Both the position numbers and the translations under genes were made by a program. From a virus: a stretch of DNA of 44,568 bases. The notes beneath the pieces are model-generated. The model was not told the origin of the DNA. It did not search any database and saw only the letters and a list, made by a program, of their open reading frames with translations. This document shows positions 1-44,568 of the stretch, piece after piece; positions within the stretch are counted from its first letter, which is position 1; each line of letters opens with the position of its first letter. The DNA is taken from UHGV virus genome UHGV-0171754. The stretch is one strand, 5' to 3'.

Positions 1-300
1 GGGGCCAATGACCCCCGTCTAGTCTGAAAGACTGGGCTTTGTCCCGCCTGTCCCGATCGGCTAAACCCCGCGGCAGCACTGGCGGGGACAGGGGTGCTGT
101 CCCGCCTTGTCCCGCCCCATTCTGTCCCGCTTTTTGTCCCGTTTGTTTTATGCACGAAAACTGAATAGATATTCACATTTTGGAGGCGGGACAGATCGGG
201 ACAGCACCCCTGTCCCGCTTTTAATTTATGCAATGAAAGTGAGTATATATGCTGTTTAATGGTGGCGGGACAAAACGGGACGTCCCGCCTGTCCCGCTCC
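1..300. repeat. Element A: dense array of about 13 GTCCCGC / GCGGGAC heptamers in both orientations, following the junction hairpin
   Basis: Copies at about 41-47, 50-56, 83-90(rc), 99-106, 110-116, 124-130, 136-142, 186-193(rc), 197-203(rc), 212-218, 265-272(rc), 277-283(rc), 291-297; no ORF of note on either strand. Confidence 0.8.
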
Positions 301-301
301 G

Positions 302-978
302 TTATGCGGGGTTCTGCCGCGCCATTTCATCCAGCGCAACGCGTTCCATTAGCTTAATATCTTTAAACGCACGCTGCGCGTTTTCGACGCCATGCATCTT
401 AAACAGCCATTCCAGTACGCCGTAGTCGATGCCGTATGCGCCACCGAATCCGGTGCGCCATTGCGTGGAGCAATCTGTGAAGACGGCGACTACCTTCGCG
501 TTGTCGGGCCATAGCGCAACTGGTGGGCAAACATCTTCAGGGGCCGCGCCCCATAAACTCGCGGCTAAATCTTCGGAGGGTGGCGGCGGGCCATAAAAGC
601 GTCGCGCCGCCTCAATTAGTTTTTTTCACGCAATCCCATCAGTTCAAGATAGTACGACGTATGGAACACGCCGAACGCGCGAGGATAGTTAACTACCAGG
701 CGGCGGACGTTCTCCGCGTTAAATTCGTCAGGCAGATTCCAGCCTTCAGCGACGTGCATGATGGCCTCGACCATAACGTTAAAGCCTTCCGGGTCGTTGT
801 CGTCATATTCCGACAGCTTGCGCTCCGTGTCCTGCATGGTCTGCGAAAACTCGTCAATCGGGCGGTGGCGTACTGTAAACGTCATTTTACCCGGTTCGTT
901 CTCACCAGGGCGCGGGATCTCAATCGGCAGCTTAAAGGTCGGTTTAGGGTCTAGTGTAAAGAGTGGTGCTTTAGCCAT
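302..978 (-). CDS. Tail assembly chaperone GT fusion made by programmed -1 ribosomal frameshift
   Basis: Heptamer A AAA AAC (minus strand, plus coordinates 619-625) precedes stop TAA (616-618); the -1 frame stays open for 107 codons (LIEAARRFYGPPPPSEDL...DEMARQNPA) to TAA at 302-304. Confidence 0.6.
616..978 (-). CDS. Tail assembly chaperone (lambda gpG-like)
   Basis: 120 aa ORF starting MAKAPLF with GGAG RBS 8 nt upstream; lies between major tail protein and tape measure genes; ends in slippery site A AAA AAC directly before TAA. Confidence 0.65.
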   Translation of the reverse strand: MAKAPLFTLDPKPTFKLPIEIPRPGENEPGKMTFTVRHRPIDEFSQTMQDTERKLSEYDDNDPEGFNVMVEAIMHVAEGWNLPDEFNAENVRRLVVNYPRAFGVFHTSYYLELMGLREKN

Positions 979-994
979 TGTAGTATTCTCCAAT

Positions 995-1016
995 AAAAAG
1001 GGGCCATACAGGCCCC
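995..1016 (-). terminator. Intrinsic terminator after major tail protein gene
   Basis: Stem ggggcc/ggcccc with 5 nt loop, followed on the minus strand by a T5 run. Confidence 0.55.
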
Positions 1017-1046
1017 ATATTAACACCCGCTATTTAAGCGACCAAA

Positions 1047-1772
1047 TTACGACAGCGCTTCAACCAGGTCCTTACGGTAAATAACCATATCGGATTGCAT
1101 GGTCAGAGTAGACTCCACCGTCTCCACGTTGTTTACTTCAGCGGACGGAATCTTCTGGAAAGACACCTTAGCCGGGTAAATACGAATTTCACCTTTGCCG
1201 CTTGCCGCTGCCGGGTTGGTGAACTTAATCACAGTGGTTTTCTGTGTGTCGTCCAGGTCTTCCAGAATCGGGCGGATCGGGTCTTCTTCGTCGTGGGTGA
1301 AAGTGTAGGTCTGGACCAACGGGTTTTTCGTGGTATTCAGACTGATCGCAGTATTCACCTGCAACGGCTGGAAGGTAGTAGTCTGCTGGTCGCCACCAGA
1401 CACGGCGACGTTAGTGATAAACGGGAAGTCGATAAAGCTCGACACCTTCACCACCTCGCCTGGTGTGCCTACGCTGAAAGCACCGGTCGGGTATTTGGTG
1501 GCGTCTTGAGTATCGAAGCGCGCCAGCGTAACGTCGTTGGTAGCCACTTTACCCACGATGAACGCTCGGTTCAGCGCACGGACCCACGGAGTTTTAGTGA
1601 ACATTACCACGTCGCCGACTTTCAGGCCATGAGAAGCCGCGCAGGTGATAACGCAACCTTTCGTAAGGTCAGAGATAGACGCGGCGGCGTTGGTAGCTGC
1701 CGTAACAGCGATGCCGCTGCCCAGTACGGACCCAATCTGGACGCTAGACCCGTTAGGAAGTTGATAACCCAT
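1047..1772 (-). CDS. Major tail protein
   Basis: 241 aa from ATG (MGYQLPNG) with AGGAG RBS; position immediately upstream of G/GT chaperone; terminator follows. Confidence 0.7.
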   Translation of the reverse strand: MGYQLPNGSSVQIGSVLGSGIAVTAATNAAASISDLTKGCVITCAASHGLKVGDVVMFTKTPWVRALNRAFIVGKVATNDVTLARFDTQDATKYPTGAFSVGTPGEVVKVSSFIDFPFITNVAVSGGDQQTTTFQPLQVNTAISLNTTKNPLVQTYTFTHDEEDPIRPILEDLDDTQKTTVIKFTNPAAASGKGEIRIYPAKVSFQKIPSAEVNNVETVESTLTMQSDMVIYRKDLVEALS

Positions 1773-1833
1773 AATGAACACTCCTGTTTAGATATACGGT
1801 TCAATGATACAGCACGCGCAGAATAGCGCCAAA

Positions 1834-2256
1834 TCAGGCGCAACAGGTGTAGGGGACTGTAACCACGATGCGGGCGCGATCAACGTCCTCAACCACTGAA
1901 CTGGTGTATGGCGCGTCCTGAAGCTGGAATACAGCGCCGGAAATCTTTACCGCCAGCCACTTATCCGACGTAGCGATGGCGTCCGCCAGTTCGCTCGCGT
2001 ACTGTGTGCCAGTACCCGCGGGGAACACAACGGCAACCTGATAAACGCCTGCATATATTCTCCCCTTTTGCTGGAGGCCCACAAACTGGGTCGGGGCCGG
2101 TAGCAGGTACGGCTCCAGGTAGACACCACTCCCGATTGCGTGGTCCCCTTGCACGTTCTCCCAGTTAACCCGGATCGGACGCTGGCTTGTGCTCAGGCGC
2201 GCCGATAACTCTTCTACCACGCTGTTAAGCGCTTTGCGGATTGCGGTATTGCTCAT
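1834..2256 (-). CDS. Tail terminator protein (gpU-like)
   Basis: 140 aa; position directly upstream of major tail gene as in lambda U-V order; start overlaps upstream stop (TAATG). Confidence 0.5.
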   Translation of the reverse strand: MSNTAIRKALNSVVEELSARLSTSQRPIRVNWENVQGDHAIGSGVYLEPYLLPAPTQFVGLQQKGRIYAGVYQVAVVFPAGTGTQYASELADAIATSDKWLAVKISGAVFQLQDAPYTSSVVEDVDRARIVVTVPYTCCA

Positions 2257-2849
2257 TATTTCACCTTCGAATTAATTTCTGCCGCTACGACGCGAACAAT
2301 CCCCGCGGGCGCTTGTTTACTCCAGCCATACTCAAGTCGCTGCGCGTATGGCACGTTGTTAGTAAACCAGATCGACCCGTATTCACTCGAATCGTAGTGC
2401 GCCAGCACTTCACGCCCTGCGGCTAATGTTGCCGTTCCGGCCTTGTCCACGCGGTCAATAGCACCAACAGCCGGGCGGTCAAACGTCACCTGCCAGTTCC
2501 CCCGGAAGCGTCCGCCGGTGTAATTCTTCGCGGCCCAGCCACGCTGGCGGAACGTGACGTTGCCATTTTTAGTCTTGAATGATACCAGCACGCTGGCGTG
2601 CTTTTTCTGCCCGCGCTTCAGTTTGCCACCATTCTTGCGACGCTGCGCGGCGTTCACCTTGTTCGCGTGCTGGCGGGCCAGCGCGTAAGCCCTGTTAATT
2701 TTCCACCGGCGAGGGTCGCCCACCGGGGAGATCTCAATAAGGCGTCCGAGTATTTGCATCCCGTACGCCCGCACCGCCTTATCGTTGTTCTCCTTCGTCT
2801 TATCCACCCACGTAGCAATAGTGGCGGCGAATGAGTAGACTTCAGCCAC
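2256..2849 (-). CDS. Tail completion protein (gpZ-like)
   Basis: 197 aa; GTG start 1 nt after upstream stop with AAGGGG RBS; size and position match lambda Z. Confidence 0.45.
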   Translation of the reverse strand: MAEVYSFAATIATWVDKTKENNDKAVRAYGMQILGRLIEISPVGDPRRWKINRAYALARQHANKVNAAQRRKNGGKLKRGQKKHASVLVSFKTKNGNVTFRQRGWAAKNYTGGRFRGNWQVTFDRPAVGAIDRVDKAGTATLAAGREVLAHYDSSEYGSIWFTNNVPYAQRLEYGWSKQAPAGIVRVVAAEINSKVK

Positions 2850-2850
2850 G

Positions 2851-3204
2851 TTAGCCCCTTAGCTGTAGTTGAAACAGCATGGTCTGGCCTGCCGGTTGCA
2901 GGGGGTTTGGATTGATAACCCGGTAGTCTGTATTGTTCAGGCTAACCAAATCCCCGACCTTTACCTGATTGACGGCCTGACACAAAAACTTCACATCACC
3001 GGCAACGATACGCGTCCCGTCGATCTCGCTCGGCTTGTACTCCTCTCGAAGACCGATGACGTCAAACGAGGTCGGAGGGATGACCACTTCGTCGCCGTCT
3101 ACGCGGTCGACTGTACCAGGACGCGTCACCGTAGCCGTCATGCCGTACTTTTTAATCAGCGGATTGACTTTCCGCTTTAACCCCGCGTAATTAAAGCCCG
3201 CCAT
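2851..3204 (-). CDS. Head-tail joining protein (gpFII-like)
   Basis: 117 aa from ATG (MAGFNYAG) with GGAGG RBS; position between connector and tail completion genes. Confidence 0.5.
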   Translation of the reverse strand: MAGFNYAGLKRKVNPLIKKYGMTATVTRPGTVDRVDGDEVVIPPTSFDVIGLREEYKPSEIDGTRIVAGDVKFLCQAVNQVKVGDLVSLNNTDYRVINPNPLQPAGQTMLFQLQLRG

Positions 3205-3307
3205 TATCATCCTCCTGTACCGGTGGTTCCGGTTCTGGCGCTGGTTCCGGTTCTGGTTGGCGTTTAGTATTTGCGGCGATAATAGCCGCCAGTAATGCAG
3301 GATTCAT
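3191..3307 (-). CDS. Small Pro/Glu-repeat ORF (38 aa), hypothetical
   Basis: MNPALLAAIIAANTKRQPEPEPAPEPEPPVQEDDNGGL; ATG overlaps upstream stop (TAATATG); below the 60 aa track threshold; built on a tandem DNA repeat. Confidence 0.25.
   Translation of the reverse strand: MNPALLAAIIAANTKRQPEPEPAPEPEPPVQEDDNGGL
3224..3255. repeat. Tandem direct repeat ggttccggttctgg x2
   Basis: Two copies separated by cgct; encodes the PEPEP repeat on the minus strand. Confidence 0.7.
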
Positions 3308-3308
3308 A

Positions 3309-3809
3309 TTACCCCCGGAATACATCAAAATTACCCGCTGCGTTGCCGTCTGAGTCAATCCAGTGGCCCAGCAAGCCATCCCACCACGGGAACGAGACAC
3401 CGCTACCAATCGTCGCAGGGTCATATTCCATCGTGATCGGGCCAACAGTTTCGCGGATAGTCTCCTTACCGCTGCCCACAGGAGAAATATCAACCTCGTC
3501 CGCCACCAACATCGCCAACCGGTAAACGGCTTGCTCAACGGCAACGGGGATTGATGCGAAGTCTACTATTTGCCCTGCAGGCACTACTGCCAAAACTTCA
3601 GTGAGCGTGTCGCGCACCGGCTTGCCGTCAGATGGGTAATTGATGCGAGGCCATGCGTCGATGCCTGTCTGGTCTGCGGGTTCGCCGATCCAGTTGATGC
3701 CGTTAAGGAAGTCATTAACGACGGTGAGGTATCGCGTTGCATCGCTCAGCGTGACTTCAACGCCTCGCGCTGCGGCATAATCGACAAAGGTTTGCGGGTC
3801 GCCATACAT
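3309..3809 (-). CDS. Head-tail connector/adaptor protein (gp6-like)
   Basis: 166 aa from ATG (MYGDPQTFVDYAAARG) with GGAG RBS; immediately downstream of major capsid gene. Confidence 0.5.
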   Translation of the reverse strand: MYGDPQTFVDYAAARGVEVTLSDATRYLTVVNDFLNGINWIGEPADQTGIDAWPRINYPSDGKPVRDTLTEVLAVVPAGQIVDFASIPVAVEQAVYRLAMLVADEVDISPVGSGKETIRETVGPITMEYDPATIGSGVSFPWWDGLLGHWIDSDGNAAGNFDVFRG

Positions 3810-3824
3810 TTCATTCACTCCTAT

Positions 3825-3848
3825 AAAAAAGGCGGGCATAAGCCCGCC
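3825..3848 (-). terminator. Attenuator/terminator after major capsid gene
   Basis: Stem ggcgggc/gcccgcc with 4 nt loop, T-run on minus strand. Confidence 0.5.
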
Positions 3849-3867
3849 CCTTTGGGATGTGCGCCCG

Positions 3868-4968
3868 TTAAGACGCGGTAGTCTCAGTCAGCGTAACCAG
3901 TACGCCAGCCGTTTCCTTGATGTGACGGGTCGGCACTTCCTGTGCGGCCTGGGTCTTACGACGGCCTTTAGTATCACCATCACCCACAGCGCCAACATCT
4001 TGAACGGTTGCCGGTGCGTTGTCTACCTGGCCCTGGTCCAGCTCCCAGTTAGCGGAAGTGGTGATGTCGGACAGTTTGAACGAGCGGACGCCTTCGATCG
4101 GGGTACGAGCGGACGCCTTCAGACGATAGCCTTTAACAGCCACGTTGAAGTCGAACTCACCCTGCCACCAGCGCTCGATGTTCTCGTTACCGCCTTTCTC
4201 CTGCGCCAGCATATCAAGGCCGTTGGTGGTAACTGCAACCGCGCCAGGGACCAGGCCCAGCATGTTACCAGCACCCATAGCATCGGCAGCGGCATCGGAG
4301 ATAATGAAGCGACGGCCCAGGCCATCTCCCATTACCTGGAGATCGCCAATTGCGAATACCTGCTCGGCAGACGGGAGCGCCTGGTATGCAATAAAGTTTG
4401 CCCAGGTAACGCCGTCCATAAACCACGATTTAATCAAAGACGCCTGATCGCCGAACTTAGAAGCCGCCAGCGGGAAGTCTGCCAGGGTCGGGAAGGTACG
4501 ACCGCCAACGCCGTCAACGCGCGCCGGTTGGGTGTATTTTGCCGCTGCGTTGCTTTCGATCGCCGCTTTACCCGCACCGATACCCGCTTTCAGGTAGTGC
4601 AACAAAATCGCTTGAGTGGCCTGCGCCGCAATCTCAGCCGCAACGCTGTTAACGTTGGTTTCGATCTTAGCCATCATAGCCTTAGTGATTGCCACCGGAC
4701 CCACTTTCGCGGACAGGTTGACGGAGTTGGTCAGCATACGCGCCAGCACTTTTGCGGTCGCCGGAGTACCTACAGGGGCATAGGCGTTACGGTCGGTAAC
4801 TAGGTTGGCGATCAAGCCTACGGACATTTTTTCTACAACATCCTTCAGCACTTCACCCGTACCGAGAACAACAGCGCCATTTGCGGCGGCGTTGAACACG
4901 TTCAGGTTATCGGGGATCATTTGCGTAACCGCGGTGACGAGTTTACGCTGGAACACTGTTAAAGACAT
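3868..4968 (-). CDS. Major capsid protein
   Basis: 366 aa; AAAGGA RBS 7 nt before ATG; position after scaffold and before connector genes; sequence looks like a major capsid protein of the HK97-fold class; hairpin terminator follows. Confidence 0.8.
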   Translation of the reverse strand: MSLTVFQRKLVTAVTQMIPDNLNVFNAAANGAVVLGTGEVLKDVVEKMSVGLIANLVTDRNAYAPVGTPATAKVLARMLTNSVNLSAKVGPVAITKAMMAKIETNVNSVAAEIAAQATQAILLHYLKAGIGAGKAAIESNAAAKYTQPARVDGVGGRTFPTLADFPLAASKFGDQASLIKSWFMDGVTWANFIAYQALPSAEQVFAIGDLQVMGDGLGRRFIISDAAADAMGAGNMLGLVPGAVAVTTNGLDMLAQEKGGNENIERWWQGEFDFNVAVKGYRLKASARTPIEGVRSFKLSDITTSANWELDQGQVDNAPATVQDVGAVGDGDTKGRRKTQAAQEVPTRHIKETAGVLVTLTETTAS

Positions 4969-5065
4969 ATCGAAATCCTTTGAGTTGTGAGCATTCGCCC
5001 AGTACCGTTAATGTTACCTTAGATTTACGCGCTCGCAAAATCGCCCGCTTTCGCGGGCAATTTGC

Positions 5066-5767
5066 TTACTCGTCGCCCATTTTAGCGATGATTTCACCAG
5101 CCTGTTTCGTCAGATCGGTGATGCCGAAGCTGTGGCCCATAGAGATTTTCGACTTCACATCTTCGACAACATGCGTCGGTTTGCTCGGCGCACCACCGGC
5201 TGGCGTGCCAGCCAGGACGGATGCAAAATCGGCGTTATTACGGAACTCTTTTTCAAGCTCTTCCATAGTCAGCGCGGACGGTTTACCATCCTGCAAGACA
5301 CGCACCTTCAAGCTGCCGTCTTCGCCGTCTTCCAGCGTCAGGCGGTCCATTACGTGGCGTTGCATGATTCCAGCATTCTTACCGAACAGCTTCGAGGCCA
5401 AATCTTTGGCAGCGCTGCCGATGGTTAGATCGTGGATCTGCTTGCGGTAGGCTTCGATTTTTCCCGATGTGTCCGCTTCATGTTTTGCGAACTTATCTTT
5501 CCAGGACTTATCGATCGCTTCGAGGTCGCCATTTTTGCGCGCGGCGGCTTCCTCTTTCTCTTTCGCAAGGCGCTCAGCTTCGGCGCGACGTTCGGCTTCT
5601 GCTCTCTTCTCGCTAACCAGCTTCGCGTTGTTGTCTTTCAGACCCTTGATCTCCGCCTGTACTTCTTCGGCGGTCATGAACGTGGATTTATACCCATCGC
5701 CATCGGCAACAAATAAAGCCTTCATGCCTTCTGGCAACGCGTCATATTCTGCTTTAGTAAGTTTCAT
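5066..5767 (-). CDS. Scaffolding protein
   Basis: 233 aa from ATG (MKLTKAEYDAL) with AGGGGGA RBS; charged coiled-coil-like (KRAEAERRAEAERLAKEKEEAAARK); sits between morphogenesis and capsid genes. Confidence 0.6.
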   Translation of the reverse strand: MKLTKAEYDALPEGMKALFVADGDGYKSTFMTAEEVQAEIKGLKDNNAKLVSEKRAEAERRAEAERLAKEKEEAAARKNGDLEAIDKSWKDKFAKHEADTSGKIEAYRKQIHDLTIGSAAKDLASKLFGKNAGIMQRHVMDRLTLEDGEDGSLKVRVLQDGKPSALTMEELEKEFRNNADFASVLAGTPAGGAPSKPTHVVEDVKSKISMGHSFGITDLTKQAGEIIAKMGDE

Positions 5768-5857
5768 GCTATCCCCCTGGGATTGTGGCAAAGCGGGCCA
5801 CCCGCTTGACTTCACGCCTTAATATTATCAGCGATAAAAATAATCGCAAAATTCGCT

Positions 5858-5902
5858 TGCACTGCGGGAATTGGTTGCGCTATATTGGTTGCACACCAAC
5901 AA
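5858..5902 (+). promoter_or_regulatory. Sigma70-like promoter (TTGCAC-18-TATATT) with two TTGGTTGC octamers and a TTGGT-N5-ACCAA palindrome over the start site
   Basis: -35 at 5858-5863, -10 at 5884-5889, octamers at 5874-5881 and 5888-5895, palindrome at 5888-5902; near-identical to the leader at 15946-15960. Confidence 0.5.
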
Positions 5903-5915
5903 TGAGGACATAAAA

Positions 5916-6680
5916 ATGAGACTGACGAAAGACATTAAAAATCAGATCCTAGCTAACATCCTGCGCGACCACGAAATCGCTACCGAAGCCAAAACAATCA
6001 TGATGGACTCTCGCGACCTGGCGTACGCAATCACGCTGGACTGTATGCCGGACGGCATTCGCACATTCGCCGCGCTACGCGAGCATATCAAGGCAATCCG
6101 CGATGACCAGTCGCAGATGTACGGCGTCAGCGTATACACCAACAAGGCGACGTATAGTTATAACACCGACCGCCCGAAGGGTATCGGCAGCGTTTACGAC
6201 GCCACCTTTGAAATCAACGCAGGCGGAAATGTTCGCACCTTGTCCTTGAGCGGTGACGGTCGCCAATACCGCGTACATCGCGGATACTGGGAAGAGAAAT
6301 ATATGAATAAGCTCTCGCCTGATCTCGGCGATATCGTTCCGGGGTTCGAGACAGTTATGCTCGCGTCAGTGTGCGAAGTGGACGAGGAAGGGAAAGCGCT
6401 GCCGATATATCTCCCACGCGGTCGCGCAGACTACCCGGCGGACCATGACTTCTGTAAGCGCCTGGACCGCAACGACAAGGCACGTCGCGAGTTGCGTGCG
6501 AAGTATGACGCGTTCAAACTCACCGTTACCGGTGTACTGGACCTGCACAATACTGACAAGAAGCTGATTAAAGCATGGCCTGAAGTTGAGCAATTCATCC
6601 CATACCCGGACAAGCCAAAATCCACGGCGGTGGCGCTGGATGTGAAAACACTCAACGAGATTTGCGGCATTCCTCGCTAA
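5916..6680 (+). CDS. Hypothetical protein (254 aa), opposite-strand insertion in the morphogenesis module
   Basis: ATG (MRLTKDIKNQ) with GAGGA RBS 7 nt upstream; own promoter and a bidirectional terminator; no recognisable motif. Confidence 0.7.
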   Translation: MRLTKDIKNQILANILRDHEIATEAKTIMMDSRDLAYAITLDCMPDGIRTFAALREHIKAIRDDQSQMYGVSVYTNKATYSYNTDRPKGIGSVYDATFEINAGGNVRTLSLSGDGRQYRVHRGYWEEKYMNKLSPDLGDIVPGFETVMLASVCEVDEEGKALPIYLPRGRADYPADHDFCKRLDRNDKARRELRAKYDAFKLTVTGVLDLHNTDKKLIKAWPEVEQFIPYPDKPKSTAVALDVKTLNEICGIPR

Positions 6681-6685
6681 CGAAA

Positions 6686-6706
6686 AAGGGGCCATTATGG
6701 CCCCTT
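6686..6706. terminator. Bidirectional intrinsic terminator between convergent genes
   Basis: 9 bp stem aaggggcca/tggcccctt with 3 nt loop, A-run upstream and T-rich run downstream. Confidence 0.6.
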
Positions 6707-6925
6707 AATTATTTGCTGCAACTCCAGCACCTGCGCCCTTAGCTTCGCCCCGCATTCCATATTTTTCACGTCAATCATCAAATCTTCGTCGGGGTCCGCA
6801 GACGGGTTATCGAACTTGCACGGCGGTCGCAGTGCCGATTCCGTTAGCGGCATCAACGGCACGCTGCTTGATCCGCACGCGCTCAGCGTCAAAACTACAA
6901 TCAGGGCGGTTAGGGCGCGTAACAT
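6695..6925 (-). CDS. o-spanin (Rz1-like outer membrane lipoprotein)
   Basis: 76 aa from MLRALTALIVVLTLSAC; lipobox LSAC, proline-rich mature part; reading frame overlaps the 3' part of the i-spanin gene. Confidence 0.55.
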   Translation of the reverse strand: MLRALTALIVVLTLSACGSSSVPLMPLTESALRPPCKFDNPSADPDEDLMIDVKNMECGAKLRAQVLELQQIIKGP

Positions 6926-7136
6926 ATTTAACAACCTCTTTTGTGATAGTCCGGTATTCCACGTCGCGGGCTTGTTCTGCCTGCACGGAGCGCTCAATTA
7001 CTTTAGTTTGCTGCCGTTGGGCTTGGGATTGCGCTTCTTGCGCCGCCTTCGCCACTACGCCAGCGCGGTAGGAGTCACCTAGCCAGAATCCTACCGCCAG
7101 ACCCATAACCAGTCCAATAGCCGCATATTTAATCAC
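6807..7136 (-). CDS. i-spanin (Rz-like)
   Basis: 109 aa; N-terminal transmembrane segment (IKYAAIGLVMGLAVGFWLG), then charged coiled-coil region and a C-terminal Cys; GTG start overlapping upstream stop. Confidence 0.6.
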   Translation of the reverse strand: MIKYAAIGLVMGLAVGFWLGDSYRAGVVAKAAQEAQSQAQRQQTKVIERSVQAEQARDVEYRTITKEVVKYVTRPNRPDCSFDAERVRIKQRAVDAANGIGTATAVQVR

Positions 7137-8232
7137 GCCATAACCCCCGGTTTTTAAGCTGTGCGATAGTCATTAGTTCGCCGGAATCGGTGAACATCTT
7201 CGGGACTTTCACGCCGCGCATAATCTGGTCGGCGCGTTGCACCCCGTATAATTCCTCCAGGATATGGCGCGGCTGGCGCTGCACCCATGAGAAGAAATCA
7301 GTCTGCGCGTCGACCTGCTCACTCAGCAATCTGCCAGCGTCAGCCTTCAGCGCCGGACGCTTACCACTGGGCCAATCTTCCATACCTTTGACTTTCCACG
7401 TCTCCGTCGAACGGCAGCAATAATGTAGCTTGCCTGGACCAGCGCCATATTGTGATCCAGCCACCACTTTCCCGCCGCGCTTTCCTTTGGTGTCGGGAGT
7501 AACATCAACCGGATAAAACAGGCGATCGCGTAGCTGGCACATGGGAGAAGTATGCGTGTCCAATGTAGATAACCATTGGCGACCTTCGAGAATATCGTCA
7601 TTTGCTTTTACCATTAGTTCGCGGGCTGTCGCCGCATAGTGGTTGACTGCGGACTTAACAACGCTTGAGATAGCTTGCGCACTACGACCGCCGAGCGCGC
7701 GCCTCACGTCCGCAATAATTTCCATAGTCGGCTTGCCCTGGATGAATCCGGCGCGCACCTGATTGCCGATCTGCGTCCTGGTCCACTCAGAAAGTGAGTC
7801 AGGCCATTGCATCATCGTATTACCCTGGAACGGGTTTTTAATTGCAGTCGCTGCGATCTGCGCACCGGTCACTACGCCAACCACCTCGACTGCAGGTACG
7901 GCGACCACCGGCTGGATCGCTGCCGTTAATGTGTCGGCGAGATAATCAGCCTCCGTGTCGGCAAACTCCTGAAGGCTTTCAGCCAACGCCTTAAACTCGG
8001 CGCGCAGTTCCGTTTTTACGGTCTTGTCGATTTGCGTTAGCAGGGTTGAAAGTGCCTTGTTGTTCATTGACGATTTGCCATCAAGCAACTCAGTCAGCTT
8101 TCCCAGTAACGTAGGCCGGAACTTCTCCCACATAGCCAGCACCCTTCGCGCCTGGTCATTGCTCAGGCGCTGGGTGAAGATGTGTCGGCGGATCATTCGA
8201 TCCGCCATATATTGATTAATTGTCTTCGCCAT
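7129..8232 (-). CDS. Head morphogenesis protein (Mu F / SPP1 gp7-like minor head protein)
   Basis: About 367 aa from ATG (MAKTINQYMADR); immediately downstream of portal, overlapping its stop. Confidence 0.7.
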   Translation of the reverse strand: MAKTINQYMADRMIRRHIFTQRLSNDQARRVLAMWEKFRPTLLGKLTELLDGKSSMNNKALSTLLTQIDKTVKTELRAEFKALAESLQEFADTEADYLADTLTAAIQPVVAVPAVEVVGVVTGAQIAATAIKNPFQGNTMMQWPDSLSEWTRTQIGNQVRAGFIQGKPTMEIIADVRRALGGRSAQAISSVVKSAVNHYAATARELMVKANDDILEGRQWLSTLDTHTSPMCQLRDRLFYPVDVTPDTKGKRGGKVVAGSQYGAGPGKLHYCCRSTETWKVKGMEDWPSGKRPALKADAGRLLSEQVDAQTDFFSWVQRQPRHILEELYGVQRADQIMRGVKVPKMFTDSGELMTIAQLKNRGLWRD

Positions 8233-9736
8233 TGTCCGCAACCTTGTCCGGGTCTTCTTCGGTAGATTCTACCGCATCCGGGGACATTTGAGGCAATGGA
8301 TTCTGATTTCGCAGTTCGTCTTCCACCTGCTCGACGGTTTGCGAGTCATCAATTACGCCCTGGGCCATCATCCACTTGATAAAGTCCGCCAGACGGACCG
8401 TACCGGTCTGCACCCCCGCCATCATTGCGGTCATAAGCTGTGCGTCCACCGTGATCTCGGTGTAGAACTTATTCAGCGTTACGCGTTGATCTGCGGTGTC
8501 GCCAGTGAACAGCTTGACGATTTGCAGCGCACGGTTGAAAGCCTTCTCAACGTTACCGGCGATCAGTGACAGGATACTGTTATCCGTCTGTGCATCATAG
8601 GCCGCCTCGGTTGCCGTCTTAGGTGCGGTCCCCTTCTCGACCAGGGCCGCGCCCAGTTTAGCCATTTGCAATTCGCGTCGCTCACACAGCGCAACTGACA
8701 GGTTTCGCTCCTCCGCCTGAAGCAGTTTAGCGTCCATGTTCTGACCAAGGATGACGCCTTTAGTGGCCCCTAGCGCGATGCCGCCCTTCAGGTTTTTATC
8801 CGCCCATGATTGGGTCAGACCGGTCGCAATGAGTGTAGGTTGGCCCACAATGTGCGCAATCTCGGCGACGTCTGCTTCGGCGTTGTAGTGCTTAATGTTG
8901 ATTGACGCGATATCCGCCAGCGGTGCGGCATCTGGTGTTGCATTGTTATCCACCGCGCCACACCAACAGAAAGGCAGTTGCGTAAGCGCGTTACCGGCGG
9001 CATCCACCAGTGGCACAAGGTCGGTGCGGGTGAATCCCCGCGGCAAGTCCATTTGCACCTCGGACGTGTCCGCATTGTAAAACCAGCGGCGGGCGTGTGC
9101 CTTACCCGCAATCATGCGAAGCTCAGTCCAGATCGTTACTTCGTGGTTTGCGAAGTCGTCCGGGTCTACGGTGCTGATTTCGTCCGTCTCCTTCAGCACG
9201 ATTAGCGTGTCGACCCCGTGGGTCTGTCGCCAGTTAATGATCTGTTCCGCCGTATACAGGCGGATAAGCGGGCGGTGTGCCGCCATTTCAGCGGCTGTCT
9301 GCGGCACTACGTTACCCAGTTCGTCAAAATGCGCCTGGCGGTCGTAGTCCACCATAAAGCCAGCGCGGCCCGATTGCAGCACTTCCGACATAGCTCCGCG
9401 CAGGAGTTGCGCCAGCGGCATCCCGCTGCCGTCTACGTCATCAATCAGGTCAGCCATTGCCCCGGAAAGGTCAATACTCACCGGTTTGGCGAAGGCGACG
9501 CCTAACAGGGCATTCAGTGTGCGGGCGGTGGCATTCAGGAAGACAGCACGTTGCTTATATGCCTTATAGCGCGCACGCGATTTCGGGTCGGTGGTGTCGC
9601 CGCTGGCTGGGTGTGGCAGGTACAATGGCCCGCACGCCTTTACGGCGCGCTCCCCTGCTACGCAGTCACGGATCATTTTCCACTCAGGCGCGATGCGTGC
9701 ATAGAGCGGGTGCTGGTTGTCAACGTTAACGGTCAT
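8216..9736 (-). CDS. Portal protein
   Basis: 506 aa; AAGGAAA RBS; position between terminase large subunit and head morphogenesis gene. Confidence 0.8.
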   Translation of the reverse strand: MTVNVDNQHPLYARIAPEWKMIRDCVAGERAVKACGPLYLPHPASGDTTDPKSRARYKAYKQRAVFLNATARTLNALLGVAFAKPVSIDLSGAMADLIDDVDGSGMPLAQLLRGAMSEVLQSGRAGFMVDYDRQAHFDELGNVVPQTAAEMAAHRPLIRLYTAEQIINWRQTHGVDTLIVLKETDEISTVDPDDFANHEVTIWTELRMIAGKAHARRWFYNADTSEVQMDLPRGFTRTDLVPLVDAAGNALTQLPFCWCGAVDNNATPDAAPLADIASINIKHYNAEADVAEIAHIVGQPTLIATGLTQSWADKNLKGGIALGATKGVILGQNMDAKLLQAEERNLSVALCERRELQMAKLGAALVEKGTAPKTATEAAYDAQTDNSILSLIAGNVEKAFNRALQIVKLFTGDTADQRVTLNKFYTEITVDAQLMTAMMAGVQTGTVRLADFIKWMMAQGVIDDSQTVEQVEDELRNQNPLPQMSPDAVESTEEDPDKVADNGEDN

Positions 9737-9747
9737 GGTCGGTTTCC

Positions 9748-11133
9748 TTAGTAGAAGTCTACAGTTGGAACAACGGCGATTGGGCGAATCACTGGGAACA
9801 AGTGCGCAATAGGATAGCCCGCTGCGTCATTCATGTGGTCCACCCCGGCCGTTTTATCCGGCTCGCCTTTCTTCAGGTCGTAAACCTGCTGTTCCAGACA
9901 TTTCGCTAGTGTAGGGCATTTATCCAGGTTGACAAAATACTGGCGTACACCCTTCGAGTTGCACATCATCGTATTCATCGCGATCAATCGGTCTTTCACA
10001 GGTGGGTTAACGCTGTCGTACTCCACCTCGAAGCCCGCATCTTCCAGTTGCGCGATATCGGACGACGACGCGTTGACCGTTTTGCGGGATTTTCCGCTGC
10101 TATCCGGATACACGACGACCCTACCGGCGGCACAATGTTCCGGGTAGCGCTCCTCGATCGCCTCAATCATAGCCGGGGTGTCAAACAGGTCCACAAATTC
10201 ATCCACCGCGTGAATCTCGTCGCGGAACTCCTTGTTCTCGGTGGTACGCTGCCGTCTTACATACACGACCGCCGCCATTTTCGTGACGTTAAAGTCTATA
10301 CCGATAATCAGCGTATCGTCCGGTTGTACTTCTTCGGTGCTGGCGTTCTCATCGCGGTTGAACATCTTGTACACCGCGCCCGACGTAAGGTTAACAAACA
10401 GACCGTTCAGGTACGCATCAATCAGGTTCGCCGGGTACTGACTGCGCAGCGTGTCGATAAAGTCTGCCGGTAAATGGTGGTTGTCGGTGGTCTTCGCCCG
10501 GATCAGGCGCTTTTGGCTATCCTTCTCCACCTCGAAAATTTGATACATCGCCCGGTAGCCTTCAGGCGTGGATACTATGACGAACTGGCGGACGAAGCCC
10601 GCACGCAGACGACCTAGCAATTTGTGATATGCCGCCAGCGCGACGTCTTGTTTCGTGGTGTCGAACTCGTCGGCAACAATCCACGCGGCGTTGACCCCGA
10701 TCAGGCGGGTATAGTTCTCCATTGATTCACAGATCACGCGGGTCCATTTGCCTTTCACCAGAACGCTATAGATCTTGTCCTGCTTGTTGAACTTCCACCG
10801 GAAGCCAGCCTCGTCGAAAGCCTTCTCCAGTTCCGGATACATGATTTTAACCAGGAGGGGAATAGTCGGCTCCGTAACAATGCCATCATGACCGGGGTTC
10901 AGGGTTAAAAGCTGGATGACCTTACGCGCAGCGACCCACGACTTTCCGCCACCGAAGCCAGAACACAGGCCGAGGATTTTAGTCTTAGTGTCCCGCAGTA
11001 GTTCGACCTGGTGCGGAAGGCAATCAGGCTGGTAAAGCCGCACCGCCTGCGCAACGCGTGTTGGGCGTGGTGGTCGGTTGCGCTTTGCGATCGTGCGCTC
11101 CAGTGCGCGGTGTTCCGCCGCATAGTTACGCAT
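9748..11133 (-). CDS. Terminase large subunit
   Basis: 461 aa; P-loop GLCSGFGGGKSW and acidic ADEFD motif in the N-terminal ATPase part; start overlaps the small-subunit stop (TAATG). Confidence 0.9.
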   Translation of the reverse strand: MRNYAAEHRALERTIAKRNRPPRPTRVAQAVRLYQPDCLPHQVELLRDTKTKILGLCSGFGGGKSWVAARKVIQLLTLNPGHDGIVTEPTIPLLVKIMYPELEKAFDEAGFRWKFNKQDKIYSVLVKGKWTRVICESMENYTRLIGVNAAWIVADEFDTTKQDVALAAYHKLLGRLRAGFVRQFVIVSTPEGYRAMYQIFEVEKDSQKRLIRAKTTDNHHLPADFIDTLRSQYPANLIDAYLNGLFVNLTSGAVYKMFNRDENASTEEVQPDDTLIIGIDFNVTKMAAVVYVRRQRTTENKEFRDEIHAVDEFVDLFDTPAMIEAIEERYPEHCAAGRVVVYPDSSGKSRKTVNASSSDIAQLEDAGFEVEYDSVNPPVKDRLIAMNTMMCNSKGVRQYFVNLDKCPTLAKCLEQQVYDLKKGEPDKTAGVDHMNDAAGYPIAHLFPVIRPIAVVPTVDFY

Positions 11134-11684
11134 TATTCGCCCTGGCCTTTGCCGGTAGGTTCGACAACGACGTCGCCGTTATCATCTTCGTCGTCATCCA
11201 GTGGGATATCGTCGCGTACGCCGTGGTTGGCTTTAAGCAGGAACGTGGCGAAGCCCGCCGCGATGGTCACGCCGCCAGCTTCCATCAGGAAAGTTTTCTG
11301 CAACTCCATCGCGTCAGCCATCGCCTCGGCGAACTCCTCATGTGCGCGCGCCCAGCGATACAGGCAAGCTACGCCCACACCGATTTCCGCGGCAAATCGA
11401 CCGAAGGTTGGCATTTTGTTGCGGGGGATTACTTGCGCAGCGCCTTTATCGGAGTAGTTGACCTGCCAGGCGTCGGCGTCGGCAAAATAGCGGCGAAGCT
11501 GGTCGCAGTAAACGGATCGGTAGTCCGTAGGGCGTCCACATTTGCCGCCTTTACGGCGCTTGCCGTACTCGATCTCAGGTCCGAGATTGGTATGCTCGGT
11601 TTGCTCGCCTGGTTTACGGCGCGGGGTTACAGCCACTCGTCCGTCCAGTTTGGCGCGTCGGCCCTTAACTTTGATTTCTGCCAT
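11133..11684 (-). CDS. Terminase small subunit (putative)
   Basis: 183 aa from ATG (MAEIKVKGRR) with AAAAGGG RBS; basic N-terminus, acidic C-terminus; directly upstream of large subunit. Confidence 0.55.
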   Translation of the reverse strand: MAEIKVKGRRAKLDGRVAVTPRRKPGEQTEHTNLGPEIEYGKRRKGGKCGRPTDYRSVYCDQLRRYFADADAWQVNYSDKGAAQVIPRNKMPTFGRFAAEIGVGVACLYRWARAHEEFAEAMADAMELQKTFLMEAGGVTIAAGFATFLLKANHGVRDDIPLDDDEDDNGDVVVEPTGKGQGE

Positions 11685-11814
11685 GGTATATGCCCTTTTG
11701 TTCATATGCGCCGACCATCGGCAACATAGGAGACGGCCCTGCCATCTAATTGGGATTATAACAGGCACAAAAAAGCCCACCAAATCGGCAGGCTGGGAGG
11801 CTTACGGGTTGCCG

Positions 11815-12957
11815 TTACTTCAACATTTCCGGGCTAATGGTTAAGCGCGCTACTTCGCCGTAGTTGGCGCTATAGGTGATGACGTTTGCGCTGCGACCGG
11901 ACATCCAACCGCCACGACTGGCGTAGGCGTCTTTCGCTGCGAGCGTCCGGTGCTGTTCAACAATCATGTTGCGAGACTCGACAATCTTCTGGTGGTGCAA
12001 ATGACCTACGTGCGCGTAGCTGTATTCGCTTGACCCGAACGCCTGTCTGAATTTAGCGATCATAACCTGCTCGATAGCATCGAATCGCGCTTTGTGCCCG
12101 TGGTGGAAAAATAGCGTGGTCTTACCGTGCTGCACCATTTTGTAGACGTCCGGGGACGTATCCACATCGACGCGCGGCTCGTTCTCGTACAGCGTGTTGA
12201 ACATCTCAGCAAGCCAAATCATGCCCGACTCGTCATGATTACCCTGGACGATTAGCAGTTTGACTTTGTGGTGTTTTTGCAGCGCCAGGTCTACCACGTT
12301 GCGCACCATGCGAATCATGTAGCGGACCAACTTCTGGTATCTGGTGTCAGCGTCAAGTACGTGACCGCTTGCCGGTGTGACGGCATCAAGGCTATCAAAG
12401 TGCGCCATATCGCCGAGGATATTGATCACGGCAGTGCCTGCGTCTGGTGCGCGTGCGAAGGCTTCGACAAACCAGCGGTAGAACAGGTCTTCGGCGATCG
12501 CCATATCCCAGTCTTCGCCAGTCTCCTCGCCCCATGCCAACATGCCCAGGTGGAAGTCTGACACGGTGTACAGGTTGAGCAAGTCAAGCGCCTGGATCGG
12601 TACTGGAGGGGATTTTACTGGCGCTGCCGGTGTGATTTCGCTGTTCATACCCTCGACAACAGCGCGCATGGCTTCGAGTTGGCGCTCCTTGTCCTGCTCA
12701 GTGATGACCCACGACATGACCTCTTCGCCATTGCCGCGCACCAAGGCAGATACGCGCTTAACACCGAAGCCATCAGCAACGCGCTTGCGGATTACGGTAT
12801 CATTGCCGTGTCCAATGCCTTTTTTCGACAGGCGGGCTTTCCGCATGTAGACGTTTCGGAGGGCAATACCGTATTTCTTCGCAATCTCTTTAACCGTAGT
12901 CCCTGCCTGAATTTCTGCGATCAATTGCTCATCGGTAATTTTAGTTTGCGGGTGCAT
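11815..12957 (-). CDS. Calcineurin-like metallophosphoesterase with N-terminal helix-turn-helix domain
   Basis: 380 aa; HTH-like TVKEIAKKYGIALRNVYMRKARL; phosphoesterase motifs SDFHLG, GDMAHFD, GNHDE, HHGHK, GHLHH. Confidence 0.7.
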   Translation of the reverse strand: MHPQTKITDEQLIAEIQAGTTVKEIAKKYGIALRNVYMRKARLSKKGIGHGNDTVIRKRVADGFGVKRVSALVRGNGEEVMSWVITEQDKERQLEAMRAVVEGMNSEITPAAPVKSPPVPIQALDLLNLYTVSDFHLGMLAWGEETGEDWDMAIAEDLFYRWFVEAFARAPDAGTAVINILGDMAHFDSLDAVTPASGHVLDADTRYQKLVRYMIRMVRNVVDLALQKHHKVKLLIVQGNHDESGMIWLAEMFNTLYENEPRVDVDTSPDVYKMVQHGKTTLFFHHGHKARFDAIEQVMIAKFRQAFGSSEYSYAHVGHLHHQKIVESRNMIVEQHRTLAAKDAYASRGGWMSGRSANVITYSANYGEVARLTISPEMLK

Positions 12958-13020
12958 ATTTAATTAATTCCTGATTAGTGTACTGGGGACAATATATCAT
13001 GGGACTTATTGAGGCGGGCA

Positions 13021-13046
13021 ATAAAAAGCCCGGATAATACCGGGCT
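13021..13046 (-). terminator. Intrinsic terminator ending the lysis-cassette transcript
   Basis: Stem agcccgg/ccgggct, 6 nt loop, T5 on minus strand. Confidence 0.65.
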
Positions 13047-13053
13047 TGATTGT

Positions 13054-13215
13054 TTACTCTTCTGGCTCTGCGGACGGTGGTGGGCTTGGCAGCTTCGCAT
13101 CGAAGACCCCAGCGTGGCTGATAGTGTCCGCGATGATAGCGCGAGCGCCCGGATCTTCGGTTTTAGCCAGCGCGGCGAGCGCGTCAGCGTTATGATCAAG
13201 AATGCTTTTTAACAT
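13054..13215 (-). CDS. Small acidic hypothetical protein (53 aa)
   Basis: MLKSILDHNADALAALAKTEDPGARAIIADTISHAGVFDAKLPSPPPSAEPEE; GAGGT RBS 8 nt before ATG; stop followed at once by the terminator; below track threshold. Confidence 0.4.
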   Translation of the reverse strand: MLKSILDHNADALAALAKTEDPGARAIIADTISHAGVFDAKLPSPPPSAEPEE

Positions 13216-13231
13216 ACTGTGTTACCTCGTA

Positions 13232-13723
13232 TTATGCGGCGTTACGCCCGATTTTCTCGGCAACGTCCCACTGCTTACCATCAAACAACGCCTGTCTGCC
13301 GATTGCACGGCGCACCAGACCCTTAAGCACTTCCCCGCCTTGCTTGCGGAACAGCGGCAGCGTAGCACGTACCTTCGCCCAGTCGCCCAACCGCACCGCG
13401 TCATCGAAATCATTCGCGACGCCATCCGGTACGATCGGACCCGGACCGGCGTTGATTACCAGGTCCACCAGCGCGTCAAATTGCGCCTGGTTAATGCTCG
13501 GATGTGCGTATTTGTTCACCCAGTCCTCGGCATACGCCACATCGCGCTTGAGCAATGCCAGCGCTTCCTCGCGGGTAATGCTTCGTGGCGGATTAGTGCC
13601 AGTATGACCATAACCCCAGGTGTACAGGCCGCGGGCCTGCTCTTTCTTGGTCGCGAAATACGGCACCGGGCTGAAAGCCTCCCATGCTGCCGTAAATCGT
13701 AGACCGTTATCACTGAATCGCAT
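13232..13723 (-). CDS. Endolysin (lysozyme-like glycoside hydrolase)
   Basis: 163 aa; EAFSPVPY...WGYGHTG segment resembles phage lysozymes (family assignment GH24-like is from memory); adjacent to holin-like genes. Confidence 0.75.
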   Translation of the reverse strand: MRFSDNGLRFTAAWEAFSPVPYFATKKEQARGLYTWGYGHTGTNPPRSITREEALALLKRDVAYAEDWVNKYAHPSINQAQFDALVDLVINAGPGPIVPDGVANDFDDAVRLGDWAKVRATLPLFRKQGGEVLKGLVRRAIGRQALFDGKQWDVAEKIGRNAA

Positions 13724-13955
13724 GTTTTACCCCATTTAAAACAGCATTACGCAGGGTGCGCAATGCAAACAGCCAGATTAACGCGGTCCAGGTGGTATCC
13801 GATACGTCTCCTGTTTGCAACAGTCCAATAAGACAGATCATTGCCGTTAACAGATACAGCACCCGGCCTAAGATGCCATCCTGGACGGACGGCGCATACA
13901 CGTTAAACAGGGACGAAGCCCCGATGATAACAAACAACAGGACGGAGATAATCAT
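13710..13955 (-). CDS. Holin/antiholin-like small membrane protein
   Basis: 81 aa, hydrophobic segments; overlaps endolysin start and upstream gene stop. Confidence 0.5.
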   Translation of the reverse strand: MIISVLLFVIIGASSLFNVYAPSVQDGILGRVLYLLTAMICLIGLLQTGDVSDTTWTALIWLFALRTLRNAVLNGVKHAIQ

Positions 13956-14242
13956 TTTGCGCCCCCCGGAAGGTGTAGCGTCGCAATTGTCTCCCGGATC
14001 CGGTCAGCTATTGGCATCCAGAAGATGGCAGTTACGAAGCCCAAACCGGCGACAGTGCGCTCCCCCGACAAACCAGCCCACTCAGCGATAGCCGGTGCGC
14101 CAAATATGGCACACAGGAAGCCAACTACAACATACAAAACGAAGTTTAGCGGCCCCTTCGTAGCCTCACCATGAATGCGTGCGCCTACGAAGCCACCCGC
14201 CAGACATGCCAGGGCGAATAGCCACTCGTTTAGCTTATCCAT
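13952..14242 (-). CDS. Holin-like membrane protein
   Basis: 96 aa with at least two hydrophobic segments; first gene after a terminator, directly upstream of endolysin. Confidence 0.5.
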   Translation of the reverse strand: MDKLNEWLFALACLAGGFVGARIHGEATKGPLNFVLYVVVGFLCAIFGAPAIAEWAGLSGERTVAGLGFVTAIFWMPIADRIRETIATLHLPGGAK

Positions 14243-14278
14243 AAAAAAGTCCCAGTAAGTTTTAGCTCACTGGGACTA
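14243..14278 (-). terminator. Intrinsic terminator immediately upstream of the lysis cassette
   Basis: Stem agtcccagt/actgggact, 12 nt loop, T6 on minus strand abutting the holin ATG. Confidence 0.55.
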
Positions 14279-14294
14279 TATCACGCTTGCATAA

Positions 14295-14582
14295 TTAATC
14301 GAAAACGGACCACTTGCCGACGCCTTTCCACTCCCACCCGGATGACCGTACGGCTTCGAATGTTCGCCCGCCTATCATATCCCGATACCACAGCCACCAC
14401 ATGCGCAACCTGGTAGGGTGCTCCGTGATTCCACGGCGCTTGTATATCACGAACGTCATGCGGGTAATGCTGGCGGCTTCCACCGCGGGCCATACTACGA
14501 ACATCAGGACGCCCAACAGCACCGCGGTAAGCAGGCACAGCCCGCAGATCAAACCAAACCAATAAATCACGTCGTGTAGCAT
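14295..14582 (-). CDS. Small membrane protein, hypothetical
   Basis: 95 aa from ATG (MLHDVIYWFGLICGLCLL) with GGAAGGGG RBS; two hydrophobic segments. Confidence 0.5.
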   Translation of the reverse strand: MLHDVIYWFGLICGLCLLTAVLLGVLMFVVWPAVEAASITRMTFVIYKRRGITEHPTRLRMWWLWYRDMIGGRTFEAVRSSGWEWKGVGKWSVFD

Positions 14583-14703
14583 CGAATTGCCCCTTCCGGT
14601 TTGCCAATATGGCGCGCCCAAGCACGCGCCACGAAGTAATTGCGAAATACCCGACCGCCTATCTCAAAGCGGTTATGCTGAAGCATATCGCGGATCGTCG
14701 CAC

Positions 14704-15084
14704 TCATTTCAGAATCACCGAGCGCGGGTCGATGGCTTTCATGCTGCCGTCACGTTCGACCCGGATGAATCCAACGCCAAACTCCTGCGCATGGCGCTGT
14801 GCATTCGTAACGGCATCAAAGCGATTGACGATTTCGTGTACGGCGCGGCCCATCTTCGCTTGCACCTGGTGGGCGTCGTAGGTTGCGTAGGCTGGCTGCG
14901 ACTTGCGGAACTCCACACACGTCTTTTGCGCCACCTCCCGCGTTACTCGGTTAACGGCGTCCGCTATGGCGTTCGCGCGCTCATGCGGCTGGCGGTCGCG
15001 CAGGCAGTATTTGCGGCCCACGCGCTCGTAGTTGACAAGGCCGAAGTAAGTCATACCGGCGACGCCATCCTTGCGGGATTGCAT
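14704..15084 (-). CDS. Hypothetical protein
   Basis: ORF of 126 aa; start uncertain (alternative ATG 30 nt downstream). Confidence 0.4.
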   Translation of the reverse strand: MQSRKDGVAGMTYFGLVNYERVGRKYCLRDRQPHERANAIADAVNRVTREVAQKTCVEFRKSQPAYATYDAHQVQAKMGRAVHEIVNRFDAVTNAQRHAQEFGVGFIRVERDGSMKAIDPRSVILK

Positions 15085-15160
15085 ACCGTAGCGATGCCGT
15101 TTTGTTCGTAGTCAAGTACGCACATATGCAGGTAGATATACTCCTGCGAGAATCCGCCTA

Positions 15161-15349
15161 TTAACATTTCTCGGCCTCCAGAAATACCCCATGCTTGCGT
15201 ATAAACTTGCGCACGTTATGCGGGCGCATATCACAACGGCAGCGCTTAATAGCCCATACCTGCGGCCCGTAACGATAACTGACCCGCTCTTCGGCGATCC
15301 ACTCCGCAAGCTCGGAGTCCGTCACCTGGTCGCTTAGTCGAATCATCAT
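15161..15349 (-). CDS. Small hypothetical protein (62 aa)
   Basis: ATG overlaps upstream stop (ATGA); GGAGA RBS. Confidence 0.45.
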   Translation of the reverse strand: MMIRLSDQVTDSELAEWIAEERVSYRYGPQVWAIKRCRCDMRPHNVRKFIRKHGVFLEAEKC

Positions 15350-15615
15350 TTGCTCAGTCTCCAGTGTTTGCCTACCCGCTCAACGGCGGGCTTCCGGCGT
15401 AATGTAATACGAATACCCATTGGTTGCAAGGAGGTCCGCACCCTGAAATCGTGTTGTGCTGCGAACTGGTGCAAGTAACGAGTCTGCGTCAGTGGCTTCA
15501 CGTCATCGCGATAGCACCAGAACACAGAATCGCCCTCAGTCGCATTCTTAGCCCATATTCGTATGCAATGCAGGGGAATATGCCACGAAAGCTGTTTTGC
15601 GCGTCTACGGCTCAT
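15346..15615 (-). CDS. Small basic hypothetical protein (89 aa)
   Basis: AAGGGG RBS 5 nt before ATG; basic N-terminus. Confidence 0.5.
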   Translation of the reverse strand: MSRRRAKQLSWHIPLHCIRIWAKNATEGDSVFWCYRDDVKPLTQTRYLHQFAAQHDFRVRTSLQPMGIRITLRRKPAVERVGKHWRLSK

Positions 15616-15624
15616 TTTGGCCCC

Positions 15625-15930
15625 TTATTTCGCAAGCCGGGCAAATAGTTCGCGCTGGGCTTTAATCCGGGCGACGTTTGCCACTGCCGTCTCACCGATC
15701 CCGAAGCGATACGCCAGGCGCTCGCGGGAGAATGCCTGCGCGTATGCATGGATGGCCTTACGCAACGGCCTCAGTTCGTCCATGCTGGCGCCCATACCGT
15801 AAAGCGCGCTGCGAAGTGATTGATGCGCCAGTATCGCTACCTGAAGCGCCGAGTCTACGTTGCTGTTTAGTGCCTTCGCTTCGTCCAGCTTTGCCACGGC
15901 CAGGGAGTAATTCCAGATAATCGCTTTCAT
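15625..15930 (-). CDS. Putative HTH regulator, first gene of the leftward regulatory/lysis operon
   Basis: 101 aa; GAGGA RBS; C-terminal segment FGIGETAVANVARIKAQRE resembles a helix-turn-helix; promoter/operator immediately upstream. Confidence 0.5.
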   Translation of the reverse strand: MKAIIWNYSLAVAKLDEAKALNSNVDSALQVAILAHQSLRSALYGMGASMDELRPLRKAIHAYAQAFSRERLAYRFGIGETAVANVARIKAQRELFARLAK

Positions 15931-15945
15931 TGTTCAGTCCTCATG

Positions 15946-15995
15946 TTGGTGTGCAACCAATATATCAGGGTGCCAGGCGGGGCGCAACCAATATT
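15946..15995 (-). promoter_or_regulatory. Promoter with extended -10 (TGaTATATT), two TTGGTTGC octamers and TTGGT-N5-ACCAA operator
   Basis: Minus-strand reading attggttgcgccccgcctggcaccctgatatattggttgcacaccaacatgagga ATG; leader nearly identical to 5884-5910. Confidence 0.5.
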
Positions 15996-16145
15996 AATCA
16001 CGCGCATGAAAAAGTCGATCGCTATCTGCTGCAACTGCAAACCGCATTTTTCACCCCCCATTCTGCAACTTGCATTGGTTGCCTAGTTCAGCGACGACCG
16101 CAATCCGCAACATGCTGCCGTGTATTTTGCAATCCTGGATTTTAT

Positions 16146-16198
16146 GCAGTCTCAGACGAGGGGGGTGACAGACCCCCCGTCTAGTCTGAAAGACTGGG
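16146..16198. other. Element B hairpin: interrupted palindrome agacgagggggg-tgacaga-cccccc-gtct plus agtct-gaa-agact
   Basis: Same arms as the window-junction palindrome but different loop (tgacaga versus ccaatga). Confidence 0.6.
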
Positions 16199-16305
16199 GT
16201 GCTGTCCCGCTGTCCCGCTCCTCCCCAGGCCGCGTCATCCGGGGCGGGACAGGGGTGCTGTCCCGCTTTGTCCCGCCTCCTGTTTGTCCCGCTTTTTGTC
16301 CCGCT
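16199..16305. repeat. Element B: array of 7 GTCCCGC / GCGGGAC heptamers, homologous to window positions about 80-150
   Basis: Copies at 16204-16210, 16212-16218, 16245-16251(rc), 16259-16265, 16270-16276, 16285-16291, 16298-16304; block gggacaggggtgctgtcccgc...tttttgtcccg shared with element A. Confidence 0.8.
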
Positions 16306-16349
16306 TACTTTATGCAGTTTTATTGCATAACTATTCACTATATTTACAC

Positions 16350-16471
16350 TACACGGCAACCAATGCGACCAGCTAAAAACACTCAAAATGGCAACCAATG
16401 CGCGCAAAATTTAATCTCTTAGCGATATGGGAATTCCCATACCGGCAACCAATGCGCGCAAAATTTAATCT
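16350..16471. repeat. Iteron-like direct repeats (28 bp x2 plus one partial copy) with a 16 bp perfect palindrome between them
   Basis: ggcaaccaatgcgcgcaaaatttaatct at 16390-16417 and 16444-16471, partial copy ggcaaccaatgcg at 16354-16366; palindrome tatgggaattcccata at 16426-16441; the last repeat overlaps the 3' end of the primase gene. Confidence 0.75.
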
Positions 16472-18735
16472 TTCAGGTCGTCATCGGTCGCCGAAAGCGT
16501 GATGGGTATATTCGTTTTGATGACGATATTCGACGACCCATAGATGGCCCCAGTGTGCGGATCTGTATAAAAACCGAGTACGCCGCGCTCGACCATATCG
16601 TCGATTGCCTTCGTCGATGTGCCACCTTTCGCGAGTCCGGCCTGGCGGACAATTGCCGATTTACTGAATCCAGTATGGTCCGGGTTATCTTCCATCAGTT
16701 TTTCCAGGGCCGCATAAAGCACTTTCTCTTTTTCGTTGCGCGGTCCGGCGGTGTTCTCTTCCTTAACCGCGGCCTTGCCTGCTGCCTTCGCCTGTTCTAT
16801 AGCGAACGGTGCCAGGGCAACCGGTACGAGGTAGAGAGTCTCGTCGCGAGGCGTGGAGGCAATCGGCTTGACGTCCCATCCGGCAACCACGTCGCCGAAG
16901 TCTGGCCCAGTGCTGGTGGACTGGTGCGCCTCGAACGCTTCTGACTTGCGGAGATCTACCTTCACCTTGCACTTGAGCAGGACGAAGCCGCGCGGCGCTT
17001 GCTTGATGCCGTTACGTGACTTCTCATGATACAGGTTCAATTGCCCGGGCTGGTTGTCGTCCGGCTGTTCCAGGAAGAACGCTGAATCGACAGCACCATG
17101 CAGCGCGCCGGACCCGCGTGGGGTTCTGCTGCCGTTTGCACCCTTCGCCGGGTGGTGGATGACGCCCGCACTGCCACCTGTATTTTCCGCAATGGCTTTC
17201 AGCGCTTTGACCACTTCACCCATATCGCTGGCGTTGTTCTCGTCAAACGGTTTAGCATCGGCGGACCGCAGCGCAACAGTCTGGTTGAGTGAGTCGAACG
17301 CCACCAGGCCAACAGGTTCACCGTTAGCGGTGCGATTGATGAAGCTGATAACTTCACGCAAGCCGGACTTGCTTGTGATATCCCAGCCGCGTGATTGCAG
17401 GTCGATAATGTGCAGCTTGTCCAGGTCGTGCTCGTATTTAATCTGCAATGCTTCTTTGCGCTGGTTGGAGGCTTCGCCACCTTCCGCGTCGAAATAGAAG
17501 CAATGAGACTGGACGACCTTCGCACCGCCAAACGGAATACCGGCGGCAACCGCGCCCATCTGCCCAAGCACATAGAAAGACTTACCGATATTCGACTCGC
17601 CAGCCATGTACCAGGTCGATTTAAAGTTAATCAACCCCTCGATGATCGGGTCGTGCTTACTGAACAGCGCAACCGGCTCGTTATCCAGATCCGCATCGGT
17701 GCACACGCCGTATTCTTCGCCGTCGCCAACCGCATCAACAATATGTTCATAGCACGACTCCACTTCCTCGTCGTCCAGCCCCGGAAGGATGGCGGCGATT
17801 TGCTTACGGGACATATTGTGTGGCTCGACGTTCAGGTGGTCCGGGATCCCGATAAGACGTAGCGCCAGGTGCTGGTGTCTGTTCAGTTCCGAGCAACACT
17901 CGTTTCCGGTGTGCATACACTTGAAACGGATCTCGCCATCCTTAACCATTATGGCGGTGGACCCTTCGCCGCTGTGCAGATGTTCGTTCGGGCACGGCAC
18001 CTCATAACCACGCCCGGACGACAGTGGTTCGAATCCTGCCTGGAAGCACCAGTCCAGAATGCCGTCCGCCACTTCGTCGTCTCCCTTGGTTAGTTCGCGG
18101 CGTACTTCCTCTTTATCCACCCCCAGCTTATCCGCCAGGCGAAGCAGACGACGGACGCGGGCACGTTTGCCGTAATGACACTTTATTACAGACTGCTGGT
18201 GTGGCAGGTACATCAGGCGGTTTGTGTCTTTCGTGCAATCGTCGAAGTCCACATCTGACAGACCCAGTTGGGCTAACAGGGCATACTGGGCGCGTCCCAG
18301 GTCTTCAGCCGGTACAGGCTTGTCCGTCAACACCAGGAAGCGAGCGCAACGTGTTCCACCTTTCAGTGGGTGACGGTCGCCGGTTGTGGTGTGAAATACG
18401 TGTTCAAGACCCGCGTCAATGAACGCCTTACGGCAGCGGCGTAGGGTGCGGGTGTCGGTGCGGTCAATATCGAAGAACAGGATCGAGCGGTCCACCGCAC
18501 TGGTCTTACGACGCAATCCGTCACTGGTATACGCCACGATGCCGTCGGCCTTACGCTTGCGGCGCGCATACTCGGCTTTATCTTCCGTCTTGTTGATATG
18601 CACCGAGGAGATTTCTTTCGCATCATTGATAAATTCGAAAAACTCTTCGGTAGTCATCTGGAAGTTTTCCGCCCTGGCTTTTTCGCCTTTTTTAGCGGGT
18701 CTTGTTACGGCGAATTTAATTAAACTCATGGTCAT
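16465..18735 (-). CDS. DNA primase/helicase (N-terminal primase-like domain, Cys cluster, C-terminal RecA-like P-loop ATPase)
   Basis: 756 aa; Walker A AGESNIGKS; Cys cluster CPNEHLHSGEGSTAIMVKDGEIRFKCMHTGNEC. Confidence 0.7.
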   Translation of the reverse strand: MTMSLIKFAVTRPAKKGEKARAENFQMTTEEFFEFINDAKEISSVHINKTEDKAEYARRKRKADGIVAYTSDGLRRKTSAVDRSILFFDIDRTDTRTLRRCRKAFIDAGLEHVFHTTTGDRHPLKGGTRCARFLVLTDKPVPAEDLGRAQYALLAQLGLSDVDFDDCTKDTNRLMYLPHQQSVIKCHYGKRARVRRLLRLADKLGVDKEEVRRELTKGDDEVADGILDWCFQAGFEPLSSGRGYEVPCPNEHLHSGEGSTAIMVKDGEIRFKCMHTGNECCSELNRHQHLALRLIGIPDHLNVEPHNMSRKQIAAILPGLDDEEVESCYEHIVDAVGDGEEYGVCTDADLDNEPVALFSKHDPIIEGLINFKSTWYMAGESNIGKSFYVLGQMGAVAAGIPFGGAKVVQSHCFYFDAEGGEASNQRKEALQIKYEHDLDKLHIIDLQSRGWDITSKSGLREVISFINRTANGEPVGLVAFDSLNQTVALRSADAKPFDENNASDMGEVVKALKAIAENTGGSAGVIHHPAKGANGSRTPRGSGALHGAVDSAFFLEQPDDNQPGQLNLYHEKSRNGIKQAPRGFVLLKCKVKVDLRKSEAFEAHQSTSTGPDFGDVVAGWDVKPIASTPRDETLYLVPVALAPFAIEQAKAAGKAAVKEENTAGPRNEKEKVLYAALEKLMEDNPDHTGFSKSAIVRQAGLAKGGTSTKAIDDMVERGVLGFYTDPHTGAIYGSSNIVIKTNIPITLSATDDDLKD

Positions 18736-18739
18736 AGCC

Positions 18740-19069
18740 TTATTTGGAAGTTTTATTATTGCGTACCCAGGAGCGCACTGTGCTCTGATTAATTCCGGTC
18801 AACTCGGCAATCATCGCCCAAGATTTGCCCTCGGCGCGCAAACGGATAACCTGTTTTTTGTATTCTTCCATTTCTTCATTGTGCTTCTGCAGCTTGCTCG
18901 CCGCCGTACCGTTGAGCAATTCCAGCCTGGCGCGCAATTCTTTTTCGGTAAGTCGCAGACGTTCGATTTCAAATAGCACCGCACCCACGGCATCGGTATA
19001 CGCCCATGACCGGCTTGTCTCACTGCAAACAGTCTTCGTTAACATTTCGATTGCGTCGTTTACATTCAT
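18740..19069 (-). CDS. Transcriptional regulator with C-terminal HTH
   Basis: 109 aa; GAGGG RBS; C-terminal GKSWAMIAELTGINQSTVRSWV is helix-turn-helix-like; coiled-coil centre. Confidence 0.55.
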   Translation of the reverse strand: MNVNDAIEMLTKTVCSETSRSWAYTDAVGAVLFEIERLRLTEKELRARLELLNGTAASKLQKHNEEMEEYKKQVIRLRAEGKSWAMIAELTGINQSTVRSWVRNNKTSK

Positions 19070-19083
19070 TGCTCTGCCCTCAG

Positions 19084-19129
19084 TTGGTTAATGACCAACG
19101 AAACTACACCTAAAACCGCAAGGTGTCAA
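19084..19129 (-). promoter_or_regulatory. Leftward early promoter (TTGACA-17-TAGTTT) with TTGGT-N5-ACCAA operator in the leader
   Basis: -35 = rc of 19124-19129, -10 = rc of 19101-19106, palindrome ttggttaatgaccaa at 19084-19098 between -10 and RBS. Confidence 0.45.
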
Positions 19130-19198
19130 ATCCTTTGGATATTGAAACGGGCACGCACGCGTGTAATAATAATTCCCGTCTCATTGTCTCTTATTGGT

Positions 19199-19234
19199 TA
19201 GCGCCGTCGCATTTTGCTTCGGCGCTTTTTTTTT
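19199..19234 (+). terminator. Strong intrinsic terminator with no upstream + strand gene
   Basis: Stem gcgccg/cggcgc, 13 nt loop, followed by T10; lies in the divergent early control region. Confidence 0.6.
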
Positions 19235-19245
19235 TAAATTAGTTG

Positions 19246-19275
19246 TTGACACCCATCCTGCAACCAATCTATTAT
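19246..19275 (+). promoter_or_regulatory. Rightward early promoter (TTGACA-18-TATTAT) with GCAACCAA octamer in the spacer
   Basis: -35 at 19246-19251, -10 at 19270-19275, octamer at 19260-19267; about 195 nt leader before first ATG. Confidence 0.5.
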
Positions 19276-19471
19276 TCACCCCGTCGACAGGATGCAGGAC
19301 GCAAACTGGAGAGGGGCAACGCAGGGGCCGGATCGAAGTGTCAGGATTCCCAACCGTGATTATATAACCTGGTCCACTACCCGAAAGGGAGAACGCGCAA
19401 CCAGGCAATATGTTAAGGCCACCGACGAAGTTAACTGCCGACACCTAAACTTAACCAATCGGAGATATACC

Positions 19472-20011
19472 ATGTTTGAGCAAATCGGAAACCTGATCAC
19501 TCGCGGCGTAGTAGCACTGGAAATCATCGCTAAGCATTATGAAACCGTTGGCGCTGCCGTAGACCCAAAAGCAAACGGCACCGCTAAGAAAGGCAAGGCC
19601 AAGCCGGAGACTGAAGTCGAAGACGACGATCAGGACGAAGTCGAAGATACGCCTAAAACGAAAAAAGGCGCGGCAAGAGAAACCAAGTCTAAAGGTAAGG
19701 CCAAAAAAGAAGTCGTAGAAGATGACGACGACGATGACGCCGATGACGTGAAACCAGCGAAGGGTAAAAAAGCACCGGCGAAAGGCAAAGGCAAGAAAGA
19801 TGCCGATCCGCTGGCAGAGATGCGCGACGAAATCAAACAGTATGCCGCGATTATCGCCGGTGGTGATGACGACGATGCTAACGACGAATTTGATGACCTG
19901 CTGGAAGCGTTCGAGATCAAATCGATCGCTAAACTGGAAGATGACGACGTAGAAGACTTCCACAAAGACCTGAAAGAAATCGTCGAAACCTATTTCGAAC
20001 TGGAAGACTAA
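19472..20011 (+). CDS. Highly charged low-complexity protein (acidic runs alternating with Lys-rich stretches), first gene of rightward early operon
   Basis: 179 aa from ATG (MFEQIGNLITRG) with GGAGA RBS; segments EVEDDDQDEVEDT, VVEDDDDDDADDV, KPAKGKKAPAKGKGKK, GGDDDDANDEFDD; terminator follows. Confidence 0.65.
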   Translation: MFEQIGNLITRGVVALEIIAKHYETVGAAVDPKANGTAKKGKAKPETEVEDDDQDEVEDTPKTKKGAARETKSKGKAKKEVVEDDDDDDADDVKPAKGKKAPAKGKGKKDADPLAEMRDEIKQYAAIIAGGDDDDANDEFDDLLEAFEIKSIAKLEDDDVEDFHKDLKEIVETYFELED

Positions 20012-20017
20012 TATTAT

Positions 20018-20047
20018 CCGGCCCGCTAATCTGCGGGCCTATTTTTA
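20018..20047 (+). terminator. Intrinsic terminator or attenuator
   Basis: Stem gcccgc/gcgggc with 6 nt loop, then ctattttt. Confidence 0.55.
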
Positions 20048-20059
20048 GAGGACGAGACA

Positions 20060-20311
20060 ATGGCACGCTTCACGCTAATCGAGGCGGTGGATTCCCGCGA
20101 CCAGCGCCCGTACTATTGGCTATTCGAACGCATCGGCAGCTTTCAGTCACGCGTTGCCGTAATAGATAAACGCCGTAACACCCCCGCGCAAATTAAGCGC
20201 ACCACCTTTACTAACCCCGACTTTTATATTTGGGCGGATTCCAATCTGGAATATGTTCGCTTCGCAGTTGCATCCGAAGCAAAAACAATTGACCGCTGGG
20301 AGACAAAATAA
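20060..20311 (+). CDS. Small hypothetical protein (83 aa)
   Basis: GAGGA RBS 7 nt before ATG. Confidence 0.5.
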   Translation: MARFTLIEAVDSRDQRPYYWLFERIGSFQSRVAVIDKRRNTPAQIKRTTFTNPDFYIWADSNLEYVRFAVASEAKTIDRWETK

Positions 20312-20500
20312 ATGGCTATATTCTTTGTTTTATTTCGTTGCCGTATTACCGGCGACGAGCAACCGGAAATTGTTATGAATCAAAACTGGAATTGCTGCTG
20401 GATGCAAGCCCGAGGACTGGCGGCTACCATGAACAATGCCGCTAAGCGGGCCAATGTTGAACATGATTATTACATTGCTCAGTTTTCAAGGGTGGAATAA
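20312..20500 (+). CDS. Small hypothetical protein (62 aa)
   Basis: ATG directly after upstream stop; weak RBS; Cys/Trp-rich. Confidence 0.3.
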   Translation: MAIFFVLFRCRITGDEQPEIVMNQNWNCCWMQARGLAATMNNAAKRANVEHDYYIAQFSRVE

Positions 20501-21930
20501 TGGCGATTAAACCAAAACGTAAAACGCAATCCGGTAGCAATACGGAACACTCATTACTTGGGCCATCCGGTGCTAAAAAGTGGATGGGTTGCCCTGCTGC
20601 CCTGGTGGTGGAAAAAGATATCCCGAACGAATCCGGGCAGGCCGCGATTAACGGTACGAGTATGCACACCGTATCTGAGGTGGTGCTAAACCGCATTATC
20701 GCCGGTGAGAAGCAGATAACCGCGAAGACGTATAAAGGGTGCTACGTCGAGAACGAAGGCAAGGGGCCAGTAAAGGCACACCCGAAAGCGCCGAAAGGCG
20801 GCGTGCTGGTCAACGACGATATGGTTAAACAGTGCGACGCGTACATCGACCACTGGCGACCGCTCCTCGAAGTGGCGGAGTTTGTTCAGCTTGAGATGCG
20901 CGCCGATCTCACCCGCGTCCTACACTCTGGCTTCGAGATCGACGGCAACCGGGTTAAGACGTTCGGCACTGCGGATATGGTCATGGTCATGAAGAAGACC
21001 GACGGCACGTACATGCTGATTGTTGGCGACCTGAAGACGGGGCGGCATAAGGTCGAGGCGAAAGAAAACAAACAGCTTATGCTGTATGCGCTCGGCCTGC
21101 TGCGCAAGCTGCAATCCATGTACGACATCACGACCGTGCGCCTGGTTATCTTCCAGCCATATTGCGGCGGGGCGTCGGAGTGGGATATTTCGGTAGAAGC
21201 CCTGGAGATATTCGCGAAGTTTGCGTCCAAGCGTGCTATCGCCGCCCTGGAAGCGTACGCCCGCGGCAAGAAGGGACTAACCCGCGCGGACTTCCGGCCC
21301 AGCGTCGATGCGTGCCAGTGGTGTCGATTTGCGGATCAGTGTAGTGCCCGCGCTAAGGCCGCAATCGACACGATGACCCCACCGACGGCAACCGACGAAG
21401 ACCTGGGCGACGACGTGAGTATTGCGACAGAGGAAGAATGCGCCAACCATGCCCGCAATATGGCCCGCGAAGCCCGGAAGGCGGCTCGACGCGCGAAGCG
21501 TGGTAAGAAAGAAGCAGCCCCCGGTGCTATGAGCGCTGCGGAACTGCGCAAGGCTTATGAAGGCCTGGACGCAATGCGCCAGCACATCAAGGCTATCGAG
21601 TCCGCGGTATTCAAGGCGGTCATGGCTGGCGATGGCGAATCGCTGGGCCTCAAGATGGTTGCCGGTAGGGAAGGGGTCCGTAAGTGGGCGGACGAGAGCG
21701 AAGTGATTGAAATCTTCACGAAGGCCCGGATCAAGCGCGATGTGATGTACAAAGAAACATTGCTCAGTCCTACGGATGCCGAGAAGGTATTGAAGGACGA
21801 GAAGCCGAAAGTGTGGGCTAAATTATGTAATAAAATCACGCGCGCACCGGCTAAACCGGTATTAGCACCCATCGACGACCCGCGCCCTGCGTGGTCGGAG
21901 GCCACTGACGAGGACTTAAGCAATGAATAA
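20500..21930 (+). CDS. PD-(D/E)XK nuclease of the Cas4/RecB-like class (resembles DUF2800) with C-terminal Cys cluster
   Basis: 476 aa; motifs GTADMVMV, VGDLKTGRH, QLMLYALG and CQWCRFADQC; start overlaps upstream stop (TAATG). Confidence 0.7.
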   Translation: MAIKPKRKTQSGSNTEHSLLGPSGAKKWMGCPAALVVEKDIPNESGQAAINGTSMHTVSEVVLNRIIAGEKQITAKTYKGCYVENEGKGPVKAHPKAPKGGVLVNDDMVKQCDAYIDHWRPLLEVAEFVQLEMRADLTRVLHSGFEIDGNRVKTFGTADMVMVMKKTDGTYMLIVGDLKTGRHKVEAKENKQLMLYALGLLRKLQSMYDITTVRLVIFQPYCGGASEWDISVEALEIFAKFASKRAIAALEAYARGKKGLTRADFRPSVDACQWCRFADQCSARAKAAIDTMTPPTATDEDLGDDVSIATEEECANHARNMAREARKAARRAKRGKKEAAPGAMSAAELRKAYEGLDAMRQHIKAIESAVFKAVMAGDGESLGLKMVAGREGVRKWADESEVIEIFTKARIKRDVMYKETLLSPTDAEKVLKDEKPKVWAKLCNKITRAPAKPVLAPIDDPRPAWSEATDEDLSNE

Positions 21931-22105
21931 AGTATTTGCGATCTTATTGATGTTTTTGCTCGGCGCGCTGGGCTTTATCCTGCATTGCGTGCAAGGCGTG
22001 TTAATGGTGGCGTGGATTGCGAGACATGGCGACCGACCGCCGTTAAGCTGGGTCGAGAACACCATCTACTATGTGACCAGAAATCTTTTTAATGAAAATG
22101 CTTGA
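21923..22105 (+). CDS. Small membrane protein (60 aa)
   Basis: Hydrophobic N-terminus (VFAILLMFLLGALGFIL); GAGGA RBS; overlaps upstream stop. Confidence 0.4.
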   Translation: MNKVFAILLMFLLGALGFILHCVQGVLMVAWIARHGDRPPLSWVENTIYYVTRNLFNENA

Positions 22106-22137
22106 CCGCTTAGGCGCAACCAAGTAGATTAGCAACC
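22102..22137 (+). promoter_or_regulatory. Candidate promoter (TTGACC-17-TAGATT) with two GCAACCAA octamers
   Basis: -35 at 22102-22107, -10 at 22125-22130, octamers at 22116-22123 and 22130-22137. Confidence 0.4.
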
Positions 22138-22195
22138 AAGCCGAACGGGGTGGCTCATAATAACCCCGATACATGTGAGAATGAGGAATTGGAAA

Positions 22196-22912
22196 ATGGC
22201 TAAAGTCAACCTGAAAAATGTGCGCGTATGTTTCCTTAAAATTTGGGAACGTGATACCCCTAAACAGGATGGACAAAAACCGGCATACCGTGCAGTGATT
22301 CTTCTTGATAAAGAAGATCCGCAGGTGGACAAAGTGGAAGCGGCAGCGCGCGCAGTGCTCACCGACAAGCTGAAATCCGAGAAGAATGCTGATAAGTGGA
22401 TGGACCGCCACTACGCCCAGGATTCTAAGGAATGCGCAGTCCGCGACGGTGACGAGCGCGACGAAGTAACCGAAGAATTCGAAGGCATGTTGTACATCAA
22501 CGCTAAATCGTTCAAACAGCCAAACATTCAAACGTCACTCGGCGAGAAGCAGACTGAACAAGGTCTGACCGTAGAAGGCGACGAGATCGAAGGCCAGGAG
22601 ATCTACTCCGGTTGTTATTGCAACGTGTCCCTGGATATTTGGGCGTGGAACAATACCAACGGCAAGGGACTCGGTGCCGGTCTTTTGGGTCTGCGCTTCC
22701 GCGATGACGGCGAAGCCTTCGGCGGTGGCGGATCTTCTTGCTCCGACGAAGACCTGGGCGACGACGACGAAGATGAAGTGCCACGCAAGTCCAAAAAGTC
22801 AAAACGTCGTGATGACGATGACGAAGATGAAAAACCTCGTAAACGTCGTAAGCCACGCGATGACGAAGATGATGACGACGACGAAGCGCCACGTAAACGT
22901 CGCCGCCGTTAA
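22196..22912 (+). CDS. Putative ssDNA-binding protein (resembles DUF2815) with charged low-complexity C-terminal tail
   Basis: 238 aa from ATG (MAKVNLKNVRVCF) with GAGGA RBS; lies between the Cas4-like nuclease and DNA polymerase; tail DDDEDEVPRKSKKSKRRDDDDEDEKPRKRRKPRDDEDDDDDEAPRKRRRR. Confidence 0.55.
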   Translation: MAKVNLKNVRVCFLKIWERDTPKQDGQKPAYRAVILLDKEDPQVDKVEAAARAVLTDKLKSEKNADKWMDRHYAQDSKECAVRDGDERDEVTEEFEGMLYINAKSFKQPNIQTSLGEKQTEQGLTVEGDEIEGQEIYSGCYCNVSLDIWAWNNTNGKGLGAGLLGLRFRDDGEAFGGGGSSCSDEDLGDDDEDEVPRKSKKSKRRDDDDEDEKPRKRRKPRDDEDDDDDEAPRKRRRR

Positions 22913-22930
22913 GGGCAAAGCCCACTATTC

Positions 22931-22957
22931 AAGCCCGCTTAATGCGGGCTTTTTAAT
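22931..22957 (+). terminator. Intrinsic terminator or attenuator
   Basis: Stem agcccgc/gcgggct with 5 nt loop, then ttttaat. Confidence 0.6.
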
Positions 22958-22970
22958 AGGACAATGAAAA

Positions 22971-23141
22971 ATGCGCATTAAAGCCAGCGAAGTAAAAGTC
23001 GGAATGCAGGTATGGTCTAAATTGCTGGGCGAGTATTTCACCGTTGCCGAGATTCGCAACAACGGCGAGGAGATAACCCTTTCCGACGGTATCTTCTCCA
23101 TGTTCGGCAGCGCTGACGCCGTAGTGAGGATTAAGCAATGA
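22971..23141 (+). CDS. Small hypothetical protein (56 aa)
   Basis: MRIKASEVKVGMQVWSKLLGEYFTVAEIRNNGEEITLSDGIFSMFGSADAVVRIKQ; AGGA RBS; stop overlaps polymerase ATG (ATGA); below track threshold. Confidence 0.4.
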   Translation: MRIKASEVKVGMQVWSKLLGEYFTVAEIRNNGEEITLSDGIFSMFGSADAVVRIKQ

Positions 23142-25429
23142 AAGACTTCGAACGCCTTTTTCTCGATACCGAGACATTTAGCGGGGTGGACCTGAAGAAA
23201 GTGGGCGCATACGCCTACGCAGAGCACCCAACAACCGAGATTATGATTTGCACCTACGCCATCGACGAGGGCCGCGTGCAGACATGGGATTGCACAGAGT
23301 CCCCAACAATGCCGCGTGAACTGCGCAAGGCGCTCCGCAGGGTATCCCGCAAGAAAGCAAAAATAGTGATGGCTAACGGCCTCCTGTTTGACCGCCTGGT
23401 CATTCGCGAGAAGTGGGGCATTGACCTGCCAGTGTGCCAGATCGAAGACACCATGATTATGGCCTTTCGACACGCGCTGCCGGGTGGCCTCGATATGCAG
23501 TGCCAGGTGTTGGGCGTTGACGCAGAGCACGCGAAGGATAAGGCGGGCAAGGCGCTGATCAAACGATTCTGTAAGCCAACCCCTAAGACCTACAAAATCC
23601 GCCGCTACACGCGCGAGACGCACCCCGAGGAGTGGGCTAAATTCCTGCGCTATGCCGCGTTGGATATCATCGCTATGAGGGAAGTCTATTGGCGCATACC
23701 GGACTGGGGCAACACGCCGAAGGAAGACGAAATCCTGCTTATTGACCAGTTGATCAATGACCGCGGCTTCTATGTGGACGTTGACCTGGCGAACGCCGCG
23801 ATCAAAGCGGTGCAGGCGCATAAGGAAGAATTGAAGGAAGAAGCCTGGGAGCGCTTCGGCGGTAAGCTGACCGGCAATGACTTCTTGCCCGCGCTGCGCG
23901 ACCTCGCGCCTGCGTTCACGATCCACAACGCGCAGAAATCCACGCTTAACGACCTGCTTGAAGATCCAGACTTCCCTGACGAGGGCAAAGTGCTTATCGA
24001 GATGCGCCTCGGGGCATCATCAACGGCGTCGACTAAGTACAATCCGCTCGTAAATGGGCTGTCTGCCGATGGTCGCCGCCGTGGTTGTCTTCAGTATGGT
24101 GGGGCAAAGCGCACGCTACGCTGGGCCGGTAAGGGCTTCCAGCCGCAAAACCTGGCACGCGGCGAGTATAGCGACGACCACGAAGGGAAGATTAAGCGCC
24201 GTGAAGGCGAGAGCGACGTCGCGTTTTGGGTGCGGTCGCACATGCTTACCAACGGCATCAACTCCCTGTTACGCGGGACCGCACACTGGGCGTATGACAT
24301 ATCGAAGTTAACAGCCTCGACCGTTCGCGGGTGCATTATTCCGGCTAAGGGAAAGAAGTTTGTCGTAGCGGACTATTCTAACGTGGAAGGGCGTGGCCTC
24401 GCCTGGATCGCTGGCGAGAAAACCGCGCTAATGGTGTTTAGGGCGGGTCGCGATATTTATTGTGAAACTGCCGGTAAGATGTTTGGCCTCGACCCGGAAT
24501 ACATTAAAGCCAACCGCAAAGACTTACGCCAGATCGGTAAGGCGTGCGAATTGGGACTAGGCTATGGCGGCGGCGTTGCGGCGTTCTTGCAGTTCGCTAA
24601 AAACCTGGGCCTCGACCTTTACGCGATGGCTGACGTGATGAAGGGCACATTCCCAGACCACATATGGGCGGCGGCGAAACGTGGTTATGAGTACGCCCGA
24701 ATCAACGAAGCGAAGCGCCCGCCGAAGCCTGGCAAGAAGGACGAGCGCCCAACTTATATACTGCCGAAAAACGTGTGGTTGACGTGTGACGCGATCAAAC
24801 GTATGTGGCGTGAGGCCCACCCGAAGACGGTAGCCTTTTGGGCCGAACTGGAAGACGCGGTGTTGTGTGCAATCCGCAATCCAGGCAAAGCGTACTGGGC
24901 TGGCGCGAACGTTCGCCCGGATGGCAGGAAAGCGCTTAAGATTGTTCGCACGAAGGCGAAGCATGACCCAACCTTCGACGAGGAGCGCGACGACCCGAAC
25001 GCGGCGGGGTGGTGGCTTAAAATTGAGTTGCCGTCAGGGCGCATCATGAGTTATCCGGGCATCGCGCTGTCTGTCACTACCGAGATCGACGAAGATACTG
25101 GCAAGAAACGCACCAGCACCCGCATTAAATACCAGGGCGAGAATCAGACGACGCGCCAGTGGGGCTTCCAGTATACCTACGGCGGCAAACTGACGGAAAA
25201 CATCGTGCAGGCGCTGTGTCGCGATATCCTCGCATGGTCCATGCCTGGCGTTGAATCCGCGGGATACGAGATCGTCCTGTCAGTGCACGATGAATTGATC
25301 ACCGAAGTTCCGGATACTGACGACTACACGACCGAGGAGCTATGCGCGCTGATGTGCGACCTGCCTATTTGGGCGAAAGGGTTCCCACTTGCCGCCGAAG
25401 GCGATTGTATGTATCGCTACCGCAAGTAG
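23138..25429 (+). CDS. Family A DNA polymerase with 3'-5' exonuclease domain
   Basis: 763 aa; exo motif FLDTETFSG; polymerase motif A DYSNVEGRGLAWIAGE, motif B RQIGKACELGLGYGGG, motif C SVHDELITEV. Confidence 0.9.
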   Translation: MKDFERLFLDTETFSGVDLKKVGAYAYAEHPTTEIMICTYAIDEGRVQTWDCTESPTMPRELRKALRRVSRKKAKIVMANGLLFDRLVIREKWGIDLPVCQIEDTMIMAFRHALPGGLDMQCQVLGVDAEHAKDKAGKALIKRFCKPTPKTYKIRRYTRETHPEEWAKFLRYAALDIIAMREVYWRIPDWGNTPKEDEILLIDQLINDRGFYVDVDLANAAIKAVQAHKEELKEEAWERFGGKLTGNDFLPALRDLAPAFTIHNAQKSTLNDLLEDPDFPDEGKVLIEMRLGASSTASTKYNPLVNGLSADGRRRGCLQYGGAKRTLRWAGKGFQPQNLARGEYSDDHEGKIKRREGESDVAFWVRSHMLTNGINSLLRGTAHWAYDISKLTASTVRGCIIPAKGKKFVVADYSNVEGRGLAWIAGEKTALMVFRAGRDIYCETAGKMFGLDPEYIKANRKDLRQIGKACELGLGYGGGVAAFLQFAKNLGLDLYAMADVMKGTFPDHIWAAAKRGYEYARINEAKRPPKPGKKDERPTYILPKNVWLTCDAIKRMWREAHPKTVAFWAELEDAVLCAIRNPGKAYWAGANVRPDGRKALKIVRTKAKHDPTFDEERDDPNAAGWWLKIELPSGRIMSYPGIALSVTTEIDEDTGKKRTSTRIKYQGENQTTRQWGFQYTYGGKLTENIVQALCRDILAWSMPGVESAGYEIVLSVHDELITEVPDTDDYTTEELCALMCDLPIWAKGFPLAAEGDCMYRYRK

Positions 25430-25497
25430 CGGAAATGTTGCTTTTAGCGGAAACGTCGGGCAATATTGTCTGGCGTTTTCTTTTTCGGGGGTGTATA

Positions 25498-26099
25498 TGA
25501 AACATTGTGGGCGTTGTAATACGGATAAAGATGAGTCCGCTTTCAACAAGGGTCAGTCGTGGTGCGCCAAATGCATGGCGGCGTATAAGAAAGAGAGACG
25601 GGATAAGGAAAGAGGAGCGCCGCCGCGCGAAGTATGGCGAGAGTATACCGGGGAAGTCGTAACATGCCGTACGTGCGGAGAGCGCAAGCGGCTCACGCCG
25701 GAAAACTTCCGGCCCGGAAACCGGGCAAGCCAGTCTCATATTCGTAAAGAATGCCGGTTGTGCGCTAATAAGTCCCGCCGTGAGTACAACCACCGGTCAC
25801 CAGAGGTCCGCGCATACTATAAGCTCTTTCAGTACCGTAAGGCGGACGAAAGGAAGGGGTTAAAAACCGACCTTACCACCGAGGACGTGCTACGCCTTAC
25901 TTCTCAGCCATGCGCGTACTGCGGATTCACCGGCGACAATGGCGCGGACCGACTCGACAACGCAGTAGGCCATACGAAAGATAACTGCGTACCGTGCTGC
26001 GTAGAGTGCAACATAGCCCGCGGTGACCGGTTTACCCCGGACGAAATGAAGAAGTTTATTGGGCCTGCCATAGCTGCCGTAAGGAAAAGCCGACAATGA
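25498..26099 (+). CDS. HNH endonuclease with N-terminal Cys-rich zinc-ribbon region
   Basis: 200 aa from ATG (MKHCGRCNTDKD) with GGGGG RBS; C-terminal CAYCGFTGDNGADRLDNAVGHTKDNCVPCCVECNIARGD. Confidence 0.6.
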
Positions 26100-26374
26100 C
26101 ACCAGAAGGCAAGATCCAAAGTCACCTTATGAAGTTGGTTAAAGCCGTAGGCGGATTCTGCCGTAAAGTGGCATGGGAGGGGCGCGCGGGTGCGCCCGAT
26201 CTGATTATCATCATCAACGGCAAAATAGTGTTCGTCGAAGTGAAGCGCCCAGGCGGCAAACCGAAGCCGCACCAGATACGAGAACATGAGCGAATGGCCC
26301 GCCGCGGTGCGGACGTTCGCGTTATCGACAACATAGCAGACTGTGATTTATTGGTTGCTGAGTTGGTCGCGTAG
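26096..26374 (+). CDS. VRR-NUC domain nuclease
   Basis: 92 aa; PDLIIIINGKIVFVEVKRPGGKPKPHQ signature; start overlaps upstream stop (ATGA). Confidence 0.65.
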   Translation: MTPEGKIQSHLMKLVKAVGGFCRKVAWEGRAGAPDLIIIINGKIVFVEVKRPGGKPKPHQIREHERMARRGADVRVIDNIADCDLLVAELVA

Positions 26375-26414
26375 CGGTATAGTGGGCCGGTTAGCACTAT
26401 CGAGGATTTTAGAA

Positions 26415-26588
26415 ATGGTTGAAGAAAAACGTTGCAGTAATTGCGGCTGCGTTAAACCGCTGTCCCAGTTCCATAAATACACCGGTAAGACTGCGCGAAG
26501 CCCGGACGGGTATCGGGCAGAGTGCAAATCGTGCCGCAATAAAAAAGAGCGCGAACGGCAGCGCCGCTACCGAGCAGAGCAAAAATAA
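26415..26588 (+). CDS. Small zinc-ribbon protein (57 aa)
   Basis: ATG (MVEEKRCSNCGC) with GAGGA RBS; CxxC...CxxC pattern resembling the N-terminus of the HNH protein. Confidence 0.4.
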   Translation: MVEEKRCSNCGCVKPLSQFHKYTGKTARSPDGYRAECKSCRNKKERERQRRYRAEQK

Positions 26589-26631
26589 TTAATACGGCGG
26601 GCTTGTCCCGCCATTTTTTGGAGACATGACG

Positions 26632-26850
26632 ATGAAAGAACATTATCGACTCACCACACTGGGCGAATGCAAACCAGGCGATCGCGTATGGTTTATCGCG
26701 GGCATGAATAACCCGCTGCCGTTAACGGTGTGCTGGCAAAAATTTAATAGCTTCCGGGCGACGGGTGTACACATCGGACACAGCACCAACTATGACGCCA
26801 CAAAAAGGAACTGGAACAGTGAAACCGAAGTCTGGAAAAAGGCGGAATAA
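26632..26850 (+). CDS. Small hypothetical protein (72 aa)
   Basis: ATG (MKEHYRLTTL) with GGAGA RBS. Confidence 0.4.
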   Translation: MKEHYRLTTLGECKPGDRVWFIAGMNNPLPLTVCWQKFNSFRATGVHIGHSTNYDATKRNWNSETEVWKKAE

Positions 26851-26854
26851 AGAT

Positions 26855-28279
26855 ATGGCACGTTTCCGACGTCGCGAATATCAGAAGTTGATAACCGCGT
26901 TCATCCTCAAGCATAAGCGATGCAATATATGGGCGACAATGGGGTCGGGTAAAACCGGCGCGACCATGTGGGCGCTGAATAAAATGTTCCAGACCGGTAT
27001 CCTGTCCAACCAGGAGGACCGCGTACTGGTGCTGGCCCCGCTGCGCGTTGCATCTGGCACATGGCCCCCGGAACAGGAAAAATGGCGATTCCCCGCCTTG
27101 CTGGTAGTAGACGGCACCGGGTCTGAAAAAGACCGTATAGCCGCGCTTGAGAGCGGCGCTAACGTAGTTTGTGTTAACTATGATGTAGTTGAGTGGCTGG
27201 TTGACTATTACGGCGATGCGTGGCCCTTTACGGTCGTTGTTGCCGATGAATCCACTAAGCTGAAAGGTTATCGAAGCAAGCAGGGAAGTAAGCGTGCCCG
27301 TGCGCTGGCAGCGATCGCACATAAGCACGTCAAGCGCTGGATTAACCTGACCGGCACACCCGCACCAAACGGACTGAAAGACCTGTGGGGTCAGACGTGG
27401 TTTGTCGACGGCGGCGAACGCCTCGGCAGTAGTTATAAGGCATTCACTGATCGCTGGTTTATTAGCAAGCCTGTTAAGCCTGGCAGCTTTACTATGCAGC
27501 ACGCCCCGCTTAAGAACTCCGAGAAAGAAATACAACAACGCCTGTCTGACGTATCGCTCACCGTTGATGCGGCTGAATACTTCGGATGTGACAAGCCAAT
27601 CTATACGCCGGTTGTTGTGGACCTGCCGAAGAAAGCCCGCAAGATCTACGACCAGTTTGAAAGCGAGCTATTTGCCGAACTGGAAAGCGGAACGGTGGAG
27701 GCGGCGAACGCTGCTTCGAAGACCATTAAGTGCCTTCAGCTTGCTTCCGGGGCCGTGTATAAGGTCGACGAAGACGGCGAACGGACCGACGAATGGGTGA
27801 AAATTCACGACGCTAAACTGGACGCGCTGGAAAGTATCATGGAGGAGTTGAACGGCGCACCGTTGCTCGTCGCGTACCAATACAAGCATGATCTGGCGCG
27901 TCTCAAGAAGAAATTCCCGCACGGCGTTGCGTTGGGCAAGGGCAAGCAGGGCAATAAGGATATGGAAGCGTGGAATAGGGGCGAGATCCCCATCATGTTT
28001 GCGCACCCTGCCTCGGCGGGTCACGGCCTCAACCTGCAGGATGGCGGGCACCACCTTGCTATCTTCTCCGATACCTGGAACTTTGAGCACTTTTCGCAGA
28101 TCGTGGAGCGTATAGGGCCGGTTCGCCAGATGCAAGCCGGACACCCCCGTCCAGTATTCGTCTATATTATCCAGGCGCGCGGGACACTGGACGAACTGGT
28201 CGCCGAGCGTCGCGACAGTAAGCGAGATATTCAGGACGACTTGATGGAATACATGAAAGCTAAAAAGGCGCGCAAATGA
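26855..28279 (+). CDS. SNF2-family (superfamily 2) helicase
   Basis: 474 aa from ATG (MARFRRREYQ); motif I ATMGSGKTG, motif II VVADESTKL, motif III LTGTPAPNG. Confidence 0.75.
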   Translation: MARFRRREYQKLITAFILKHKRCNIWATMGSGKTGATMWALNKMFQTGILSNQEDRVLVLAPLRVASGTWPPEQEKWRFPALLVVDGTGSEKDRIAALESGANVVCVNYDVVEWLVDYYGDAWPFTVVVADESTKLKGYRSKQGSKRARALAAIAHKHVKRWINLTGTPAPNGLKDLWGQTWFVDGGERLGSSYKAFTDRWFISKPVKPGSFTMQHAPLKNSEKEIQQRLSDVSLTVDAAEYFGCDKPIYTPVVVDLPKKARKIYDQFESELFAELESGTVEAANAASKTIKCLQLASGAVYKVDEDGERTDEWVKIHDAKLDALESIMEELNGAPLLVAYQYKHDLARLKKKFPHGVALGKGKQGNKDMEAWNRGEIPIMFAHPASAGHGLNLQDGGHHLAIFSDTWNFEHFSQIVERIGPVRQMQAGHPRPVFVYIIQARGTLDELVAERRDSKRDIQDDLMEYMKAKKARK

Positions 28280-28971
28280 TTATCTGGTCATTATTTGACG
28301 GCAGCGGCTTGATGATTGAGCGTGCTGCCGAGATGGGTCATAAGTGTTTTTGCTTCAACTACTCCGAAGCCGACCACGGATCGTACCTGGACTACCGGAT
28401 TTATGGGCGCGGGATCCGCTATCGTAATGAGTTTATAGACCTGGACTTCGTGGACCGCGCGATGAATGGTGATTTCGGTACGCCGGATATCATATATGCG
28501 TTCCCTCCGTGTACGGATCTGGCAGTTAGCGGTGCGCCCGCTTTTCCGCGCAAGCGGGCTAAAGACCCTGCCTTTCAGCTTAAGGCGGTGCGCACCGCGA
28601 AGATTGCCGCTTACCTGGGTGATTTCTTTGAGGTGCCATATATGATTGAGAATCCGCGCAGCGTGCTATCCACTCAATGGCGTAAGCCGGACCACTCGTT
28701 TGACCCGTGGGAGTATGGTGGCTATTTGCCAGAGGATGACGTACACCCGTTATTCCCTGAATACATCAACGCCCGCGATTCATATCCGAAGCTGACCTGC
28801 TTATGGACCGGCAACGGCTTCCGTATGCCAGAGAAGAAACCTGTTTTCGTTGAAAAAGGGTACTCGAAGCAGTATAGTCGCCTCGGGGGCAAATCTGCCC
28901 GCACCAAATTAATCAGGTCGCTCACCCCGCGCGGCTTCGCGATAGCGGTCAATGAGGAAAATTTAAAATGA
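28276..28971 (+). CDS. Short DNA cytosine-C5 methyltransferase-like protein
   Basis: 231 aa; motif I-like SLFDGSG, motif IV-like FPPCTDLAVSG (Pro-Cys), motif VI-like ENPRSVL; no obvious target-recognition domain. Confidence 0.5.
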   Translation: MIIWSLFDGSGLMIERAAEMGHKCFCFNYSEADHGSYLDYRIYGRGIRYRNEFIDLDFVDRAMNGDFGTPDIIYAFPPCTDLAVSGAPAFPRKRAKDPAFQLKAVRTAKIAAYLGDFFEVPYMIENPRSVLSTQWRKPDHSFDPWEYGGYLPEDDVHPLFPEYINARDSYPKLTCLWTGNGFRMPEKKPVFVEKGYSKQYSRLGGKSARTKLIRSLTPRGFAIAVNEENLK

Positions 28972-29291
28972 ATACTACATTCGAAGCCATCGACTTTTCC
29001 GTGGCAATGACCAATCAGCTTTTTTCCTACGACAGCAAGACCGGCGTCATTCGCCTGAAATCCACAGGCTGCAAGATCGGCAACCTTAACACTGCCGATG
29101 GTGGCACGCGCATCGAGTGCAACGGCAAGACGCTGTCTGGAGCGCGCGTGGCGTGGATTATCGCGACAGGCAATACAATCCCTCCAGGCTACGCCGTTGT
29201 GTGTCGCCAGCGCACGCCAGGGCACTATGGCAACCGCATTAGTAACCTGTATCTGGTAGACGTTGCGCGCGACCCAAATTTTTATTCGTAA
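28968..29291 (+). CDS. Putative HNH-type homing endonuclease-like protein
   Basis: 107 aa; FSYDSKTGVIRLKS and HYGNRISNLYLVD segments resemble HNH endonuclease N- and C-terminal motifs. Confidence 0.35.
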   Translation: MNTTFEAIDFSVAMTNQLFSYDSKTGVIRLKSTGCKIGNLNTADGGTRIECNGKTLSGARVAWIIATGNTIPPGYAVVCRQRTPGHYGNRISNLYLVDVARDPNFYS

Positions 29292-29296
29292 ATTGG

Positions 29297-29325
29297 TTGC
29301 ATAACCGTATTGGTTGCATTATATT
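29297..29325 (+). promoter_or_regulatory. Candidate promoter (TTGCAT-17-TATATT) with two direct TTGGTTGC octamers
   Basis: Octamers at 29295-29302 and 29310-29317; second ends 2 nt before the -10, same spacing as at 5874/5884 and 31235/31245. Confidence 0.45.
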
Positions 29326-29372
29326 GAGGGTGTCCGGTTTGGACGCCCTTTTTAATACCCGGAGACAGTGAT

Positions 29373-29624
29373 ATGAAATCATTATTTTTCGACTACGACG
29401 GCGACCTTCGATTTTGGGTGCTCCTCACCCTCATGATTGCCGTTTGTGTTTGCGTACCTGCCGCTGGTGTCGCGGGTGCCTACTACTCGGAACGCTACGA
29501 ATGCCGGACTGTGTACGCAGAGCAAACAGGTCGCAACACCCAATGGCGCTATGGTGTCTGCTGGTTAGAGATGGACGGCAAATTTATCCCCCGCGATGAA
29601 ATCCGCACTACGGAGACTAAATAG
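29373..29624 (+). CDS. Small membrane protein (83 aa)
   Basis: GGAGA RBS; hydrophobic segment WVLLTLMIAVCVCVPAAGVAGAYY. Confidence 0.5.
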   Translation: MKSLFFDYDGDLRFWVLLTLMIAVCVCVPAAGVAGAYYSERYECRTVYAEQTGRNTQWRYGVCWLEMDGKFIPRDEIRTTETK

Positions 29625-30089
29625 ATGAAAATTTTACAAGAAGAAAAAGATTACTGGGCCGCGCAATGCCTCGAAGCCCGCGAACAGGCCGAACGTGCGA
29701 ACGCGTTGGCCGACACCAACCAGGCTCTCTATGAAGGCGAGAAGAAAGTGCGCGAGGAATTAGCGGAACGCTTCGTACTTCTCTTCGAACTGATGGGGAT
29801 TATGCAGCGCACCGGATACACAACCAGCGTTGCGCTAAACCGCATCACTGCCGACGGGCTGCGTGAGCACTGCAAACGTGCGGAGGAGTACGTGCGACCG
29901 AAGGGTCGCACGTCTGAGATCGACCGTAAAGACTTGGTGCTTATGGCGTGGCGCAACCCTACAAACGGCAGCTTCTACCCGGACGCTCGCCCGCTTAGTG
30001 CCGAGGAGACAAAGCGCGTGCAACGCATTCTCAAGACCGGCAATAAAATCGCCCTGTATGCGATAGACACCGACCATGCAGAAGAGTGA
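29625..30089 (+). CDS. Hypothetical protein (154 aa)
   Basis: GGAGA RBS; ATG directly after upstream stop. Confidence 0.5.
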   Translation: MKILQEEKDYWAAQCLEAREQAERANALADTNQALYEGEKKVREELAERFVLLFELMGIMQRTGYTTSVALNRITADGLREHCKRAEEYVRPKGRTSEIDRKDLVLMAWRNPTNGSFYPDARPLSAEETKRVQRILKTGNKIALYAIDTDHAEE

Positions 30090-30561
30090 GCAAAAAGATA
30101 GCTGGCGCACGCCGCCAGCTTTATTTAAACCGCTGCGCCGGAAGTACAGATTCCGTTATGACATGGCGGCGAGCGATGCCAACCACCTGTTACCGCGTTA
30201 CTTCACGGCGGAGCACAGCGCGCTCGATGTGGACTGGTCAGAGTTGAAAGGGTGGAAGTGGTGCAACCCGCCGTATTCCGATCCGCTGCCGTGGGTCGAG
30301 TGTGCGGCGCATGGACGCCGTACTGTCATGCTACTGAATCAGGACACGTCGACGAAGTGGGCGAAGCTGGCCAGGAAGACCGCAAACCTGATAATTCTTC
30401 TGGACTGGCGTATCAGATTTATACACGCTGTAACCGGTGAAGTCGGGCCGAGCAATAACAAGTGCCAGCAATTGGTAATCTTTGACGAAGCGCCGCCCCG
30501 CGGCAGCGCACAAATTGAAATAATGAGCGAGAGTGAGCTACATGAATATCTTAGTCGTTGA
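30076..30561 (+). CDS. DNA N6-adenine methyltransferase (phage Dam-like)
   Basis: 161 aa; N-terminal WRTPPALF and catalytic NPPYS motifs. Confidence 0.7.
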   Translation: MQKSEQKDSWRTPPALFKPLRRKYRFRYDMAASDANHLLPRYFTAEHSALDVDWSELKGWKWCNPPYSDPLPWVECAAHGRRTVMLLNQDTSTKWAKLARKTANLIILLDWRIRFIHAVTGEVGPSNNKCQQLVIFDEAPPRGSAQIEIMSESELHEYLSR

Positions 30562-30766
30562 CCGCAGTATGCGCGTCGTGGACGAAATTGTTAAACGCTA
30601 CCAAATTAACCCGAGGGAGAACAAAGTGCGGCGGGTCAGTCGCCCGGAGCAATTGCTCGGCATGGACCTTACCGGCTGGCTTGTAATGACCGCCCGTTGT
30701 CATCTTGTGTGTGACGCTTTTTCTGCCCGTGTTGTTCGTATGAATCTGATCGAGGAGTTGAAATGA
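30542..30766 (+). CDS. Small hypothetical protein (74 aa)
   Basis: ATG (MNILVVDRS); start uncertain (GTG 9 nt upstream also possible). Confidence 0.35.
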   Translation: MNILVVDRSMRVVDEIVKRYQINPRENKVRRVSRPEQLLGMDLTGWLVMTARCHLVCDAFSARVVRMNLIEELK

Positions 30767-31233
30767 AATTACTGATTTGCGATTTGGATGGCGTTATTAA
30801 CGGTTCAAGCGATGCGCGTGCCGACCTGGTGCCTGGGATAAAAACTAAATCCACCTTTTGGGCGAAGTGGCACAAGGCGCACGTCCGCGAAGATCTGAAC
30901 ATGGATATGCTGCCGCTGCTGACCATGTACAAAGAGCAAGGCTTCGAAATCGCGTATCTGACCAACCGGCAGCGGGAATGCTGGGAAACCACCGCCGAAC
31001 AACTGGAAGTATTCCCGACAGGCCGGTTGTTTATGCGCCACATGCTGGACGATACCCCGCCGCCAGAGTTTAAGGCGTGCGCCGTGTTCAAAATGGTCTG
31101 CTATGCGGACGTGTCGGAACTGGTCATCATTGAAGATTGCGAGAAGAACATCGCGGCAATTCGTCGGGCGTGTGGCGATTTGGTCCCGAAAATTTACGCA
31201 ATAAACGTTGCAAAATTCACTTGCAACCAATAG
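30763..31233 (+). CDS. HAD-superfamily phosphatase-like protein (possible nucleotidase)
   Basis: 156 aa; N-terminal LICDLDGVIN resembles the HAD motif I (DxDG). Confidence 0.45.
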   Translation: MKLLICDLDGVINGSSDARADLVPGIKTKSTFWAKWHKAHVREDLNMDMLPLLTMYKEQGFEIAYLTNRQRECWETTAEQLEVFPTGRLFMRHMLDDTPPPEFKACAVFKMVCYADVSELVIIEDCEKNIAAIRRACGDLVPKIYAINVAKFTCNQ

Positions 31234-31250
31234 GTTGGTTGCAGTATCTT
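31221..31250 (+). promoter_or_regulatory. Candidate promoter (TTGCAA-18-TATCTT) containing inverted octamer pair TTGCAACCAA-tagg-TTGGTTGCA
   Basis: Perfect inverted repeat at 31222-31244 spanning the -35 and spacer. Confidence 0.4.
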
Positions 31251-31296
31251 AATCACGTCGGGGGCAATATCGCCCCTCGCTAAAAAGGGTAATACT

Positions 31297-31851
31297 GTGA
31301 AAGCATACGAATACTGCAAAAATGCCGCCACCACTATGGAACAGCGCGGGAAAGAAAACGGCTATGACAACGCAAAAGAAGAACGCAGCGCGAAACAAAT
31401 CGCTGCCGTATTTAACGCGCTTACCGGTCGCGACCTTACCGAGCAAGAAGCCTGGACCTTCCTGATCTGCCTGAAGCTGGTGCGCCAGCACCGTAAGCAC
31501 CAAGAAGATAATATCGTGGACCTGGTGGCGTATGCCGCCCTGCTGGGCGAATCTTACATGACCGTGCATGACGAAATTCAGATCGATACAACGGCAGCGC
31601 AATTTGAAAGCCTCAAAGGGCTGTCCGTGCGTCTTGACGGCGAGATTAATGCGTATAACAGCGCAATTCGCGTTGCAGAAGATACGGTGGCCTCGTTCGG
31701 CAAGACTGTTAAGGCACGCGATTTTGGGGTCGTAGCCCAGGACGTCCAGCCTATGGTCGTGCTCACCGGCGAAGACGGGTCGAAAATCTGCATGACGCAG
31801 GAAGATTTCCGCAACATGGAAAAAACACTGGTGACTGGTGCACTTAAATAA
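31297..31851 (+). CDS. Hypothetical protein (184 aa)
   Basis: GTG start with AAGGG RBS; no confident motif. Confidence 0.45.
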   Translation: MKAYEYCKNAATTMEQRGKENGYDNAKEERSAKQIAAVFNALTGRDLTEQEAWTFLICLKLVRQHRKHQEDNIVDLVAYAALLGESYMTVHDEIQIDTTAAQFESLKGLSVRLDGEINAYNSAIRVAEDTVASFGKTVKARDFGVVAQDVQPMVVLTGEDGSKICMTQEDFRNMEKTLVTGALK

Positions 31852-31893
31852 TTCTAATCGCGGGCTTCGGCCCGCATCAATGAGGACCACACG

Positions 31894-32469
31894 ATGTACG
31901 GCGAATACGAAATATCTGGTAAACAATTCCACATGGCGGCAATGATAGCAAGCATCGAGTTTGACCAGTGGCAATACAAGTCTGACGCGTGCAAGCAAAG
32001 CAGACTCGTCGGTGTGCTTGGCGAAATGTTTGCAGGCATGTACCTTGAGGGTCAGGCGGGTGGGCGTAGTTGTATCCCGCAAGGCTTACTGATGCGTACA
32101 GGCCTGTTTAGCGCCAACACCATTGACCGCGGCGATATTATCATGGTCGGCAAGCGCAAGGTAAAATCCGGTCCCGACTTCCGCGAACATGTGATCGATG
32201 CCGTCTGGACCTACGAGGTTAAGGCCACCAGCGGCATACGTCGAGGACTGGTGGAGGCACGTTGCGCTCGAGAATACCTTACCCGTCGCGTTGCAGGGGT
32301 TATCCTGGTGGGCGTATCGTTCGGGCAACATAGTGCCAGCGGCGTTATTGAGGATATTGCGGAGCCATACGTGATAGTGAACGACTGGCCCCTGGTGGAA
32401 GTGGATGGAAAGGAATATTACGAAAGCCCGCTTGTGCGGCGCAAAATGGACTGGGAAAACTCAAACTAA
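31894..32469 (+). CDS. Hypothetical protein (191 aa), possible PD-(D/E)XK-like nuclease
   Basis: GAGGA RBS; segment GDIIMVGKRKV...VWTYEVKATSG loosely fits a D...ExK pattern; last gene of the rightward operon. Confidence 0.45.
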   Translation: MYGEYEISGKQFHMAAMIASIEFDQWQYKSDACKQSRLVGVLGEMFAGMYLEGQAGGRSCIPQGLLMRTGLFSANTIDRGDIIMVGKRKVKSGPDFREHVIDAVWTYEVKATSGIRRGLVEARCAREYLTRRVAGVILVGVSFGQHSASGVIEDIAEPYVIVNDWPLVEVDGKEYYESPLVRRKMDWENSN

Positions 32470-32473
32470 AAAC

Positions 32474-32491
32474 AGGGGCCACATGGCCCCT
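32474..32491. terminator. Bidirectional terminator between the rightward operon and the tail fiber gene
   Basis: Stem aggggcc/ggcccct with 4 nt loop, A-run upstream, T-rich downstream. Confidence 0.6.
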
Positions 32492-32496
32492 TATCC

Positions 32497-34320
32497 TTAT
32501 TTCTCCGCCAACTTACTTTCCAAAGCCTCAACCTTCGCCGCCAAATGCTGAACAGTCGCGACAAGGTCAAGTAACAGGACGTTTTCATCTAATGCCAGAA
32601 ACTCTTTACCAGTTGCGTCGGCGTACTTGCGAACATACTGCGGGTCGATCTCTTCCAACTGCTGCGCGATAAAACCACGTCTGACTGTCTCCTTTTTGTC
32701 GTAATTATAGACAAAGGAAGAGTATTCCATTGCCATAACGTTATCGAACGCAACTTGAGTGTCGATCCTGGCGATATCATGCTTCAGCGCCCTGTCGGAT
32801 ACCGGGGATTTTGCGAAAATATATCCAACCGACCCAGCGTTGTTGCCGAAGGTAATATCGTATGACTCGGCGTTAAAGGTAGTATTCCGAACTATATCGG
32901 CGTTAGGCTGCAGTCCAGTCGCCAGATCATAGTCAAAGACCTGCGAAATCATAGCGTGAGGGTGTGATGACCCCGCAACGGGGTGAATCAACGCCCCGAA
33001 CGAAATGAAGTTACGCCACCCACCACCCGCCGTGCCCGCGCCACCACCAATAAAACCTACGTGGCCCGCGTACTGGCTGTCCATCCAGGTATTAGGAAGG
33101 GTCGCGTAGGTATTAACAGGCGACGCAGAAATGGACGATGGCCTCAATGCTTTATAAAAAATAAGCCTACCATCATATTTAAAGTCCCACGACGGCGAGT
33201 TCACCGGGTCGAGGACGTTAACGGTCGCCAAACGGGTCCAGGCGTCTACGTTATTACGCCCCTGAAGCTGAATCGACGTTCTGTATTTTTCGGCCCCAGC
33301 AACGGTCACAGATGAGTCGAATCTACCGCCGTATACTTCTGCGCCATTCGCCAGATCTGAAGCGTAATTATTGCGTAAACCCCAAATCCCCACGTCATCA
33401 AGACCGCGCCACACCCACCCTTTAGTCGCAGAGTCAAGAGGGTCGACTGGGTCCGCGCCTACGCGAAGCGGTCCTGACGGCATAAGGTTAGCCCACGACG
33501 CACTTTTGTCCGCAAGCCCGGCGAGGTTGCCGGATTTGGTTAGCAGATTGTCGGGGTTTACGCTTTGCGCCCATTCTTCGGCCTGATCGCGAAATCCCTG
33601 CGCGGCAGTGCTGGCGGCTTGCGCTTCAGCCTTCGCGGCGTTGGCCTCGTCGCGAATAGCGCCGGTGTCAGTCTTGATCTGGTTAGTCTGGTCTTTGATC
33701 GCCTGCGTATCAGCCTTAATCTGATCAGTCTGCGTTTTGATGGTATTAGTGGCATCGCGAATGCCTGCCGTATCTGCCTTAATCTGGTTGGTGGCATCGC
33801 GAATGCCAGCCGTCTCCGTCTTGAAGCCTTCGGCCTCATTGCGAAATCCTTGCGCTGCTGCTTCAGATGCCGCGGCTTGTTGTTGCAGGTTGCGCATTTC
33901 AACGGGGTCAACTTCCTTCAGCAATTGCGACAGGTAGCCCCAGGACATACCCTGCATAACTTGCCCGTTCGGCAGCGTTACCGTTATTTCTTCTTCGTCT
34001 CCGAAGATCGCACGCCAGTTGTTTTCGTCCGCGATCATCAAGCGCAACGCTTTCTGTGCCTGGACGGTTACGCCCATCGTCGCCAGCGACATGGTATCGC
34101 GCTTAACACCATCCCACGCGAGTCCCGTTGCCGTGGGGCCGTCGAACGGCAGCACCAGCGTAAGCGCGGTGTCGCTTTCGACGGACGCGATCGCAACAGT
34201 GTATGGCACTTGTCCTACCACCAGCGTTAAGAAGTCGCCAGCCTTGAACGCGGTAAACGTTGTGCCGACGCCGACAACCGCCTTGCTGTTATTCGTTACG
34301 GATAGAGTACCCGCTGCCAT
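32497..34320 (-). CDS. Tail fiber protein with central tandem repeats and C-terminal intramolecular chaperone-like domain
   Basis: 607 aa; repeated ~10 aa units (GIRDATNQIKADTAGIRDATNTIKTQTDQIKADTQAIKDQTNQIKTDTGAIRDEA); C-terminal SDRALKHDI...YNYDKKETVRRGFIAQQLEEIDPQYV resembles self-cleaving chaperone domains of tail fibers and endosialidases. Confidence 0.75.
   Translation of the reverse strand: MAAGTLSVTNNSKAVVGVGTTFTAFKAGDFLTLVVGQVPYTVAIASVESDTALTLVLPFDGPTATGLAWDGVKRDTMSLATMGVTVQAQKALRLMIADENNWRAIFGDEEEITVTLPNGQVMQGMSWGYLSQLLKEVDPVEMRNLQQQAAASEAAAQGFRNEAEGFKTETAGIRDATNQIKADTAGIRDATNTIKTQTDQIKADTQAIKDQTNQIKTDTGAIRDEANAAKAEAQAASTAAQGFRDQAEEWAQSVNPDNLLTKSGNLAGLADKSASWANLMPSGPLRVGADPVDPLDSATKGWVWRGLDDVGIWGLRNNYASDLANGAEVYGGRFDSSVTVAGAEKYRTSIQLQGRNNVDAWTRLATVNVLDPVNSPSWDFKYDGRLIFYKALRPSSISASPVNTYATLPNTWMDSQYAGHVGFIGGGAGTAGGGWRNFISFGALIHPVAGSSHPHAMISQVFDYDLATGLQPNADIVRNTTFNAESYDITFGNNAGSVGYIFAKSPVSDRALKHDIARIDTQVAFDNVMAMEYSSFVYNYDKKETVRRGFIAQQLEEIDPQYVRKYADATGKEFLALDENVLLLDLVATVQHLAAKVEALESKLAEK
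33615..33870. repeat. Imperfect tandem DNA repeats (about 30-33 bp units) inside the tail fiber gene
   Basis: Units such as ggcatcgcgaatgcc(a/t)gccgt(a/c)tc(t/c)g and ctgatcagtctg / ctggttagtctg recur; encode the peptide repeats. Confidence 0.6.
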
Positions 34321-34339
34321 AGCTAAATCCTCGTATAAA

Positions 34340-34371
34340 TTGGTTGCATTCGTGATTGAGCGGTGTAATAC
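34340..34371 (+). promoter_or_regulatory. Candidate promoter (TTGCAT-16-TAATAC) with TTGGTTGC octamer for the lipoprotein gene
   Basis: Octamer at 34340-34347; -10 at 34366-34371. Confidence 0.4.
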
Positions 34372-34403
34372 TAAAACTCAACCAAATATAGGGGGATGAT
34401 ACC

Positions 34404-34622
34404 ATGAAAACTTTAATTATGATTTGTGCGGTTCTTCTGTCGGGTTGTGCCAACATGCCGACTAAAGTCTGCGACGCGACATATGTTAATAGCGGCATGG
34501 AATACTCGGTCCCGGTGTTTGGGGTTGCCGACTTTAGTGGACACAAAATGATCAAGGCTGGGTATCCGTTCAACTTCCAGTATGTGTCGGTCGACCACTT
34601 CAAAAGCACAACCTGCAAATAA
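34404..34622 (+). CDS. Small lipoprotein (72 aa), opposite-strand insertion next to the tail fiber gene; candidate superinfection-exclusion protein
   Basis: Signal peptide with lipobox MKTLIMICAVLLSGC; AGGGGGA RBS; own promoter and terminator hairpin. Confidence 0.65.
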   Translation: MKTLIMICAVLLSGCANMPTKVCDATYVNSGMEYSVPVFGVADFSGHKMIKAGYPFNFQYVSVDHFKSTTCK

Positions 34623-34637
34623 GCCCCTTTCGGGGCT
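34622..34637 (+). terminator. Hairpin terminator after the lipoprotein gene
   Basis: Stem agcccc/ggggct with tttc loop, followed by ttcttc (weak T-run). Confidence 0.45.
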
Positions 34638-34641
34638 TTCT

Positions 34642-35316
34642 TCAATCATAATTGGCGGTGTTAATCGCCATAATCGCGTTGCCGTTGTTAGTATATCCCA
34701 CCACATCCCCCGTGGCGTTCCCCGACGACGCTGCCGATATACGCGTTCGCGACCCATCAAATCTGGCCCCCGTGAACGCCGTTACCGATATTACTTGCGG
34801 CTGGCCCTGCACAAAAAACCGGATCAGCGTAGACCCCAATATGCCCGGAGCGACGGCGTAGCTGCCGTTTAGCGTCTGGTCAATGTTAATCCCCCCGTTA
34901 GCGCCTGGCGATCCGACGGTAACTAAATCACTTAGTACGCGACTCTCATTAGTAAGCACTAGCTCCCCCGTCTTATCCCAAATAGCGAAGCCCCACCGCG
35001 GAAGGGTCTGTGGGAATATAGCAAAGATGTAAGCCGTCATCGTGAAGCCCTGCCCGAATGGATTGCTGGCGCTCACCTTCACCACATTACCAACGCGAGA
35101 AGACCCTACGACGGTCGGCTGGGCGGTGTGCGTAGTTTTCACAAACGCTATTGCAGGGTAGTCACCACCCAAATTAATATCGGCAGCCGCCGACTGCGCA
35201 GTGCCGTTAGCCGAAGACCCGACAACCACACGGCGGAATAGACAAAACGGCGTCGATTCAGGCGTGATAAACGGGTTGCCGTTTGGTAAGTCAATCAACG
35301 CGCCGTAATTAGCCAT
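34642..35316 (-). CDS. Hypothetical tail-associated protein (224 aa)
   Basis: Position between the J-like tip protein and the tail fiber; Gly/Ser/Thr/Asn-rich. Confidence 0.5.
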   Translation of the reverse strand: MANYGALIDLPNGNPFITPESTPFCLFRRVVVGSSANGTAQSAAADINLGGDYPAIAFVKTTHTAQPTVVGSSRVGNVVKVSASNPFGQGFTMTAYIFAIFPQTLPRWGFAIWDKTGELVLTNESRVLSDLVTVGSPGANGGINIDQTLNGSYAVAPGILGSTLIRFFVQGQPQVISVTAFTGARFDGSRTRISAASSGNATGDVVGYTNNGNAIMAINTANYD

Positions 35317-35618
35317 TATGCTCGCTCCACAAAAACAATAACGTCACATTCAGATGCGGAGTAAACCCCGCCACCTACCTCACTTGCCGCGGAAACCGTT
35401 ATAGTGTTCCCGCTGGCGGTTATTCTGCGGCCTGGCCCGACCGCGCCTTTATCCAGTGCGACCACGTATCCGACCTTCATCCCCGCCGGTACCGGGAAGG
35501 ACCATGCGCCTGATTTTTGTCCTTCCGCAAGATGAATCCTTCCGATAACCGATACCGGTTTAATCCCATAGTTGTTCGGTCGCCCTTGTGCGTCCCATGT
35601 TGCTATTCCGAAAGCCAT
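35316..35618 (-). CDS. Hypothetical tail-associated protein (100 aa)
   Basis: Start after a terminator; stop overlaps downstream ATG. Confidence 0.45.
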   Translation of the reverse strand: MAFGIATWDAQGRPNNYGIKPVSVIGRIHLAEGQKSGAWSFPVPAGMKVGYVVALDKGAVGPGRRITASGNTITVSAASEVGGGVYSASECDVIVFVERA

Positions 35619-35635
35619 AAATAACCTCGTTAAAA

Positions 35636-35651
35636 AGGGGCCGAAGCCCCT
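35636..35651 (-). terminator. Intrinsic terminator after the J-like gene
   Basis: Stem aggggc/gcccct with cgaa loop, T-run on minus strand. Confidence 0.55.
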
Positions 35652-35654
35652 ATA

Positions 35655-38600
35655 CTACCAGCGACCAGTAAGCTCGCCAATTTGCACGCGTAAAACACCG
35701 TTCGCGTCTTTAACGCTGTAGTTGGTGTTGGTCTGCTTTGTACCACCACCGCTTCCAGTCCCCAGGTTGATAAACGTTCCATCTTTCCCTAAGCGCCAGC
35801 CGCGCGTGCTGCCGTCGTAGTTATTCGATTGCAGCGTGTCTGTGATCTGCGCGAAGTTAATGGACGCATTCTTGATGCGGGCGGTGTCGATGTACACCTG
35901 ACCACCGTCAACGATAAACGCGGACGAAAGCGACCCGTTAGATGGGTGCATGATGTAGAACTGGTCCGCTTTGAATGCGATGCGGGATTTAACCGCGCCG
36001 CCTTCCGCCACGACGGAAAGCTGCATACCGGCATCGTAGTAAGTCCCGTTATACGTCACCCCAGCCTTAAGGCTATACGTGGCACTACCACCAGAGTGGT
36101 TAAACGAGGACGTCATCTTCTGCTCTATAGCGGCGGACTGCTGACCGAACTGTGTCGCGACCTGGGTCTTATATTCTGCCAGCGCTCCAGCCACGTCTGC
36201 GGTTGCCGTTTGTACCTGCTGGATGGCGGCTTCCTGTTCCCCGAACTTAGCGGCAACAGTTTGCTGATACTGGGCGAACGCTTGTTCCTGTGTGCTCTGC
36301 GCGGTCTGCAACGTGTGGATTGCCGCTTCAGCATCATCAAGGCGAGTACCGATCAACGTTTCCAGTTGCGCTACCGCCTGGTGGGCATCTGCCGCCACGT
36401 TATACGCCACCGTGATTTCCGCATAAATCCCTTTATACTCGGCGCGGGCGTTAAACAACTGCTGCGCGTCGGTGAGCATAGCCTCGTAAATACCCTGCGG
36501 GATCGTGTTGATTGCTTCCTGGAAGCGTTTACCATCCTCGGAAGTCAAGAACTCGTCATCAAGCCCCTTCATGTACTCGTCAACTTTGTCACTCACCTGC
36601 CCTTCAAACGGGGCCGACCAGTCCGACAGGTTGCCGATTTTATCCGTCACACGGGCGCGCAACTGCTGGTAAATTCCGAACTCCAGCGATGTTTGCGCAT
36701 ACTCCGCCCCTGGATATGGGACGTTGGTAAGGAATTTCCATTCAGTCTCACCGGTCTTGCGCACTTCAAGCTCGGTGTATGAGATATCCGTAGCGGCGTT
36801 GTTGTGGTTCCACTTCCATAGAATCTGGTGTAGGCCCGAAATCGCGTTGGTGATTATTGGTGCGTTAAGCCCACCGAGACGACCTTCCACCGGCGTGATC
36901 GCGGATGATACCCACGGAGATGAAATCTCGCCCATACCGATCGCACGGACGCGTGCCTGGTAGTTACCGGAGAACACGTTAGGAATGTGCGCGCCATTCG
37001 ACGCCGTGCGCGGGATATTCACCCAGTCGTTACCCCACTGGATTTCCATATTCTGTAAGCTGGTGCGCCGCCACTGTATTTCATACACCACGGCGTCCTT
37101 CACCGGAGGGAAAACAATATCCACGTTGGTGATTAGCTGGCCTTGCGATGAAATCTGCGACGGGGTTATGGTCACTGATTCCGGCCCCTTCATTACGCCG
37201 TCAGGCACTTGAGTAAAGATGCCCGGATCAAGGCGCGCGCCATTATCAACGGCATCATATTTGCTATCGTTGTATTCAATCCCGCGCACCGAGAAAGTGC
37301 TGGTAGAGTCGTCATACTCAAGGTCGGTGATGCGGAATTTCTGCAACTGGATATCGTCACCATCAACGCAAAACGGCTGGTCAGGAATAGGGTTGGCGTC
37401 CAGTGCGGTTTTTAACGTTACCTTGTTGCCGTTGACGCTGGCGATCTCGCGAGTCTCAACATTTCCGCTATCGGTGCGTACAAGGAACTTATCGCCAGGA
37501 CGGAACGTGATTTCGCTATCCGTGTTCAGCACGGTACGCGTGCCCGGGTCTGACAACAGTCGACCGCCGCGCGTCTCAAAACCGCCAGAAATGTTTGTAT
37601 CGGCGATCGCGACTACGCTACCCGGAATAAAGAATAACCCTTCCATGCCAACCTTAAAGCTAACTTGCTGGTCAAGCTGGTTGGAAATTAGCGCCCAGTG
37701 CCCGCGGCGTTGCGCTTCAGATTCACGCGTACAGCCGATCGCCGTAATATCAAGACGGTTAATCTTATGGCGGCGTACAAGTTCGACGCGCTGCCCCGTT
37801 GCGATGGCATCTTCATAGTGGTTCTTCGGGTTGCCGTATGCTACCGCAAATGTGGAATAGCGAGTTTTCTGGCTGCCAGATGCGTAGTCGAATCGACCAT
37901 CAATTACCGAGGCGTTGGTGATAGTGTGCGACACTGCTGCGACCGGTTGGTCACTGACAATATTCAACATCTGGTTGCCCCACCAGGTCATTCCAGCGAA
38001 GATGGCGGCTAAATCCTTAAGCACGGTCCAGGCATCCGTCTGTGACTGAATGTACATATCATTCTTAAAGCGGATTTCTCGACCACCGTTGCCGTCGCTG
38101 ACCAACTGATCGCAGCGCTGCGCAATCTGGTAGAGCGCGTATCGGTTTAGCATTTGCGGTTTGATACGCCGACCGAGGCCGAAGCGCTCAGTAATACAAA
38201 TATCGTACCAGTGCCACGCAGGGTTATCAGTCCATGCGCGTTTAAACGTGCCGTCCCAGTCCCCGGAATAGGTATGATTGATCGGGTCGTAGTTGTTAGG
38301 TATTAGAACTTTGCGGCCTTTGCACTTGATGGACACGCGCGGGATGTTCTGGAACGCTTTGGCGTCGAACTCCACAAACAACAGCGCGGTTAGCGGGTAA
38401 CGCAGGCGGGCGTCAATAATCTCAGTGATGGACTGCACCCGGATATCATTAACCACTTTCGCCGATGTGGGGTCTGCCGTTATGCGGTGCACCTCCACGC
38501 GCCAGCCGGTGTTAACGTTCGGAGGTAATTCGATGCGGTGGTCGCGCTCATATAGCGACATTGTTTTACCAACGGCGGCGAATCTGAACTCACGCGGGTC

Positions 38601-39074
38601 GGCGTTATCCGTATACACAACTATCTTATAGTCGATGCGCCCGCCCACCAGGTCGCCATTATCTTCGTTAGTGTACAGGGCTGGAATACCGATGCGAATG
38701 CGAACAGCGTCCAGACTGGTATCGTTAATCTGGCGCACCCACGGCGTGCCGTTTTCCAGTTTTACGCCGACAGATTGCTCACTTTCCACCGCCGAAAATC
38801 CGTGGATCACATCCTGGTGCTGTGTGCCGGGGCGGAACTCCACCCGCGCTCCAGGGAAGTTTTCGGACAGGTCAGCATTCTGGATCGGCGTTCCATCCAG
38901 ATATACACGCTGCCGCAATTCGCTGGCGCTGGTAATACTTTCGAATTCACCCTCGCCCAGTGCAAGCAAGATGCGGATTTTAGCCAGCGAATGCAGGCTA
39001 TCGGGCGTCTCCTGTGGGGTGTGCTGTTTGCCGCCTCCGCCTTTATGCCCTGTGACGTCGTAGATAATCGTCAT
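35655..39074 (-). CDS. Tail tip / host-specificity protein (lambda gpJ-like central fiber)
   Basis: 1139 aa; N-terminus GGGGKQHTPQETPDSLHSLAKIRILLALGEGEFE resembles the gpJ N-terminus; position after the I-like gene. Confidence 0.8.
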   Translation of the reverse strand: MTIIYDVTGHKGGGGKQHTPQETPDSLHSLAKIRILLALGEGEFESITSASELRQRVYLDGTPIQNADLSENFPGARVEFRPGTQHQDVIHGFSAVESEQSVGVKLENGTPWVRQINDTSLDAVRIRIGIPALYTNEDNGDLVGGRIDYKIVVYTDNADPREFRFAAVGKTMSLYERDHRIELPPNVNTGWRVEVHRITADPTSAKVVNDIRVQSITEIIDARLRYPLTALLFVEFDAKAFQNIPRVSIKCKGRKVLIPNNYDPINHTYSGDWDGTFKRAWTDNPAWHWYDICITERFGLGRRIKPQMLNRYALYQIAQRCDQLVSDGNGGREIRFKNDMYIQSQTDAWTVLKDLAAIFAGMTWWGNQMLNIVSDQPVAAVSHTITNASVIDGRFDYASGSQKTRYSTFAVAYGNPKNHYEDAIATGQRVELVRRHKINRLDITAIGCTRESEAQRRGHWALISNQLDQQVSFKVGMEGLFFIPGSVVAIADTNISGGFETRGGRLLSDPGTRTVLNTDSEITFRPGDKFLVRTDSGNVETREIASVNGNKVTLKTALDANPIPDQPFCVDGDDIQLQKFRITDLEYDDSTSTFSVRGIEYNDSKYDAVDNGARLDPGIFTQVPDGVMKGPESVTITPSQISSQGQLITNVDIVFPPVKDAVVYEIQWRRTSLQNMEIQWGNDWVNIPRTASNGAHIPNVFSGNYQARVRAIGMGEISSPWVSSAITPVEGRLGGLNAPIITNAISGLHQILWKWNHNNAATDISYTELEVRKTGETEWKFLTNVPYPGAEYAQTSLEFGIYQQLRARVTDKIGNLSDWSAPFEGQVSDKVDEYMKGLDDEFLTSEDGKRFQEAINTIPQGIYEAMLTDAQQLFNARAEYKGIYAEITVAYNVAADAHQAVAQLETLIGTRLDDAEAAIHTLQTAQSTQEQAFAQYQQTVAAKFGEQEAAIQQVQTATADVAGALAEYKTQVATQFGQQSAAIEQKMTSSFNHSGGSATYSLKAGVTYNGTYYDAGMQLSVVAEGGAVKSRIAFKADQFYIMHPSNGSLSSAFIVDGGQVYIDTARIKNASINFAQITDTLQSNNYDGSTRGWRLGKDGTFINLGTGSGGGTKQTNTNYSVKDANGVLRVQIGELTGRW

Positions 39075-39688
39075 TCGTTCAAGTCCTCGGTTACGATTCC
39101 GGCTGAAATAATAGCGCCGCCGATCTCACGCTCGCCCCATAATACACCAAGCGCCGTGCCTTGCGCGGTCGTGTTTACAGGCCCGCCGAACGCGTACGAC
39201 GCTTTGTTATCCACGTCCTGCCTTGTCTGCAATCCTTTCGGTTGCGGCGATAGCAATTGCATAACGCCACCCAGCGCCATCGACATCCCGAACGAAAACG
39301 TCGCCGTCCCGATAGCGGCAGCGGTCGCCGCCGAAGCCCCGAAAGCGGCAGTAGCAAGCCCGCCAGTATAGAACGACGCCACTACGATCGCGACACCCGC
39401 CAGCAATTGACCCAATCCTCTTTTTGCGCCAGTCATAACCGGCGCGATGGTAACGACGCGGTTGCCGTGGAACTCGCCAAGCTCATCATAACCGGTCATT
39501 GTGTGATTACCCTTGCGCACCTTGAACATCATGTTGTCCAGGTGGGCGGACATTAAAAAGTCTTGTAACCCTGGCAACTTCACACACAAGCCGGTGATTC
39601 CTTCGCCCGGTGTGAAGCAGTCCAGCTTATGCACTTTACCGAATCGACGCCCTAAGACGCCGTACAATTTAAACGTTGTCATTGCCAT
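39071..39688 (-). CDS. Tail assembly protein (gpI-like)
   Basis: 205 aa; Gly/Ala-rich hydrophobic C-terminal half; position between K-like and J-like genes. Confidence 0.65.
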   Translation of the reverse strand: MAMTTFKLYGVLGRRFGKVHKLDCFTPGEGITGLCVKLPGLQDFLMSAHLDNMMFKVRKGNHTMTGYDELGEFHGNRVVTIAPVMTGAKRGLGQLLAGVAIVVASFYTGGLATAAFGASAATAAAIGTATFSFGMSMALGGVMQLLSPQPKGLQTRQDVDNKASYAFGGPVNTTAQGTALGVLWGEREIGGAIISAGIVTEDLNE

Positions 39689-40419
39689 TCTGTGATATTC
39701 CCCGGTAGGTCTTTATGACGGACCCATTTAACCACATTGTCGCGGAAAAATCCTGCCCGGAAGGGGACCACGCTCGACAGACTGCCGTAGATATGGTGTA
39801 GGAGTTGGTTGCCAGGAAGGAATATCCCGGCGTGGTTAGGCACTGGCGCGCTAATCTGCATGATGACCATCGCCCCCGGCGTATTCTCCTCGCATTCCCT
39901 GAAGCCAGCGCCGTACCAGTTATCCATATACAGATTTTCGCCTGTCTCCCACCAATTATACGGCACGCGGAAGTCTGGCAGGTTTACACCCTGCTTTTTG
40001 TGCCATGCCATTACGAGGCCATAGCAATCCGTAATTCCGAGGACAAATCGGCGACCTACCAGCGGCGGGTCTTCCGGGTCAATCTCAATAAAGTCGCCAT
40101 ATTCGTTAGTGATGGTCCACACTACGCCGCTGCCGTTGCATCCGTTAACGTCGCCCAGTGAGGGGGTTAACTCGCGCTGACCCGGGTGTGAGTGGACTAC
40201 GCGCACGACGTCGCCCATATCCTCGGCATCCATCCAGGCCATATCACTAATCGTAAAAGCGTCTTTGCGGGAGCGCACGCCGGTCGGGTCTTCGAATACG
40301 TTCAGACATGGGACGAACACTTGCTTACGACCCACCATGACAACCAGGCCACAGGCTTCTTCCGGCAGACACGCCGCGACGTGTGCGGCGATATCGCTTT
40401 TAACCTTTTTCGTTAACAT
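39679..40419 (-). CDS. Tail tip assembly protein (gpK-like, JAB/MPN plus NlpC/P60-like)
   Basis: 246 aa; HSHPG-containing segment VVRVVHSHPG and conserved Cys/His downstream. Confidence 0.7.
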   Translation of the reverse strand: MLTKKVKSDIAAHVAACLPEEACGLVVMVGRKQVFVPCLNVFEDPTGVRSRKDAFTISDMAWMDAEDMGDVVRVVHSHPGQRELTPSLGDVNGCNGSGVVWTITNEYGDFIEIDPEDPPLVGRRFVLGITDCYGLVMAWHKKQGVNLPDFRVPYNWWETGENLYMDNWYGAGFRECEENTPGAMVIMQISAPVPNHAGIFLPGNQLLHHIYGSLSSVVPFRAGFFRDNVVKWVRHKDLPGNITEWQ

Positions 40420-40421
40420 AA

Positions 40422-41210
40422 CTACCCCTTAATTAATCTGGACCCCGGAAAGCCGCCGAAGTCCAGCACAGCCGCTTTAGGGTCCGCAAGCCCTTGCCCA
40501 AATCGAAGATAACAGTCTGACAAACAGCCGCCGCATCGGTCCATGTTCATCGCGATGACTTCATTACCTCGCTCGTCATAATACTTTATACCAGGCTTCG
40601 CAAGGTTCCAGGTGCACCCGTCCCCGCTGGCGTACTTCCCGTTGAGCGCCCACTCGCACATATTCATGATTTGGCGACGTGGAACGACCTGCCCTTCCAT
40701 ATCCGCAGGCGAGGATAGTGCGAAGGTAATTTGCTTGCCCGGATTTCGGCCCACCTGGGAGTCGATGTAATACTCCTGAACTCGTTTCTGCGTCGGATCT
40801 GGATCTGTCCCGTTATCCAGGAACTTCGCGAACGTATCAATGATCTCAACCTTCGCGCCAAGTAGCTGGTCGTGGTTCAGCGACAGCCGGGTTATTATGC
40901 CGCCAATATCGACGATTGTTAGTTGCGGTTCTGCTGCCGTCGATGTGGAGAAGTTAAGGCCGGACAAATCGAAGGGCCAAAATTCGAACTCCTGCCCGCC
41001 GAAGAAGATTGATTTAGGTTTTAGCTTATCCTCGTCACCACCGGCGGCAGCAATATCCTCGGCAGTGTGCGGAATAAAGCAGTAGTGAAAATAGTGATGC
41101 CCCGCTCCGATCGCGCCGTCGCCTGGTTCCACGTCCTGAGCGTCAATGTGAATAAGGCGAACGCGTCCTGATGGGTCAAAGCGCGTCGCTTCACGATAGA
41201 GTTTATTCAT
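40422..41210 (-). CDS. Minor tail protein (gpL-like)
   Basis: 262 aa; C-terminal Cys cluster CGGCLSDC as in lambda gpL; position between M-like and K-like genes. Confidence 0.7.
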   Translation of the reverse strand: MNKLYREATRFDPSGRVRLIHIDAQDVEPGDGAIGAGHHYFHYCFIPHTAEDIAAAGGDEDKLKPKSIFFGGQEFEFWPFDLSGLNFSTSTAAEPQLTIVDIGGIITRLSLNHDQLLGAKVEIIDTFAKFLDNGTDPDPTQKRVQEYYIDSQVGRNPGKQITFALSSPADMEGQVVPRRQIMNMCEWALNGKYASGDGCTWNLAKPGIKYYDERGNEVIAMNMDRCGGCLSDCYLRFGQGLADPKAAVLDFGGFPGSRLIKG

Positions 41211-41806
41211 CTTACGAATCCAATAGCAGTCTTAAGGGTGGCGGATACCGTTGCCGTGTAGTGCCCGTTGTCCGTGTACGACAAGCTCGAACGCTCGACC
41301 ACGAATAAACCTGTTTCGCCATCCGGCGCGGTGACGACAAACGGTTTTACGAAGTGACCGCGAAGGAAGTTGTAAACCAGTTTGGGGTCGCACCACTTGT
41401 CAGTAGTCAGTCCGATGAATTGCATGGGGAACTGTTTCGTCTCGGCGTTCGGGCCGTCTGCGATGTTCTGACCGTAACCGTTACCAAATTGCAATTCCTC
41501 GGACCGGAAAGACAACTGCACGTCTCCGCCGCCTTGCAATTGCATGTGCCAGTAATAGGGCCATTCGTTTGATCGCGGGTCGTGTGCTTCGATTAGCTCA
41601 TATGCCGCACCGGATTTCGTTGGCCCAGCCCAGTTATCTTTCAGAGTAATGACCGTGTTCGAGTTGAATGCCGCAATTTTGCCGGTGTAGTCGTTGCCGT
41701 CGATGCGGGCGAATACGAGTACCTTCCCGATCTCGCTAAGGAACGCCGTTCCCGCGCCCGTGACGGTCTTACTTCCTTTCGTTAGTGTGATTGTACCTTG
41801 TGACAT
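41207..41806 (-). CDS. Minor tail protein (gpM-like)
   Basis: 199 aa; immediately downstream of the tape measure gene, overlapping the L-like start. Confidence 0.55.
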   Translation of the reverse strand: MSQGTITLTKGSKTVTGAGTAFLSEIGKVLVFARIDGNDYTGKIAAFNSNTVITLKDNWAGPTKSGAAYELIEAHDPRSNEWPYYWHMQLQGGGDVQLSFRSEELQFGNGYGQNIADGPNAETKQFPMQFIGLTTDKWCDPKLVYNFLRGHFVKPFVVTAPDGETGLFVVERSSLSYTDNGHYTATVSATLKTAIGFVR

Positions 41807-41840
41807 AAAAAAGCCCCCACGATGGATGTGAGGGCCATTT
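41805..41840 (-). terminator. Imperfect hairpin terminator/attenuator after the tape measure gene
   Basis: Stem gcccccac/gtgagggc (one mismatch), T6 on minus strand. Confidence 0.45.
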
Positions 41841-41842
41841 TA

Positions 41843-44485
41843 TCATCGTTTATAAAGTACACCACCCGGTTTCGTCGCCTTCACGATCTCGGCCTTCACC
41901 GCCTCGGTGATTTGCTTGCCGAACGCCTGCGCGGTACGGGGGTCCGGCCCGCTGACACTGGTATCCGTTTTACCAGTCCCCGTGTAAACGTTGGTCGTCA
42001 CGACCATACCACCGCCTGCTCCCGACGCGGCAACGCCAAGTTTACCGTCCGGCCCGCGCTTCAGTGGCATGATGGCCTCTGGCCCAGCCTCACCCATCAA
42101 TCCCGCGCCCTTAGCGAACGCCTGAACGCCATAACTGAAAAAGGTAGGCTGGCTTACCACTTTCCCCGAATAGGCCGCGAGATTGCCTCCTGCGTACGCT
42201 CCTCCGTCCGCATTCTTAGTTAGGCCAGAGAAGATAGCGCCGAACAATCCGTTTTTGCCGCCATCGCCACCGAAAGCGCTAACAATGGACTTGAATGCCT
42301 GCGATGTAGCCAGCTTGATTAATTCGCTCAGGATGGACTTAACCATATCCTTTGCGTTCAGCTTGCCAGTCTCGAAAAACTCGTTCATCGTGTCTTGCAT
42401 AGCGCCGAACGTGAATTTTGTGAGTGACGCCATCTGCGTATATCCGTTACCCATATCATCCACGCTATCCTTAAGCCCGCGACTGAATCCATCCCATAAC
42501 GAGGCGTTAGCGCCGGTCTGTGCTTCCTGCACTTCTCGCAGCTTAGACACCGCCTTGTCAATATCGGTATCGTTAGCGCCAACCCGCTTCAGGCGGTCAA
42601 TTAGCTGCAATTCTTCGCGCAGGTTTGCCGCTTCGCGAGTGGAAAGCGCATACCCCGCGGCGGTGGCTTTAAGTTCGGCGTTCTGGTTCTTAACGAAGGC
42701 ATCGATCTGCGCGTGCGCCTTAACCTGCTGCTCTTTCGCATCCAGCAATTTGGCTTCTTCGACGATCTGCTCGCGGACTTCCTTCACGCGCCCGAACTCG
42801 ACTAATTGCTGCTTTTCTGCTGCCGTTAGCGCTCTTTCTTTGCTCGCAGCGATTAACTGCTCATTGTCGGCGATCAGCTTGTTTAAGGCCGCTTGAGCGC
42901 GTTGCGTGCGGGTCTGCGTAGACGCGTTGGCTTCGATCTGCTTGCCGGATTCTCGAAGCTGGGCCAGTTCGCTCCGTGCGACTTCCAGCATTTTCATACC
43001 GGCATCCACGCGAACAGCCGCGGCCTTTTTCGGGGCTGGGTCTTTGTACCGCTCGTTGACCTGCTTAACCGCCTCGGCTAGTTCTTTCTCATCAATAACG
43101 CCGCGCTTATTCAGCAAATTGAGGCGGGCGATCTCGTCGGCGCGCTTCTTAGCGTTGGTGGCGTATTCCTTCTCGAACGCGGCGCGGTCACGGGCAGTGC
43201 GGTTGGCCTCCTCGTTCGCCTTTGCGGATTCGTCTGCGGCGCGGGCGTTGTCTCGCTCAGCACGGTTCCGCAGGGTGAGCGACGCCACCACTTTTTCCTG
43301 GGCGACCAGTTCGCTGTAAAGCATGTTAATACGTGCTTTCTGCGCTTCAGTCATTACCCCACCGGCAGCGTTTACCGCTTTCATCTCGGCATAATAAGCC
43401 GTGGTCATGCGCTGCAAGGACTCACGCGCTTTCATCTCGGACTCATTCGAGGACTGCGCGCGGCCCACATCCAGGATTGCATCCCACATAGATTTAGCTG
43501 CCGATGTGACGACGTTCATCGACCGCTCAAGCGTACCCATGTTGGACTTGATTTCATTGGTCATGCTGGTGAACGACGCAGCGGCTGTTTTGTTAGCCAA
43601 CGCAACTGCGTCTGTCTCACGACCCGCATCAACGAGCGACTGTACCTGCTGGATCTGCGCTTCGTTTACGACGTGATACTTATCCGCCAGCGCACGCAGT
43701 CCACCAACGGGGTCGGTTGACAGCTTCGCCACAGCCGCTACCACATCCTCGATCGGCTGGCTGGACACCTTCGCAAAGTCATTAACTACCTTAGCCAATG
43801 CGCCGAAGTCACCGCCCGCTTTCACACCCGCCGCCGCCAGCGCCTGGATTGTGTCACGCGTCTTGCGAAATGACCCGCCCATGCGCTCGGCGTTCTCGGA
43901 CAGCACCAGGATCTGGTTAGCGGTGAGGCCTGAAATATTACCGGACAGCGCCAGCGTCTTATTAAGCGCGGCGACCTGGTTCTCTGCCCGTGACGCGATT
44001 GCCACGCCCACGCCTAACGTCGCCGTTAATGCAGCGATGCCGATCCCTAACGGGCCGAGTGTGCCGACGACATAACGCAGCGTGTTTCCCAGTCCGCCAA
44101 ACGCCCCAGTAAGCTGCGGTAGCTGCTGAAGCATAACGCGGTGCACCGGCATACCCATCTCAAGCGTAACCGCGATATCCTGTAACTGGAATGCGGCATT
44201 CCGCGATGCGAATCCCAGGTTTTTGGTCGACATGCCTAATCGGCTGGCTAGTCGCTCCTGTTTCGTCATGCCGTCGGCGGCGCGCTGCGATTCAGTCGCT
44301 AACTTTTCCATTCCGCCCGCGGCGTCGCCAGTAACCTTTTTCGACTTACCGAGGGTGTCGTTTAATTTTTTGACTTTCTGTTCTGTGTTCTCGGATTTCT
44401 GCGCAAATGTGTCCAGCACAGTATTCGCCGTTTTAATTTGCGCGACGTCCGCCTTGAGCGTGATGCCCGCTGCCTGATCTGCCAT
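41843..44485 (-). CDS. Tail tape measure protein
   Basis: 880 aa; long Ala/Gln/Lys/Glu-rich helical centre; AAAAGGGGGA RBS; position after the G/GT chaperone and before M/L/K/I/J. Confidence 0.85.
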   Translation of the reverse strand: MADQAAGITLKADVAQIKTANTVLDTFAQKSENTEQKVKKLNDTLGKSKKVTGDAAGGMEKLATESQRAADGMTKQERLASRLGMSTKNLGFASRNAAFQLQDIAVTLEMGMPVHRVMLQQLPQLTGAFGGLGNTLRYVVGTLGPLGIGIAALTATLGVGVAIASRAENQVAALNKTLALSGNISGLTANQILVLSENAERMGGSFRKTRDTIQALAAAGVKAGGDFGALAKVVNDFAKVSSQPIEDVVAAVAKLSTDPVGGLRALADKYHVVNEAQIQQVQSLVDAGRETDAVALANKTAAASFTSMTNEIKSNMGTLERSMNVVTSAAKSMWDAILDVGRAQSSNESEMKARESLQRMTTAYYAEMKAVNAAGGVMTEAQKARINMLYSELVAQEKVVASLTLRNRAERDNARAADESAKANEEANRTARDRAAFEKEYATNAKKRADEIARLNLLNKRGVIDEKELAEAVKQVNERYKDPAPKKAAAVRVDAGMKMLEVARSELAQLRESGKQIEANASTQTRTQRAQAALNKLIADNEQLIAASKERALTAAEKQQLVEFGRVKEVREQIVEEAKLLDAKEQQVKAHAQIDAFVKNQNAELKATAAGYALSTREAANLREELQLIDRLKRVGANDTDIDKAVSKLREVQEAQTGANASLWDGFSRGLKDSVDDMGNGYTQMASLTKFTFGAMQDTMNEFFETGKLNAKDMVKSILSELIKLATSQAFKSIVSAFGGDGGKNGLFGAIFSGLTKNADGGAYAGGNLAAYSGKVVSQPTFFSYGVQAFAKGAGLMGEAGPEAIMPLKRGPDGKLGVAASGAGGGMVVTTNVYTGTGKTDTSVSGPDPRTAQAFGKQITEAVKAEIVKATKPGGVLYKR

Positions 44486-44568
44486 TATGCAGTCCCCCTT
44501 TTTATGCAGTTGCCGTCGGTCATTGTATCAGCGAATTTAAAACAAACCTTATTCAGTCTCAGACGAGG
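44486..44568. other. Left half of element A: untranslated leader upstream of the tape measure gene, ending in ...cagtctcagacgagg, which pairs with window positions 1-30 to form a GC-rich interrupted palindrome
   Basis: End of window plus start of window reads agacgagggggg-ccaatga-ccccc-gtct followed by agtct-gaa-agact; near-identical structure at 16146-16198. Confidence 0.5.

Follow-up and report, generated by a model that had tools for sequence, protein, structure and literature searches.

The two ends of the sequence analysed here very probably arise from an arbitrary cut within a conserved hairpin of a headful-packaged, circularly permuted Dhillonvirus genome, the equivalent of the pac site lying elsewhere, at positions 16031/16032. 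We use 'window' for the whole stretch of DNA analysed (44,568 bp, 54.6% GC and 45% AT), which, judged by its matches, is the complete genome of a virulent Dhillonvirus of the HK578/SSL-2009a/SO-1 group. Approximately 159 Dhillonvirus records, including those of coliphages HK578, SSL-2009a, JL1 and EC115 and of Sodalis phage SO-1, match the window at 93-96% identity over its length, and the gene order is the same as in that group. Since packaging is by a headful mechanism, the virion DNA would be circularly permuted and terminally redundant; since the linearisation within the hairpin is arbitrary, the ends of the window would not be those of the virion DNA.

The genome comprises a + strand early/replication unit (19292-32469) and a long - strand operon, spanning ~31 kb, that runs downward from ~19069 through the genes for a 109-aa HTH protein (18740-19069), the helicase-primase (16465-18735), the lysis proteins and the terminase subunits (terS and terL, 11783-9748), and then through head and tail genes including those for chaperones G and T (1026-302). 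The operon continues past the point where the window ends join: the tape measure gene (44485-41843) comes next, and then the tail-tip and fibre genes. GC skew tracks the direction of transcription along the window, with a minimum at ~19 kb and a maximum at ~32 kb, and is uninformative as to an origin. The features that flank and form the junction are:

302-1026, - strand: tail assembly chaperone pair, with G at 616-1026 (Phage_TAC_4) and the T-frame ORF (DUF1799) ending at a stop at 302
41843-44485, - strand: tape measure protein gene (TMP_2 and Tape_meas_lam_C)
44554-44568, no strand assigned: 5' arm of the palindrome, CAGTCTCAGACGAGG, running on into window position 1
1-35, no strand assigned: remainder of the palindrome, i.e. 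the rest of the G run, the loop ccaatga, the 3' arm CCCCCGTCT and AGTCT-GAA-AGACT

The first-pass annotation had quoted the end bases correctly (last 15 nt, cagtctcagacgagg; first 35 nt, ggggccaatgacccccgtctagtctgaaagactggg), had placed them between the T stop at 302 and the tape measure start at 44485 (we find the same two flanking genes, both on the - strand), and had proposed that the ends close into a circle. Comparison with related sequences confirms that the circular closure is exact. With a 570-nt query made of the joined ends, 142 of 157 related records cover the junction in a single contiguous alignment, and window positions 1-3000 and 41500-44568 fall at neighbouring coordinates in the EC115 record. 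The hairpin formed by the joined ends is, base for base, the HK578 copy, so no bases have been lost or doubled at the junction. The site had also been described as unusual, and this holds: from the T stop to the tape measure start, across the junction, there is a conserved, repeat-rich intergenic gap of 384 bp.

The joined ends read CAGTCT-CAGACGAGGGGGG-ccaatga-CCCCCGTCT-AGTCTGAAAGACTG and form, on either strand, one GC-rich imperfect hairpin of ~50 nt, with predicted folding energies of -28.1 and -28.4 kcal/mol (z-scores of -4.1 and -5.2); none of 200 shuffled sequences folds as stably. The pairing involves outer CAGTCT/AGACTG and middle CAGAC/GTCTG segments and a core stem of five to six G residues paired with five to six C residues, closed by a 7-nt loop. 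Among relatives, the 24 distinct variants of the hairpin have invariant arms and differ in the loop alone. Given that the arms are invariant within the genus, a covariation test cannot tell a structure in RNA or DNA apart from a protein-binding dyad, and the Edwardsiella phage eiAU, which belongs to another genus, provides the sole cross-genus comparison for this purpose. Neither strand of the long palindrome carries the T run that an intrinsic (rho-independent) terminator would have. With Rfam 15 at the gathering threshold, neither the window nor the contiguous junction of SSL-2009a produced a match, and relaxed E-values gave nothing beyond miRNA-like hairpin noise.

The published work on packaging in close relatives is largely consistent in pointing to a headful mode. 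PhageTerm analyses assign headful packaging to Opt-212 (PMC9022532), headful packaging with a pac site to UDS3lw (PMC13348001), and P1-type headful pac packaging with permuted ends to BF9 (PMC10059673); in a set of bov phages, four of five were called circularly permuted and one 'fixed' (PMC8407724). The supplementary data for BF9 report a single terminus, on the - strand at 28168 (T=0.53, p=8e-65), with T<=0.04 everywhere else (PMC10059673). By alignment, BF9 position 28168 corresponds exactly to window position 16031. The UDS3lw and PTXU06 records open with the same sequence, CAGCAGATAGCGATC, and those of Zar3M and Pandora71 also start at the equivalent of 16031; in the PTXU06 study the genomes were linearised at the point where most sequences stopped abruptly (PMC6563267). 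From the BF9 peak and these four record starts, it follows that the packaging start of the group is at 16031/16032, with packaging toward lower coordinates. The corresponding feature is:

16017-16040, - strand: pac cut region, reading TTGCAGTTG|CAGCAGATAGCGATC, with the 5' end of packaged DNA at 16031 and packaging toward lower coordinates

The series of packaging events in relatives would thus begin beside an internal paralogue of the junction hairpin, which is 115 bp from the cut; the junction itself is 16 kb away. A search of the whole window that tolerated up to five mismatches located the cut sequence, TTGCAGTTGCAGCAGATAGCGATC, at a single place, 16017-16040 on the - strand, and not at the junction. 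The sites that directly flank the cut are GCAACCAAT sites, rather than heptamers of the type described below.

These observations do not bear out the two further proposals of the first-pass annotation, namely that the junction is a defined physical end and that its palindrome undergoes cos-like cleavage. The relatives are headful and permuted, the sole end mapped in close relatives is at window 16031, and the BF9 PhageTerm data have no read-start peak at the junction equivalent, near position 11848. Thus, as judged through close relatives, the junction has neither the fixed, non-permuted ends of a cos site nor the preferred one-strand terminus of a pac site, the latter being found at 16031, beside the internal paralogous region. 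Neither is the junction, which lies between T and the tape measure gene, beside the small terminase gene; terS is at 11133-11783, and the terminase genes are ~11 kb from the junction. The terminase is unlike that of a lambda-type cos system: TerL matches Terminase_6N/6C (T4-like) and TerS has weak matches, both below the Pfam cut-offs, to GP3_package (P22 gp3) and Sf6_terminase. A rotationally symmetric element beside an array of short repeats does recall lambda cos, with its cosN and cosB components; however, the genome here is permuted with no fixed ends, the terminase is not of the lambda type, and the junction site is not upstream of the terminase genes. The resemblance to the headful pac systems of P1, P22 and SPP1 lies in the relatives, which have one precise - strand terminus, other ends that are distributed, and a repeat-rich non-coding region. 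It differs in that their cut site, at window 16031, is ~4.3 kb upstream of terS rather than within or next to it, and in that the junction copy of the module shows no detectable cleavage in BF9.

The record most likely opens where it does as a consequence of assembly, at an arbitrary point within the ~50-nt hairpin. At least six records of related phages or with breaks at identical sites, together with that of eiAU, were opened inside the gap between T and the tape measure gene (at window positions 1, 12, 23, 288, 293 and ~364), a clustering within 420 bp that exceeds chance. The CHD5UKE2 record starts at window position 12, with its first ~127 nt repeated at its end, and the UAE_MI-01 record at position 23; the BEK2-2 record is cut at ~364. 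The PNS1 and Lzu_P3 records (positions 288 and 293) have a 127-nt overlap between their ends, which we infer to be that expected of an untrimmed circular contig. UAE_MI-01 is a Geneious circular contig made without termini analysis (PMC8281071), and the shotgun contigs of eiAU stopped in its homologous region, the gap being closed by PCR (PMC3025963); the break points of these two records come from assembly and not from end mapping. The cut in the present record probably likewise reflects an effect of assembly or sequencing at GC-rich palindromes and repeats.

The value of the finding is mainly corrective: where a deposited phage record begins and stops cannot be taken as evidence for the ends of the virion DNA, and a junction palindrome may be no more than the place where an assembly broke. 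Use of the junction as a cos site, e.g. in cosmid-style vectors or in orienting genomes, would be a mistake, the usable packaging start being 16031/16032. As stated, the finding is an ordinary one, since SO-1 already carries an annotation of the feature and the literature already gives the mode of packaging in the genus. The role of the two repeat regions described below is of moderate interest for phage specialists.

The junction gap, which following the SO-1 record we call region A, is a 384-bp non-coding module in which 13 (T)GTCCCG(C) heptamers, in both orientations, are arranged around two AT-rich tracts, together with the hairpin. As had been noticed in the first reading of the sequence, the element at 16146-16198 has the same architecture as the junction; it is a true paralogue, with identical arms and a different 7-nt loop (tgacaga in place of ccaatga), and the paralogy extends for ~190 bp, via the heptamer array, to TTTATGCA...ATTCAC. 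The components of the two regions, and the gene adjacent to the internal one (region B), are:

40-56, + strand: two direct TGTCCCG heptamers, 9 bp apart
80-142, + strand: inverted heptamer pair forming a hairpin, GGCGGGGACAG-gggtg-CTGTCCCGCC, followed by four direct heptamers (98, 108, 123 and 135)
143-185, no strand assigned: AT-rich tract 1 (70% AT), with TTTATGCA
186-217, no strand assigned: two inverted heptamers and one direct heptamer (CGGGACAGATCGGGACAGCACCCCTGTCCCG), giving a terminator-like hairpin when read on the + strand
218-264, no strand assigned: AT-rich tract 2 (72% AT), with TTTATGCA
265-297, - strand: two inverted and two direct heptamers, with the perfect palindrome CGGGACGTCCCG (276-287) and then TTTT on the - strand
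16146-16305, no strand assigned: internal paralogous module (core of the SO-1 'region B'), with the same palindrome, seven heptamers and TTTATGCA
16355-16456, + strand: three direct GGCAACCAATGCG repeats, of which two belong to a 28-bp direct repeat, together with the palindrome ATGGGAATTCCCAT; the array lies on one side and the stop codon of the helicase-primase gene on the other
16465-18735, - strand: replicative helicase-primase (AAA_25, phrog_3228), its C terminus predicted to form a winged helix

The heptamer, with the consensus (c/t)TGTCCCGC(c/t)T, is both over-represented and clustered. TGTCCCG occurs 23 times in the window, compared with an expectation of 6.4 +/- 2.5, a count reached by none of 100 shuffles, and 18 of the 23 copies fall in 40-296 or 16203-16303; GTCCCG occurs 13 times in 41-296 and seven times in 16204-16303. 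The heptamer positions are kept across 15 copies of region A and 17 of region B, those at 80-142 being retained in 15 relatives as well as in the internal paralogue. An AT-rich tract (16305-16354, 74% AT) also lies beside the region B array. Regions A and B are 0.844 identical within a genome and 0.832 identical between genomes, compared with 0.91 for A with A and 0.90 for B with B; they are thus old paralogues, their identity being ~0.84 within or between genomes and below that of A-A or B-B pairs. Gene conversion as a means of keeping the two regions alike is ruled out by the within- and between-genome identities. A reading of TTTATGCA as a DnaA box was dropped, the conserved part being without the CACA half.

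Both regions have been annotated before. In the SO-1 record (GenBank GQ502199 / NC_013600), region A occupies the interval from gp16 (T) to gp17 (tape measure) and region B follows gp48, which encodes the helicase-primase; the record describes them as composed of direct, inverted and palindromic repeats and as similar to each other, and alludes to a possible function. The window has homologous sequence at the same loci and is thus another member of the same set, with no difference in kind. We found no functional study of regions A or B in the literature. Phage eiAU, whose helicase-primase is 45% identical, also has two regions at the same positions that are paralogous to each other; it shares the GCAACCAA repeats and, ahead of its tape measure gene, a hairpin with a common AGACGGGGG...CCCCTCGTC core and a bulged T. 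It differs in having (T)CGCCCCG in place of GTCCCGC as the C-rich repeat, in the outer pairs of the hairpin, in the presence of the hairpin in its region A only, and in the insertion of an HNH-like ORF. In Hafnia phage TS33, the helicase-primase gene is followed by a repeat-rich gap, but there is neither a GTCCCGC array nor a region A. A conserved pair of repeat-and-hairpin modules, flagged in a GenBank record of 2009, is common to at least two phage genera. Identification of the protein that binds the heptamer would locate an origin or a late-gene switch in a group of phages now common in therapy and biocontrol collections.

With respect to function, we tentatively favour a reading in which regions A and B serve as iteron-type binding arrays for a phage DNA-binding protein specific to the lineage, with an origin-like or regulatory role. 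The repeats are multiple, identical, short and non-coding, and they adjoin tracts of 70, 72 and 74% AT in a genome of 45% AT, as is typical of iteron origins. The best candidate for the binding protein would be the helicase-primase, via its C-terminal winged helix (domain at about residues 660-756). The last ~90 residues of this protein are predicted to form a winged helix (pLDDT ~85), for which fold matches are weak (MarR, MepR-DNA and ORC winged helices, all E>0.04); Pfam gave no match in the C-terminal 172 residues, and a sequence search of the protein against the PDB gave one marginal match, to RepA. The recognition helix and wing are the sole part of the helicase-primase that fails to align with the eiAU homologue, i.e. 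the putative DNA-recognition part diverges between the genera in parallel with the heptamer. In three lineages, region B comes immediately after the gene for the helicase-primase. The 109-aa HTH protein encoded at the start of the operon, which is lineage-specific and resembles sigma-70 region 4, would be the alternative and, being also lineage-specific, is an equally good candidate binder. The location of region A, far from the helicase-primase gene, argues against the iteron reading, as does phage TS33, which has a helicase-primase homologue without a region A. A reading of the GTC in the heptamer as a possible T7-type primase site was set aside.

Nearly as good as the iteron reading, and possible in its own right, is one in which the two regions act in transcriptional control, dividing the ~31-kb - strand operon, with hairpins (the terminator-like one after gene T and those in region B) that stop or attenuate transcription and heptamers that bind a phage activator or repressor, which would switch on promoters within the AT-rich tracts; as part of a 5' leader, the long hairpin could also stabilise or process the downstream mRNA. 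Each module is flanked on both sides by co-directional genes, on the sense strand, with region B at the boundary of the replication and late genes and region A ahead of the tape measure and tail-tip genes. The sole annotated sigma-70 promoters are in the divergent early region, so the late genes need other control, and the 109-aa lineage-specific HTH protein is encoded at the operon start. HK578 has, at its homologue of the CGGGACGTCCCG+TTTT site, an annotated rho-independent terminator following gp16, and the core of the sense-strand hairpin is kept upstream of the eiAU tape measure gene with different outer pairs. In a terminator scan of the modules, the sole match was a + strand hairpin built from inverted heptamers. 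Against transcriptional control, no sigma-70-like promoter was detected when both strands of the two modules were scanned; the final heptamers run right up to the hairpin and so leave no space for -35/-10 elements; and the long hairpin has neither a U tract nor a match to an Rfam family. Under the iteron reading, too, the terminator-like hairpin after gene T would reduce read-through into the tail-tip genes.

The iteron reading draws on the P4 ori/crr pair and the SaPI ori, in which short iterons are bound by a helicase-primase or a Rep helicase, and regions A and B would work in a like manner. The points of likeness are iterons of 7-8 bp in both orientations, flanking AT-rich DNA, the presence of two similar cis regions, and the position of one of these directly 3' of a gene for a helicase-primase with a predicted C-terminal winged helix. 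However, P4 alpha is an SF3-type helicase and the helicase here is RepA/DnaB-like (AAA_25), neither system shows sequence similarity to the regions here, and the second region lies inside a tail operon. It is doubtful, though possible, that regions A and B form a two-part, P4 ori/crr-like replication element of a virulent siphovirus, bound via the helicase-primase winged helix, with B coupled to pac and A located in the tail operon, and that, in addition, the recurrent record breaks in the palindromes of region A reflect real structure-specific DNA ends or nicks as well as sequencing difficulty.

It is unlikely that the heptamer-hairpin module has an accessory role in packaging, in which the copy in region B would be a putative TerS recognition element of pac and that in region A an uncut paralogue kept for another purpose, e.g. 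titrating or loading the terminase. The proximity of region B to the pac cut (115 bp for the internal copy) and the ~84% conservation between the A and B module sequences are in keeping with such a role. However, TerS is 44% identical between Dhillonvirus and eiAU over the aligned core and the heptamer is wholly different, it is the GCAACCAAT sites that adjoin the cut, and BF9 shows no cleavage at region A. The conservation of TerS while the heptamer has been replaced, along with the uncut state of region A, makes a packaging role for the heptamers less likely.

Least probable by some way is the earlier model, which would make the joined palindrome a site of cos-like or secondary pac cleavage and would have the small terminase bind the GTCCCGC array: the paralogous module is 115-270 bp from the true pac cut, several records break in the palindromes of region A, and short-repeat arrays stand beside the cut sites of P1 (pac), SPP1 (pacL/pacR) and lambda (cosB), but these points are outweighed by the reported headful, permuted packaging of the genus, the single BF9 terminus on the region B side with nothing near region A above T=0.04, the absence of the cut sequence from the junction, the 11-kb distance from the terminase genes, the Terminase_6 type of TerL with its weakly P22/Sf6-like TerS, and the assembly-made break points of eiAU and UAE_MI-01.

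Two calls for relatives dissent from permuted packaging, i.e. that of the 'fixed' bov phage and the 'cos' of EE09, and neither of them implicates the junction. For EE09, a 5' cos (ATCTTAAGGG) is claimed in one paper, which describes the genome as 97% complete; this sequence has no exact copy in the window. The ends of the EE09 record map to window positions 29320/29321, which are contiguous in the window and intergenic, and coincide with neither the junction nor pac.

The pac terminus (headful packaging start) of close relatives maps to the minus strand of the window at 16017-16040, with the cut at 16032/16031, between TTGCAGTTG and CAGCAGATAGCGATC, a combined motif that occurs once within the window. 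The PhageTerm peak reported for BF9 coincides with this cut on the same strand, and the records of UDS3lw, PTXU06, Zar3M and Pandora71 each take it as their first base; the small terminase gene, terS, lies ~4.3 kb downstream.

Database records have also repeatedly been opened within window 1-420, which includes part of region A (the repeat module between the T chaperone and tape measure genes), and at the homologous sites of relatives, the record of Edwardsiella phage eiAU being opened inside its own region A. Several of the cuts are located at palindrome centres.

Linearisation points of records, in window coordinates
1, this record
12, CHD5UKE2
23, UAE_MI-01
288, PNS1
293, Lzu_P3
~364, BEK2-2

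Either a coverage or error artefact or real ends may account for these breaks. For EE09, a 10-nt 5' cos site (ATCTTAAGGG) has been published at the record ends; these ends fall at window 29320/29321, an intergenic position just past a pair of GCAACCAAT sites, where the window is contiguous and reads atattgaggg.

The GCAACCAAT repeat is present in 15 exact copies, versus ~0.34 expected for a 9-mer, all 15 being intergenic or at gene starts.

Exact copies of GCAACCAAT in the window
5870, 5884, 15419, 15953, 15984, 16074, 16356, 16391, 16445, 19260, 26350, 29292, 29309, 31223, 34339

Copies flank the pac cut, the best early sigma-70-like promoter contains one in its spacer, and another contributes to a palindrome (31223-31242). 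In eiAU, GCAACCAA occurs 23 times. The GCAACCAAT repeat probably functions as an operator or promoter element of the phage.

Two further elements lie just past the stop codon of the helicase-primase gene, the palindrome between the two copies of the direct repeat.

16390-16464, within which are two copies of a 28-bp direct repeat, GGCAACCAATGCGCGCAAAATTTAATCT
16427-16440, perfect 14-bp palindrome, ATGGGAATTCCCAT

All five genome copies of TTTATGCA are inside region A and its paralog, region B (core at 16146-16305). Both eiAU and Hafnia phage TS33 have similar TTATGCA copies in the gap that follows the helicase-primase gene; orientation relative to genes is inconsistent.

Copies of TTTATGCA
147, 225, 16141, 16309, 44501

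Region B of UDS3lw (record 43500-44071) has an additional copy of the GC-rich hairpin, with a (T)GTCCCG(C) heptamer placed directly against its 5' side, so hairpin copy number is variable within the genus. In several relatives, small ORFs within region A (window 1-300) are annotated as 'hypothetical protein', e.g. bas15_0018 in PaulFeyerabend; given how repetitive the sequence is, they are unlikely to be genes.

The C-terminal region of the helicase-primase had no Pfam match over the following residues.

16468-16983, minus strand, helicase-primase residues 585-756

For its final ~90 residues the predicted structure is a winged helix (pLDDT ~85), whose fold weakly matches those of MarR, MepR-DNA and ORC winged helices. 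Comparison with the eiAU homolog reveals that the recognition helix and wing fail to align, the remainder being 45% identical.

Follow-up and report, generated by a model that had tools for sequence, protein, structure and literature searches.

Paired, lineage-specific repeat arrays in Dhillonvirus genomes as candidate origin iterons

UHGV-0171754 is a complete, circularly permuted Dhillonvirus genome of the HK578/SO-1 group, and the whole stretch of 44,568 bp was analyzed here (hereafter, "the window"). Gene order, taken from the list of open reading frames together with the SO-1 and HK578 annotation, is organized around a divergent early promoter region near 19.1–19.3 kb. Rightward from there, replication genes occupy the plus strand to ~31.2 kb. 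On the minus strand, a small helix-turn-helix (HTH) gene (18740–19069) lies upstream of a gene for a 756-aa primase-helicase (16465–18735), which is followed by small genes and then by the lysis, terminase, head, and tail genes, a series that crosses the junction between the end and the start of the window. The tail genes include a minus-strand tail-chaperone gene, with its stop codon near 302, and the tape-measure gene (44485–41843, minus strand, start codon at 44485), with the distal tail genes after it. Two intergenic regions in this series carry arrays of the same short repeat: region A, 384 bp between the tail-chaperone and tape-measure genes (44486–44568 plus 1–301), and region B, 534 bp between the primase-helicase stop codon at 16465 and the start of the next minus-strand operon at 15930 (15931–16464). 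About 159 phage records match the first 3 kb and the 15–18 kb stretch of the window at 80–95% identity, nearly all of them Escherichia/Shigella Dhillonvirus (EC115, SSL-2009a, HK578, SO-1, SECphi4, and others).

When the end of the window (CAGTCTCAGACGAGG) is joined to its start (GGGGCCAATGACCCCCGTCTAGTCTGAAAGACTGGG), the two form a palindromic module, an intact copy of which lies at 16147–16198. Since the joined ends rebuild this module, the window is a whole circularly permuted genome that was opened in the loop of the palindrome. We rejected a cos site or physical genome end at the window start: the same palindrome is intact at 16147–16198, and the terminase is of the headful type. BF9, Opt-212, and UDS3lw are reported as headful phages (for UDS3lw, PMC13348001), and the "cos" called in EE09 is located elsewhere than the window start. 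The original prediction, in which the array region began at position 37, thus has to be extended, with region A running on across the junction.

That prediction singled out a cluster of GTCCCGC heptamers, and the clustering is real. Counted genome-wide on both strands, the heptamer occurs 21 times: nine times at 41–297, seven times at 16204–16304, and five times elsewhere (10990, 24273, 25772, 26605, and 28179). If 21 sites were spread evenly, 0.14 would be expected per 300 bp, and the Poisson probability of at least nine is ~5e-14. The "about 13 copies" ascribed to the first cluster are correct for the 6-base core, GTCCCG, but the full heptamer makes up only nine of those 13; the core occurs 13 times in 41–296, seven times in region B, and 15 times in the other 44 kb. 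The seven further copies placed at a second locus are indeed exact heptamers. Copies occur in both orientations, as had been said, with nine forward and four reverse in A and six forward and one reverse in B, relative to the coding strand. Two strings quoted as convergent pairs are present, although they start at 185 and 264, not at 186 and 265.

A better description of the site is the consensus RRG-CGGGAC-A, read along the minus (coding) strand, or TGTCCCGCYY when the plus strand is read; relative to it, the heptamer is one base out of register. Across all cores in A and B, the base before the core is G in 16/20 and the base after it is A in 18/20; the consensus also holds for 150 sites from eight genomes. 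Neighboring sites are 6–16 bp apart, mostly 8–16 bp, or about one helical turn. Those sites that do not run in the coding direction belong to the head-to-head pairs CGGGACGTCCCG and CGGGACAGCACCCCTGTCCCG.

In region A, the right-hand part (1–301) contains the array of 13 CGGGAC cores (41–297, minus strand), which consists of three groups of sites split by two AT-rich elements, with head-to-head pairs at 197–217 and 276–287. The first of these elements, A2 (140–181), includes the palindrome TGAATATCTATTCA at 162–175 together with TGCATAAA; the array sites flanking A2 on both sides point away from it, and its lowest GC content over 40 bp is 0.25 (genome percentile 0.08%). The second, A1 (219–262), also has array sites on both flanks, and its lowest 40-bp GC content, 0.225, is the joint second lowest in the genome. 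An imperfect, GC-rich palindrome of ~50 nt spans the junction, with its right arm at 1–36 and its left arm at 44554–44568. The left-hand part of the region (44486–44568) comprises this left arm, an extended -10-like sequence, TGATACAAT (44522–44530, minus strand), and the ribosome-binding site and start of the tape-measure gene.

Region B is built from the same parts. Its array (16204–16304, minus strand) begins 161 bp past the primase-helicase stop codon and has spacings of 12, 16, 10, 15, 33, and 8 bp. The AT-rich element (16306–16352; lowest 40-bp GC content 0.225) includes TGAATAGTTATGCA at 16324–16337 on the coding strand, has TGCATAAA directly before the array, and is flanked by array sites on one side only. 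The palindrome at 16147–16198 has the same stems as that in region A and a different loop. Before the next gene, we read a promoter-like TTGCGC-17-TGATATATT, with TGATATATT at 15959–15967.

On the coding strand, the two regions therefore share a common order, a module that the original prediction missed. First comes the ~40-bp AT-rich element, with a TGAATAnnTATKCA palindrome, ending in TGCATAAA. Second is the site array with its inverted pair, followed by a short spacer and a tight final pair of sites. Last is the ~50-nt GC-rich imperfect palindrome, CAGTCTttcAGACTAGACGGGGG-loop-CCCCCCTCGTCTGAGACTG. Ranked by AT content, the elements next to the arrays fall within the top four 40-bp stretches of the genome (lowest 0.03–0.08% in GC content). 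Whichever strand is taken, the palindromes fold as DNA hairpins (-13 to -16 kcal/mol, with z between -3.5 and -4.5), with values of -13.4/-14.1 kcal/mol for palindrome A (z -3.5/-4.0) and -15.1/-15.7 kcal/mol for palindrome B (z ~ -4.4).

The repeats are already known as annotation. In the GenBank record of Sodalis phage SO-1 (NC_013600), the same two loci are entered as repeat_region "region A" and "region B," both described as containing direct, inverted, and palindromic repeats and as being similar to one another. Two further records carry a repeat_region without a label, and the annotators of HK578 labeled an inverted pair, CGGGACGTCCCGTTTT, as a rho-independent terminator. Our literature search found no paper that analyzes or tests the SO-1 region A/B repeats, no binding or replication data for any Dhillonvirus, and no description of a Dhillonvirus replication origin or gene-expression switch. 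What is new here is the switching of the repeated word between lineages and the conservation of the layout across genera.

Within the genus, a motif search in relatives, as had been suggested, found the enrichment also in SO-1, HK578, and LM40P1. Across eight Dhillonviruses, including SO-1, HK578, LM40P1, TH13, SECphi18, Kente, and EE09, the number and positions of the cores are constant and spacers vary, with variants such as aaaaag/agaaag and aaacaggagg/aaacatgggg/agaccagggg between conserved sites. Sub-arrays have also been rebuilt from fresh copies of the same word; the second group of sites in region A, for example, reads CGGGACAGGGGTGCTGTCCCG in the window but CGGGACAAACGGGACGTCCCG in TH13. 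Compared with the window, identity is 0.94 for core columns versus 0.83 for other columns in region A, and 0.86 versus 0.85 in region B, all values being lowered by deletions in two assemblies. The contrast between cores and other columns is modest because the regions as a whole are well conserved. In 15 Dhillonvirus contigs from IMG/VR, region A has 11–14 cores and region B has 6–7, wherever the region was found.

Between lineages, the word itself changes. Homologues of the primase-helicase group at 81–98%, 66–69%, and 43–49% identity, and we inspected the DNA 3' of the gene in eleven further lineages, seeing the layout where the sequence sufficed. Wherever a surveyed lineage has a full-length primase-helicase of the same family, an array of that lineage's own word lies directly 3' of the gene. 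Among the closer relatives, the word is CGGGACA in L014 (69% primase-helicase identity), GGTGCCA in L019 (66%), TGTGGCA(A) in L021 and L022 (68–69%), and GTGTGCCA(A) in L023 (69%). Among the more distant ones, it is ACTCGCAA in L015 and L017 (48–49%), GC(T/A)GCCAAC in L016 and L018 (46–47%), TTCCGCACA in L020 (46%), GGGGGAGA in Salmonella phage GRNsp27 (44%), and CGCCCCG in Edwardsiella phage eiAU (47%). There have been at least nine changes of word between lineages. The array follows the primase-helicase gene throughout, rather than a particular set of downstream genes or the terminase gene.

Other parts of the layout are kept as the word changes. The closer lineages retain a central "word-GCACCnn-inverted word" (GGTGCCAGCACCATTGGCACC in L019 and CGGGACAGCACCCCTGTCCCG in the window), and several of them also retain the final pair of sites, followed by a long GC-rich hairpin that is nearly identical in L014 and L022. 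Most surveyed lineages have a GC-rich hairpin in the place of the palindrome, with a different stem sequence; in L023 and eiAU, the stem has changed on both arms and still pairs (GAGA/TCTC and GGGAG/CTCCC in L023). Phage eiAU, from another genus, carries a B-like region and also, before its tape-measure gene, an A-like one, and the two share a ~50-nt module made from eiAU's own word. Since both eiAU loci use that word, the two-locus arrangement predates the genus, and the loci switch word together. GRNsp27 has the B-type locus only, and a hairpin pattern scan for an equivalent of region A in an L014-like phage gave only a single match on the contig. No such array was found directly 3' of the gene in Jersey, K1ind2, or Bas75, which have partial helicase matches, and no comparable array was found 3' of the gene in Kagunavirus phages, which are distant helicase relatives; Jersey, Bas75, and the Kagunavirus phages have a divergent Cro-like regulator at that place instead.

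The arrays are probably functional protein-binding sites of some kind. The original prediction took them for clustered sites of one sequence-specific protein, and the support for this part is indirect: orientation, helical spacing, conservation, and joint switching of the word all point the same way. Because sites occur in both orientations, recognition is likely to be of duplex DNA. Relatives keep the layout and change the word to other 7–9-mers, with A and B changing together in eiAU, which is the pattern expected if the arrays serve a fast-evolving, phage-encoded, sequence-specific DNA-binding protein; the pattern speaks against chance and against recognition by a host factor.

Four candidate readers had been named, three of which are disfavored. 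The small HTH protein (18740–19069; Pfam HTH_23/Sigma70_r4_2) was rejected, since its helix-turn-helix (SWAMIAE-TGIN-STVRSWVRN) is invariant while the word changes, the recognition helix STVRSWVRN being identical across lineages with four different words. Separately, this protein tracks another, invariant motif, ATTGGTTGC. The protein encoded at 15625–15930 (101 aa), proposed as a second HTH regulator, has no Pfam HTH match. The 22-kb L014 locus contains no detectable match to either this protein or the proposed phosphoesterase (Metallophos, 11815–12957), yet L014 uses the same CGGGACA word. The small terminase (GP3_package/Sf6-like) is uninformative as a reader because it is present in every lineage and diverges with phylogeny.

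The best candidate, judged from gene position and predicted domains, is one that had been overlooked: the primase-helicase adjoining region B, the only DNA-binding candidate that always adjoins the array. This protein has conserved DxD/His motifs at residues 89/91 and 115/122, which we read as primase-type, a Cys/His cluster at 248–287, and an AAA_25/RecA-type helicase core with RSF1010 RepA as its best match. A predicted C-terminal winged-helix domain (residues 665–745, i.e., 16501–16743, minus strand) is its most divergent part: C-terminal identity is 52–62% versus 68–72% for the N-terminal 559 residues, and the C-terminal domain of the eiAU protein cannot be aligned. Nine positions are common only to the CGGGACA lineages, all at or beyond residue 562, as compared with four, six, and nine positions for control groupings, so that the residue-level signal is no stronger than in the controls; three of the nine (S693, T706, and S735) fall within the winged helix. 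In the putative recognition helix, proteins P0010 (word CGGGACA) and P0013 (GGTGCCA) differ from each other less than the window's protein differs from P0010. The array is physically linked to the 3' end of the gene, which makes the positional association weak evidence.

We tentatively favor, at a little under an even chance, the explanation that the arrays are origin iterons, probably read by the primase-helicase, with region A serving as a second origin or as a cis partner. Several copies of the initiator would bind the 10-bp RRGCGGGACA sites, placed about one helical turn apart, next to the AT-rich 40-bp element; their binding would melt this element, at which the RepA-type hexameric helicase would load itself. 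The adjacent 50-bp GC-rich palindrome might be extruded as hairpins, which are possible sites of priming or loading. The initiator would probably be the primase-helicase itself, contacting the sites through its predicted C-terminal winged-helix domain. A modular binding domain that recognizes duplex DNA fits the spacing of 8–16 bp, the two orientations, and the head-to-head pairs.

Two features typical of iteron-type origins are present. First, short sites are clustered in non-coding DNA beside the putative initiator gene, with seven there in B and 13 more at the second locus, A. Second, an AT-rich element (40-bp GC content 0.225–0.25), putatively one for DNA unwinding, is adjacent. Region B, directly 3' of the primase-helicase gene, would fit the arrangement in which an origin lies next to its initiator gene. 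Region A, which lies among the tail genes at a distance of 16 kb, would then function either as a second origin or as a partner site acting in cis; a location in the tail operon is odd for an origin. GC skew in the window tracks gene orientation only and is uninformative on the origin, and DnaA boxes are not enriched (32 found versus 26 expected).

The closest comparison in layout is with the Rep-ori modules of staphylococcal pathogenicity islands (SaPIs), in which 6–12 short (5–6 nt) lineage-specific iterons directly follow the rep frame and surround an AT-rich region, with opposite directions on its two sides (PMC9371898). The SaPI Pri/Rep proteins, including the fused PriRep5, combine a primase with a self-loading initiator-helicase that has a C-terminal winged helix (PMC9371898). 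The window resembles SaPIs in having a primase-helicase fusion with a predicted C-terminal winged helix, seven sites that begin 161 bp past the gene stop, and, in region A, sites that flank AT-rich elements oppositely. Sites pointing in opposite directions around an AT-rich center are found at A2, whereas those in region B are on one side only. There are also clear differences. The Dhillonvirus core is of the RecA/RepA type (AAA_25), whereas SaPI Rep is an SF3/MCM-like AAA+ protein, with no sequence homology between them, and the window has a second array 16 kb away and a large GC-rich palindrome. By analogy, the Dhillonvirus module may work like a SaPI Rep-ori, but it is not a member of that family.

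A second comparison is with satellite P4. From the work of Ziegelin et al. and of Flensburg & Calendar, the P4 alpha protein is said to be a primase-helicase with a C-terminal, origin-binding winged helix. Alpha reportedly binds the octamer TGTTCACC in both orientations at two loci, ori and crr, both of which are needed in cis. The two P4 loci are 4.5 kb apart, one beside the alpha gene and the other kilobases from it, and there is no comparable palindrome. The likeness lies in two separate clusters of iterons with the same word, as in A and B here and, with another word, in eiAU. By contrast, P4 alpha is an SF3 helicase, and the Dhillonvirus loci are 16 kb apart, with one of them inside the tail operon. 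Homology of the primase-helicase to P4 alpha was rejected, and the comparison is kept as an analogy: the Dhillonvirus core is AAA_25, not SF3, and P4 alpha chains were absent both from the PDB sequence matches and from the fold matches listed for the C-terminal domain.

In protein toolkit, the closest systems are the IncQ plasmids, which have a RepA-type helicase and a primase and in which oriV joins iterons, an AT-rich segment, and palindromic priming hairpins. RSF1010 shares the RepA-type helicase with Dhillonviruses, but its iterons are ~20 bp long, number 3.5 copies, and are bound by a separate protein, RepC, whereas the Dhillonvirus sites are ~10 bp; no RepC-like family was found in the neighboring proteins that were scanned. 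By analogy with the palindromic priming hairpins of the RSF1010 oriV, the 50-nt Dhillonvirus palindrome, which folds on both strands, may have a role in priming.

The strongest competitor is transcription control, which we consider unlikely but a serious alternative. Here, the arrays would be operators or enhancers for a lineage-specific regulator that acts in the early-to-late switch at two operon boundaries, B coming after the early primase-helicase operon and A ahead of the tape-measure gene and the genes of the distal tail; terminators or roadblocks would be formed by the inverted pairs and the palindrome, and the AT-rich elements would be regulated promoters. Both regions do lie between co-oriented minus-strand operons, extended -10-like sequences follow the arrays (TGATACAAT after A and TGATATATT after B), and by our reading the AT-rich elements resemble weak promoters of the form TGAATA-17-CATAAA. 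A position at operon boundaries, beside promoter-like and terminator-like sequences, suits a role in transcription no less than an origin. Nevertheless, a consensus scan found no sigma-70-type promoter in either region. As regards termination, the label given by the HK578 annotators to CGGGACGTCCCGTTTT agrees with this reading, as does the inverted pair at 197–217, which is followed by a T-run. This pair is the one terminator-like hairpin that a consensus scan flagged in the regions, a number no greater than that in shuffled sequences, and no U/T tract follows the palindrome on either strand.

The number of sites also weighs against a regulator. To our knowledge, known phage activators use far fewer sites than 13 + 7, a number that would be excessive for transcription control. 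Furthermore, no regulator was found to track the word: the early HTH protein stays the same across changes of word, and nothing in the 22-kb L014 locus detectably matches the proteins encoded immediately beyond region B, although L014 has the same word. In all surveyed lineages, what the array accompanies is the primase-helicase gene and not any one set of downstream genes.

It is rather improbable that the arrays have some other DNA-level role for a lineage-specific binder, such as bridging or compacting the two loci (in a centromere-like form or by handcuffing), marking the DNA as "self," or titrating a host or defense factor. Two distant loci with the same word, co-varying, would suit such a role, and the comparisons across lineages singled out no reader protein. 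Centromere and operator heptad arrays bound by small ribbon-helix-helix proteins, e.g., omega of pSM19035, resemble these short repeats in both orientations. However, Pfam and PHROG scans of the neighboring genes turned up neither a ParA/ParB-type nor a ribbon-helix-helix gene, partition is not obviously needed by a virulent phage that packages by the headful mechanism, and the layout of AT-rich element and palindrome would be left unexplained.

Another, still less probable, proposal is that one lineage-specific protein bridges A and B or uses them serially, coupling the start of replication to late tail-gene expression, with the word acting as a code of "replicon identity." If so, word switching would stop co-infecting relatives from using each other's machinery. 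Such a long-range two-site control system has not been described for virulent tailed phages.

That the arrays form a packaging signal read by the small terminase is very unlikely. Terminase small subunits do bind repeated sites in other phages (e.g., cosB of lambda and pac of SPP1), the lineages differ in their small terminase, and several deposited assemblies open inside region A or B. UDS3lw is described as packaging by the headful mechanism from a preferred pac site, the position of which is not given (PMC13348001). The assemblies that open in A or B do so because the palindrome and the A/B repeat break assembly; the window itself opens in the palindrome loop. The one genome reordered with PhageTerm, EE09, starts near 29.3 kb of the window, not in A or B. 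In P22/Sf6-type systems, pac is normally in or next to the terminase gene, whereas here there are two loci, 4.4 and ~11 kb from the small-terminase gene, and the array is tied to the primase-helicase gene, not the terminase gene, in all surveyed lineages.

Least probable of all, and only a remote possibility, is an RNA-level element, in which the repeat transcript, GCGGGACA, and the hairpin would act as a structured leader, a processing site, or a protein sponge: most sites run in the coding direction (9/13 in A and 6/7 in B), a 201-nt region B transcript folds more stably than shuffles (z -3.1), and the L023 and eiAU hairpin stems change on both arms yet still pair, but sites in both orientations and perfect duplex palindromes (CGGGACGTCCCG) would look different in RNA, an Rfam search gave no family match, and the palindrome folds equally well on both strands, as expected of a palindrome that acts in DNA.

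Iteron arrays beside an initiator gene are a well-known kind of element. The Dhillonvirus arrays are a variant in having a second array in the tail operon, an attached palindrome, a RepA-type helicase where SF3/MCM-type ones are known, and a documented series of word switches, with joint change of the two loci. The palindrome, together with the A/B repeat, also accounts for a practical problem, genome assemblies that open, collapse, or turn chimeric at these loci. Dhillonviruses are common coliphages, with >150 genomes deposited, and have been used in the BASEL collection and in many studies of defense systems and phage therapy. If the arrays are origins, as we tentatively favor, they would provide a defined cis element for engineering and for plasmid-style replicons. 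The initiator would combine, in one protein, a RepA/IncQ-type helicase with a primase-like domain and a winged helix, working like the self-loading initiators of SaPIs and P4, which use a different helicase class. The lineages, with at least nine words, would then form a natural series of word/initiator pairs in which to follow how DNA-binding specificity changes.

Some elements at the array loci are kept whatever the array word of the lineage, the word here being CGGGACA. The AT-rich elements carry a palindrome, TGAATAnnTATKCA (162-175 and 16324-16337 in the window), that is retained where array words differ. A related sequence, GTGAATAGT, is found in Kagunavirus and in Bas75, in a promoter/operator region adjoining a Cro-like gene; outside the window, the loci with TGAATAnnTATKCA or GTGAATAGT are L006 (18066-18099), L011 and L013. 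Because the palindrome persists across differing array words and has this relative in Kagunavirus and Bas75, sequence conservation suggests that it is recognized by a conserved factor, of host or phage origin, that is distinct from the array reader.

Another such element, ACGGCAGCA, is on the minus strand at 16113-16121. This sequence itself also follows the hairpin in the related lineages L015, L016, L017, L020 and L022, and similar forms of it occur elsewhere. In most surveyed lineages, ACGGCAGCA or a close variant (e.g., TCGGCAGCA or ACGGCAAC) occupies the interval from the hairpin to the next promoter, independent of the array word. A conserved GATTTATAAGGAG-like element, consisting of a −10-like TATAAG followed by AAGGAG, lies in the interval that separates the central inverted pair from the final two sites in L019, L022, L023 and Edwardsiella phage eiAU (L069); Dhillonviruses have a GC-rich spacer there instead.

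Separate from the array word, a second word, ATTGGTTGC, occurs 15 times in the window (at 5870, 5884, 15419, 15953, 15984, 16074, 16356, 16391, 16445, 19260, 26350, 29292, 29309, 31223 and 34339). The majority of the copies checked are intergenic or promoter-like, and they are oriented with the downstream gene. ATTGGTTGC overlaps a −35-like TTGC, and also the leader TATATTGGTTGCACACCAACA, a perfect 21-nt inverted repeat between 5881-5901 and 15944-15964; the promoter/leader of the operon after region B, the array locus directly after the primase-helicase gene, also precedes an opposite-strand “moron” gene within the head-gene cluster. Sequence comparison shows that the L014, L019, L021, L022 and L023 lineages all keep ATTGGTTGC, and the small HTH protein (18740-19069) likewise has a conserved recognition helix in all five. 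Since word and helix are kept in the same lineages, ATTGGTTGC may be the operator of this protein, or else a promoter signature.

Repeats are also present within coding regions. The gene that opens the plus-strand early operon (19292-20011) has GAC/GAA-rich runs at 19613-19968, and the region of the gp2.5-like SSB gene has them at 22748-22896; at both places they encode acidic low-complexity stretches. Four imperfect 42-nt tandem repeats (33641-33829) lie within the minus-strand tail-fibre gene (32497-34320).

Many deposited assemblies start within or beside region A, the array locus between the tail-chaperone and tape-measure genes, and three open in region B, at approximately 16035. The first group includes UAE_MI-01, Kente, PNS1, Lzu_P3, BEK2-2, eiAU and IMG/VR contig 3300045988_009799, and the three opening in region B are PTXU06, Zar3M and PEC9; the window's own ends (1/44568) fall in the palindrome loop. 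These openings are likely to be breaks that the palindrome and the A/B repeat cause during assembly, not true DNA ends. Region A of Kente lacks ~80 bp and has a hairpin loop of the region-B type, and region B of EE09 is missing the segment between two GGGACAGCACCCC repeats; either inter-repeat recombination or assembly collapse could account for both changes. In eiAU, region A is enlarged to ~1.1 kb and includes an inserted opposite-strand ORF (42365-42718), which suggests that insertions can be accommodated in the gap that precedes the tape-measure gene.

Follow-up and report, generated by a model that had tools for sequence, protein, structure and literature searches.

A probable programmed −1 frameshift joining a tail assembly chaperone to a DUF1799 extension in a Dhillonvirus genome

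The region at positions 302..978 most probably encodes a G/GT-type programmed −1 ribosomal frameshift, a reading to which we assign a probability of roughly 85%. The event would join a G-like tail assembly chaperone (G) to the product of a second reading frame (T) in a fusion protein (GT). An earlier note on this DNA had proposed this reading, and it is supported by the position of the two ORFs, their relative frame, the start-less second ORF, the slippery heptamer, the selection signature, the conservation among relatives, and the precedent of phage Stevie. Throughout, "the window" denotes the whole 44.6-kb stretch of DNA that was analyzed (44,568 nt), and the coordinates of its relevant features are collected in the table.

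Megablast of positions 1..1800 matched 159 phage records at 80–95% identity, nearly all of them from Escherichia or Shigella phages of the genus Dhillonvirus, including SSL-2009a, HK578, JL1, YD-2008.s, and Sodalis phage SO-1. The window, which is close to these genomes in length, belongs to Dhillonvirus and is HK578/SSL-2009a-like. On the minus strand, Phage_tail_3 is followed by Phage_TAC_4 (G), DUF1799 (T), and TMP_2. Homologues of the Phage_tail_3 gene carry the label "major tail protein" in the records of relatives, and the record of phage CS16 annotates a terminator at the spot of the terminator-like hairpin that precedes the chaperone gene. The tape measure gene, which is reached across the ends of the window, forms one continuous region with the chaperone pair in related genomes and is separated from the T stop by a non-coding gap of approximately 385 nt. 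This gap, which T1-like relatives lack, contains an array of CGGGACA repeats and is the most curious feature nearby. The cos sequence published for EE09, ATCTTAAGGG, has no exact copy in the window, and the EE09 cos site therefore offers no explanation for the point at which the window starts.

Table. Features of the chaperone region and its neighbors in the window
Feature	Position	Strand	Basis	Details
Major tail (tube) protein gene, upstream neighbor	1047..1781	−	Pfam	Phage_tail_3, E = 2.8e-32
Terminator-like hairpin with T-run, between tail tube and chaperone genes	1000..1016	−	terminator scan	GGGGCCTGTATGGCCCC
Ribosome-binding site	988..991	−	sequence reading	GGAG, 9 nt 5′ of chaperone ATG
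G-like tail assembly (tape measure) chaperone ORF	616..978	−	translation	120 aa, 14.0 kDa
TGA in the −1 frame	626..628	−	three-frame translation	directly 5′ of heptamer
Slippery heptamer	619..625	−	three-frame reading	A AAA AAC, X XXY YYZ register, abuts G stop
T-like extension	302..619	−	translation	105 aa (LIEAARRF...RQNPA), then TAA at 304..302
Candidate stimulatory stem-loop	582..611	−	folding and conservation	GGCGGCG-C-G-AC-GCU-UUUAU-GGC-C-CGCCGCC
Predicted frameshift product GT	302..978	−		complement(join(619..978, 302..619)); 225 aa (120 + 105), 25.6 kDa
Tape measure protein gene, downstream neighbor, across window ends	41843..44485	−	Pfam	TMP_2, 7.5e-43; Tape_meas_lam_C

The chaperone ORF starts with ATG at 978 and closes with TAA at 618..616, giving the C-terminus ...ELMGLREKN. 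Its product matches PF08748 Phage_TAC_4 (E = 9e-24, 84.5 bits against a cut-off of 21.1) with residues 1–120 aligned to profile positions 1–124 of 124, thereby passing the gathering cut-off, and it also matches PHROG 569. Across 19 distinct Dhillonvirus sequences, the mean pairwise dN of G is 0.007 and the dS is 0.434 (dN/dS 0.017). The claim that this ORF ends in LREKN-TAA with A AAA AAC right before the stop proved correct to the base: read on the minus strand as ...GGA TTG CGT GAA AAA AAC TAA TTG AGG..., its final 0-frame codons are CGT (630–628), GAA (627–625), AAA (624–622), AAC (621–619), and TAA (618–616). G thus ends, before its stop, with the two complete codons of the heptamer, whose A's belong to a run of seven at 626..620.

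In the −1 frame, the same letters read TGA (628–626) AAA AAA CTA ATT. Because this TGA abuts the heptamer on one side and the 0-frame TAA comes next on the other, the overlap of the two frames is confined to the heptamer and stop; the second ORF overlaps the end of G by 10 nt, and the heptamer is the sole place where both frames overlap. At a single given position, some X XXY YYZ heptamer would stand in register by chance with a probability of 64/16384, or approximately 0.4%. AAAAAAC occurs four times on the two strands of the window, against eight occurrences expected, and A AAA AAC at the end of G is invariant in all 19 Dhillonvirus sequences. In E. coli, this heptamer has been proven to support −1 frameshifting in IS1 (PMC4066793), and it is markedly less efficient than A_AAA_AAG (PMC4066793; PMC5009743). 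By analogy, such a weak site would suit a product that is needed at a few percent.

The earlier note had described a 107-codon extension running to TAA at 302–304. The 107 open sense codons (625..305) and the stop stand, but the two Lys codons with which the −1 frame begins overlap the heptamer, and the part truly added to G is 105 residues long. C619 is read twice in the fusion. The note had also stated that a Met-initiated ORF track misses this extension, and such is the case: the frame offers no ATG, GTG, or TTG before codon 75 of the extension (397..395), so ORF finders that depend on a start codon see only a 31-aa stub. This position likewise accounts for the 96-nt stub ORF in the GenBank records of relatives. 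The 74 codons without a start span the conserved DUF1799 core, W..STQWR..G..G.DY. No Shine-Dalgarno sequence was found before the second ORF by reading the sequence, and among the listed minus-strand ORFs of 40 aa or more, none terminates at 302.

The extension is recognizable as a protein in its own right. Residues 24–100 of T align with profile positions 1–80 of 80 in PF08809 DUF1799 (E = 3.2e-21, 75.8 bits against a cut-off of 26), which passes the gathering cut-off, and T matches PHROG 680. A further family, PHROG 17368, is a single 213-position profile in which positions 1–107 match G and positions 150–212 match T, so fused family members already exist. Searching with the extension by tblastn gave matches in 1156 phage records. 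Among the 19 distinct Dhillonvirus sequences, the T frame is open and full length in every case, its variable sites fall at codon positions 1, 2, and 3 in the proportions 22/9/70, and its mean pairwise dN and dS are 0.025 and 0.385 (ratio 0.065). The −1 frame is a real coding sequence under strong purifying selection. Several plus-strand ORFs cover 302..978 (e.g., 523..954, 143 aa); these were rejected as coding frames because the Pfam matches fall on the minus-strand frames, with which the codon-position pattern of substitutions agrees.

AlphaFold2 models of the two parts were weak, with a pLDDT of 69 for G (3-sequence alignment) and 51 for T (2-sequence alignment). A Foldseek search of the weak G model against the PDB returned nothing below E = 1, and a phmmer search of GT against PDB sequences gave no meaningful match. 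When the 225-aa fusion was compared with a large protein database, only three matches were recovered (two to G only and one to T only); this search missed near-identical Dhillonvirus proteins and is thus uninformative on novelty.

The arrangement agrees with what Xu, Hendrix and Duda (2004) set out for frameshifted chaperone pairs. Two co-directional ORFs lie between the major tail and tape measure genes, the second ORF overlaps the first in the −1 frame and has neither a start nor a ribosome-binding site of its own, and an X XXY YYZ heptamer stands in register inside the overlap. As in stimulated −1 frameshift signals, a stable, conserved structure starts within the range of 5–9 nt past the heptamer, and a stimulatory role is predicted for it.

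From these elements we propose the following course of events. Most ribosomes would stop at the TAA of G and release the 120-aa protein. A small fraction, with tRNA-Lys on AAA (624–622) and tRNA-Asn on AAC (621–619), would slip back by 1 nt, and both tRNAs would re-pair with AAA AAA (625–620). The next codon would then be CUA (619–617), from which translation would continue through 105 codons to TAA (304–302), yielding a 225-aa GT with the junction ...LREKN-LIEAARRF... and the DUF1799 domain as its C-terminal half. The GC-rich stem-loop 7 nt 3′ of the heptamer would be a probable helper and the adjacent 0-frame stop a possible one, and the weak heptamer would keep the ratio of GT to G low. By analogy with lambda, we infer that both the free G protein and the G part of the fusion would bind and coat the tape measure protein, that the T part would bind and recruit the tail tube protein, and that neither product would be present in the virion. 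The single Dhillonvirus proteomics study found, on lysates of EE09, detected G (CDS21) alone, by two peptides; its search database contained no GT, only fragments of T.

We examined the region 3′ of the heptamer for a stimulatory structure. A stem-loop begins after a 7-nt spacer, UAAUUGA (618..612), with an MFE of −17.1 kcal/mol; in a 54-nt fold its z-score is −1.8 and 13 of 200 shuffles are as good, whereas a 101-nt fold has z = 0.03. The stability of the hairpin relative to shuffled sequences is thus modestly unusual. Because thermodynamics alone is weak here, the case for the hairpin is built on the suppression of synonymous variation and on its position across clades. In the 19 relatives, third positions vary in only 1 of the first 12 codons after the heptamer, compared with approximately 74% elsewhere; over 14 codons the count is 3/14 against 67/91 elsewhere (hypergeometric P = 2.7e-4), and this 14-codon stretch at the hairpin has the lowest synonymous variation in the ORF. 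From the heptamer to the end of the 3′ arm, the 19 sequences differ at hardly any position. Two variable sites occur within the element, both located between the 7-nt arms and none in the arms themselves.

T1-like phages carry a hairpin, GGGCGGUUU...AAACCGCCC, in the same codon-aligned columns and 6–7 nt 3′ of their slip site, with inner base pairs that differ from those of Dhillonvirus. Seven column pairs shared between Dhillonvirus and the T1-like phages are 95% paired, compared with 28–65% for slid controls. Two of these pairs switch between the clades, one from C–G to U–A or U–G and the other from G–C to mostly U–A; this covariation is supportive rather than decisive, since it represents approximately two events that are also amino acid changes. 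Within Dhillonvirus the hairpin is invariant and shows no covariation. An RNAalifold consensus computed on the T1-like loci paired off-register, and explicit pair counts were used instead. An Rfam scan of positions 1..1200 at a permissive threshold matched no frameshift element family, the only hits being sub-threshold microRNA models that reflect a long inverted repeat at 85..216. Overall, the stem-loop at 611..582 probably helps the frameshift.

The comparison was then extended to more distant chaperone pairs. T lies in the −1 frame relative to G in all 45 IMG/VR loci found to encode relatives of the extension in a first scan, bearing out the conservation of this frame, for which the earlier note had suggested looking among relatives. 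The Dhillonvirus group, in which T is 88–98% identical to that of the window, has GAA AAA AAC TAA at the site. A second enterobacterial group (T identity 41–43%) has GAA AAA AAC followed by TAA or TGA, and the T1-like phages JLBYU09, Snitter, and Stevie (34–38%, the value for Stevie coming from its relative Stevie_ev116) have GTA AAA AAC TAA; of the T1-like IMG/VR loci, 33 of 37 read A AAA AAC and then TAA or TGA. A high-GC group (33–40%) carries CTG GGA AAC TGA, with TAA in one locus. G GGA AAC is followed by TAG or TGA in Pseudomonas phage PS-1, Xanthomonas phage OP1, and Ralstonia phage YO102_2 (31–42%), and the same heptamer with a stop occurs in 18 high-GC loci. The slip sites of Webervirus and Rogunavirus (31–33%) are shorter Lys motifs (GCA AAA G and GCA AAG G) placed one codon earlier.

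The layout of heptamer and then stop is therefore kept between clades that are only 33–43% identical in protein. A long homopolymer is not conserved at the recoding site, which reads G GGA AAC, GCA AAG G, or GCA AAA G in other clades. Since G GGA AAC contains only three A's, what the clades have in common is a pattern of tandem slippage ending at or beside the chaperone stop, rather than a start codon for T or a homopolymer.

The closest precedent is the T1-like (Drexlerviridae) phage Stevie, in which the homologous families are encoded by CPT_Stevie15/16. By tblastn, T of these phages is 34–38% identical to that of the window, and the gene order and the signal ...AAA AAC TAA are the same. The GenBank record of Stevie joins both ORFs (CDS 10144..10775, flag j2), and the accompanying paper states that there is a conserved translational frameshift (PMC4319613). 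The two groups differ in that the tape measure gene follows T after approximately 40 nt in T1-like phages but only after the repeat-filled gap of approximately 385 nt in the window, and in that the −1 frame is shut by a TGA at the heptamer in Dhillonvirus, whereas that of Stevie remains open for approximately 23 codons further upstream.

In lambda, the slip site is G GGA AAG and lies well upstream of the G stop, whereas the heptamer of the window ends in AAC and forms the last two codons before the stop. A further difference is that the lambda tape measure gene directly follows T. In both systems two overlapping ORFs separate the gene for the tail tube from that for the tape measure, and an infrequent −1 slip at an X XXY YYZ site towards the end of the first ORF makes, or in the window would make, a C-terminally extended fusion; for the window pair, the roles in tape measure chaperoning and tube recruitment are carried over from lambda. 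The lambda gpG/gpGT system was described by Levin, Hendrix and Casjens (1993) and by Xu, Hendrix and Duda (2004, 2013, 2014; reviewed in PMC5009743), with a G:GT ratio of 30:1 (PMC5009743, Atkins et al. 2016). At E ≤ 0.1 the pair matched no Pfam families other than Phage_TAC_4 and DUF1799; the lambda G and T families gave no match. Assignment to the G/GT type is thus supported for the predicted mechanism, but in sequence the pair belongs to Phage_TAC_4/DUF1799 and not to the families of lambda gpG and gpT.

Two further systems share the slip sequence itself. The insA-insB′ frameshift of IS1 uses the same heptamer, A AAA AAC, in the same host, E. coli; the site is proven, works at low efficiency, and lacks an established stimulator (PMC4066793). 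Its product is a transposase fusion, whereas the site in the window adds a conserved hairpin and an adjacent stop. The g-t frameshift sites of the haloarchaeal viruses HCTV-1, -2, and -5 comprise two heptamers identical to those of the Phage_TAC_4/DUF1799 family; their hosts are archaeal, and their proteins are set apart as unrelated by description.

Three other accounts of the second frame have to be weighed against ribosomal frameshifting. RNA polymerase could add one A at the A7 run (626..620) in some mRNAs, which would lead into the same frame and give a GT junction of ...REKK-LIEAARR rather than ...REKN-LIEAARR. Runs of approximately nine or more are usually needed before E. coli RNA polymerase slips efficiently. 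The run does appear to be length-labile, at least in sequencing, as four T1-like records are off by one A, and bacteria are known to show productive transcriptional realignment on slippery runs (PMC5009743). Transcriptional slippage is nevertheless an unlikely explanation: homologous sites in the high-GC clades retain the register and the adjacent stop with three A's, those of Webervirus and Rogunavirus contain only the shorter Lys motifs, and a conserved hairpin 7 nt 3′ of the site fits stimulation of the ribosome. Very unlikely, in our judgment, is expression of a separate 104-aa DUF1799 gene from ATT (616..614) by termination-reinitiation at UAAUU, in which the stop and start share one base. 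ATT is an allowed start in table 11, and the HK578 record has a CDS (HK578_016) from exactly this codon, with a note likening its ORF to gp16 of Sodalis phage SO-1; the SO-1 record itself lists gp15 and gp16 in the region, and the distant relative P0003 was called with its own upstream Met. The ATT has no Shine-Dalgarno sequence before it, however, and the codon at this place is AAA in T1-like phages, AGA, ACA, or GAG in the high-GC group, and ATA in the enterobacterial group, while a slippery heptamer is kept in all of these clades. PHROG 17368 and the Stevie record also treat G and T as one protein, and the lambda paradigm needs T tethered to G (PMC5009743).

The −1 frame could also be a decayed remnant that is not expressed, with the 120-aa chaperone alone being made. 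That no annotation pipeline has called the full ORF would agree with this account, as would the detection of G alone in EE09, although with a database devoid of GT. Against it stand the dN/dS of 0.065, the frame preserved at full length in 19 of 19 Dhillonvirus sequences, the DUF1799 match at 3e-21, and the homologues in 1156 phage records, and the selection signature effectively refutes it.

Within the preferred reading of a ribosomal −1 frameshift, the stop right after the heptamer could itself be part of the recoding signal, in a "shift-or-terminate" arrangement that we consider possible but somewhat doubtful. If termination at UAA or UGA is slow, tRNA-Asn in the P site would have time to move from AAC onto AAA. 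The adjacent stop is kept in Dhillonvirus, in most T1-like phages, and in the high-GC clades. Were this so, the G:GT ratio would depend on release-factor activity and, through it, on host physiology, and the Phage_TAC_4/DUF1799 family would use a mechanism of its own within the G/GT type, rather than a plain combination of tandem slip and hairpin.

A −1 frame matching that of the window is present in 159 Dhillonvirus records of the phage collection. No GT join was found in the feature tables of the eight Dhillonvirus records inspected in full, and the feature names listed for 60 of the 159 gave no sign of a GT fusion, reading instead "hypothetical protein", "tail length tape measure protein", "tape measure chaperone", or "DUF1799 domain-containing protein". 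In these inspected records the interval is empty, is occupied by "hypothetical proteins" of 31–50 aa or a "tape measure protein", or is given an ATT-started ORF, as in HK578. A search of full-text literature on Dhillonvirus or HK578 together with frameshifting found nothing relevant. GT in this genome is very probably an unannotated case of the well-known G/GT arrangement, real but ordinary.

The finding leaves knowledge of tail assembly unchanged, and its value is mainly practical: a complement(join(619..978,302..619)) feature would fix the annotation and give proteomics the right database entry. Beyond this, the family offers a clean comparative set in which A AAA AAC or G GGA AAC is directly followed by a stop and, at a constant distance, by a hairpin; this set could be used to probe how an adjacent stop and a weak AAC heptamer set a low rate of frameshifting in bacteria.

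The non-coding gap that separates the stop codon of T, the −1-frame DUF1799 extension of the 120-aa tail assembly chaperone (G), from the tape measure gene contains one of two arrays of the heptamer CGGGACA. This heptamer occurs 23 times in the window, compared to an expected 6.1 ± 2.3 copies, and AT-rich spacers separate the copies. Each Dhillonvirus locus examined carries 8–11 copies in the gap. The array is absent from the T1-like phage Stevie and from more distant groups; in these phages, the tape measure gene starts within ~40 nt of T, whereas the gap in the window spans ~385 nt. The array may consist of sites bound by a regulator of the phage, or it may be an origin.

Repeat features of the tape measure gap and of the second array region
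Feature	Position	Remarks
CGGGACA array 1	1-304 and 44486-44568	11 copies, both orientations; ~385-nt non-coding gap from T stop to tape measure start
Array-end module, gap copy	1-45 and 44540-44568	
32-nt inverted repeat	85-116 / 185-216	arms 91% complementary
CGGGACA array 2	16203-16303 (region 16150-16310)	7 copies; adjoins 756-aa ORF 16465..18735
Array-end module, second copy	16150-16200	minus strand
Three direct copies of GGCAACCAATGCG	within 16346-16476	adjoin array 2

Both arrays terminate in a common module of ~50 nt, GCACCCC(A)GTCTTTCAGACTAGACGGGGG-loop-CCCCCCTCGTCTGAG, that forms a long hairpin with imperfect pairing; the gap copy contains coordinate 1 of the window. After the module in the gap come a promoter-like GGTTTGTTTTAAATTCGCTGATACAAT and, next, the ribosome binding site and start codon (ATG) of the tape measure gene, an order suggesting that this gene has its own promoter, placed after a terminator. 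Existing records annotate a rho-independent terminator (HK578) or a repeat_region (phage "rolling") directly past the T stop. The inverted repeat in the gap accounts for the spurious microRNA matches in the Rfam scan. Next to the second array, the GGCAACCAATGCG repeats sit in non-coding DNA downstream of the 756-aa ORF, and two of the three extend to a 33-nt repeat, GGCAACCAATGCGCGCAAAATTTAATCT, with 94% identity and a spacing of 54 nt.

RefSeq annotations and those derived from PHROGs widely misname the chaperone itself as "tail length tape measure protein" (e.g., the GenBank/RefSeq records NC_012223.2, PP925847.1, and PP786691.1 of relatives). PHROGs 569, 680, and 17368 bear this wrong description, and the mislabelling therefore propagates. 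For its start codon, we rejected the GTG at 1026 given by a mechanical ORF list (616-1026, 136 aa), which falls within the terminator hairpin that follows the gene for the tail tube. A protein started at ATG 978, which has a GGAG ribosome binding site, aligns with the Pfam profile from its first residue onward, and this start agrees with the annotations of relatives.

Finally, we compared the slip site among relatives. Four of the 37 T1-like IMG/VR loci (L066, L068, L093, and L094) read GTA AAA ACT AA... at approximately position 595-601, with five A's rather than six, which would put T in frame +1 with respect to G. Because these loci are scattered phylogenetically, the five-A variants are likely homopolymer sequencing errors; the A run at the T1-like slip site is length-labile in databases. 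In two lineages of the T1 family, the chaperone ORFs of Klebsiella phage Trimon (Webervirus, L004) and phiJLA23 (Rogunavirus, L055) end in GCA AAA GTT TAA and GCA AAG GTC TAA, respectively, without the full heptamer. Their slip sites are instead of the tetramer type, A_AAA and A_AAG, located one codon ahead of the last sense codon. Webervirus and Rogunavirus seem to keep the same recoding event through another slip-site class.

Follow-up and report, generated by a model that had tools for sequence, protein, structure and literature searches.

An earlier note on the DNA studied here proposed that a palindrome, TTGGT-N5-ACCAA, lies in the leaders of three early promoters and is the operator of a dimeric repressor that co-regulates the three units. 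This raises the questions of whether the palindrome is the element that is conserved, how many promoters carry it, and which protein might read it. The stretch analysed (the window) is the complete 44,568 bp genome of a Dhillonvirus (HK578-like) coliphage. The genus is handled as virulent in the BASEL paper (PMC8594841), and an integrase or lysogeny module is absent from the annotations of four genomes. A literature search on the sequence word described below, on Dhillonvirus promoters and on transcriptomes returned nothing relevant and no earlier description, and a search of the entire window against Rfam at gathering thresholds gave 0 matches. In the following, the term promoter refers throughout to a sequence-inferred pair of hexamers.

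The palindromes and the word within them

Exact matches to TTGGTNNNNNACCAA occur three times on both strands of the 44,568 bp, two of them at the positions given earlier, while the first, formerly placed at 5888-5902, in fact lies 3 nt upstream:

5885-5899, plus strand: dyad 1, TTGGTTGCACACCAA, in which the left half (5885-5892) forms a complete motif copy, joined to the -10 hexamer TATATT at 5881-5886
15946-15960, minus strand: dyad 2, the identical 15-mer in gene orientation, in front of the leftward operon that starts at 15930
15953-15960, minus strand: full motif copy of dyad 2, fused to the -10 hexamer TATATT at 15959-15964
19084-19098, minus strand: dyad 3, which differs in sequence (TTGGTCATTAACCAA in gene orientation) and begins 2 nt past the -10 hexamer TAGTTT

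None of 100 dinucleotide-preserving shuffles contained any such match, and allowing one mismatch added no further sites in the window. Among spacings of 0-40 nt between inverted TTGGT and ACCAA, N5 is the only one that recurs, with three pairs against about 0.05 expected per spacing, and it sets the half-site centres 10 bp, or about one helical turn, apart. As had been stated, every dyad is located between a -10-like hexamer and a Shine-Dalgarno sequence, and the first two share a near-identical leader, namely the cassette TATATTGGTTGCACACCAACA(A)TGAGGAC, with 8-9 nt between its end and the ATG. Dyads 1 and 2 share the last two bases of TATATT, and all three overlap or abut -10-like hexamers that appear to have proper -35 hexamers at N17-18.

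Comparison with relatives yields a different picture for the dyad as a unit. Dyads 1 and 2 are fully kept within the genus, whereas only the AACCAA half of dyad 3 is kept in the divergent relatives L144 and L146, as a full inverted GCAACCAA, with the other half degraded to GTGGT or TTGCT; in HK578-type phages dyad 3 is wholly missing. In L146, moreover, a gap of 15 nt, in place of 0 nt, separates a ACACCAAC box from the full motif copy. The 16 other motif copies of the window lack an inverted partner. The dyads are thus non-random, and a location at the putative -10/+1 with half-site centres 10 bp apart is classic for a dimeric HTH repressor. Judged by sequence comparison, however, what is conserved is the asymmetric word ATTGGTTGC, and the dyad does not form the basic unit. 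A scan of IMG/VR for exact matches to the 15-mer dyad gave more than 120 contigs, mostly unrelated; such matches are expected by chance in so huge a collection and the scan is therefore uninformative.

The unit under selection is an asymmetric 9-10-mer, (A/G)TTGGTTGC(A/C). Its exact 8-mer core occurs 19 times in the genome, as against about 1.4-1.9 expected; 15 of these copies fall in non-coding DNA, which makes up 7.3% of the genome, and two more lie in the last codons of genes. In an unbiased ranking the core is among the three most over-represented 8-mers in each of five complete genomes. Every Dhillonvirus examined carries 18-21 copies. The word is likewise the top over-represented 8-mer in three relatives with differing accessory genes: L019 (12 copies; about 73% nucleotide identity across roughly half of the contig), L144 (about 70%; 9 copies in 6.1 kb) and L146 (about 72%; 10 copies in 10.7 kb). 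Across 202 distinct orthologous alignments the nine motif positions are 99-100% identical, compared with about 88% in the flanks, and 98 distinct contexts hold no information outside positions -1 to +8. Direct repeats of the word are spaced by 9, 12, 13, 14, 16, 17, 31, 35 or 54 bp, a variety that leaves a single cooperative geometry unsupported. Taken as a set, the copies have the properties expected of dispersed operators, i.e. one short asymmetric word in many mostly intergenic copies that is conserved despite divergence of its flanks.

Position of the word relative to promoter hexamers

The copies are not placed at random with respect to promoters. In 108 contexts, -10-like hexamers on the same strand start at offsets -4 (n=24), +10 (n=13) and +27 (n=16), and those on the opposite strand at -8/-7 (n=14) and +8/+9 (n=13), where the background is 1.4 per offset. 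Three registers can be distinguished. In register (i) the TTGC of the word forms the first four bases of the -35 hexamer; in register (ii) the copy lies in the spacer and ends 1-2 nt 5' of the -10; in register (iii), to which the three dyads belong, it is fused to the -10 and covers the presumed start site. Five or more promoters have a register (i) copy; in these a good -10 follows at exactly N17, and the copy is always in sense orientation. The promoters and the remaining copies are as follows:

5857-5886, plus strand: sigma70-like promoter of the gene at 5916, TTGCAC-N18-TATATT
5871-5878, plus strand: motif copy in the spacer of that promoter, ending 2 nt 5' of the -10
15987-15959, minus strand: promoter of the leftward 15930 operon, TTGCGC-N17-TATATT
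15984-15991, minus strand: motif copy giving the TTGC of the -35 TTGCGC (15982-15987), N17 from the -10
19129-19101, minus strand: promoter of the HTH/primase-helicase unit, TTGACA-N17-TAGTTT
19246-19275, plus strand: promoter of the rightward replication-gene operon, TTGACA-N18-TATTAT, the best consensus promoter of the genome
19260-19267, minus strand: inverted motif copy in the spacer of the 19246-19275 promoter, ending 2 nt 5' of the -10
22116-22123 and 22132-22139, minus strand: two inverted copies bracketing the -10 of TTGACC-N17-TAGATT (22102-22130, plus strand)
26351-26370, plus strand: element whose first motif copy supplies the -35 of TTGCTG-N17-TATAGT (26355-26383)
26363-26370, plus strand: degenerate second copy, TTGGTCGC, at the same locus
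29293-29300, plus strand: direct copy supplying the -35 of TTGCAT-N17-TATATT (29297-29325)
29310-29317, plus strand: direct copy in the spacer of the same promoter, ending 2 nt 5' of the -10
31223-31242, no strand assigned: everted pair GCAACCAA-TAGG-TTGGTTGC that flanks and overlaps the -10 hexamer of TTGCAA-N17-TAGGTT (31208-31236, plus strand)
34340-34347, plus strand: motif copy supplying the -35 TTGCAT (N17-AATACT or N16-TAATAC)
16075-16082, plus strand: motif copy in the non-coding region 15931-16464, oriented opposite to the next three copies
16356-16363, 16391-16398 and 16445-16452, minus strand: three direct copies just downstream of the primase-helicase gene
15420-15427, plus strand: motif copy inside and antisense to the gene at 15346-15615, intact in all relatives examined
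39805-39812, plus strand: motif copy within tail gene K, antisense to it, and retained in the relatives examined

One or two copies are present at almost all of the recognisable non-structural promoters, which number about 10-11, so that co-regulation limited to three units understates the reach of the element. The hexamer pairs, seen at about 11 loci, are conserved with a constant spacer length. The promoter of the structural operon, by contrast with these non-structural promoters, has 0 copies. The genes downstream are diverse: SSB and DNA polymerase (22102-22130), Lar-like and SNF2 helicase genes (26355-26383), the genes at 29373 (copies at 29293-29317) and 31297 (pair at 31223-31242), and a Cor-like gene at 34404 (copy at 34340-34347). 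The description of the three original promoters as early is doubtful, since the gene at 5916 (ATG at 5916), a member of the Nmad5 family, is embedded among head genes, and the leftward unit from 15930 continues into holin, endolysin, terminase, portal and head-morphogenesis genes.

A generic scan for sigma70-like promoters found no more sites than in shuffles, and individual promoter calls consequently rest on the register statistics and on conservation. The 5857-5886 region, for example, is conserved in HK578, CHD5UKE2 and Oekolampad, and spacers keep a constant length between genomes while their sequence drifts, as at 15984-15991. That the hexamer pairs drive transcription is inferred. The strongest consensus promoters (19246, 22102 and 19129) harbour inverted copies or a dyad in their core. 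A leftward promoter that would use the copy at 19260 (TTGCAG-N16-TAATTT, 19263-19236) is not conserved in L144 or L146, and this copy is hence taken mainly as an operator in the spacer of the rightward promoter. Five copies (15420, 39805, 16075, 16391 and 16445) have no recognisable promoter, the one at 16075-16082 showing nothing convincing at the usual offsets. The three copies at 16356-16452 are embedded in longer repeats, GCGCGCATTGGTTGCC, and the first of them has a TATAGT at N13.

Two other interpretations of the sequences were set aside. A sigma54 promoter, TGGCAC-N5-TTGC, misfits in its spacing by inspection, and a candidate small RNA whose CTCATTGTC box would pair with a ACAATGAG leader box is not conserved in HK578 or Oekolampad, and the pairing is treated as coincidence.

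A candidate binder and the competing readings

Two proteins of the window had been put forward as helix-turn-helix (HTH) proteins. For the product of 15625-15930 no credible HTH was found (best Pfam hit E = 0.06, below cut-off), and this protein is missing from three divergent relatives that bear the motif. The other assignment is borne out:

18740-19069, minus strand: 109-aa HTH protein, candidate motif-binding regulator (Pfam, conservation, AlphaFold)

This protein matches the Pfam models HTH_23, HTH_28 and Sigma70_r4_2, each above cut-off; a scan of 20 small or unknown proteins with Pfam and PHROG detected an HTH in no other. It is found in all motif-bearing relatives, the divergent ones included. 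Among 20 family members, residues 47-106 are almost invariant and residues 1-45 hypervariable, and the HTH is retained even in the 42%-identical allele of HK578. The AlphaFold model (pLDDT 85) predicts a long central, coiled-coil-like helix (residues 26-79) followed by a C-terminal tri-helical HTH (84-107). In most lineages, motif copies lie in or adjoin the gene's own promoter, whereas in HK578-type phages there is no copy in its proximal promoter. A sequence search and a fold search against solved structures returned only generic, non-significant HTHs of LuxR/GerE, resolvase and transposase type (E > 0.3); Fis-like whole-chain alignments, with an rmsd of about 24 Å, are meaningless, and the distant matches L021-L023 are AT-rich unrelated phages with a generic HTH match only and no motif. 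The word is identical in all three allele classes (at least 89%, about 76% and about 42-49% identity); as the HTH itself is conserved, covariation has no discriminating power here. The 109-aa protein is most likely the binder, an assignment that is circumstantial.

We consider it probable (roughly 0.6) that the word constitutes a dispersed family of some 20 putative operator sites for one sequence-specific phage regulator, likely the 109-aa protein. The three palindromes would then be bivalent members of this family, in which the dyad may engage both HTHs of a dimer while a single site would need one full 8-mer. The sites appear to be built into the core of nearly every non-structural sigma70-type promoter, with replication, DNA-modification, lysis/packaging-proximal and moron units among those covered. 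Occupancy of registers (ii) and (iii) by a protein should keep RNA polymerase out, and the most likely function is therefore a coordinated, in part autoregulatory, shut-off of early and middle transcription while the regulator builds up. Register (i) copies, which replace a consensus -35 in one fixed orientation, may repress too or act as activator sites, and this fixed orientation leaves room for activation as well as repression.

Several alternatives have to be weighed against this dispersed-operator reading. The word could be a promoter element, such as an extended -35 or some other RNA polymerase contact for host sigma70 or for a polymerase modified by the phage, and no dedicated regulator would then be involved. 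The register (i) promoters fit this, as does the match of the candidate's HTH to the Sigma70_r4_2 model; however, the many copies that are inverted, in the spacer or fused to the -10 cannot serve as a -35, at least five copies are antisense to local genes, opposed to local transcription or within coding sequence, and promoters with a consensus TTGAC -35 have the word elsewhere in their core, so that we find this explanation unlikely. Somewhat less plausible is that the word serves replication in the first place, as an iteron or helicase-loading site read by the HTH protein or the primase-helicase, and that its link to promoters is secondary, e.g. through transcriptional activation of origins. 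Six copies do lie in the non-coding region 15931-16464, downstream of the primase-helicase gene and beside GCGGGACA iterons, and only 4 nt separate the HTH gene from the primase-helicase gene directly downstream of it; given that these iterons need a binder, the HTH protein could be an origin-binding protein. Yet the other 13 copies extend over 34 kb at fixed promoter registers, an arrangement for which replication iterons have no need, and the conserved GCGGGACA octamers, tightly clustered at 16190-16310 and 40-300, are better iteron candidates.

The original proposal, three palindromic operators of a dimeric repressor acting on just three early units, with all other copies of ATTGGTTGC irrelevant, accounts for the highly non-random exact N5 dyads at -10/+1 and for the full conservation of dyads 1 and 2 in the genus. 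It leaves aside 16 further exact 8-mers that are equally conserved and equally promoter-locked, and it is at odds with the decay of the second half of dyad 3 in L144 and L146, the absence of that site from HK578-type phages, the displaced ACACCAAC box of L146 and the lack of clear early status for two of the three units; we regard it as very improbable. The least probable reading is binding by a host transcription factor, for instance a member of the GntR/FadR family such as PdhR, whose half-site is ATTGGT and whose box is ATTGGT-N3-ACCAAT. The half-site is indeed similar, and phages that differ in their HTH allele all share an unchanged word, but TTGGT-N3-ACCAA occurs nowhere in the window, by which a PdhR-type N3 box is rejected; most copies are single asymmetric 8-mers that reach into TTGC, which a symmetric GntR dimer does not explain; and the word is retained in divergent metagenomic relatives of unknown host.

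A bolder form of the dispersed-operator reading, doubtful though worth stating, is that the 109-aa protein works as a free-standing '-35 reader' resembling sigma region 4 and, in dual mode, as a temporal switch for the whole genome of a virulent siphophage. Binding to the 9-mer in the spacer or -10 of strong consensus early promoters (19246, 19129 and 22102) would lead to shut-off, whereas at the -35 of promoters without a consensus hexamer (TTGCnn; 15987, 26355, 29297 and 34344) it would allow host RNA polymerase to be recruited or re-targeted, and the hypervariable N-terminal module might be a surface for docking to the polymerase or a host factor, or for evading defence.

Known phage systems and consequences for Dhillonviruses

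Phage regulators with dispersed operators are a well precedented kind. In the temperate phage P1 the immunity repressor C1 recognises a 17 bp operator in monovalent and bivalent sites. The present system is similar in that more than ten copies of one asymmetric operator word lie at promoters of unrelated operons, in that some inverted pairs form incomplete palindromes (bivalent) beside single (monovalent) sites, and in that a single phage-encoded protein is proposed to control all sites. It differs in its 9-10-mer operator, in belonging to a virulent genus with no integrase seen in the annotations, and in a 109-aa candidate that has no detectable relation to any solved structure; with no lysogeny module annotated, the binder does not look like the immunity repressor of a temperate phage. 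The stoperators bound by gp71 of L5 and Bxb1 (L5 being temperate) have a strong orientation bias with respect to transcription, lie within transcription units and stop elongation. Like them, the Dhillonvirus sites fit a pattern of about 20-30 short asymmetric sites in short intergenic regions that are conserved across a phage cluster, but both orientations are present at promoters and positions are locked to the -35 and -10 hexamers.

MotA boxes of T4 are centred at -30, and at that position only, where MotA acts with AsiA in sigma appropriation at middle promoters. A compact asymmetric 9-mer that replaces the consensus -35 while a good -10 is kept has a counterpart here in at least five copies at N17; the centre, however, is at about -35.5, most copies are in the spacer or on the -10, and only the +27 class, 16 of the 108 contexts, takes the -35 position. 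No Pfam or PHROG match to the MotA/AsiA family was found among the 20 small or unknown proteins. The dyads resemble lambda Cro/CI operators in having half-site centres one helical turn apart and in their putative overlap with -10/+1, the classical arrangement for steric repression. Their halves, by contrast, are unequal (a full 8-mer and a 5-mer core), divergent relatives do not preserve the dyad as a whole, since dyad 3 does not retain both half-sites there, and most sites are non-palindromic. Finally, lambda CII sites consist of TTGC-N6-TTGC flanking the -35. In both cases promoters whose -35 departs from consensus have TTGC tetramers there, but here TTGG and TTGC adjoin without a spacer, other registers occur too, and no CII-like protein was detected.

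Dhillonviruses such as SECphi4, Bas14-18 of the BASEL collection and HK578 are standard test phages in studies of anti-phage defence, and our literature search found nothing published on their transcription control. The analysis supplies a testable map in which about 11 promoters are placed to the base, together with a single 9-bp word and a candidate regulator whose putative DNA-reading half is invariant and whose other half is hypervariable. If confirmed, the regulator and its sites would serve phage engineering as a compact orthogonal operator/regulator pair, and a small early protein would be flagged whose variable domain may be a target or an evader of host defences. The dual-mode variant, if true, would amount to a functional analogue of T4 MotA/AsiA sigma appropriation achieved by an unrelated minimal protein. 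Confirmation of the dispersed operators would also explain the temporal programme of the whole genus.

Genome layout and the three dyads

The 44,568 bp of the window make up the whole genome of a coliphage of the genus Dhillonvirus (HK578-like). Its 5-21 kb segment is ~93% identical to phages B2, YD-2008.s, HK1 and others, and 180 phage records match. Genes were assigned by carrying the YD-2008.s annotation over by tblastn.

Gene layout of the window
305-5767 and 34642-44485, minus strand, spanning the record ends: structural genes (YD-2008.s transfer)
5916-6680, plus strand: Nmad5-family gene (nucleotide-modification-associated domain 5; Pfam PF18757, E = 4e-61), a lone rightward gene amid head genes
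15930 to 6695, leftward: long unit of small ORFs, holins, endolysin, SbcD-like nuclease, terminase, portal and head morphogenesis genes
19069-16465, leftward: helix-turn-helix (HTH) and primase-helicase unit
19292-32469, rightward: block of replication and DNA-modification genes

The DNA polymerase is a 763-aa ORF (23138-25429, plus), overlapped by a minus-strand ORF (22925-23926). The YD-2008.s record annotates two pieces instead, a minus-strand 'DNA polymerase I' ORF of 333 aa and a 'DNA polymerase' fragment of 127 aa, which is an artefact of where that record was linearised.

An earlier note had described TTGGT-N5-ACCAA palindromes at three early promoters. The pattern TTGGTNNNNNACCAA indeed has exactly three matches in the window (5885-5899, 15946-15960 and 19084-19098; dyads 1 to 3) and none in any of 100 dinucleotide-preserving shuffles, although dyad 1 had been placed 3 nt too high. 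Allowing one mismatch adds no site in the window, and among spacings of 0-40 nt between inverted TTGGT and ACCAA, N5 is the only one to recur (three pairs vs ~0.05 expected per spacing). All three dyads lie, as proposed, between a -10-like hexamer and the Shine-Dalgarno sequence. The host PdhR-type box, ATTGGT-N3-ACCAAT, is ruled out by its spacing.

Read in gene orientation, dyads 1 and 2 share one 15-mer and belong to a duplicated cassette, TATATTGGTTGCACACCAACA(A)TGAGGAC, and dyad 3 is an independent sequence, TTGGTCATTAACCAA; the recurrence of the N5 geometry in two independent sequences makes a bivalent (dimer) mode of binding credible at these sites. In dyads 1 and 2 the left half falls within a longer word, ATTGGTTGC, repeated directly upstream of them at 5871 and 15984, and an inverted partner at N5 is absent from the remaining copies of the word. 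Two divergent relatives, L144 and L146, have in their HTH-gene leader a complete inverted word, GCAACCAA, as the right half, and GTGGT or TTGCT as the left half; HK578-type phages carry no copy in this leader. The ACACCAAC box of L146 is 15 nt (not 0 nt) away from the full copy. Judged from these comparisons, the conserved entity is not the palindrome: the dyads are word copies fused to the -10 that chance to be followed, at a distance of 5 nt, by an inverted TTGGT core. Dyad 1 controls the Nmad5-family gene at 5916-6680; in HK578 an unrelated 140-aa gene occupies this slot behind the same promoter-operator cassette, which therefore behaves as a portable expression module in a variable (moron-like) slot.

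A compact word in register with promoter hexamers

The 8-mer core of the word, TTGGTTGC, occurs 19 times in the window, compared with an expectation of 1.4 copies if all bases are equally likely and of 1.9 from a third-order Markov model. Its one-mismatch count is just modestly over chance, so the word is sharply defined. By our gene map, non-coding DNA makes up 7.3% of the genome and contains 15 of the 19 copies; two more sit in the final codons of genes, and the other two are truly intragenic. In an unbiased ranking the word comes among the top three over-represented 8-mers in all five complete genomes. Across 98 distinct contexts pooled from seven genomes, information is limited to (A/G)TTGGTTGC(A/C) with none in the flanks, and the element is accordingly a compact asymmetric 9-10-mer, neither a palindrome nor a piece of a longer promoter consensus.

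YD-2008.s, HK578, CHD5UKE2 and Oekolampad each carry 18-21 copies in orthologous places, while the intervening sequence drifts: upstream of the 15930 operon, four different 17-nt spacers separate the two copies across genomes, and the -10 is TATATT in some and TAGATT in others. The identical 8-mer is the most over-represented word in three divergent contigs, L019 (12 copies in 17.2 kb), L144 (9 in 6.1 kb) and L146 (10 in 10.7 kb), which have ~70-73% identity over about half their length and differ in their small genes. In 202 distinct orthologous alignments the nine motif positions are 99-100% identical vs ~88% in the ±20-nt flanks, a contrast somewhat inflated by the partial motif-seeding of the alignments. 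HK578-type phages and Oekolampad have one or two extra copies between the SbcD-like nuclease gene and an endolysin-adjacent small ORF (HK578 ~42060-42110; CHD5UKE2 14254-14284), antisense to the operon and directly before a bidirectional hairpin; the window equivalent (~12958-13053) holds no exact copy.

The register with promoters was scanned with TAnnnT hexamers matching TATAAT at at least 4 of 6 positions, around all copies of the word in seven genomes, which give 108 distinct contexts. Peaks are sharp over a background of 1.4 contexts per offset.

Hexamer start relative to motif start (contexts of 108)
Same strand, -4: 24
Same strand, +10: 13
Same strand, +27: 16
Opposite strand, -8/-7: 14
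Opposite strand, +8/+9: 13

Three placements are seen: the word supplies the TTGC of the -35 hexamer, with a spacer of exactly 17 nt; it lies within the spacer in either orientation, ending 1-2 nt ahead of the -10; or it is fused to the -10 (TAnnTTGGTTGC) or directly follows it.

Predicted promoters and their word copies
5857-5886, plus: TTGCAC-N18-TATATT; spacer copy and dyad 1
15987-15959, minus: TTGCGC-N17-TATATT; -35 copy and dyad 2
19129-19101, minus: TTGACA-N17-TAGTTT; dyad 3
19246-19275, plus: TTGACA-18-TATTAT, the genome's best consensus match; inverted spacer copy
22102-22130, plus: TTGACC-17-TAGATT; inverted copies flanking the -10 on both sides
26355-26383, plus: TTGCTG-17-TATAGT; -35 copy and degenerate copy
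29297-29325, plus: TTGCAT-17-TATATT; -35 copy and spacer copy
31208-31236, plus: TTGCAA-17-TAGGTT; everted pair around the -10
34344 onward, plus: TTGCAT-17-AATACT; -35 copy

No copy accompanies the likely structural-operon promoter (TTGCGA-16-TAATAT, 5849-5822, minus). Since a generic scan found sigma70-like sites not enriched vs shuffles, these promoter calls rest on register statistics and cross-genome conservation.

Other repeats and neighbouring elements

The octamer GCGGGACA occurs 18 times (~1.5 expected), nearly all in two tight non-coding clusters, each of which contains the palindrome CGGGACAGCACCCCTGTCCCG.

Clusters of GCGGGACA
About 40-300: 8 copies, flanked by the tail chaperone genes on one side and the tape-measure gene on the other, at the record ends
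16203-16297: 7 copies, directly downstream of the primase-helicase gene

HK578, CHD5UKE2, Oekolampad and L144 show an enrichment of the octamer as well. This repeat system is independent of the word and looks like either iterons (an origin with another cis site, as in P4 ori/crr) or a packaging site. GCTGCCGT, among the top two over-represented words in all five genomes, has 28 copies in the window (~3 expected), nearly all in coding sequence (for example at 1696, 5312, 7010, 9425 and 10248); the plus strand has 19 of them, and 22 run antisense to their host gene. Possible readings are a skewed Chi-like word, a word related to replication or recombination, or an effect of codon context.

A possible small RNA of ~55-60 nt lies at 19142-19235 (plus), with no plus-strand gene upstream. 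Its candidate promoter (TTGAAA-N17-AATAAT with an upstream TG), back-to-back with that of the HTH gene, is followed by a strong hairpin and T10 terminator (-16.2 kcal/mol, z = -3.3). Hairpin and T-run are kept in L144 and L146 with a different stem sequence. No Rfam match was found, and the potential of its 5' box to pair with the 5916 leader is not conserved.

Proposed mode of action and candidate binder

We read the word as the dispersed operator set of a phage-encoded regulator, with a probability of about 0.6. Protein on the spacer, -10 or +1 sites would block open-complex formation, which makes repression the best-supported function. Promoters with a near-consensus -35 (TTGACA, TTGACC) have copies in occluding positions only, and those with a TTGCnn -35 derive that hexamer from a sense-oriented copy; the latter would fit either competition with sigma region 4, and hence repression, or activation. 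One early-made protein would thereby repress essentially all non-structural promoters, in most lineages including its own. The dimeric repressor at start sites that the earlier note envisaged is probably right as to the type of operator, but its scope of three units was too narrow: the true feature is a genus-wide regulon of ~20 sites set by an asymmetric 9-mer.

Two HTH proteins had been proposed as binders. That from 15625-15930 gives only a sub-threshold hit (E = 0.06), and no homologue was found in L019, L144 or L146. The other, the 109-aa product of 18740-19069, is a good candidate; of 20 small or unannotated proteins scanned, it alone has a credible HTH (HTH_23, 30.8 bits; HTH_28, 28.4; Sigma70_r4_2, 27.8; all over cut-off). 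Its family is tiny: 5.8 billion proteins yield 24 clusters, every one of them Dhillonvirus-like, and tblastn likewise restricts it to the genus. Residues 47-106 are nearly invariant among 20 members, as expected if one protein has to read the same unchanging word at ~20 scattered sites; residues 1-45 come in at least four unrelated versions in phages that are otherwise alike, and the HK578 allele, 42% identical, still keeps the HTH, TGIN(Q/R)ST(V/I)R(S/Q)W. In the AlphaFold2 prediction (pLDDT 85), residues 26-79 form a helix 54 residues long, which is plausibly a coiled coil for dimerisation and leads into a tri-helical HTH at the C-terminus. Fold and sequence comparison with solved structures returned only generic similarity to LuxR/GerE-, resolvase- and transposase-type HTHs. 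Public annotations of the gene are inconsistent (transposase, resolvase, 'recombination nuclease inhibitor gamma') and probably wrong. The assignment is circumstantial. Only 4 nt separate the gene from the primase-helicase gene downstream of it, and the second conserved repeat system, GCGGGACA, needs a binder too. Given a phage-encoded regulator, the odds that this protein binds the word are roughly even.

In logic the nearest analogues are the L5/Bxb1 stoperators and P1 C1, whose many asymmetric operators are scattered over the genome and either stand singly (monovalent) or pair up as incomplete palindromes. Unlike those systems, the present one belongs to a virulent phage, and its word is much shorter, occurs in both orientations and is locked in position to promoter hexamers. 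The -35-class copies resemble T4 MotA boxes and the lambda CII TTGC repeats in position only. Our literature search found no paper on the word or on Dhillonvirus transcriptional control. The regulon is an undescribed example of an already known kind of system, and the finding is of practical use because these phages are widely used models.

Follow-up and report, generated by a model that had tools for sequence, protein, structure and literature searches.

The locus examined here raises the question of what a plus-strand gene is doing among the minus-strand head genes of a small coliphage siphovirus. The stretch of DNA analysed (44.6 kb; hereafter the window) is a complete Dhillonvirus genome of the HK578 / SSL-2009a / EP23 group, and the gene order of SSL-2009a is collinear with it, in reverse orientation. 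Its minus strand carries an HTH gene and the primase-helicase, small ORFs, the lysis genes, and then the packaging, head and tail genes. A preliminary description had proposed that the plus-strand gene, of 254 codons, is a self-contained unit with early-type control, and had guessed at a host-takeover or anti-defence role. The main features of this part of the genome are as follows.

~19.07 kb down through position 1, wrapping to ~32.5 kb, minus strand: the block described above
19.3 to 32.5 kb, plus strand: replication and recombination genes
5066..5767, minus strand: head scaffolding gene, left neighbour on the late strand (SSL-2009a annotation)
5904..5908, plus strand: ribosome-binding site GAGGA, 7 nt 5' of the nmad5 ATG (read from sequence)
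5916..6680, plus strand: nmad5 coding sequence, 254 aa, Pfam PF18757 Nmad5 (ATG start, full-length Pfam match)
6686..6706, no strand assigned: hairpin AAGGGGCC-ATT-ATGGCCCCTT in the gap between nmad5 and the o-spanin gene, 9 bp of which 6 are GC, terminator-like on both strands (terminator scan)
6695-6997 and 6807-7136, minus strand: overlapping spanin genes, right neighbours on the late strand (SSL-2009a annotation)

The gene and its neighbours

The ORF at 5916-6680 lies where it had been placed, between the scaffold and spanin genes, and its product matches Pfam PF18757 (Nmad5) over its full length, with residues 1-253 aligned to profile positions 1-206 of 206 (E 3.9e-61; 207.1 bits against a cut-off of 27). 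It also matches phrog_1965 (E 5e-63), a family without assigned function. The earlier statement that no known motif could be recognised was therefore wrong, and the orthologue had in fact been studied in 2025. Comparison with ten Dhillonvirus orthologues gave dN/dS values of 0.07-0.18, with variation mostly confined to residues 51-120 and both termini nearly invariant. The gene is conserved in ~150 Dhillonvirus records, and 154 phage records match the 1.3 kb around it, the best at 97% identity. Because a full-length family match is joined by purifying selection and by conservation across the genus, nmad5 is a real gene, and its identity as Nmad5 is near certain. Two opposite-strand ORFs inside it (6366-6695 and 6431-6670, minus strand) were judged spurious, since both the Pfam match and the purifying selection fall on the plus-strand frame. 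A recent horizontal insertion was also considered and rejected, as the GC content of nmad5 (0.540) matches that of the genome (0.546).

Its counterpart in SM_A8 / PhiSMA8 (CDS7, 5047-5811) is 88% identical without gaps and, like that of PhiSMS22, is an orthologue: the same scaffold-spanin locus, the same length of 254 aa, and a conserved K216 with its surrounding motif. The gene, the family and the phenotypes of the Dhillonvirus orthologue have thus already been described.

The locus had also been credited with a bidirectional terminator, and this holds in part. The terminator scan calls the 6686-6706 hairpin on both strands, but its T tract is poor on the plus strand. The minus-strand scaffold and capsid genes were assigned no sigma-70-like promoter of their own by the promoter scan, in 5768-5915 or at the hairpin, so late transcription must cross the hairpin and run through nmad5 in antisense; termination on the minus strand is therefore incomplete. 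Similar hairpins occur at 995-1019 and 32469-32493. The spanin genes themselves (6695-7136, minus strand) are found within the head module, between the head-morphogenesis and scaffold genes, and the holin and endolysin genes (13232-14242, minus strand) lie ~6 kb from them. As regards anatomy, nmad5 is a self-contained accessory unit on the strand opposite to the head genes.

Putative promoter, shared operator and cargo at the locus

The sequence upstream of nmad5 was compared with the early-region promoters of the window, and the following control features were read.

5857..5886, plus strand: putative sigma-70 promoter of nmad5, with -35 TTGCAC (5857-5862), an 18-nt spacer and -10 TATATT (5881-5886) (read from sequence)
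5870-5878 (in the spacer) and 5884-5892 (over the -10 and start site), plus strand: two copies of ATTGGTTGC
5885..5899, plus strand: palindromic operator TTGGTTGCACACCAA (TTGGT-N5-ACCAA), between the -10 and the ribosome-binding site of nmad5
15944..15964, minus strand: 21-nt exact copy of the nmad5 -10/operator sequence, at the leftward promoter TTGCGC-17-TATATT before ORF 15930-15625
18740..19069, minus strand: HTH protein of 109 aa (HTH_23 / Sigma70_r4_2), heading the leftward early operon, to which the primase-helicase also belongs
19084..19098, no strand assigned: third palindrome copy TTGGTTAATGACCAA, between the leftward early promoter (TTGACA-17-TAGTTT) and the HTH gene

The promoter ascribed to nmad5 in the preliminary description is best regarded as a candidate. 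Its match to consensus is weak (TTGCAC-18-TATATT, 8 of 12 positions, with a poor -35), and a generic promoter scan did not call the 5857-5886 site, but the promoter/operator block is conserved in Kenya-K19, SSL-2009a and EP23. The claim of an operator in common with the early leftward promoter fared better. From the nmad5 -10 onward the sequence reads TATATTGGTTGCACACCAACA, and positions 5881-5901 match 15944-15964 exactly over 21 nt in inverted orientation, far above chance; at both sites the 21-mer is followed by the ATGAGGAC context and an ATG, the second being that of the gene at 15930. Exactly three copies of the palindrome TTGGT-N5-ACCAA exist in the window (5885, 15946 and 19084, against 0 expected), each between a -10 and a ribosome-binding site, and SSL-2009a has copies at the same three sites. 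Its candidate regulator would be the 109-aa HTH protein, whose own gene follows the third copy.

The 9-mer ATTGGTTGC, which is nested in the 21-mer, extends this pattern, with 15 copies in the window where 0.57 are expected, and 14 in SSL-2009a. The copies (5870-5892, 15953-15992, 16356-16453, 19260-19268, 26350, 29292-29317, 31223 and 34339) are nearly always at promoters, where they supply the TTGCnn -35, sit in the spacer or cover the start site. Two are at nmad5 and two at the 15964 promoter; others are in the spacer of the strong rightward early promoter PR (TTGACA-18-TATTAT), at an internal early-strand promoter at 29.3 kb, upstream of a cor-like lipoprotein gene, and within the three iteron-like repeats that follow the primase-helicase gene. 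The motif looks like the operator of a genus-specific regulator. Taken together, the shared elements make it likely that nmad5 is under early-type control, and its candidate promoter may fire early; a search of the literature for a Dhillonvirus transcriptome found none.

Other repeats were noted in the same part of the genome. Three direct copies of AAATTTTGCGCGCATTGGTTGCC occupy 16340-16470, at spacings of 35 and 54 nt, within the 530-bp non-coding region that follows the primase-helicase gene; they are arranged like iterons and could serve as an origin or in regulation. Two further regions rich in repeats, 16 kb from each other (12-300 and 16174-16340), have in common the hairpin CCCCCGTCTAGTCTGAAAGACTGGGG and, in either orientation, arrays of TGTCCCGC / GGGACAG. 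The former precedes the tape-measure gene and the latter lies within the big non-coding region, and both may be late promoters with activator sites. An Rfam search of the window gave no match.

In most Dhillonviruses, PhiSMA8 and SSL-2009a among them, a small extra gene stands between the shared operator and the nmad5 ribosome-binding site, whereas in the window and Kenya-K19 the operator is followed directly by nmad5. The extra gene of SSL-2009a (orf8; L001 4308-4637) encodes a 109-aa protein of phrog_24635, and that of EP23 (p08; L002 2317-2829) a 170-aa protein of phrog_3007, labelled RusA-like and with a weak beta-clamp-like match. The presence of such genes in most relatives means that the nmad5 slot behaves as a cargo site. 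A comparable arrangement is seen in the tail module, where a cor-type superinfection-exclusion gene (34339-34622, plus strand; 72-aa lipoprotein, lipobox LSGC) is likewise a self-contained accessory gene on the opposite strand of a late module, with a promoter (TTGCAT-16-TAATAC) that contains ATTGGTTGC. The products differ, Cor being a small lipoprotein known to act in exclusion, whereas Nmad5 is a cytoplasmic 29-kDa protein.

The Nmad5 family and its genomic settings

In Pfam, Nmad5 stands for 'nucleotide modification associated domain 5'. Searched with a profile, 1.84 billion representatives yielded 538 Nmad5 clusters (E up to 0.001; 50% identity), carried by tailed phages and prophages of Proteobacteria (Escherichia, Salmonella, Vibrio, Pseudomonas, Bordetella, Aeromonas). 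Fragments aside, the matches listed are stand-alone proteins of ~170-251 aa, with no fusions. Conservation was measured on 136 representatives and 65 diverse members. All signature residues of the family are present in the window protein (N-terminal R-L-T, G103-G104, T213..K216-L217..W221-P222-E223..P229 and L246-N247..G251-x-P253), and K216 falls within T213-x-x-K216-L217-x3-W221-P222-E223, the family's best-conserved motif. Among polar residues, near-invariance is limited to R2, T213, E223 and N247, a set that does not look catalytic. In the middle, Dhillonvirus Nmad5 proteins have an additional segment, which is more variable.

An AlphaFold2 model built on the 65 diverse sequences reached a pLDDT of 78 and a pTM of 0.76, whilst a run on only 7 sequences was too poor to use (pLDDT 53). 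The model begins with three helices, followed by a small sheet, a long helix and two short helices that bear the WPE motif; a flexible linker then leads to a short helix at the end. Confidence is low in the middle (residues 84-95 and 120-129). Foldseek found no match for it among solved structures in the PDB (best E 0.83), and a structure search of BFVD returned other Nmad5 proteins only. Searches of the PDB by sequence and by profile, and of NCBIfam, gave noise only, PADLOC gave no match, and the 65 family members compared with Pfam at E up to 1 revealed no consistent second family. The remote-homology and structure-prediction searches suggested at the outset thus placed the protein in the Nmad5 family, with no relative of solved structure. 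A predicted fold without known relatives lends no support to an enzyme, although a new enzyme might likewise show no recognisable catalytic fold.

The settings in which nmad5 is found elsewhere point towards early operons. In L008, a 49-kb contig syntenic with the window (identities of 66% for PolA, 64% for SNF2, 54% for the endolysin, 49% for SSB and 48% for the primase-helicase), nmad5 occupies third place in the rightward early operon and is followed at once by the homologue of window ORF 20060-20311; judging by this position, the Dhillonvirus copy seems to be an early gene that has moved, with an early-type promoter, into the head module. In a Salmonella prophage it stands between a gp2.5-like SSB gene and PolA. 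In Stx1 and Stx2 phages and in HK244, an Nmad5 gene (E 3e-71) directly follows N in the pL operon, downstream of annotated pL, oL and nutL sites, and this post-N gene is present in 211 of 5426 complete E. coli genomes. The lambdoid proteins (HK244 HK24401; SH2026Stx1 gp17) belong to the same family, match Pfam better than the window protein and are early by position; they differ in being 207 aa long, in having no middle insertion, and in that pL, subject to CI/Cro and N, drives their expression in place of a promoter of their own. The anatomy proposed for the window gene, a self-contained unit with early-type control on the opposite strand of the head module, proved right, and the comparison with L008 and the lambdoids supports an early-region origin.

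The Yuavirus genes have another setting. Those of PAC4 and SN1 lie between aGPT-Pplase1 and a dUMP hydroxymethylase-type thymidylate synthase, and among the phages compared only these sit in a thymidine-hypermodification cassette. Yuavirus Nmad5 (M6, SN1, PAC4) shares the Pfam family and the conserved C-terminal motif with the window protein, but is only 186 aa long, lacks the Dhillonvirus middle insertion, and is ~38-40% identical over the last 80 residues only; its flanking genes (aGPT-Pplase1, kinase, rSAM and PLP enzymes, thymidylate-synthase homologue) have no counterpart in the window genome. A survey of 124 co-directional neighbours at 20 non-redundant non-Dhillonvirus loci found PolA most often (6), followed by S24 repressors (4), exonucleases, PD-(D/E)XK nucleases and helicases, with SNF2 and SSB recurrent; the 5-hmdU DNA kinase family appeared once, at 1 of the 20 loci. 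In L010, an unrelated 46-kb siphovirus contig, Nmad5 (8001-8606) is a lone opposite-strand gene adjoining the major capsid gene, a second and independent case of placement beside capsid genes. As far as gene order can tell, the distribution supports the view that nmad5 came from, or belongs with, early operons.

Tmn escape and the function of Nmad5

The orthologue of the window gene is the nmad5 studied by Yamashita et al. 2025 (PMC11846954) in connection with Tmn, a membrane KAP NTPase defence. Tmn escape mutants of two Dhillonviruses carried nmad5 K216E or the equivalent K296E; reversion of the mutation restored Tmn sensitivity, and the engineered mutation conferred escape (PMC11846954). A phage deleted for nmad5 was viable and still sensitive to Tmn, with no growth defect reported, so that escape was seen for the K216E variant only; the gene could not be cloned, being toxic (PMC11846954). 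Natural losses are also seen: SM_S24 nmad5 is truncated after residue ~177 and lacks the conserved C-terminus, and this phage is reported to be still inhibited by Tmn, whilst Teewinot retains only ~38 codons of the gene. nmad5 is thus a dispensable accessory gene. The initial guess at a host-takeover or anti-defence function is in keeping with the K216E escape, the toxicity and the dispensability; deletion left Tmn sensitivity unchanged. A paper on Tmn synergy says nothing about triggers.

The reading that follows from the family name is that Nmad5 is an enzyme or specificity subunit of a base modification, whose product Tmn senses or is blinded by (Yamashita et al.). The Yuavirus position of the gene in PAC4 and SN1 agrees with this, as do methylase genes near nmad5 in some prophages and at several other loci, and in the window a Dam methylase could cooperate with Nmad5. 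That methylase, however, was the sole modification function in a Pfam scan of the window's 34 non-structural ORFs, which found no hydroxymethylase, 5-hmdU kinase, aGPT-Pplase, rSAM or PLP enzyme, in agreement with the SSL-2009a annotation. Even for the Yuavirus lineage, 5-NedU of M6 has been rebuilt in vitro from gp54, gp51, gp53 and gp52 alone, without Nmad5, and Dhillonviruses are sensitive to type I and II restriction relative to deazaguanine-modified phages. The lone 5-hmdU kinase neighbour, the conserved residues of non-catalytic type, the predicted fold unlike that of any known enzyme, and the post-N gene of the lambdoid Stx prophages also count against an enzyme, and the lambdoid carriers are not known to have modified DNA. 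We therefore consider this reading quite improbable: Nmad5 is probably not the DNA-modifying enzyme of its name, which most likely reflects adjacency in one lineage, where the cassette happened to lie in the early replication region. A role as replication or recombination accessory, such as a mediator or loader that acts together with the gp2.5-like SSB, the DUF2800 exonuclease or PolA, and linked to Tmn indirectly through replication intermediates, draws on neighbourhood evidence, namely the SSB-PolA flanks in the Salmonella prophage, the adjacent DUF2800, SSB and PolA genes in L008, the recurrent PolA, PDDEXK, exonuclease, SNF2 and SSB neighbours, and the pL operon that lambdoid nmad5 shares with exo, bet and gam. 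Genes of this kind abound in phage early regions, though, which makes adjacency weak evidence, and deletion and natural truncation are tolerated. The carriers moreover have no replication protein in common (lambdoids use O/P and the host polymerase, Dhillonviruses PolA and their own primase-helicase), so a conserved phage partner is unlikely, and we regard such a role as unlikely too, if less so than an enzymatic one.

Two further readings bear on the Tmn phenotype and on the location of the gene. Wild-type Nmad5 might be a mere trigger of Tmn, with K216E removing recognition, as the mutation of the equivalent lysine in two phages and the effect of its reversion would suggest; yet the deletion phage stays sensitive, the SM_S24 truncation removes the motif while Tmn inhibition is still reported, and a trigger gives no account of why phages keep the gene. 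We hold this to be very unlikely. A head assembly or structural protein, to which the head-module position and the capsid-gene neighbour in L010 might point, is the least credible of all and can practically be set aside: nmad5 lies on the opposite strand with its own early-type promoter, its homologues elsewhere are in early operons, and it is dispensable. Similarity to structural or assembly proteins, which the preliminary description had said would speak against its proposal, was looked for and found neither by sequence nor by fold.

We therefore lean towards the view that nmad5 is a dispensable, early-controlled accessory gene whose non-catalytic product acts through its terminal motifs on a host or nucleic-acid-associated target. 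On such a model, host RNA polymerase would transcribe nmad5 at the start of infection, after which a phage regulator bound to the shared operator, with the 109-aa HTH protein as the obvious candidate, would shut it off; antisense late transcription may add to the shut-down. The protein would be a non-catalytic alpha+beta protein and not a base-modification enzyme, and its invariant N-terminus and C-terminal motifs (T..KL...WPE...P and LN...GLP) would form a binding surface for a conserved host or nucleic-acid-associated component. Through this surface, Nmad5 may perturb host DNA metabolism or immunity early in infection, and the change of Lys216 to Glu may alter the interaction in such a way that the phage gets past Tmn immunity. 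Since the lineages that carry nmad5 have no replication machinery in common, we favour a host target, perturbation of which would explain both the toxicity upon cloning and why charge reversal in the motif, rather than loss of the gene, defeats Tmn. The molecular mode of Nmad5 is speculative.

A bolder proposal is that Nmad5 is a misnamed, widespread immediate-early family with a fold unlike solved structures, acting non-catalytically on a conserved host target, and that the Lys-to-Glu change converts it into an inhibitor or bypass of Tmn. We think this possible but doubtful. If true, the misnamed Nmad5 would be a new class of host-takeover or counter-defence factor, and a handle on Tmn sensing.

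The present analysis adds to what was known the shared operator regulon, the link to early operons, the post-N position in Stx prophages and the lack of support for the modification label. The regulon is a small, genus-conserved one comprising nmad5, the HTH/primase operon and the 15964 operon, and the wider ATTGGTTGC motif also marks PR and cor. For phage engineers, the nmad5 slot is a ready early-expression site, in which relatives already carry cargo. The label 'DNA modification enzyme', used in databases and in the 2025 Tmn paper, is unsupported outside Yuavirus-type phages, and the premise of models that have Tmn sense a DNA modification is accordingly a weak one. Found at immediate-early positions in very different phages, Nmad5 is a reasonable candidate for a general host-interaction factor.

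Follow-up and report, generated by a model that had tools for sequence, protein, structure and literature searches.

The two open reading frames at positions 6695–7136 (minus strand) raise the question of whether they encode a two-component spanin, and whether their distance from the holin and endolysin genes marks a rearranged lysis module. The window, that is, the whole stretch of DNA that was analyzed, comprises 44,568 nucleotides (44.6 kb) and corresponds to an almost complete genome of Dhillonvirus (HK578-like siphoviruses, coliphages). Over positions 5000–9800 (4.8 kb compared), it was 95.6% identical to Escherichia phage SSL-2009a, and the same interval matched 159 phage records, nearly all of which were Dhillonvirus. 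Both frames, 6807–7136 and 6695–6925, were present exactly where a preliminary description of this DNA had placed them; the strand, which had been left unstated, was minus in both cases. The pair is very probably an ordinary two-component spanin of an HK578/SSL-2009a-like E. coli siphovirus, belonging to the shorter subfamily of the overlapped Jersey family. Gene anatomy, targeting signals, family membership, conservation and synteny were established directly for 6695–7136, as set out below.

Anatomy and family membership of the two genes

The i-spanin (Rz-like) gene, located at 6807–7136 (minus strand) and encoding 109 amino acids, was identified from the list of open reading frames, a PHROG match, hydropathy and existing annotation. 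Translation starts at a GTG that overlaps the stop codon of the MuF-like gene (GTGATTAA; ...CGT GAT TAA/GTG ATT AAA) and is directly preceded by GGGGG; with the MuF stop overlapping the i-spanin start, the two genes could be translationally coupled. Using a 15-residue window, the hydropathy peak was found at amino acids 5–19 (AAIGLVMGLAVGFWL, mean KD 2.15), within a transmembrane domain (TMD) of approximately amino acids 4–20. This was the sole strongly hydrophobic segment of the protein and had Lys3 on its N-terminal side. Ala, Gln, Arg and Val are abundant in the remainder, which contains one cysteine only, C80. An AlphaFold2 model computed from the single sequence, which was of low confidence (pLDDT 58.8) and was used for secondary structure alone, contained a helix at residues 3–72, a linker at 73–83 and a helix at 84–97. 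The periplasmic domain is predicted on this basis to consist of a helix, a linker bearing Cys80 and a short second helix. As looked for in an i-spanin, the protein is small and has a single N-terminal TMD (type II, N-in/C-out) followed by a periplasmic domain that is mainly α-helical in the low-confidence model. When heptad a and d positions were counted over amino acids 21–72, the best register gave 8 of 15 and the shuffle mean was 8.2; the test is crude, and the coiled-coil character ascribed to the protein at the outset is unproven. The protein matched phrog_2536 ("Rz-like spanin") at 5.1e-36. In seven i-spanin homologs, with identity down to 24%, C80, V68, K70 and Y71 were invariant, the last three lying within the conserved motif TITKEVVKYV.

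The o-spanin (Rz1-like) lipoprotein precursor is encoded at 6695–6925 (minus strand, 76 amino acids) in the +1 frame, and was identified from PHROG matches, a Shine-Dalgarno (SD) sequence and a lipobox. Its ATG start is preceded at 9 nt by the SD AAGAGG. The N-terminus, MLRALTALIVVLTLSAC followed by GSS, contains the canonical lipobox LSAC with the lipid-modified residue at Cys17. The mature protein begins with CGSS: position +2 is Gly instead of the Asp that would signal inner-membrane retention, and +3 is Ser. Mature o-spanin is 60 amino acids long and contains Cys36 and Cys58 along with seven prolines (11.7%). It had been described at the outset as a proline-rich lipoprotein; the lipoprotein assignment stands, while enrichment in proline is moderate only (7 of the 60 mature residues). 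C17, C36 and C58 were invariant in five o-spanin homologs, with identity down to 32%, and a motif DEDL..DV was conserved. In the o-spanins of loci L021–L023, the lipobox reads LCGC. At least one periplasmic cysteine is found in 507 of 528 catalogued two-component spanin systems (PMC6139136). The present pair has three, Rz C80 and Rz1 C36 and C58, all invariant in the aligned homologs.

That the two genes form an overlapped spanin pair of the Rz/Rz1 type, as initially proposed, was borne out by the PHROG profiles, by near-identical annotated genes and by the catalogue of Kongari et al. (2018). In that catalogue, phages EP23, HK578, JL1, SSL-2009a and SO-1 are placed in the overlapped "Jersey" i- and o-spanin families, within which a shorter "second subfamily (EP23 to SO-1)" is described as having two helices, a structured linker and conserved o-spanin cysteines (PMC6139136). 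Both subunits encoded here were 93%–100% identical to their SSL-2009a and EP23 counterparts and 40%–49% identical to those of Jersey. In RefSeq, the homologs in SSL-2009a and EP23 are each annotated "Rz-like spanin" twice, and in the record of BASEL phage Oekolampad the homologous genes are annotated as i-spanin and o-spanin, the BASEL spanins having been annotated via SpaninDataBase (PMC8594841). A 2025 paper on Dhillonvirus lists as the lysis system an endolysin (0033), holins (0031, 0032) and an Rz-like spanin (0040), seven locus tags off (PMC12677095). The spanin pair is thus already known, being present in RefSeq, the Oekolampad record, the 2018 catalogue and the 2025 paper. Many deposited Dhillonvirus records nevertheless give one or both genes as "hypothetical protein", give a single spanin or miss the overlapped lipoprotein.

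Searches of Pfam at E ≤ 1 returned no family for either spanin, including the families of lambda Rz (Phage_lysis) and Rz1, and NCBIfam returned no matching model for either, apart from a sub-threshold signal-peptide match. The spanin assignment therefore rests on PHROGs, architecture and the curated catalogue. By analogy, the pair would be Rz/Rz1-like in its working, while at the level of sequence it lies outside the lambda families.

Selection on the overlapping frames

The dual-coding overlap, defined from the gene coordinates and from codon-position variability, spans 6807–6925 (minus strand, 119 nt) and encodes the C-terminal 39 codons and stop of Rz together with the signal peptide of Rz1 and 22 mature residues after the lipid-modified cysteine. 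The lipoprotein frame had been said to overlap the 3′ half of the i-spanin gene in another frame. The overlap and the shift of frame (+1) were as described, but the shared stretch takes up 36% of the Rz open reading frame, at its 3′ end, and not half.

For analysis of variability, the 442-nt locus was aligned in 17 distinct Dhillonvirus sequences, and the alignment contained no indels. Counted in the Rz frame, variable sites in the part coding for Rz only fell at codon positions 1/2/3 in the numbers 23/11/45 (chi-square on these counts, p ∼1e-5). Counted in the Rz1 frame, those in the 109 nt coding for Rz1 only were distributed 12/5/22 (chi-square on these counts, p ∼0.004). Within the overlap, the second codon position of Rz, equivalent to the first of Rz1, had the fewest variable sites (5 of 39). 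Variability of the overlap as a whole was 0.31, below the 0.36–0.38 of the single-coding parts. This codon-position periodicity, as read from the alignment, indicates purifying selection in each frame. Open reading frames on the plus strand, antisense to the pair at 6816–7082 and 6832–7071, were rejected as spurious, since variable sites peak at minus-strand third codon positions in both single-coding parts.

These counts bear on the alternative that the lipoprotein frame at 6695–6925 is an untranslated chance open reading frame and that the membrane-anchored protein alone is real. The frame is often left out by gene callers, it appears in many GenBank records as a "hypothetical protein" or is passed over in favor of a single spanin, and it has no Pfam or NCBIfam family. 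Against a chance origin, a strong SD lies ahead of the frame, and its canonical lipobox is suitably spaced from the start codon; open reading frame, lipobox and three cysteines are all kept at identities down to 32%; and the 12/5/22 periodicity lies in its own frame, in nucleotides that Rz does not share. Furthermore, the product matched two PHROG families of "Rz-like spanin", phrog_5672 at 2.5e-26 and phrog_1267 at 2.4e-11. In tblastn searches 588 phage records aligned with 80% or more of the length of the frame, and a lipoprotein open reading frame with a lipobox in the overlapped +1 layout was found in all 16 of the Dhillonvirus loci scanned. A chance frame is, on this evidence, extremely unlikely, and we treat 6695–6925 as the o-spanin gene.

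Two allelic types of i-spanin occur in the genus, one of 109 amino acids with a 119-nt overlap, as in this genome, and one of 102 amino acids with a 98-nt overlap. The 102-amino acid allele is carried by a sub-clade of SO-1, Gluttony and Oekolampad-like phages (loci L004, L009 and L017–L019). Spanin proteins of the two types were 75%–84% identical (16%–25% different). The flanking MuF and scaffold proteins were 96%–98% identical in four of the five loci of the 102-amino acid type, and 88%–90% identical in the generally more divergent L019. No sharp recombination boundary was found around the spanins in the divergent sub-clade, where identity in a 60-nt profile dips gradually to 0.70–0.85.

Position of the spanin genes relative to the holin/endolysin cassette

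Holin-like genes and an endolysin had been placed at 13232–14242, and two holins and one endolysin were indeed recovered there on the minus strand by PHROG and Pfam searches. They are a holin at 13952–14242 (minus strand; phrog_2359, 6.3e-31), a second holin or antiholin at 13710–13955 (minus strand; phrog_2508, 8.8e-27) and a soluble GH24-type endolysin at 13232–13723 (minus strand; phrog_7, 8.1e-36; Pfam PF00959 Phage_lysozyme, 3.9e-20), bracketed by terminator-like hairpins at 14277–14248 and 13047–13026 in the terminator scan. From the endolysin stop (13232) to the Rz start (7136) there are 6,095 bases, in agreement with the ∼6 kb given before.

Among the open reading frames neighboring the endolysin, neither a second two-component spanin nor a u-spanin was found by PHROG or hydropathy. 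The frame at 12975–13199 was rejected because it lacks both a PHROG match and a hydrophobic segment and includes a terminator-like hairpin; that at 14281–14625 was rejected for having no PHROG match, and that at 14295–14621 (minus strand) was likewise rejected as a spanin candidate near the endolysin. The last of these lies just upstream of the pre-holin hairpin and overlaps 14281–14625 in another frame; its predicted product is small and has a single stretch of strong hydrophobicity (MLHDVIYWFGLICGLCLLTAVLLGVLMFVVW...). A metallophosphoesterase or DNA-repair-exonuclease-like (exo) gene at 11815–12957 (minus strand; phrog_704, 8.9e-162) is situated between the endolysin gene and TerS. Some Dhillonvirus genomes carry this gene and others, such as L006 and L014, lack it; phage Jersey has a 74%-identical homolog elsewhere, on the opposite strand.

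The spanin genes follow TerS, TerL, portal and MuF-like genes on the same strand. Directly upstream of the i-spanin is the MuF-like head morphogenesis gene at 7129–8241 (minus strand, 370 amino acids; phrog_241, 3.4e-117). Downstream, the terminator scan detected a bidirectional terminator-like hairpin at 6686–6706 (both strands) with a 9-bp stem that includes six GC pairs. It contains the o-spanin stop, with the final codons of that gene (GGG GCC A) serving as one stem arm, and TTT follows on the minus strand. The GenBank record of HK578 has "terminator (x2)" at the homologous site. This hairpin probably ends a transcription unit that runs from TerS to the spanins, and from gene spacing and the consensus terminator scans we infer that the spanins would be co-transcribed with the head genes.

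Beyond the hairpin lies a plus-strand gene, 5916–6680, with a match to Pfam Nmad5 (nucleotide modification associated domain 5; 4.8e-61). A promoter-like sequence, TTGCAC-18-TATATT, read by eye, is found before it at 5856–5885, and minus-strand scaffold and capsid genes resume past this gene. The slot from the o-spanin stop to the scaffold gene (5768–6694) varies among loci: it contains Nmad5 alone or Nmad5 with a RusA-like or other gene, or it lacks Nmad5 altogether, as in the HK578-like loci L011, L012 and L016. The preliminary description had put the pair between a head morphogenesis gene and an inserted early gene. The first neighbor is confirmed by phrog_241, and the second designation is plausible only, on account of the opposite strand, the variable slot and the promoter-like site.

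It had further been suggested that a split lysis module is uncommon and speaks for rearrangement. This did not hold for any recent event, as gene order was constant in the genus and in Jersey. All 11 of the Dhillonvirus loci whose fetched DNA reaches the holin/endolysin cassette shared the order holin, holin, endolysin, TerS, TerL, portal, MuF, Rz, Rz1, scaffold, MCP, with exo following the endolysin in some of them and variable opposite-strand genes following Rz1. The distance from endolysin to spanins was 5.6–6.9 kb in these loci, and in every Dhillonvirus locus examined the spanins came after MuF and before scaffold. Salmonella phage Jersey (Guernseyvirinae) has the same gene order with proteins just 24%–48% identical: holin, holin and lysin are at 41.2–42.2 kb and, past the genome end, are followed by TerS, TerL, portal, MuF, i-spanin (7501–7887), o-spanin (7733–7996) and scaffold. 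Because Jersey shares the order at this level of identity, the layout predates the split of Dhillonvirus and Guernseyvirinae. On the gene orders compared, we regard the split layout as conserved and ancestral to both groups and not as a recent rearrangement.

A recent event would have required either that the spanins moved out of a holin-endolysin-spanin cassette in this phage or that packaging and head genes were inserted into one. In its favor, a lambdoid-like contig (L023, 7721–9457) has two holins, a chitinase-like endolysin and an overlapped Rz/Rz1 pair in one contiguous cassette ahead of the terminase, its spanins being 38%–40% identical to those studied here. The flanks of the unit are also variable, both at the exo gene and in the slot after Rz1. 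The shared order in all 11 loci and in Jersey and the constant MuF-to-scaffold position argue against it, as does the fact that, of the 159 phage records matched, 148 align across 80% or more of 5000–9800. A recent rearrangement is accordingly judged very unlikely. Given contiguous cassettes of the L023 type, separation of the genes, or independent assembly of the two arrangements, would belong only to deep history. Another relative has its endolysin ∼1 kb upstream of an embedded spanin pair. L024 (7507–9444), like L023, carries distant homologs of this spanin family in a classical lysis cassette; its Rz/Rz1 pair is embedded, and an inserted HNH gene separates Rz from the endolysin region. In phage T7, genes 18.5/18.7 lie apart from genes 17.5 and 3.5. 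Lysis genes that are not clustered are also documented in T4-like phages (PMC6139136).

The same surroundings could be taken to mean that the pair is a membrane protein and lipoprotein with a role other than lysis, for example in superinfection exclusion (Llp/Cor-like) or head assembly. The genes sit inside the head-gene block and may be translationally linked to MuF, and no direct functional test was found in the literature searched: no published complementation, deletion or lysis-morphology test of Jersey-family or Dhillonvirus spanins was found, and the literature gave genome-annotation statements only. Yet homologs occur directly after the endolysin in canonical lysis cassettes, and the pairing of i- and o-proteins, the overlapped +1 architecture and the conserved periplasmic cysteines together form the signature of a two-component spanin. 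Moreover, the genome contains no other spanin candidate, and a Gram-negative outer membrane normally requires one (PMC6139136). A role outside lysis thus has next to no likelihood, and the pair is treated as the spanin of this phage in what follows.

Proposed working and comparison with known systems

Using lambda Rz/Rz1 and T4 PseT.3/PseT.2 as models, we infer expression timing, complex formation, disulfides and membrane fusion as follows. Both spanins would be expressed late, as the last cistrons of a TerS-TerL-portal-MuF unit ending at the hairpin on the o-spanin stop. The i-spanin would insert in the inner membrane by its N-terminal TMD and expose a mostly helical periplasmic domain, and the o-spanin would be lipidated at Cys17 and, with Gly at +2 and Ser at +3, be sorted to the outer membrane. 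The two proteins may bind through their periplasmic C-terminal regions, with disulfides from Rz C80 and Rz1 C36 and C58 stabilizing the complex, which would be restrained by the intact peptidoglycan meshwork. After the separately encoded holins and GH24 endolysin had degraded the murein, the freed complexes would fuse the inner and outer membranes and complete lysis. As the holin sets the timing and spanins need only late expression, a distance of 6 kb would be tolerated and stably inherited.

The closest known systems are those of EP23, HK578, JL1, SSL-2009a and SO-1, which have the same genes; the SSL-2009a i-spanin is 94%–95% identical to that of this genome and its o-spanin is 100% identical. 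This subfamily likewise has an overlapped +1 arrangement, a two-helix i-spanin with a cysteine in the linker, two periplasmic cysteines in the o-spanin and a position after MuF, and its differences from this genome are allelic only. The pair of Salmonella phage Jersey (Jersey_09/Jersey_10) is homologous (40%–49%), overlapped and located in the MuF-scaffold slot as here, and its two holin genes and lysin gene lie ∼8.7 kb off, on the other side of the genome end. It differs in having an i-spanin of 128 amino acids, an overlap of 155 bp and two extra small genes between MuF and the i-spanin, and no opposite-strand gene follows its o-spanin.

The pair would be expected to resemble lambda Rz/Rz1 in pairing a type II protein of the inner membrane with an outer-membrane lipoprotein read in the +1 frame, in having periplasmic cysteines and in acting after holin and endolysin (PMC6139136). 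In lambda, however, Rz1 is fully embedded in Rz, whereas here the genes only overlap, and Rz/Rz1 are contiguous with S and R, whereas here 6.1 kb separate the spanins from the holin/endolysin genes. Mature lambda Rz1 is also more proline-rich and without a predicted helix, compared with the o-spanin of 60 amino acids and 11.7% proline found here. As in this genome, the T4 spanins PseT.3/PseT.2 are not clustered with holin and endolysin and consist of a small i-spanin (117 amino acids) and an o-spanin with two periplasmic cysteines (PMC6139136). They belong to an unrelated sequence family, and the T4 i-spanin is without a periplasmic cysteine, unlike the present one with C80.

The placement of the spanins as the last, coupled cistrons of the packaging/head unit might be an adaptive regulatory design and not a neutral accident, tying spanin dose to the expression of virion-assembly genes while the holins and endolysin are controlled apart. 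We consider such a design rather unlikely. Were it true, the faster divergence of the spanins (75%–84% identity, against 96%–98% for the flanks) could reflect adaptation to differences in the host envelope.

With the pair recognized, the lysis system of this genome is complete; the significance of the finding beyond correct annotation is small. Since spanins need no linkage to holin and endolysin genes, annotators should search the whole genome for them, and the engineering of lysis-deficient or lysis-enhanced Dhillonvirus must target two loci.
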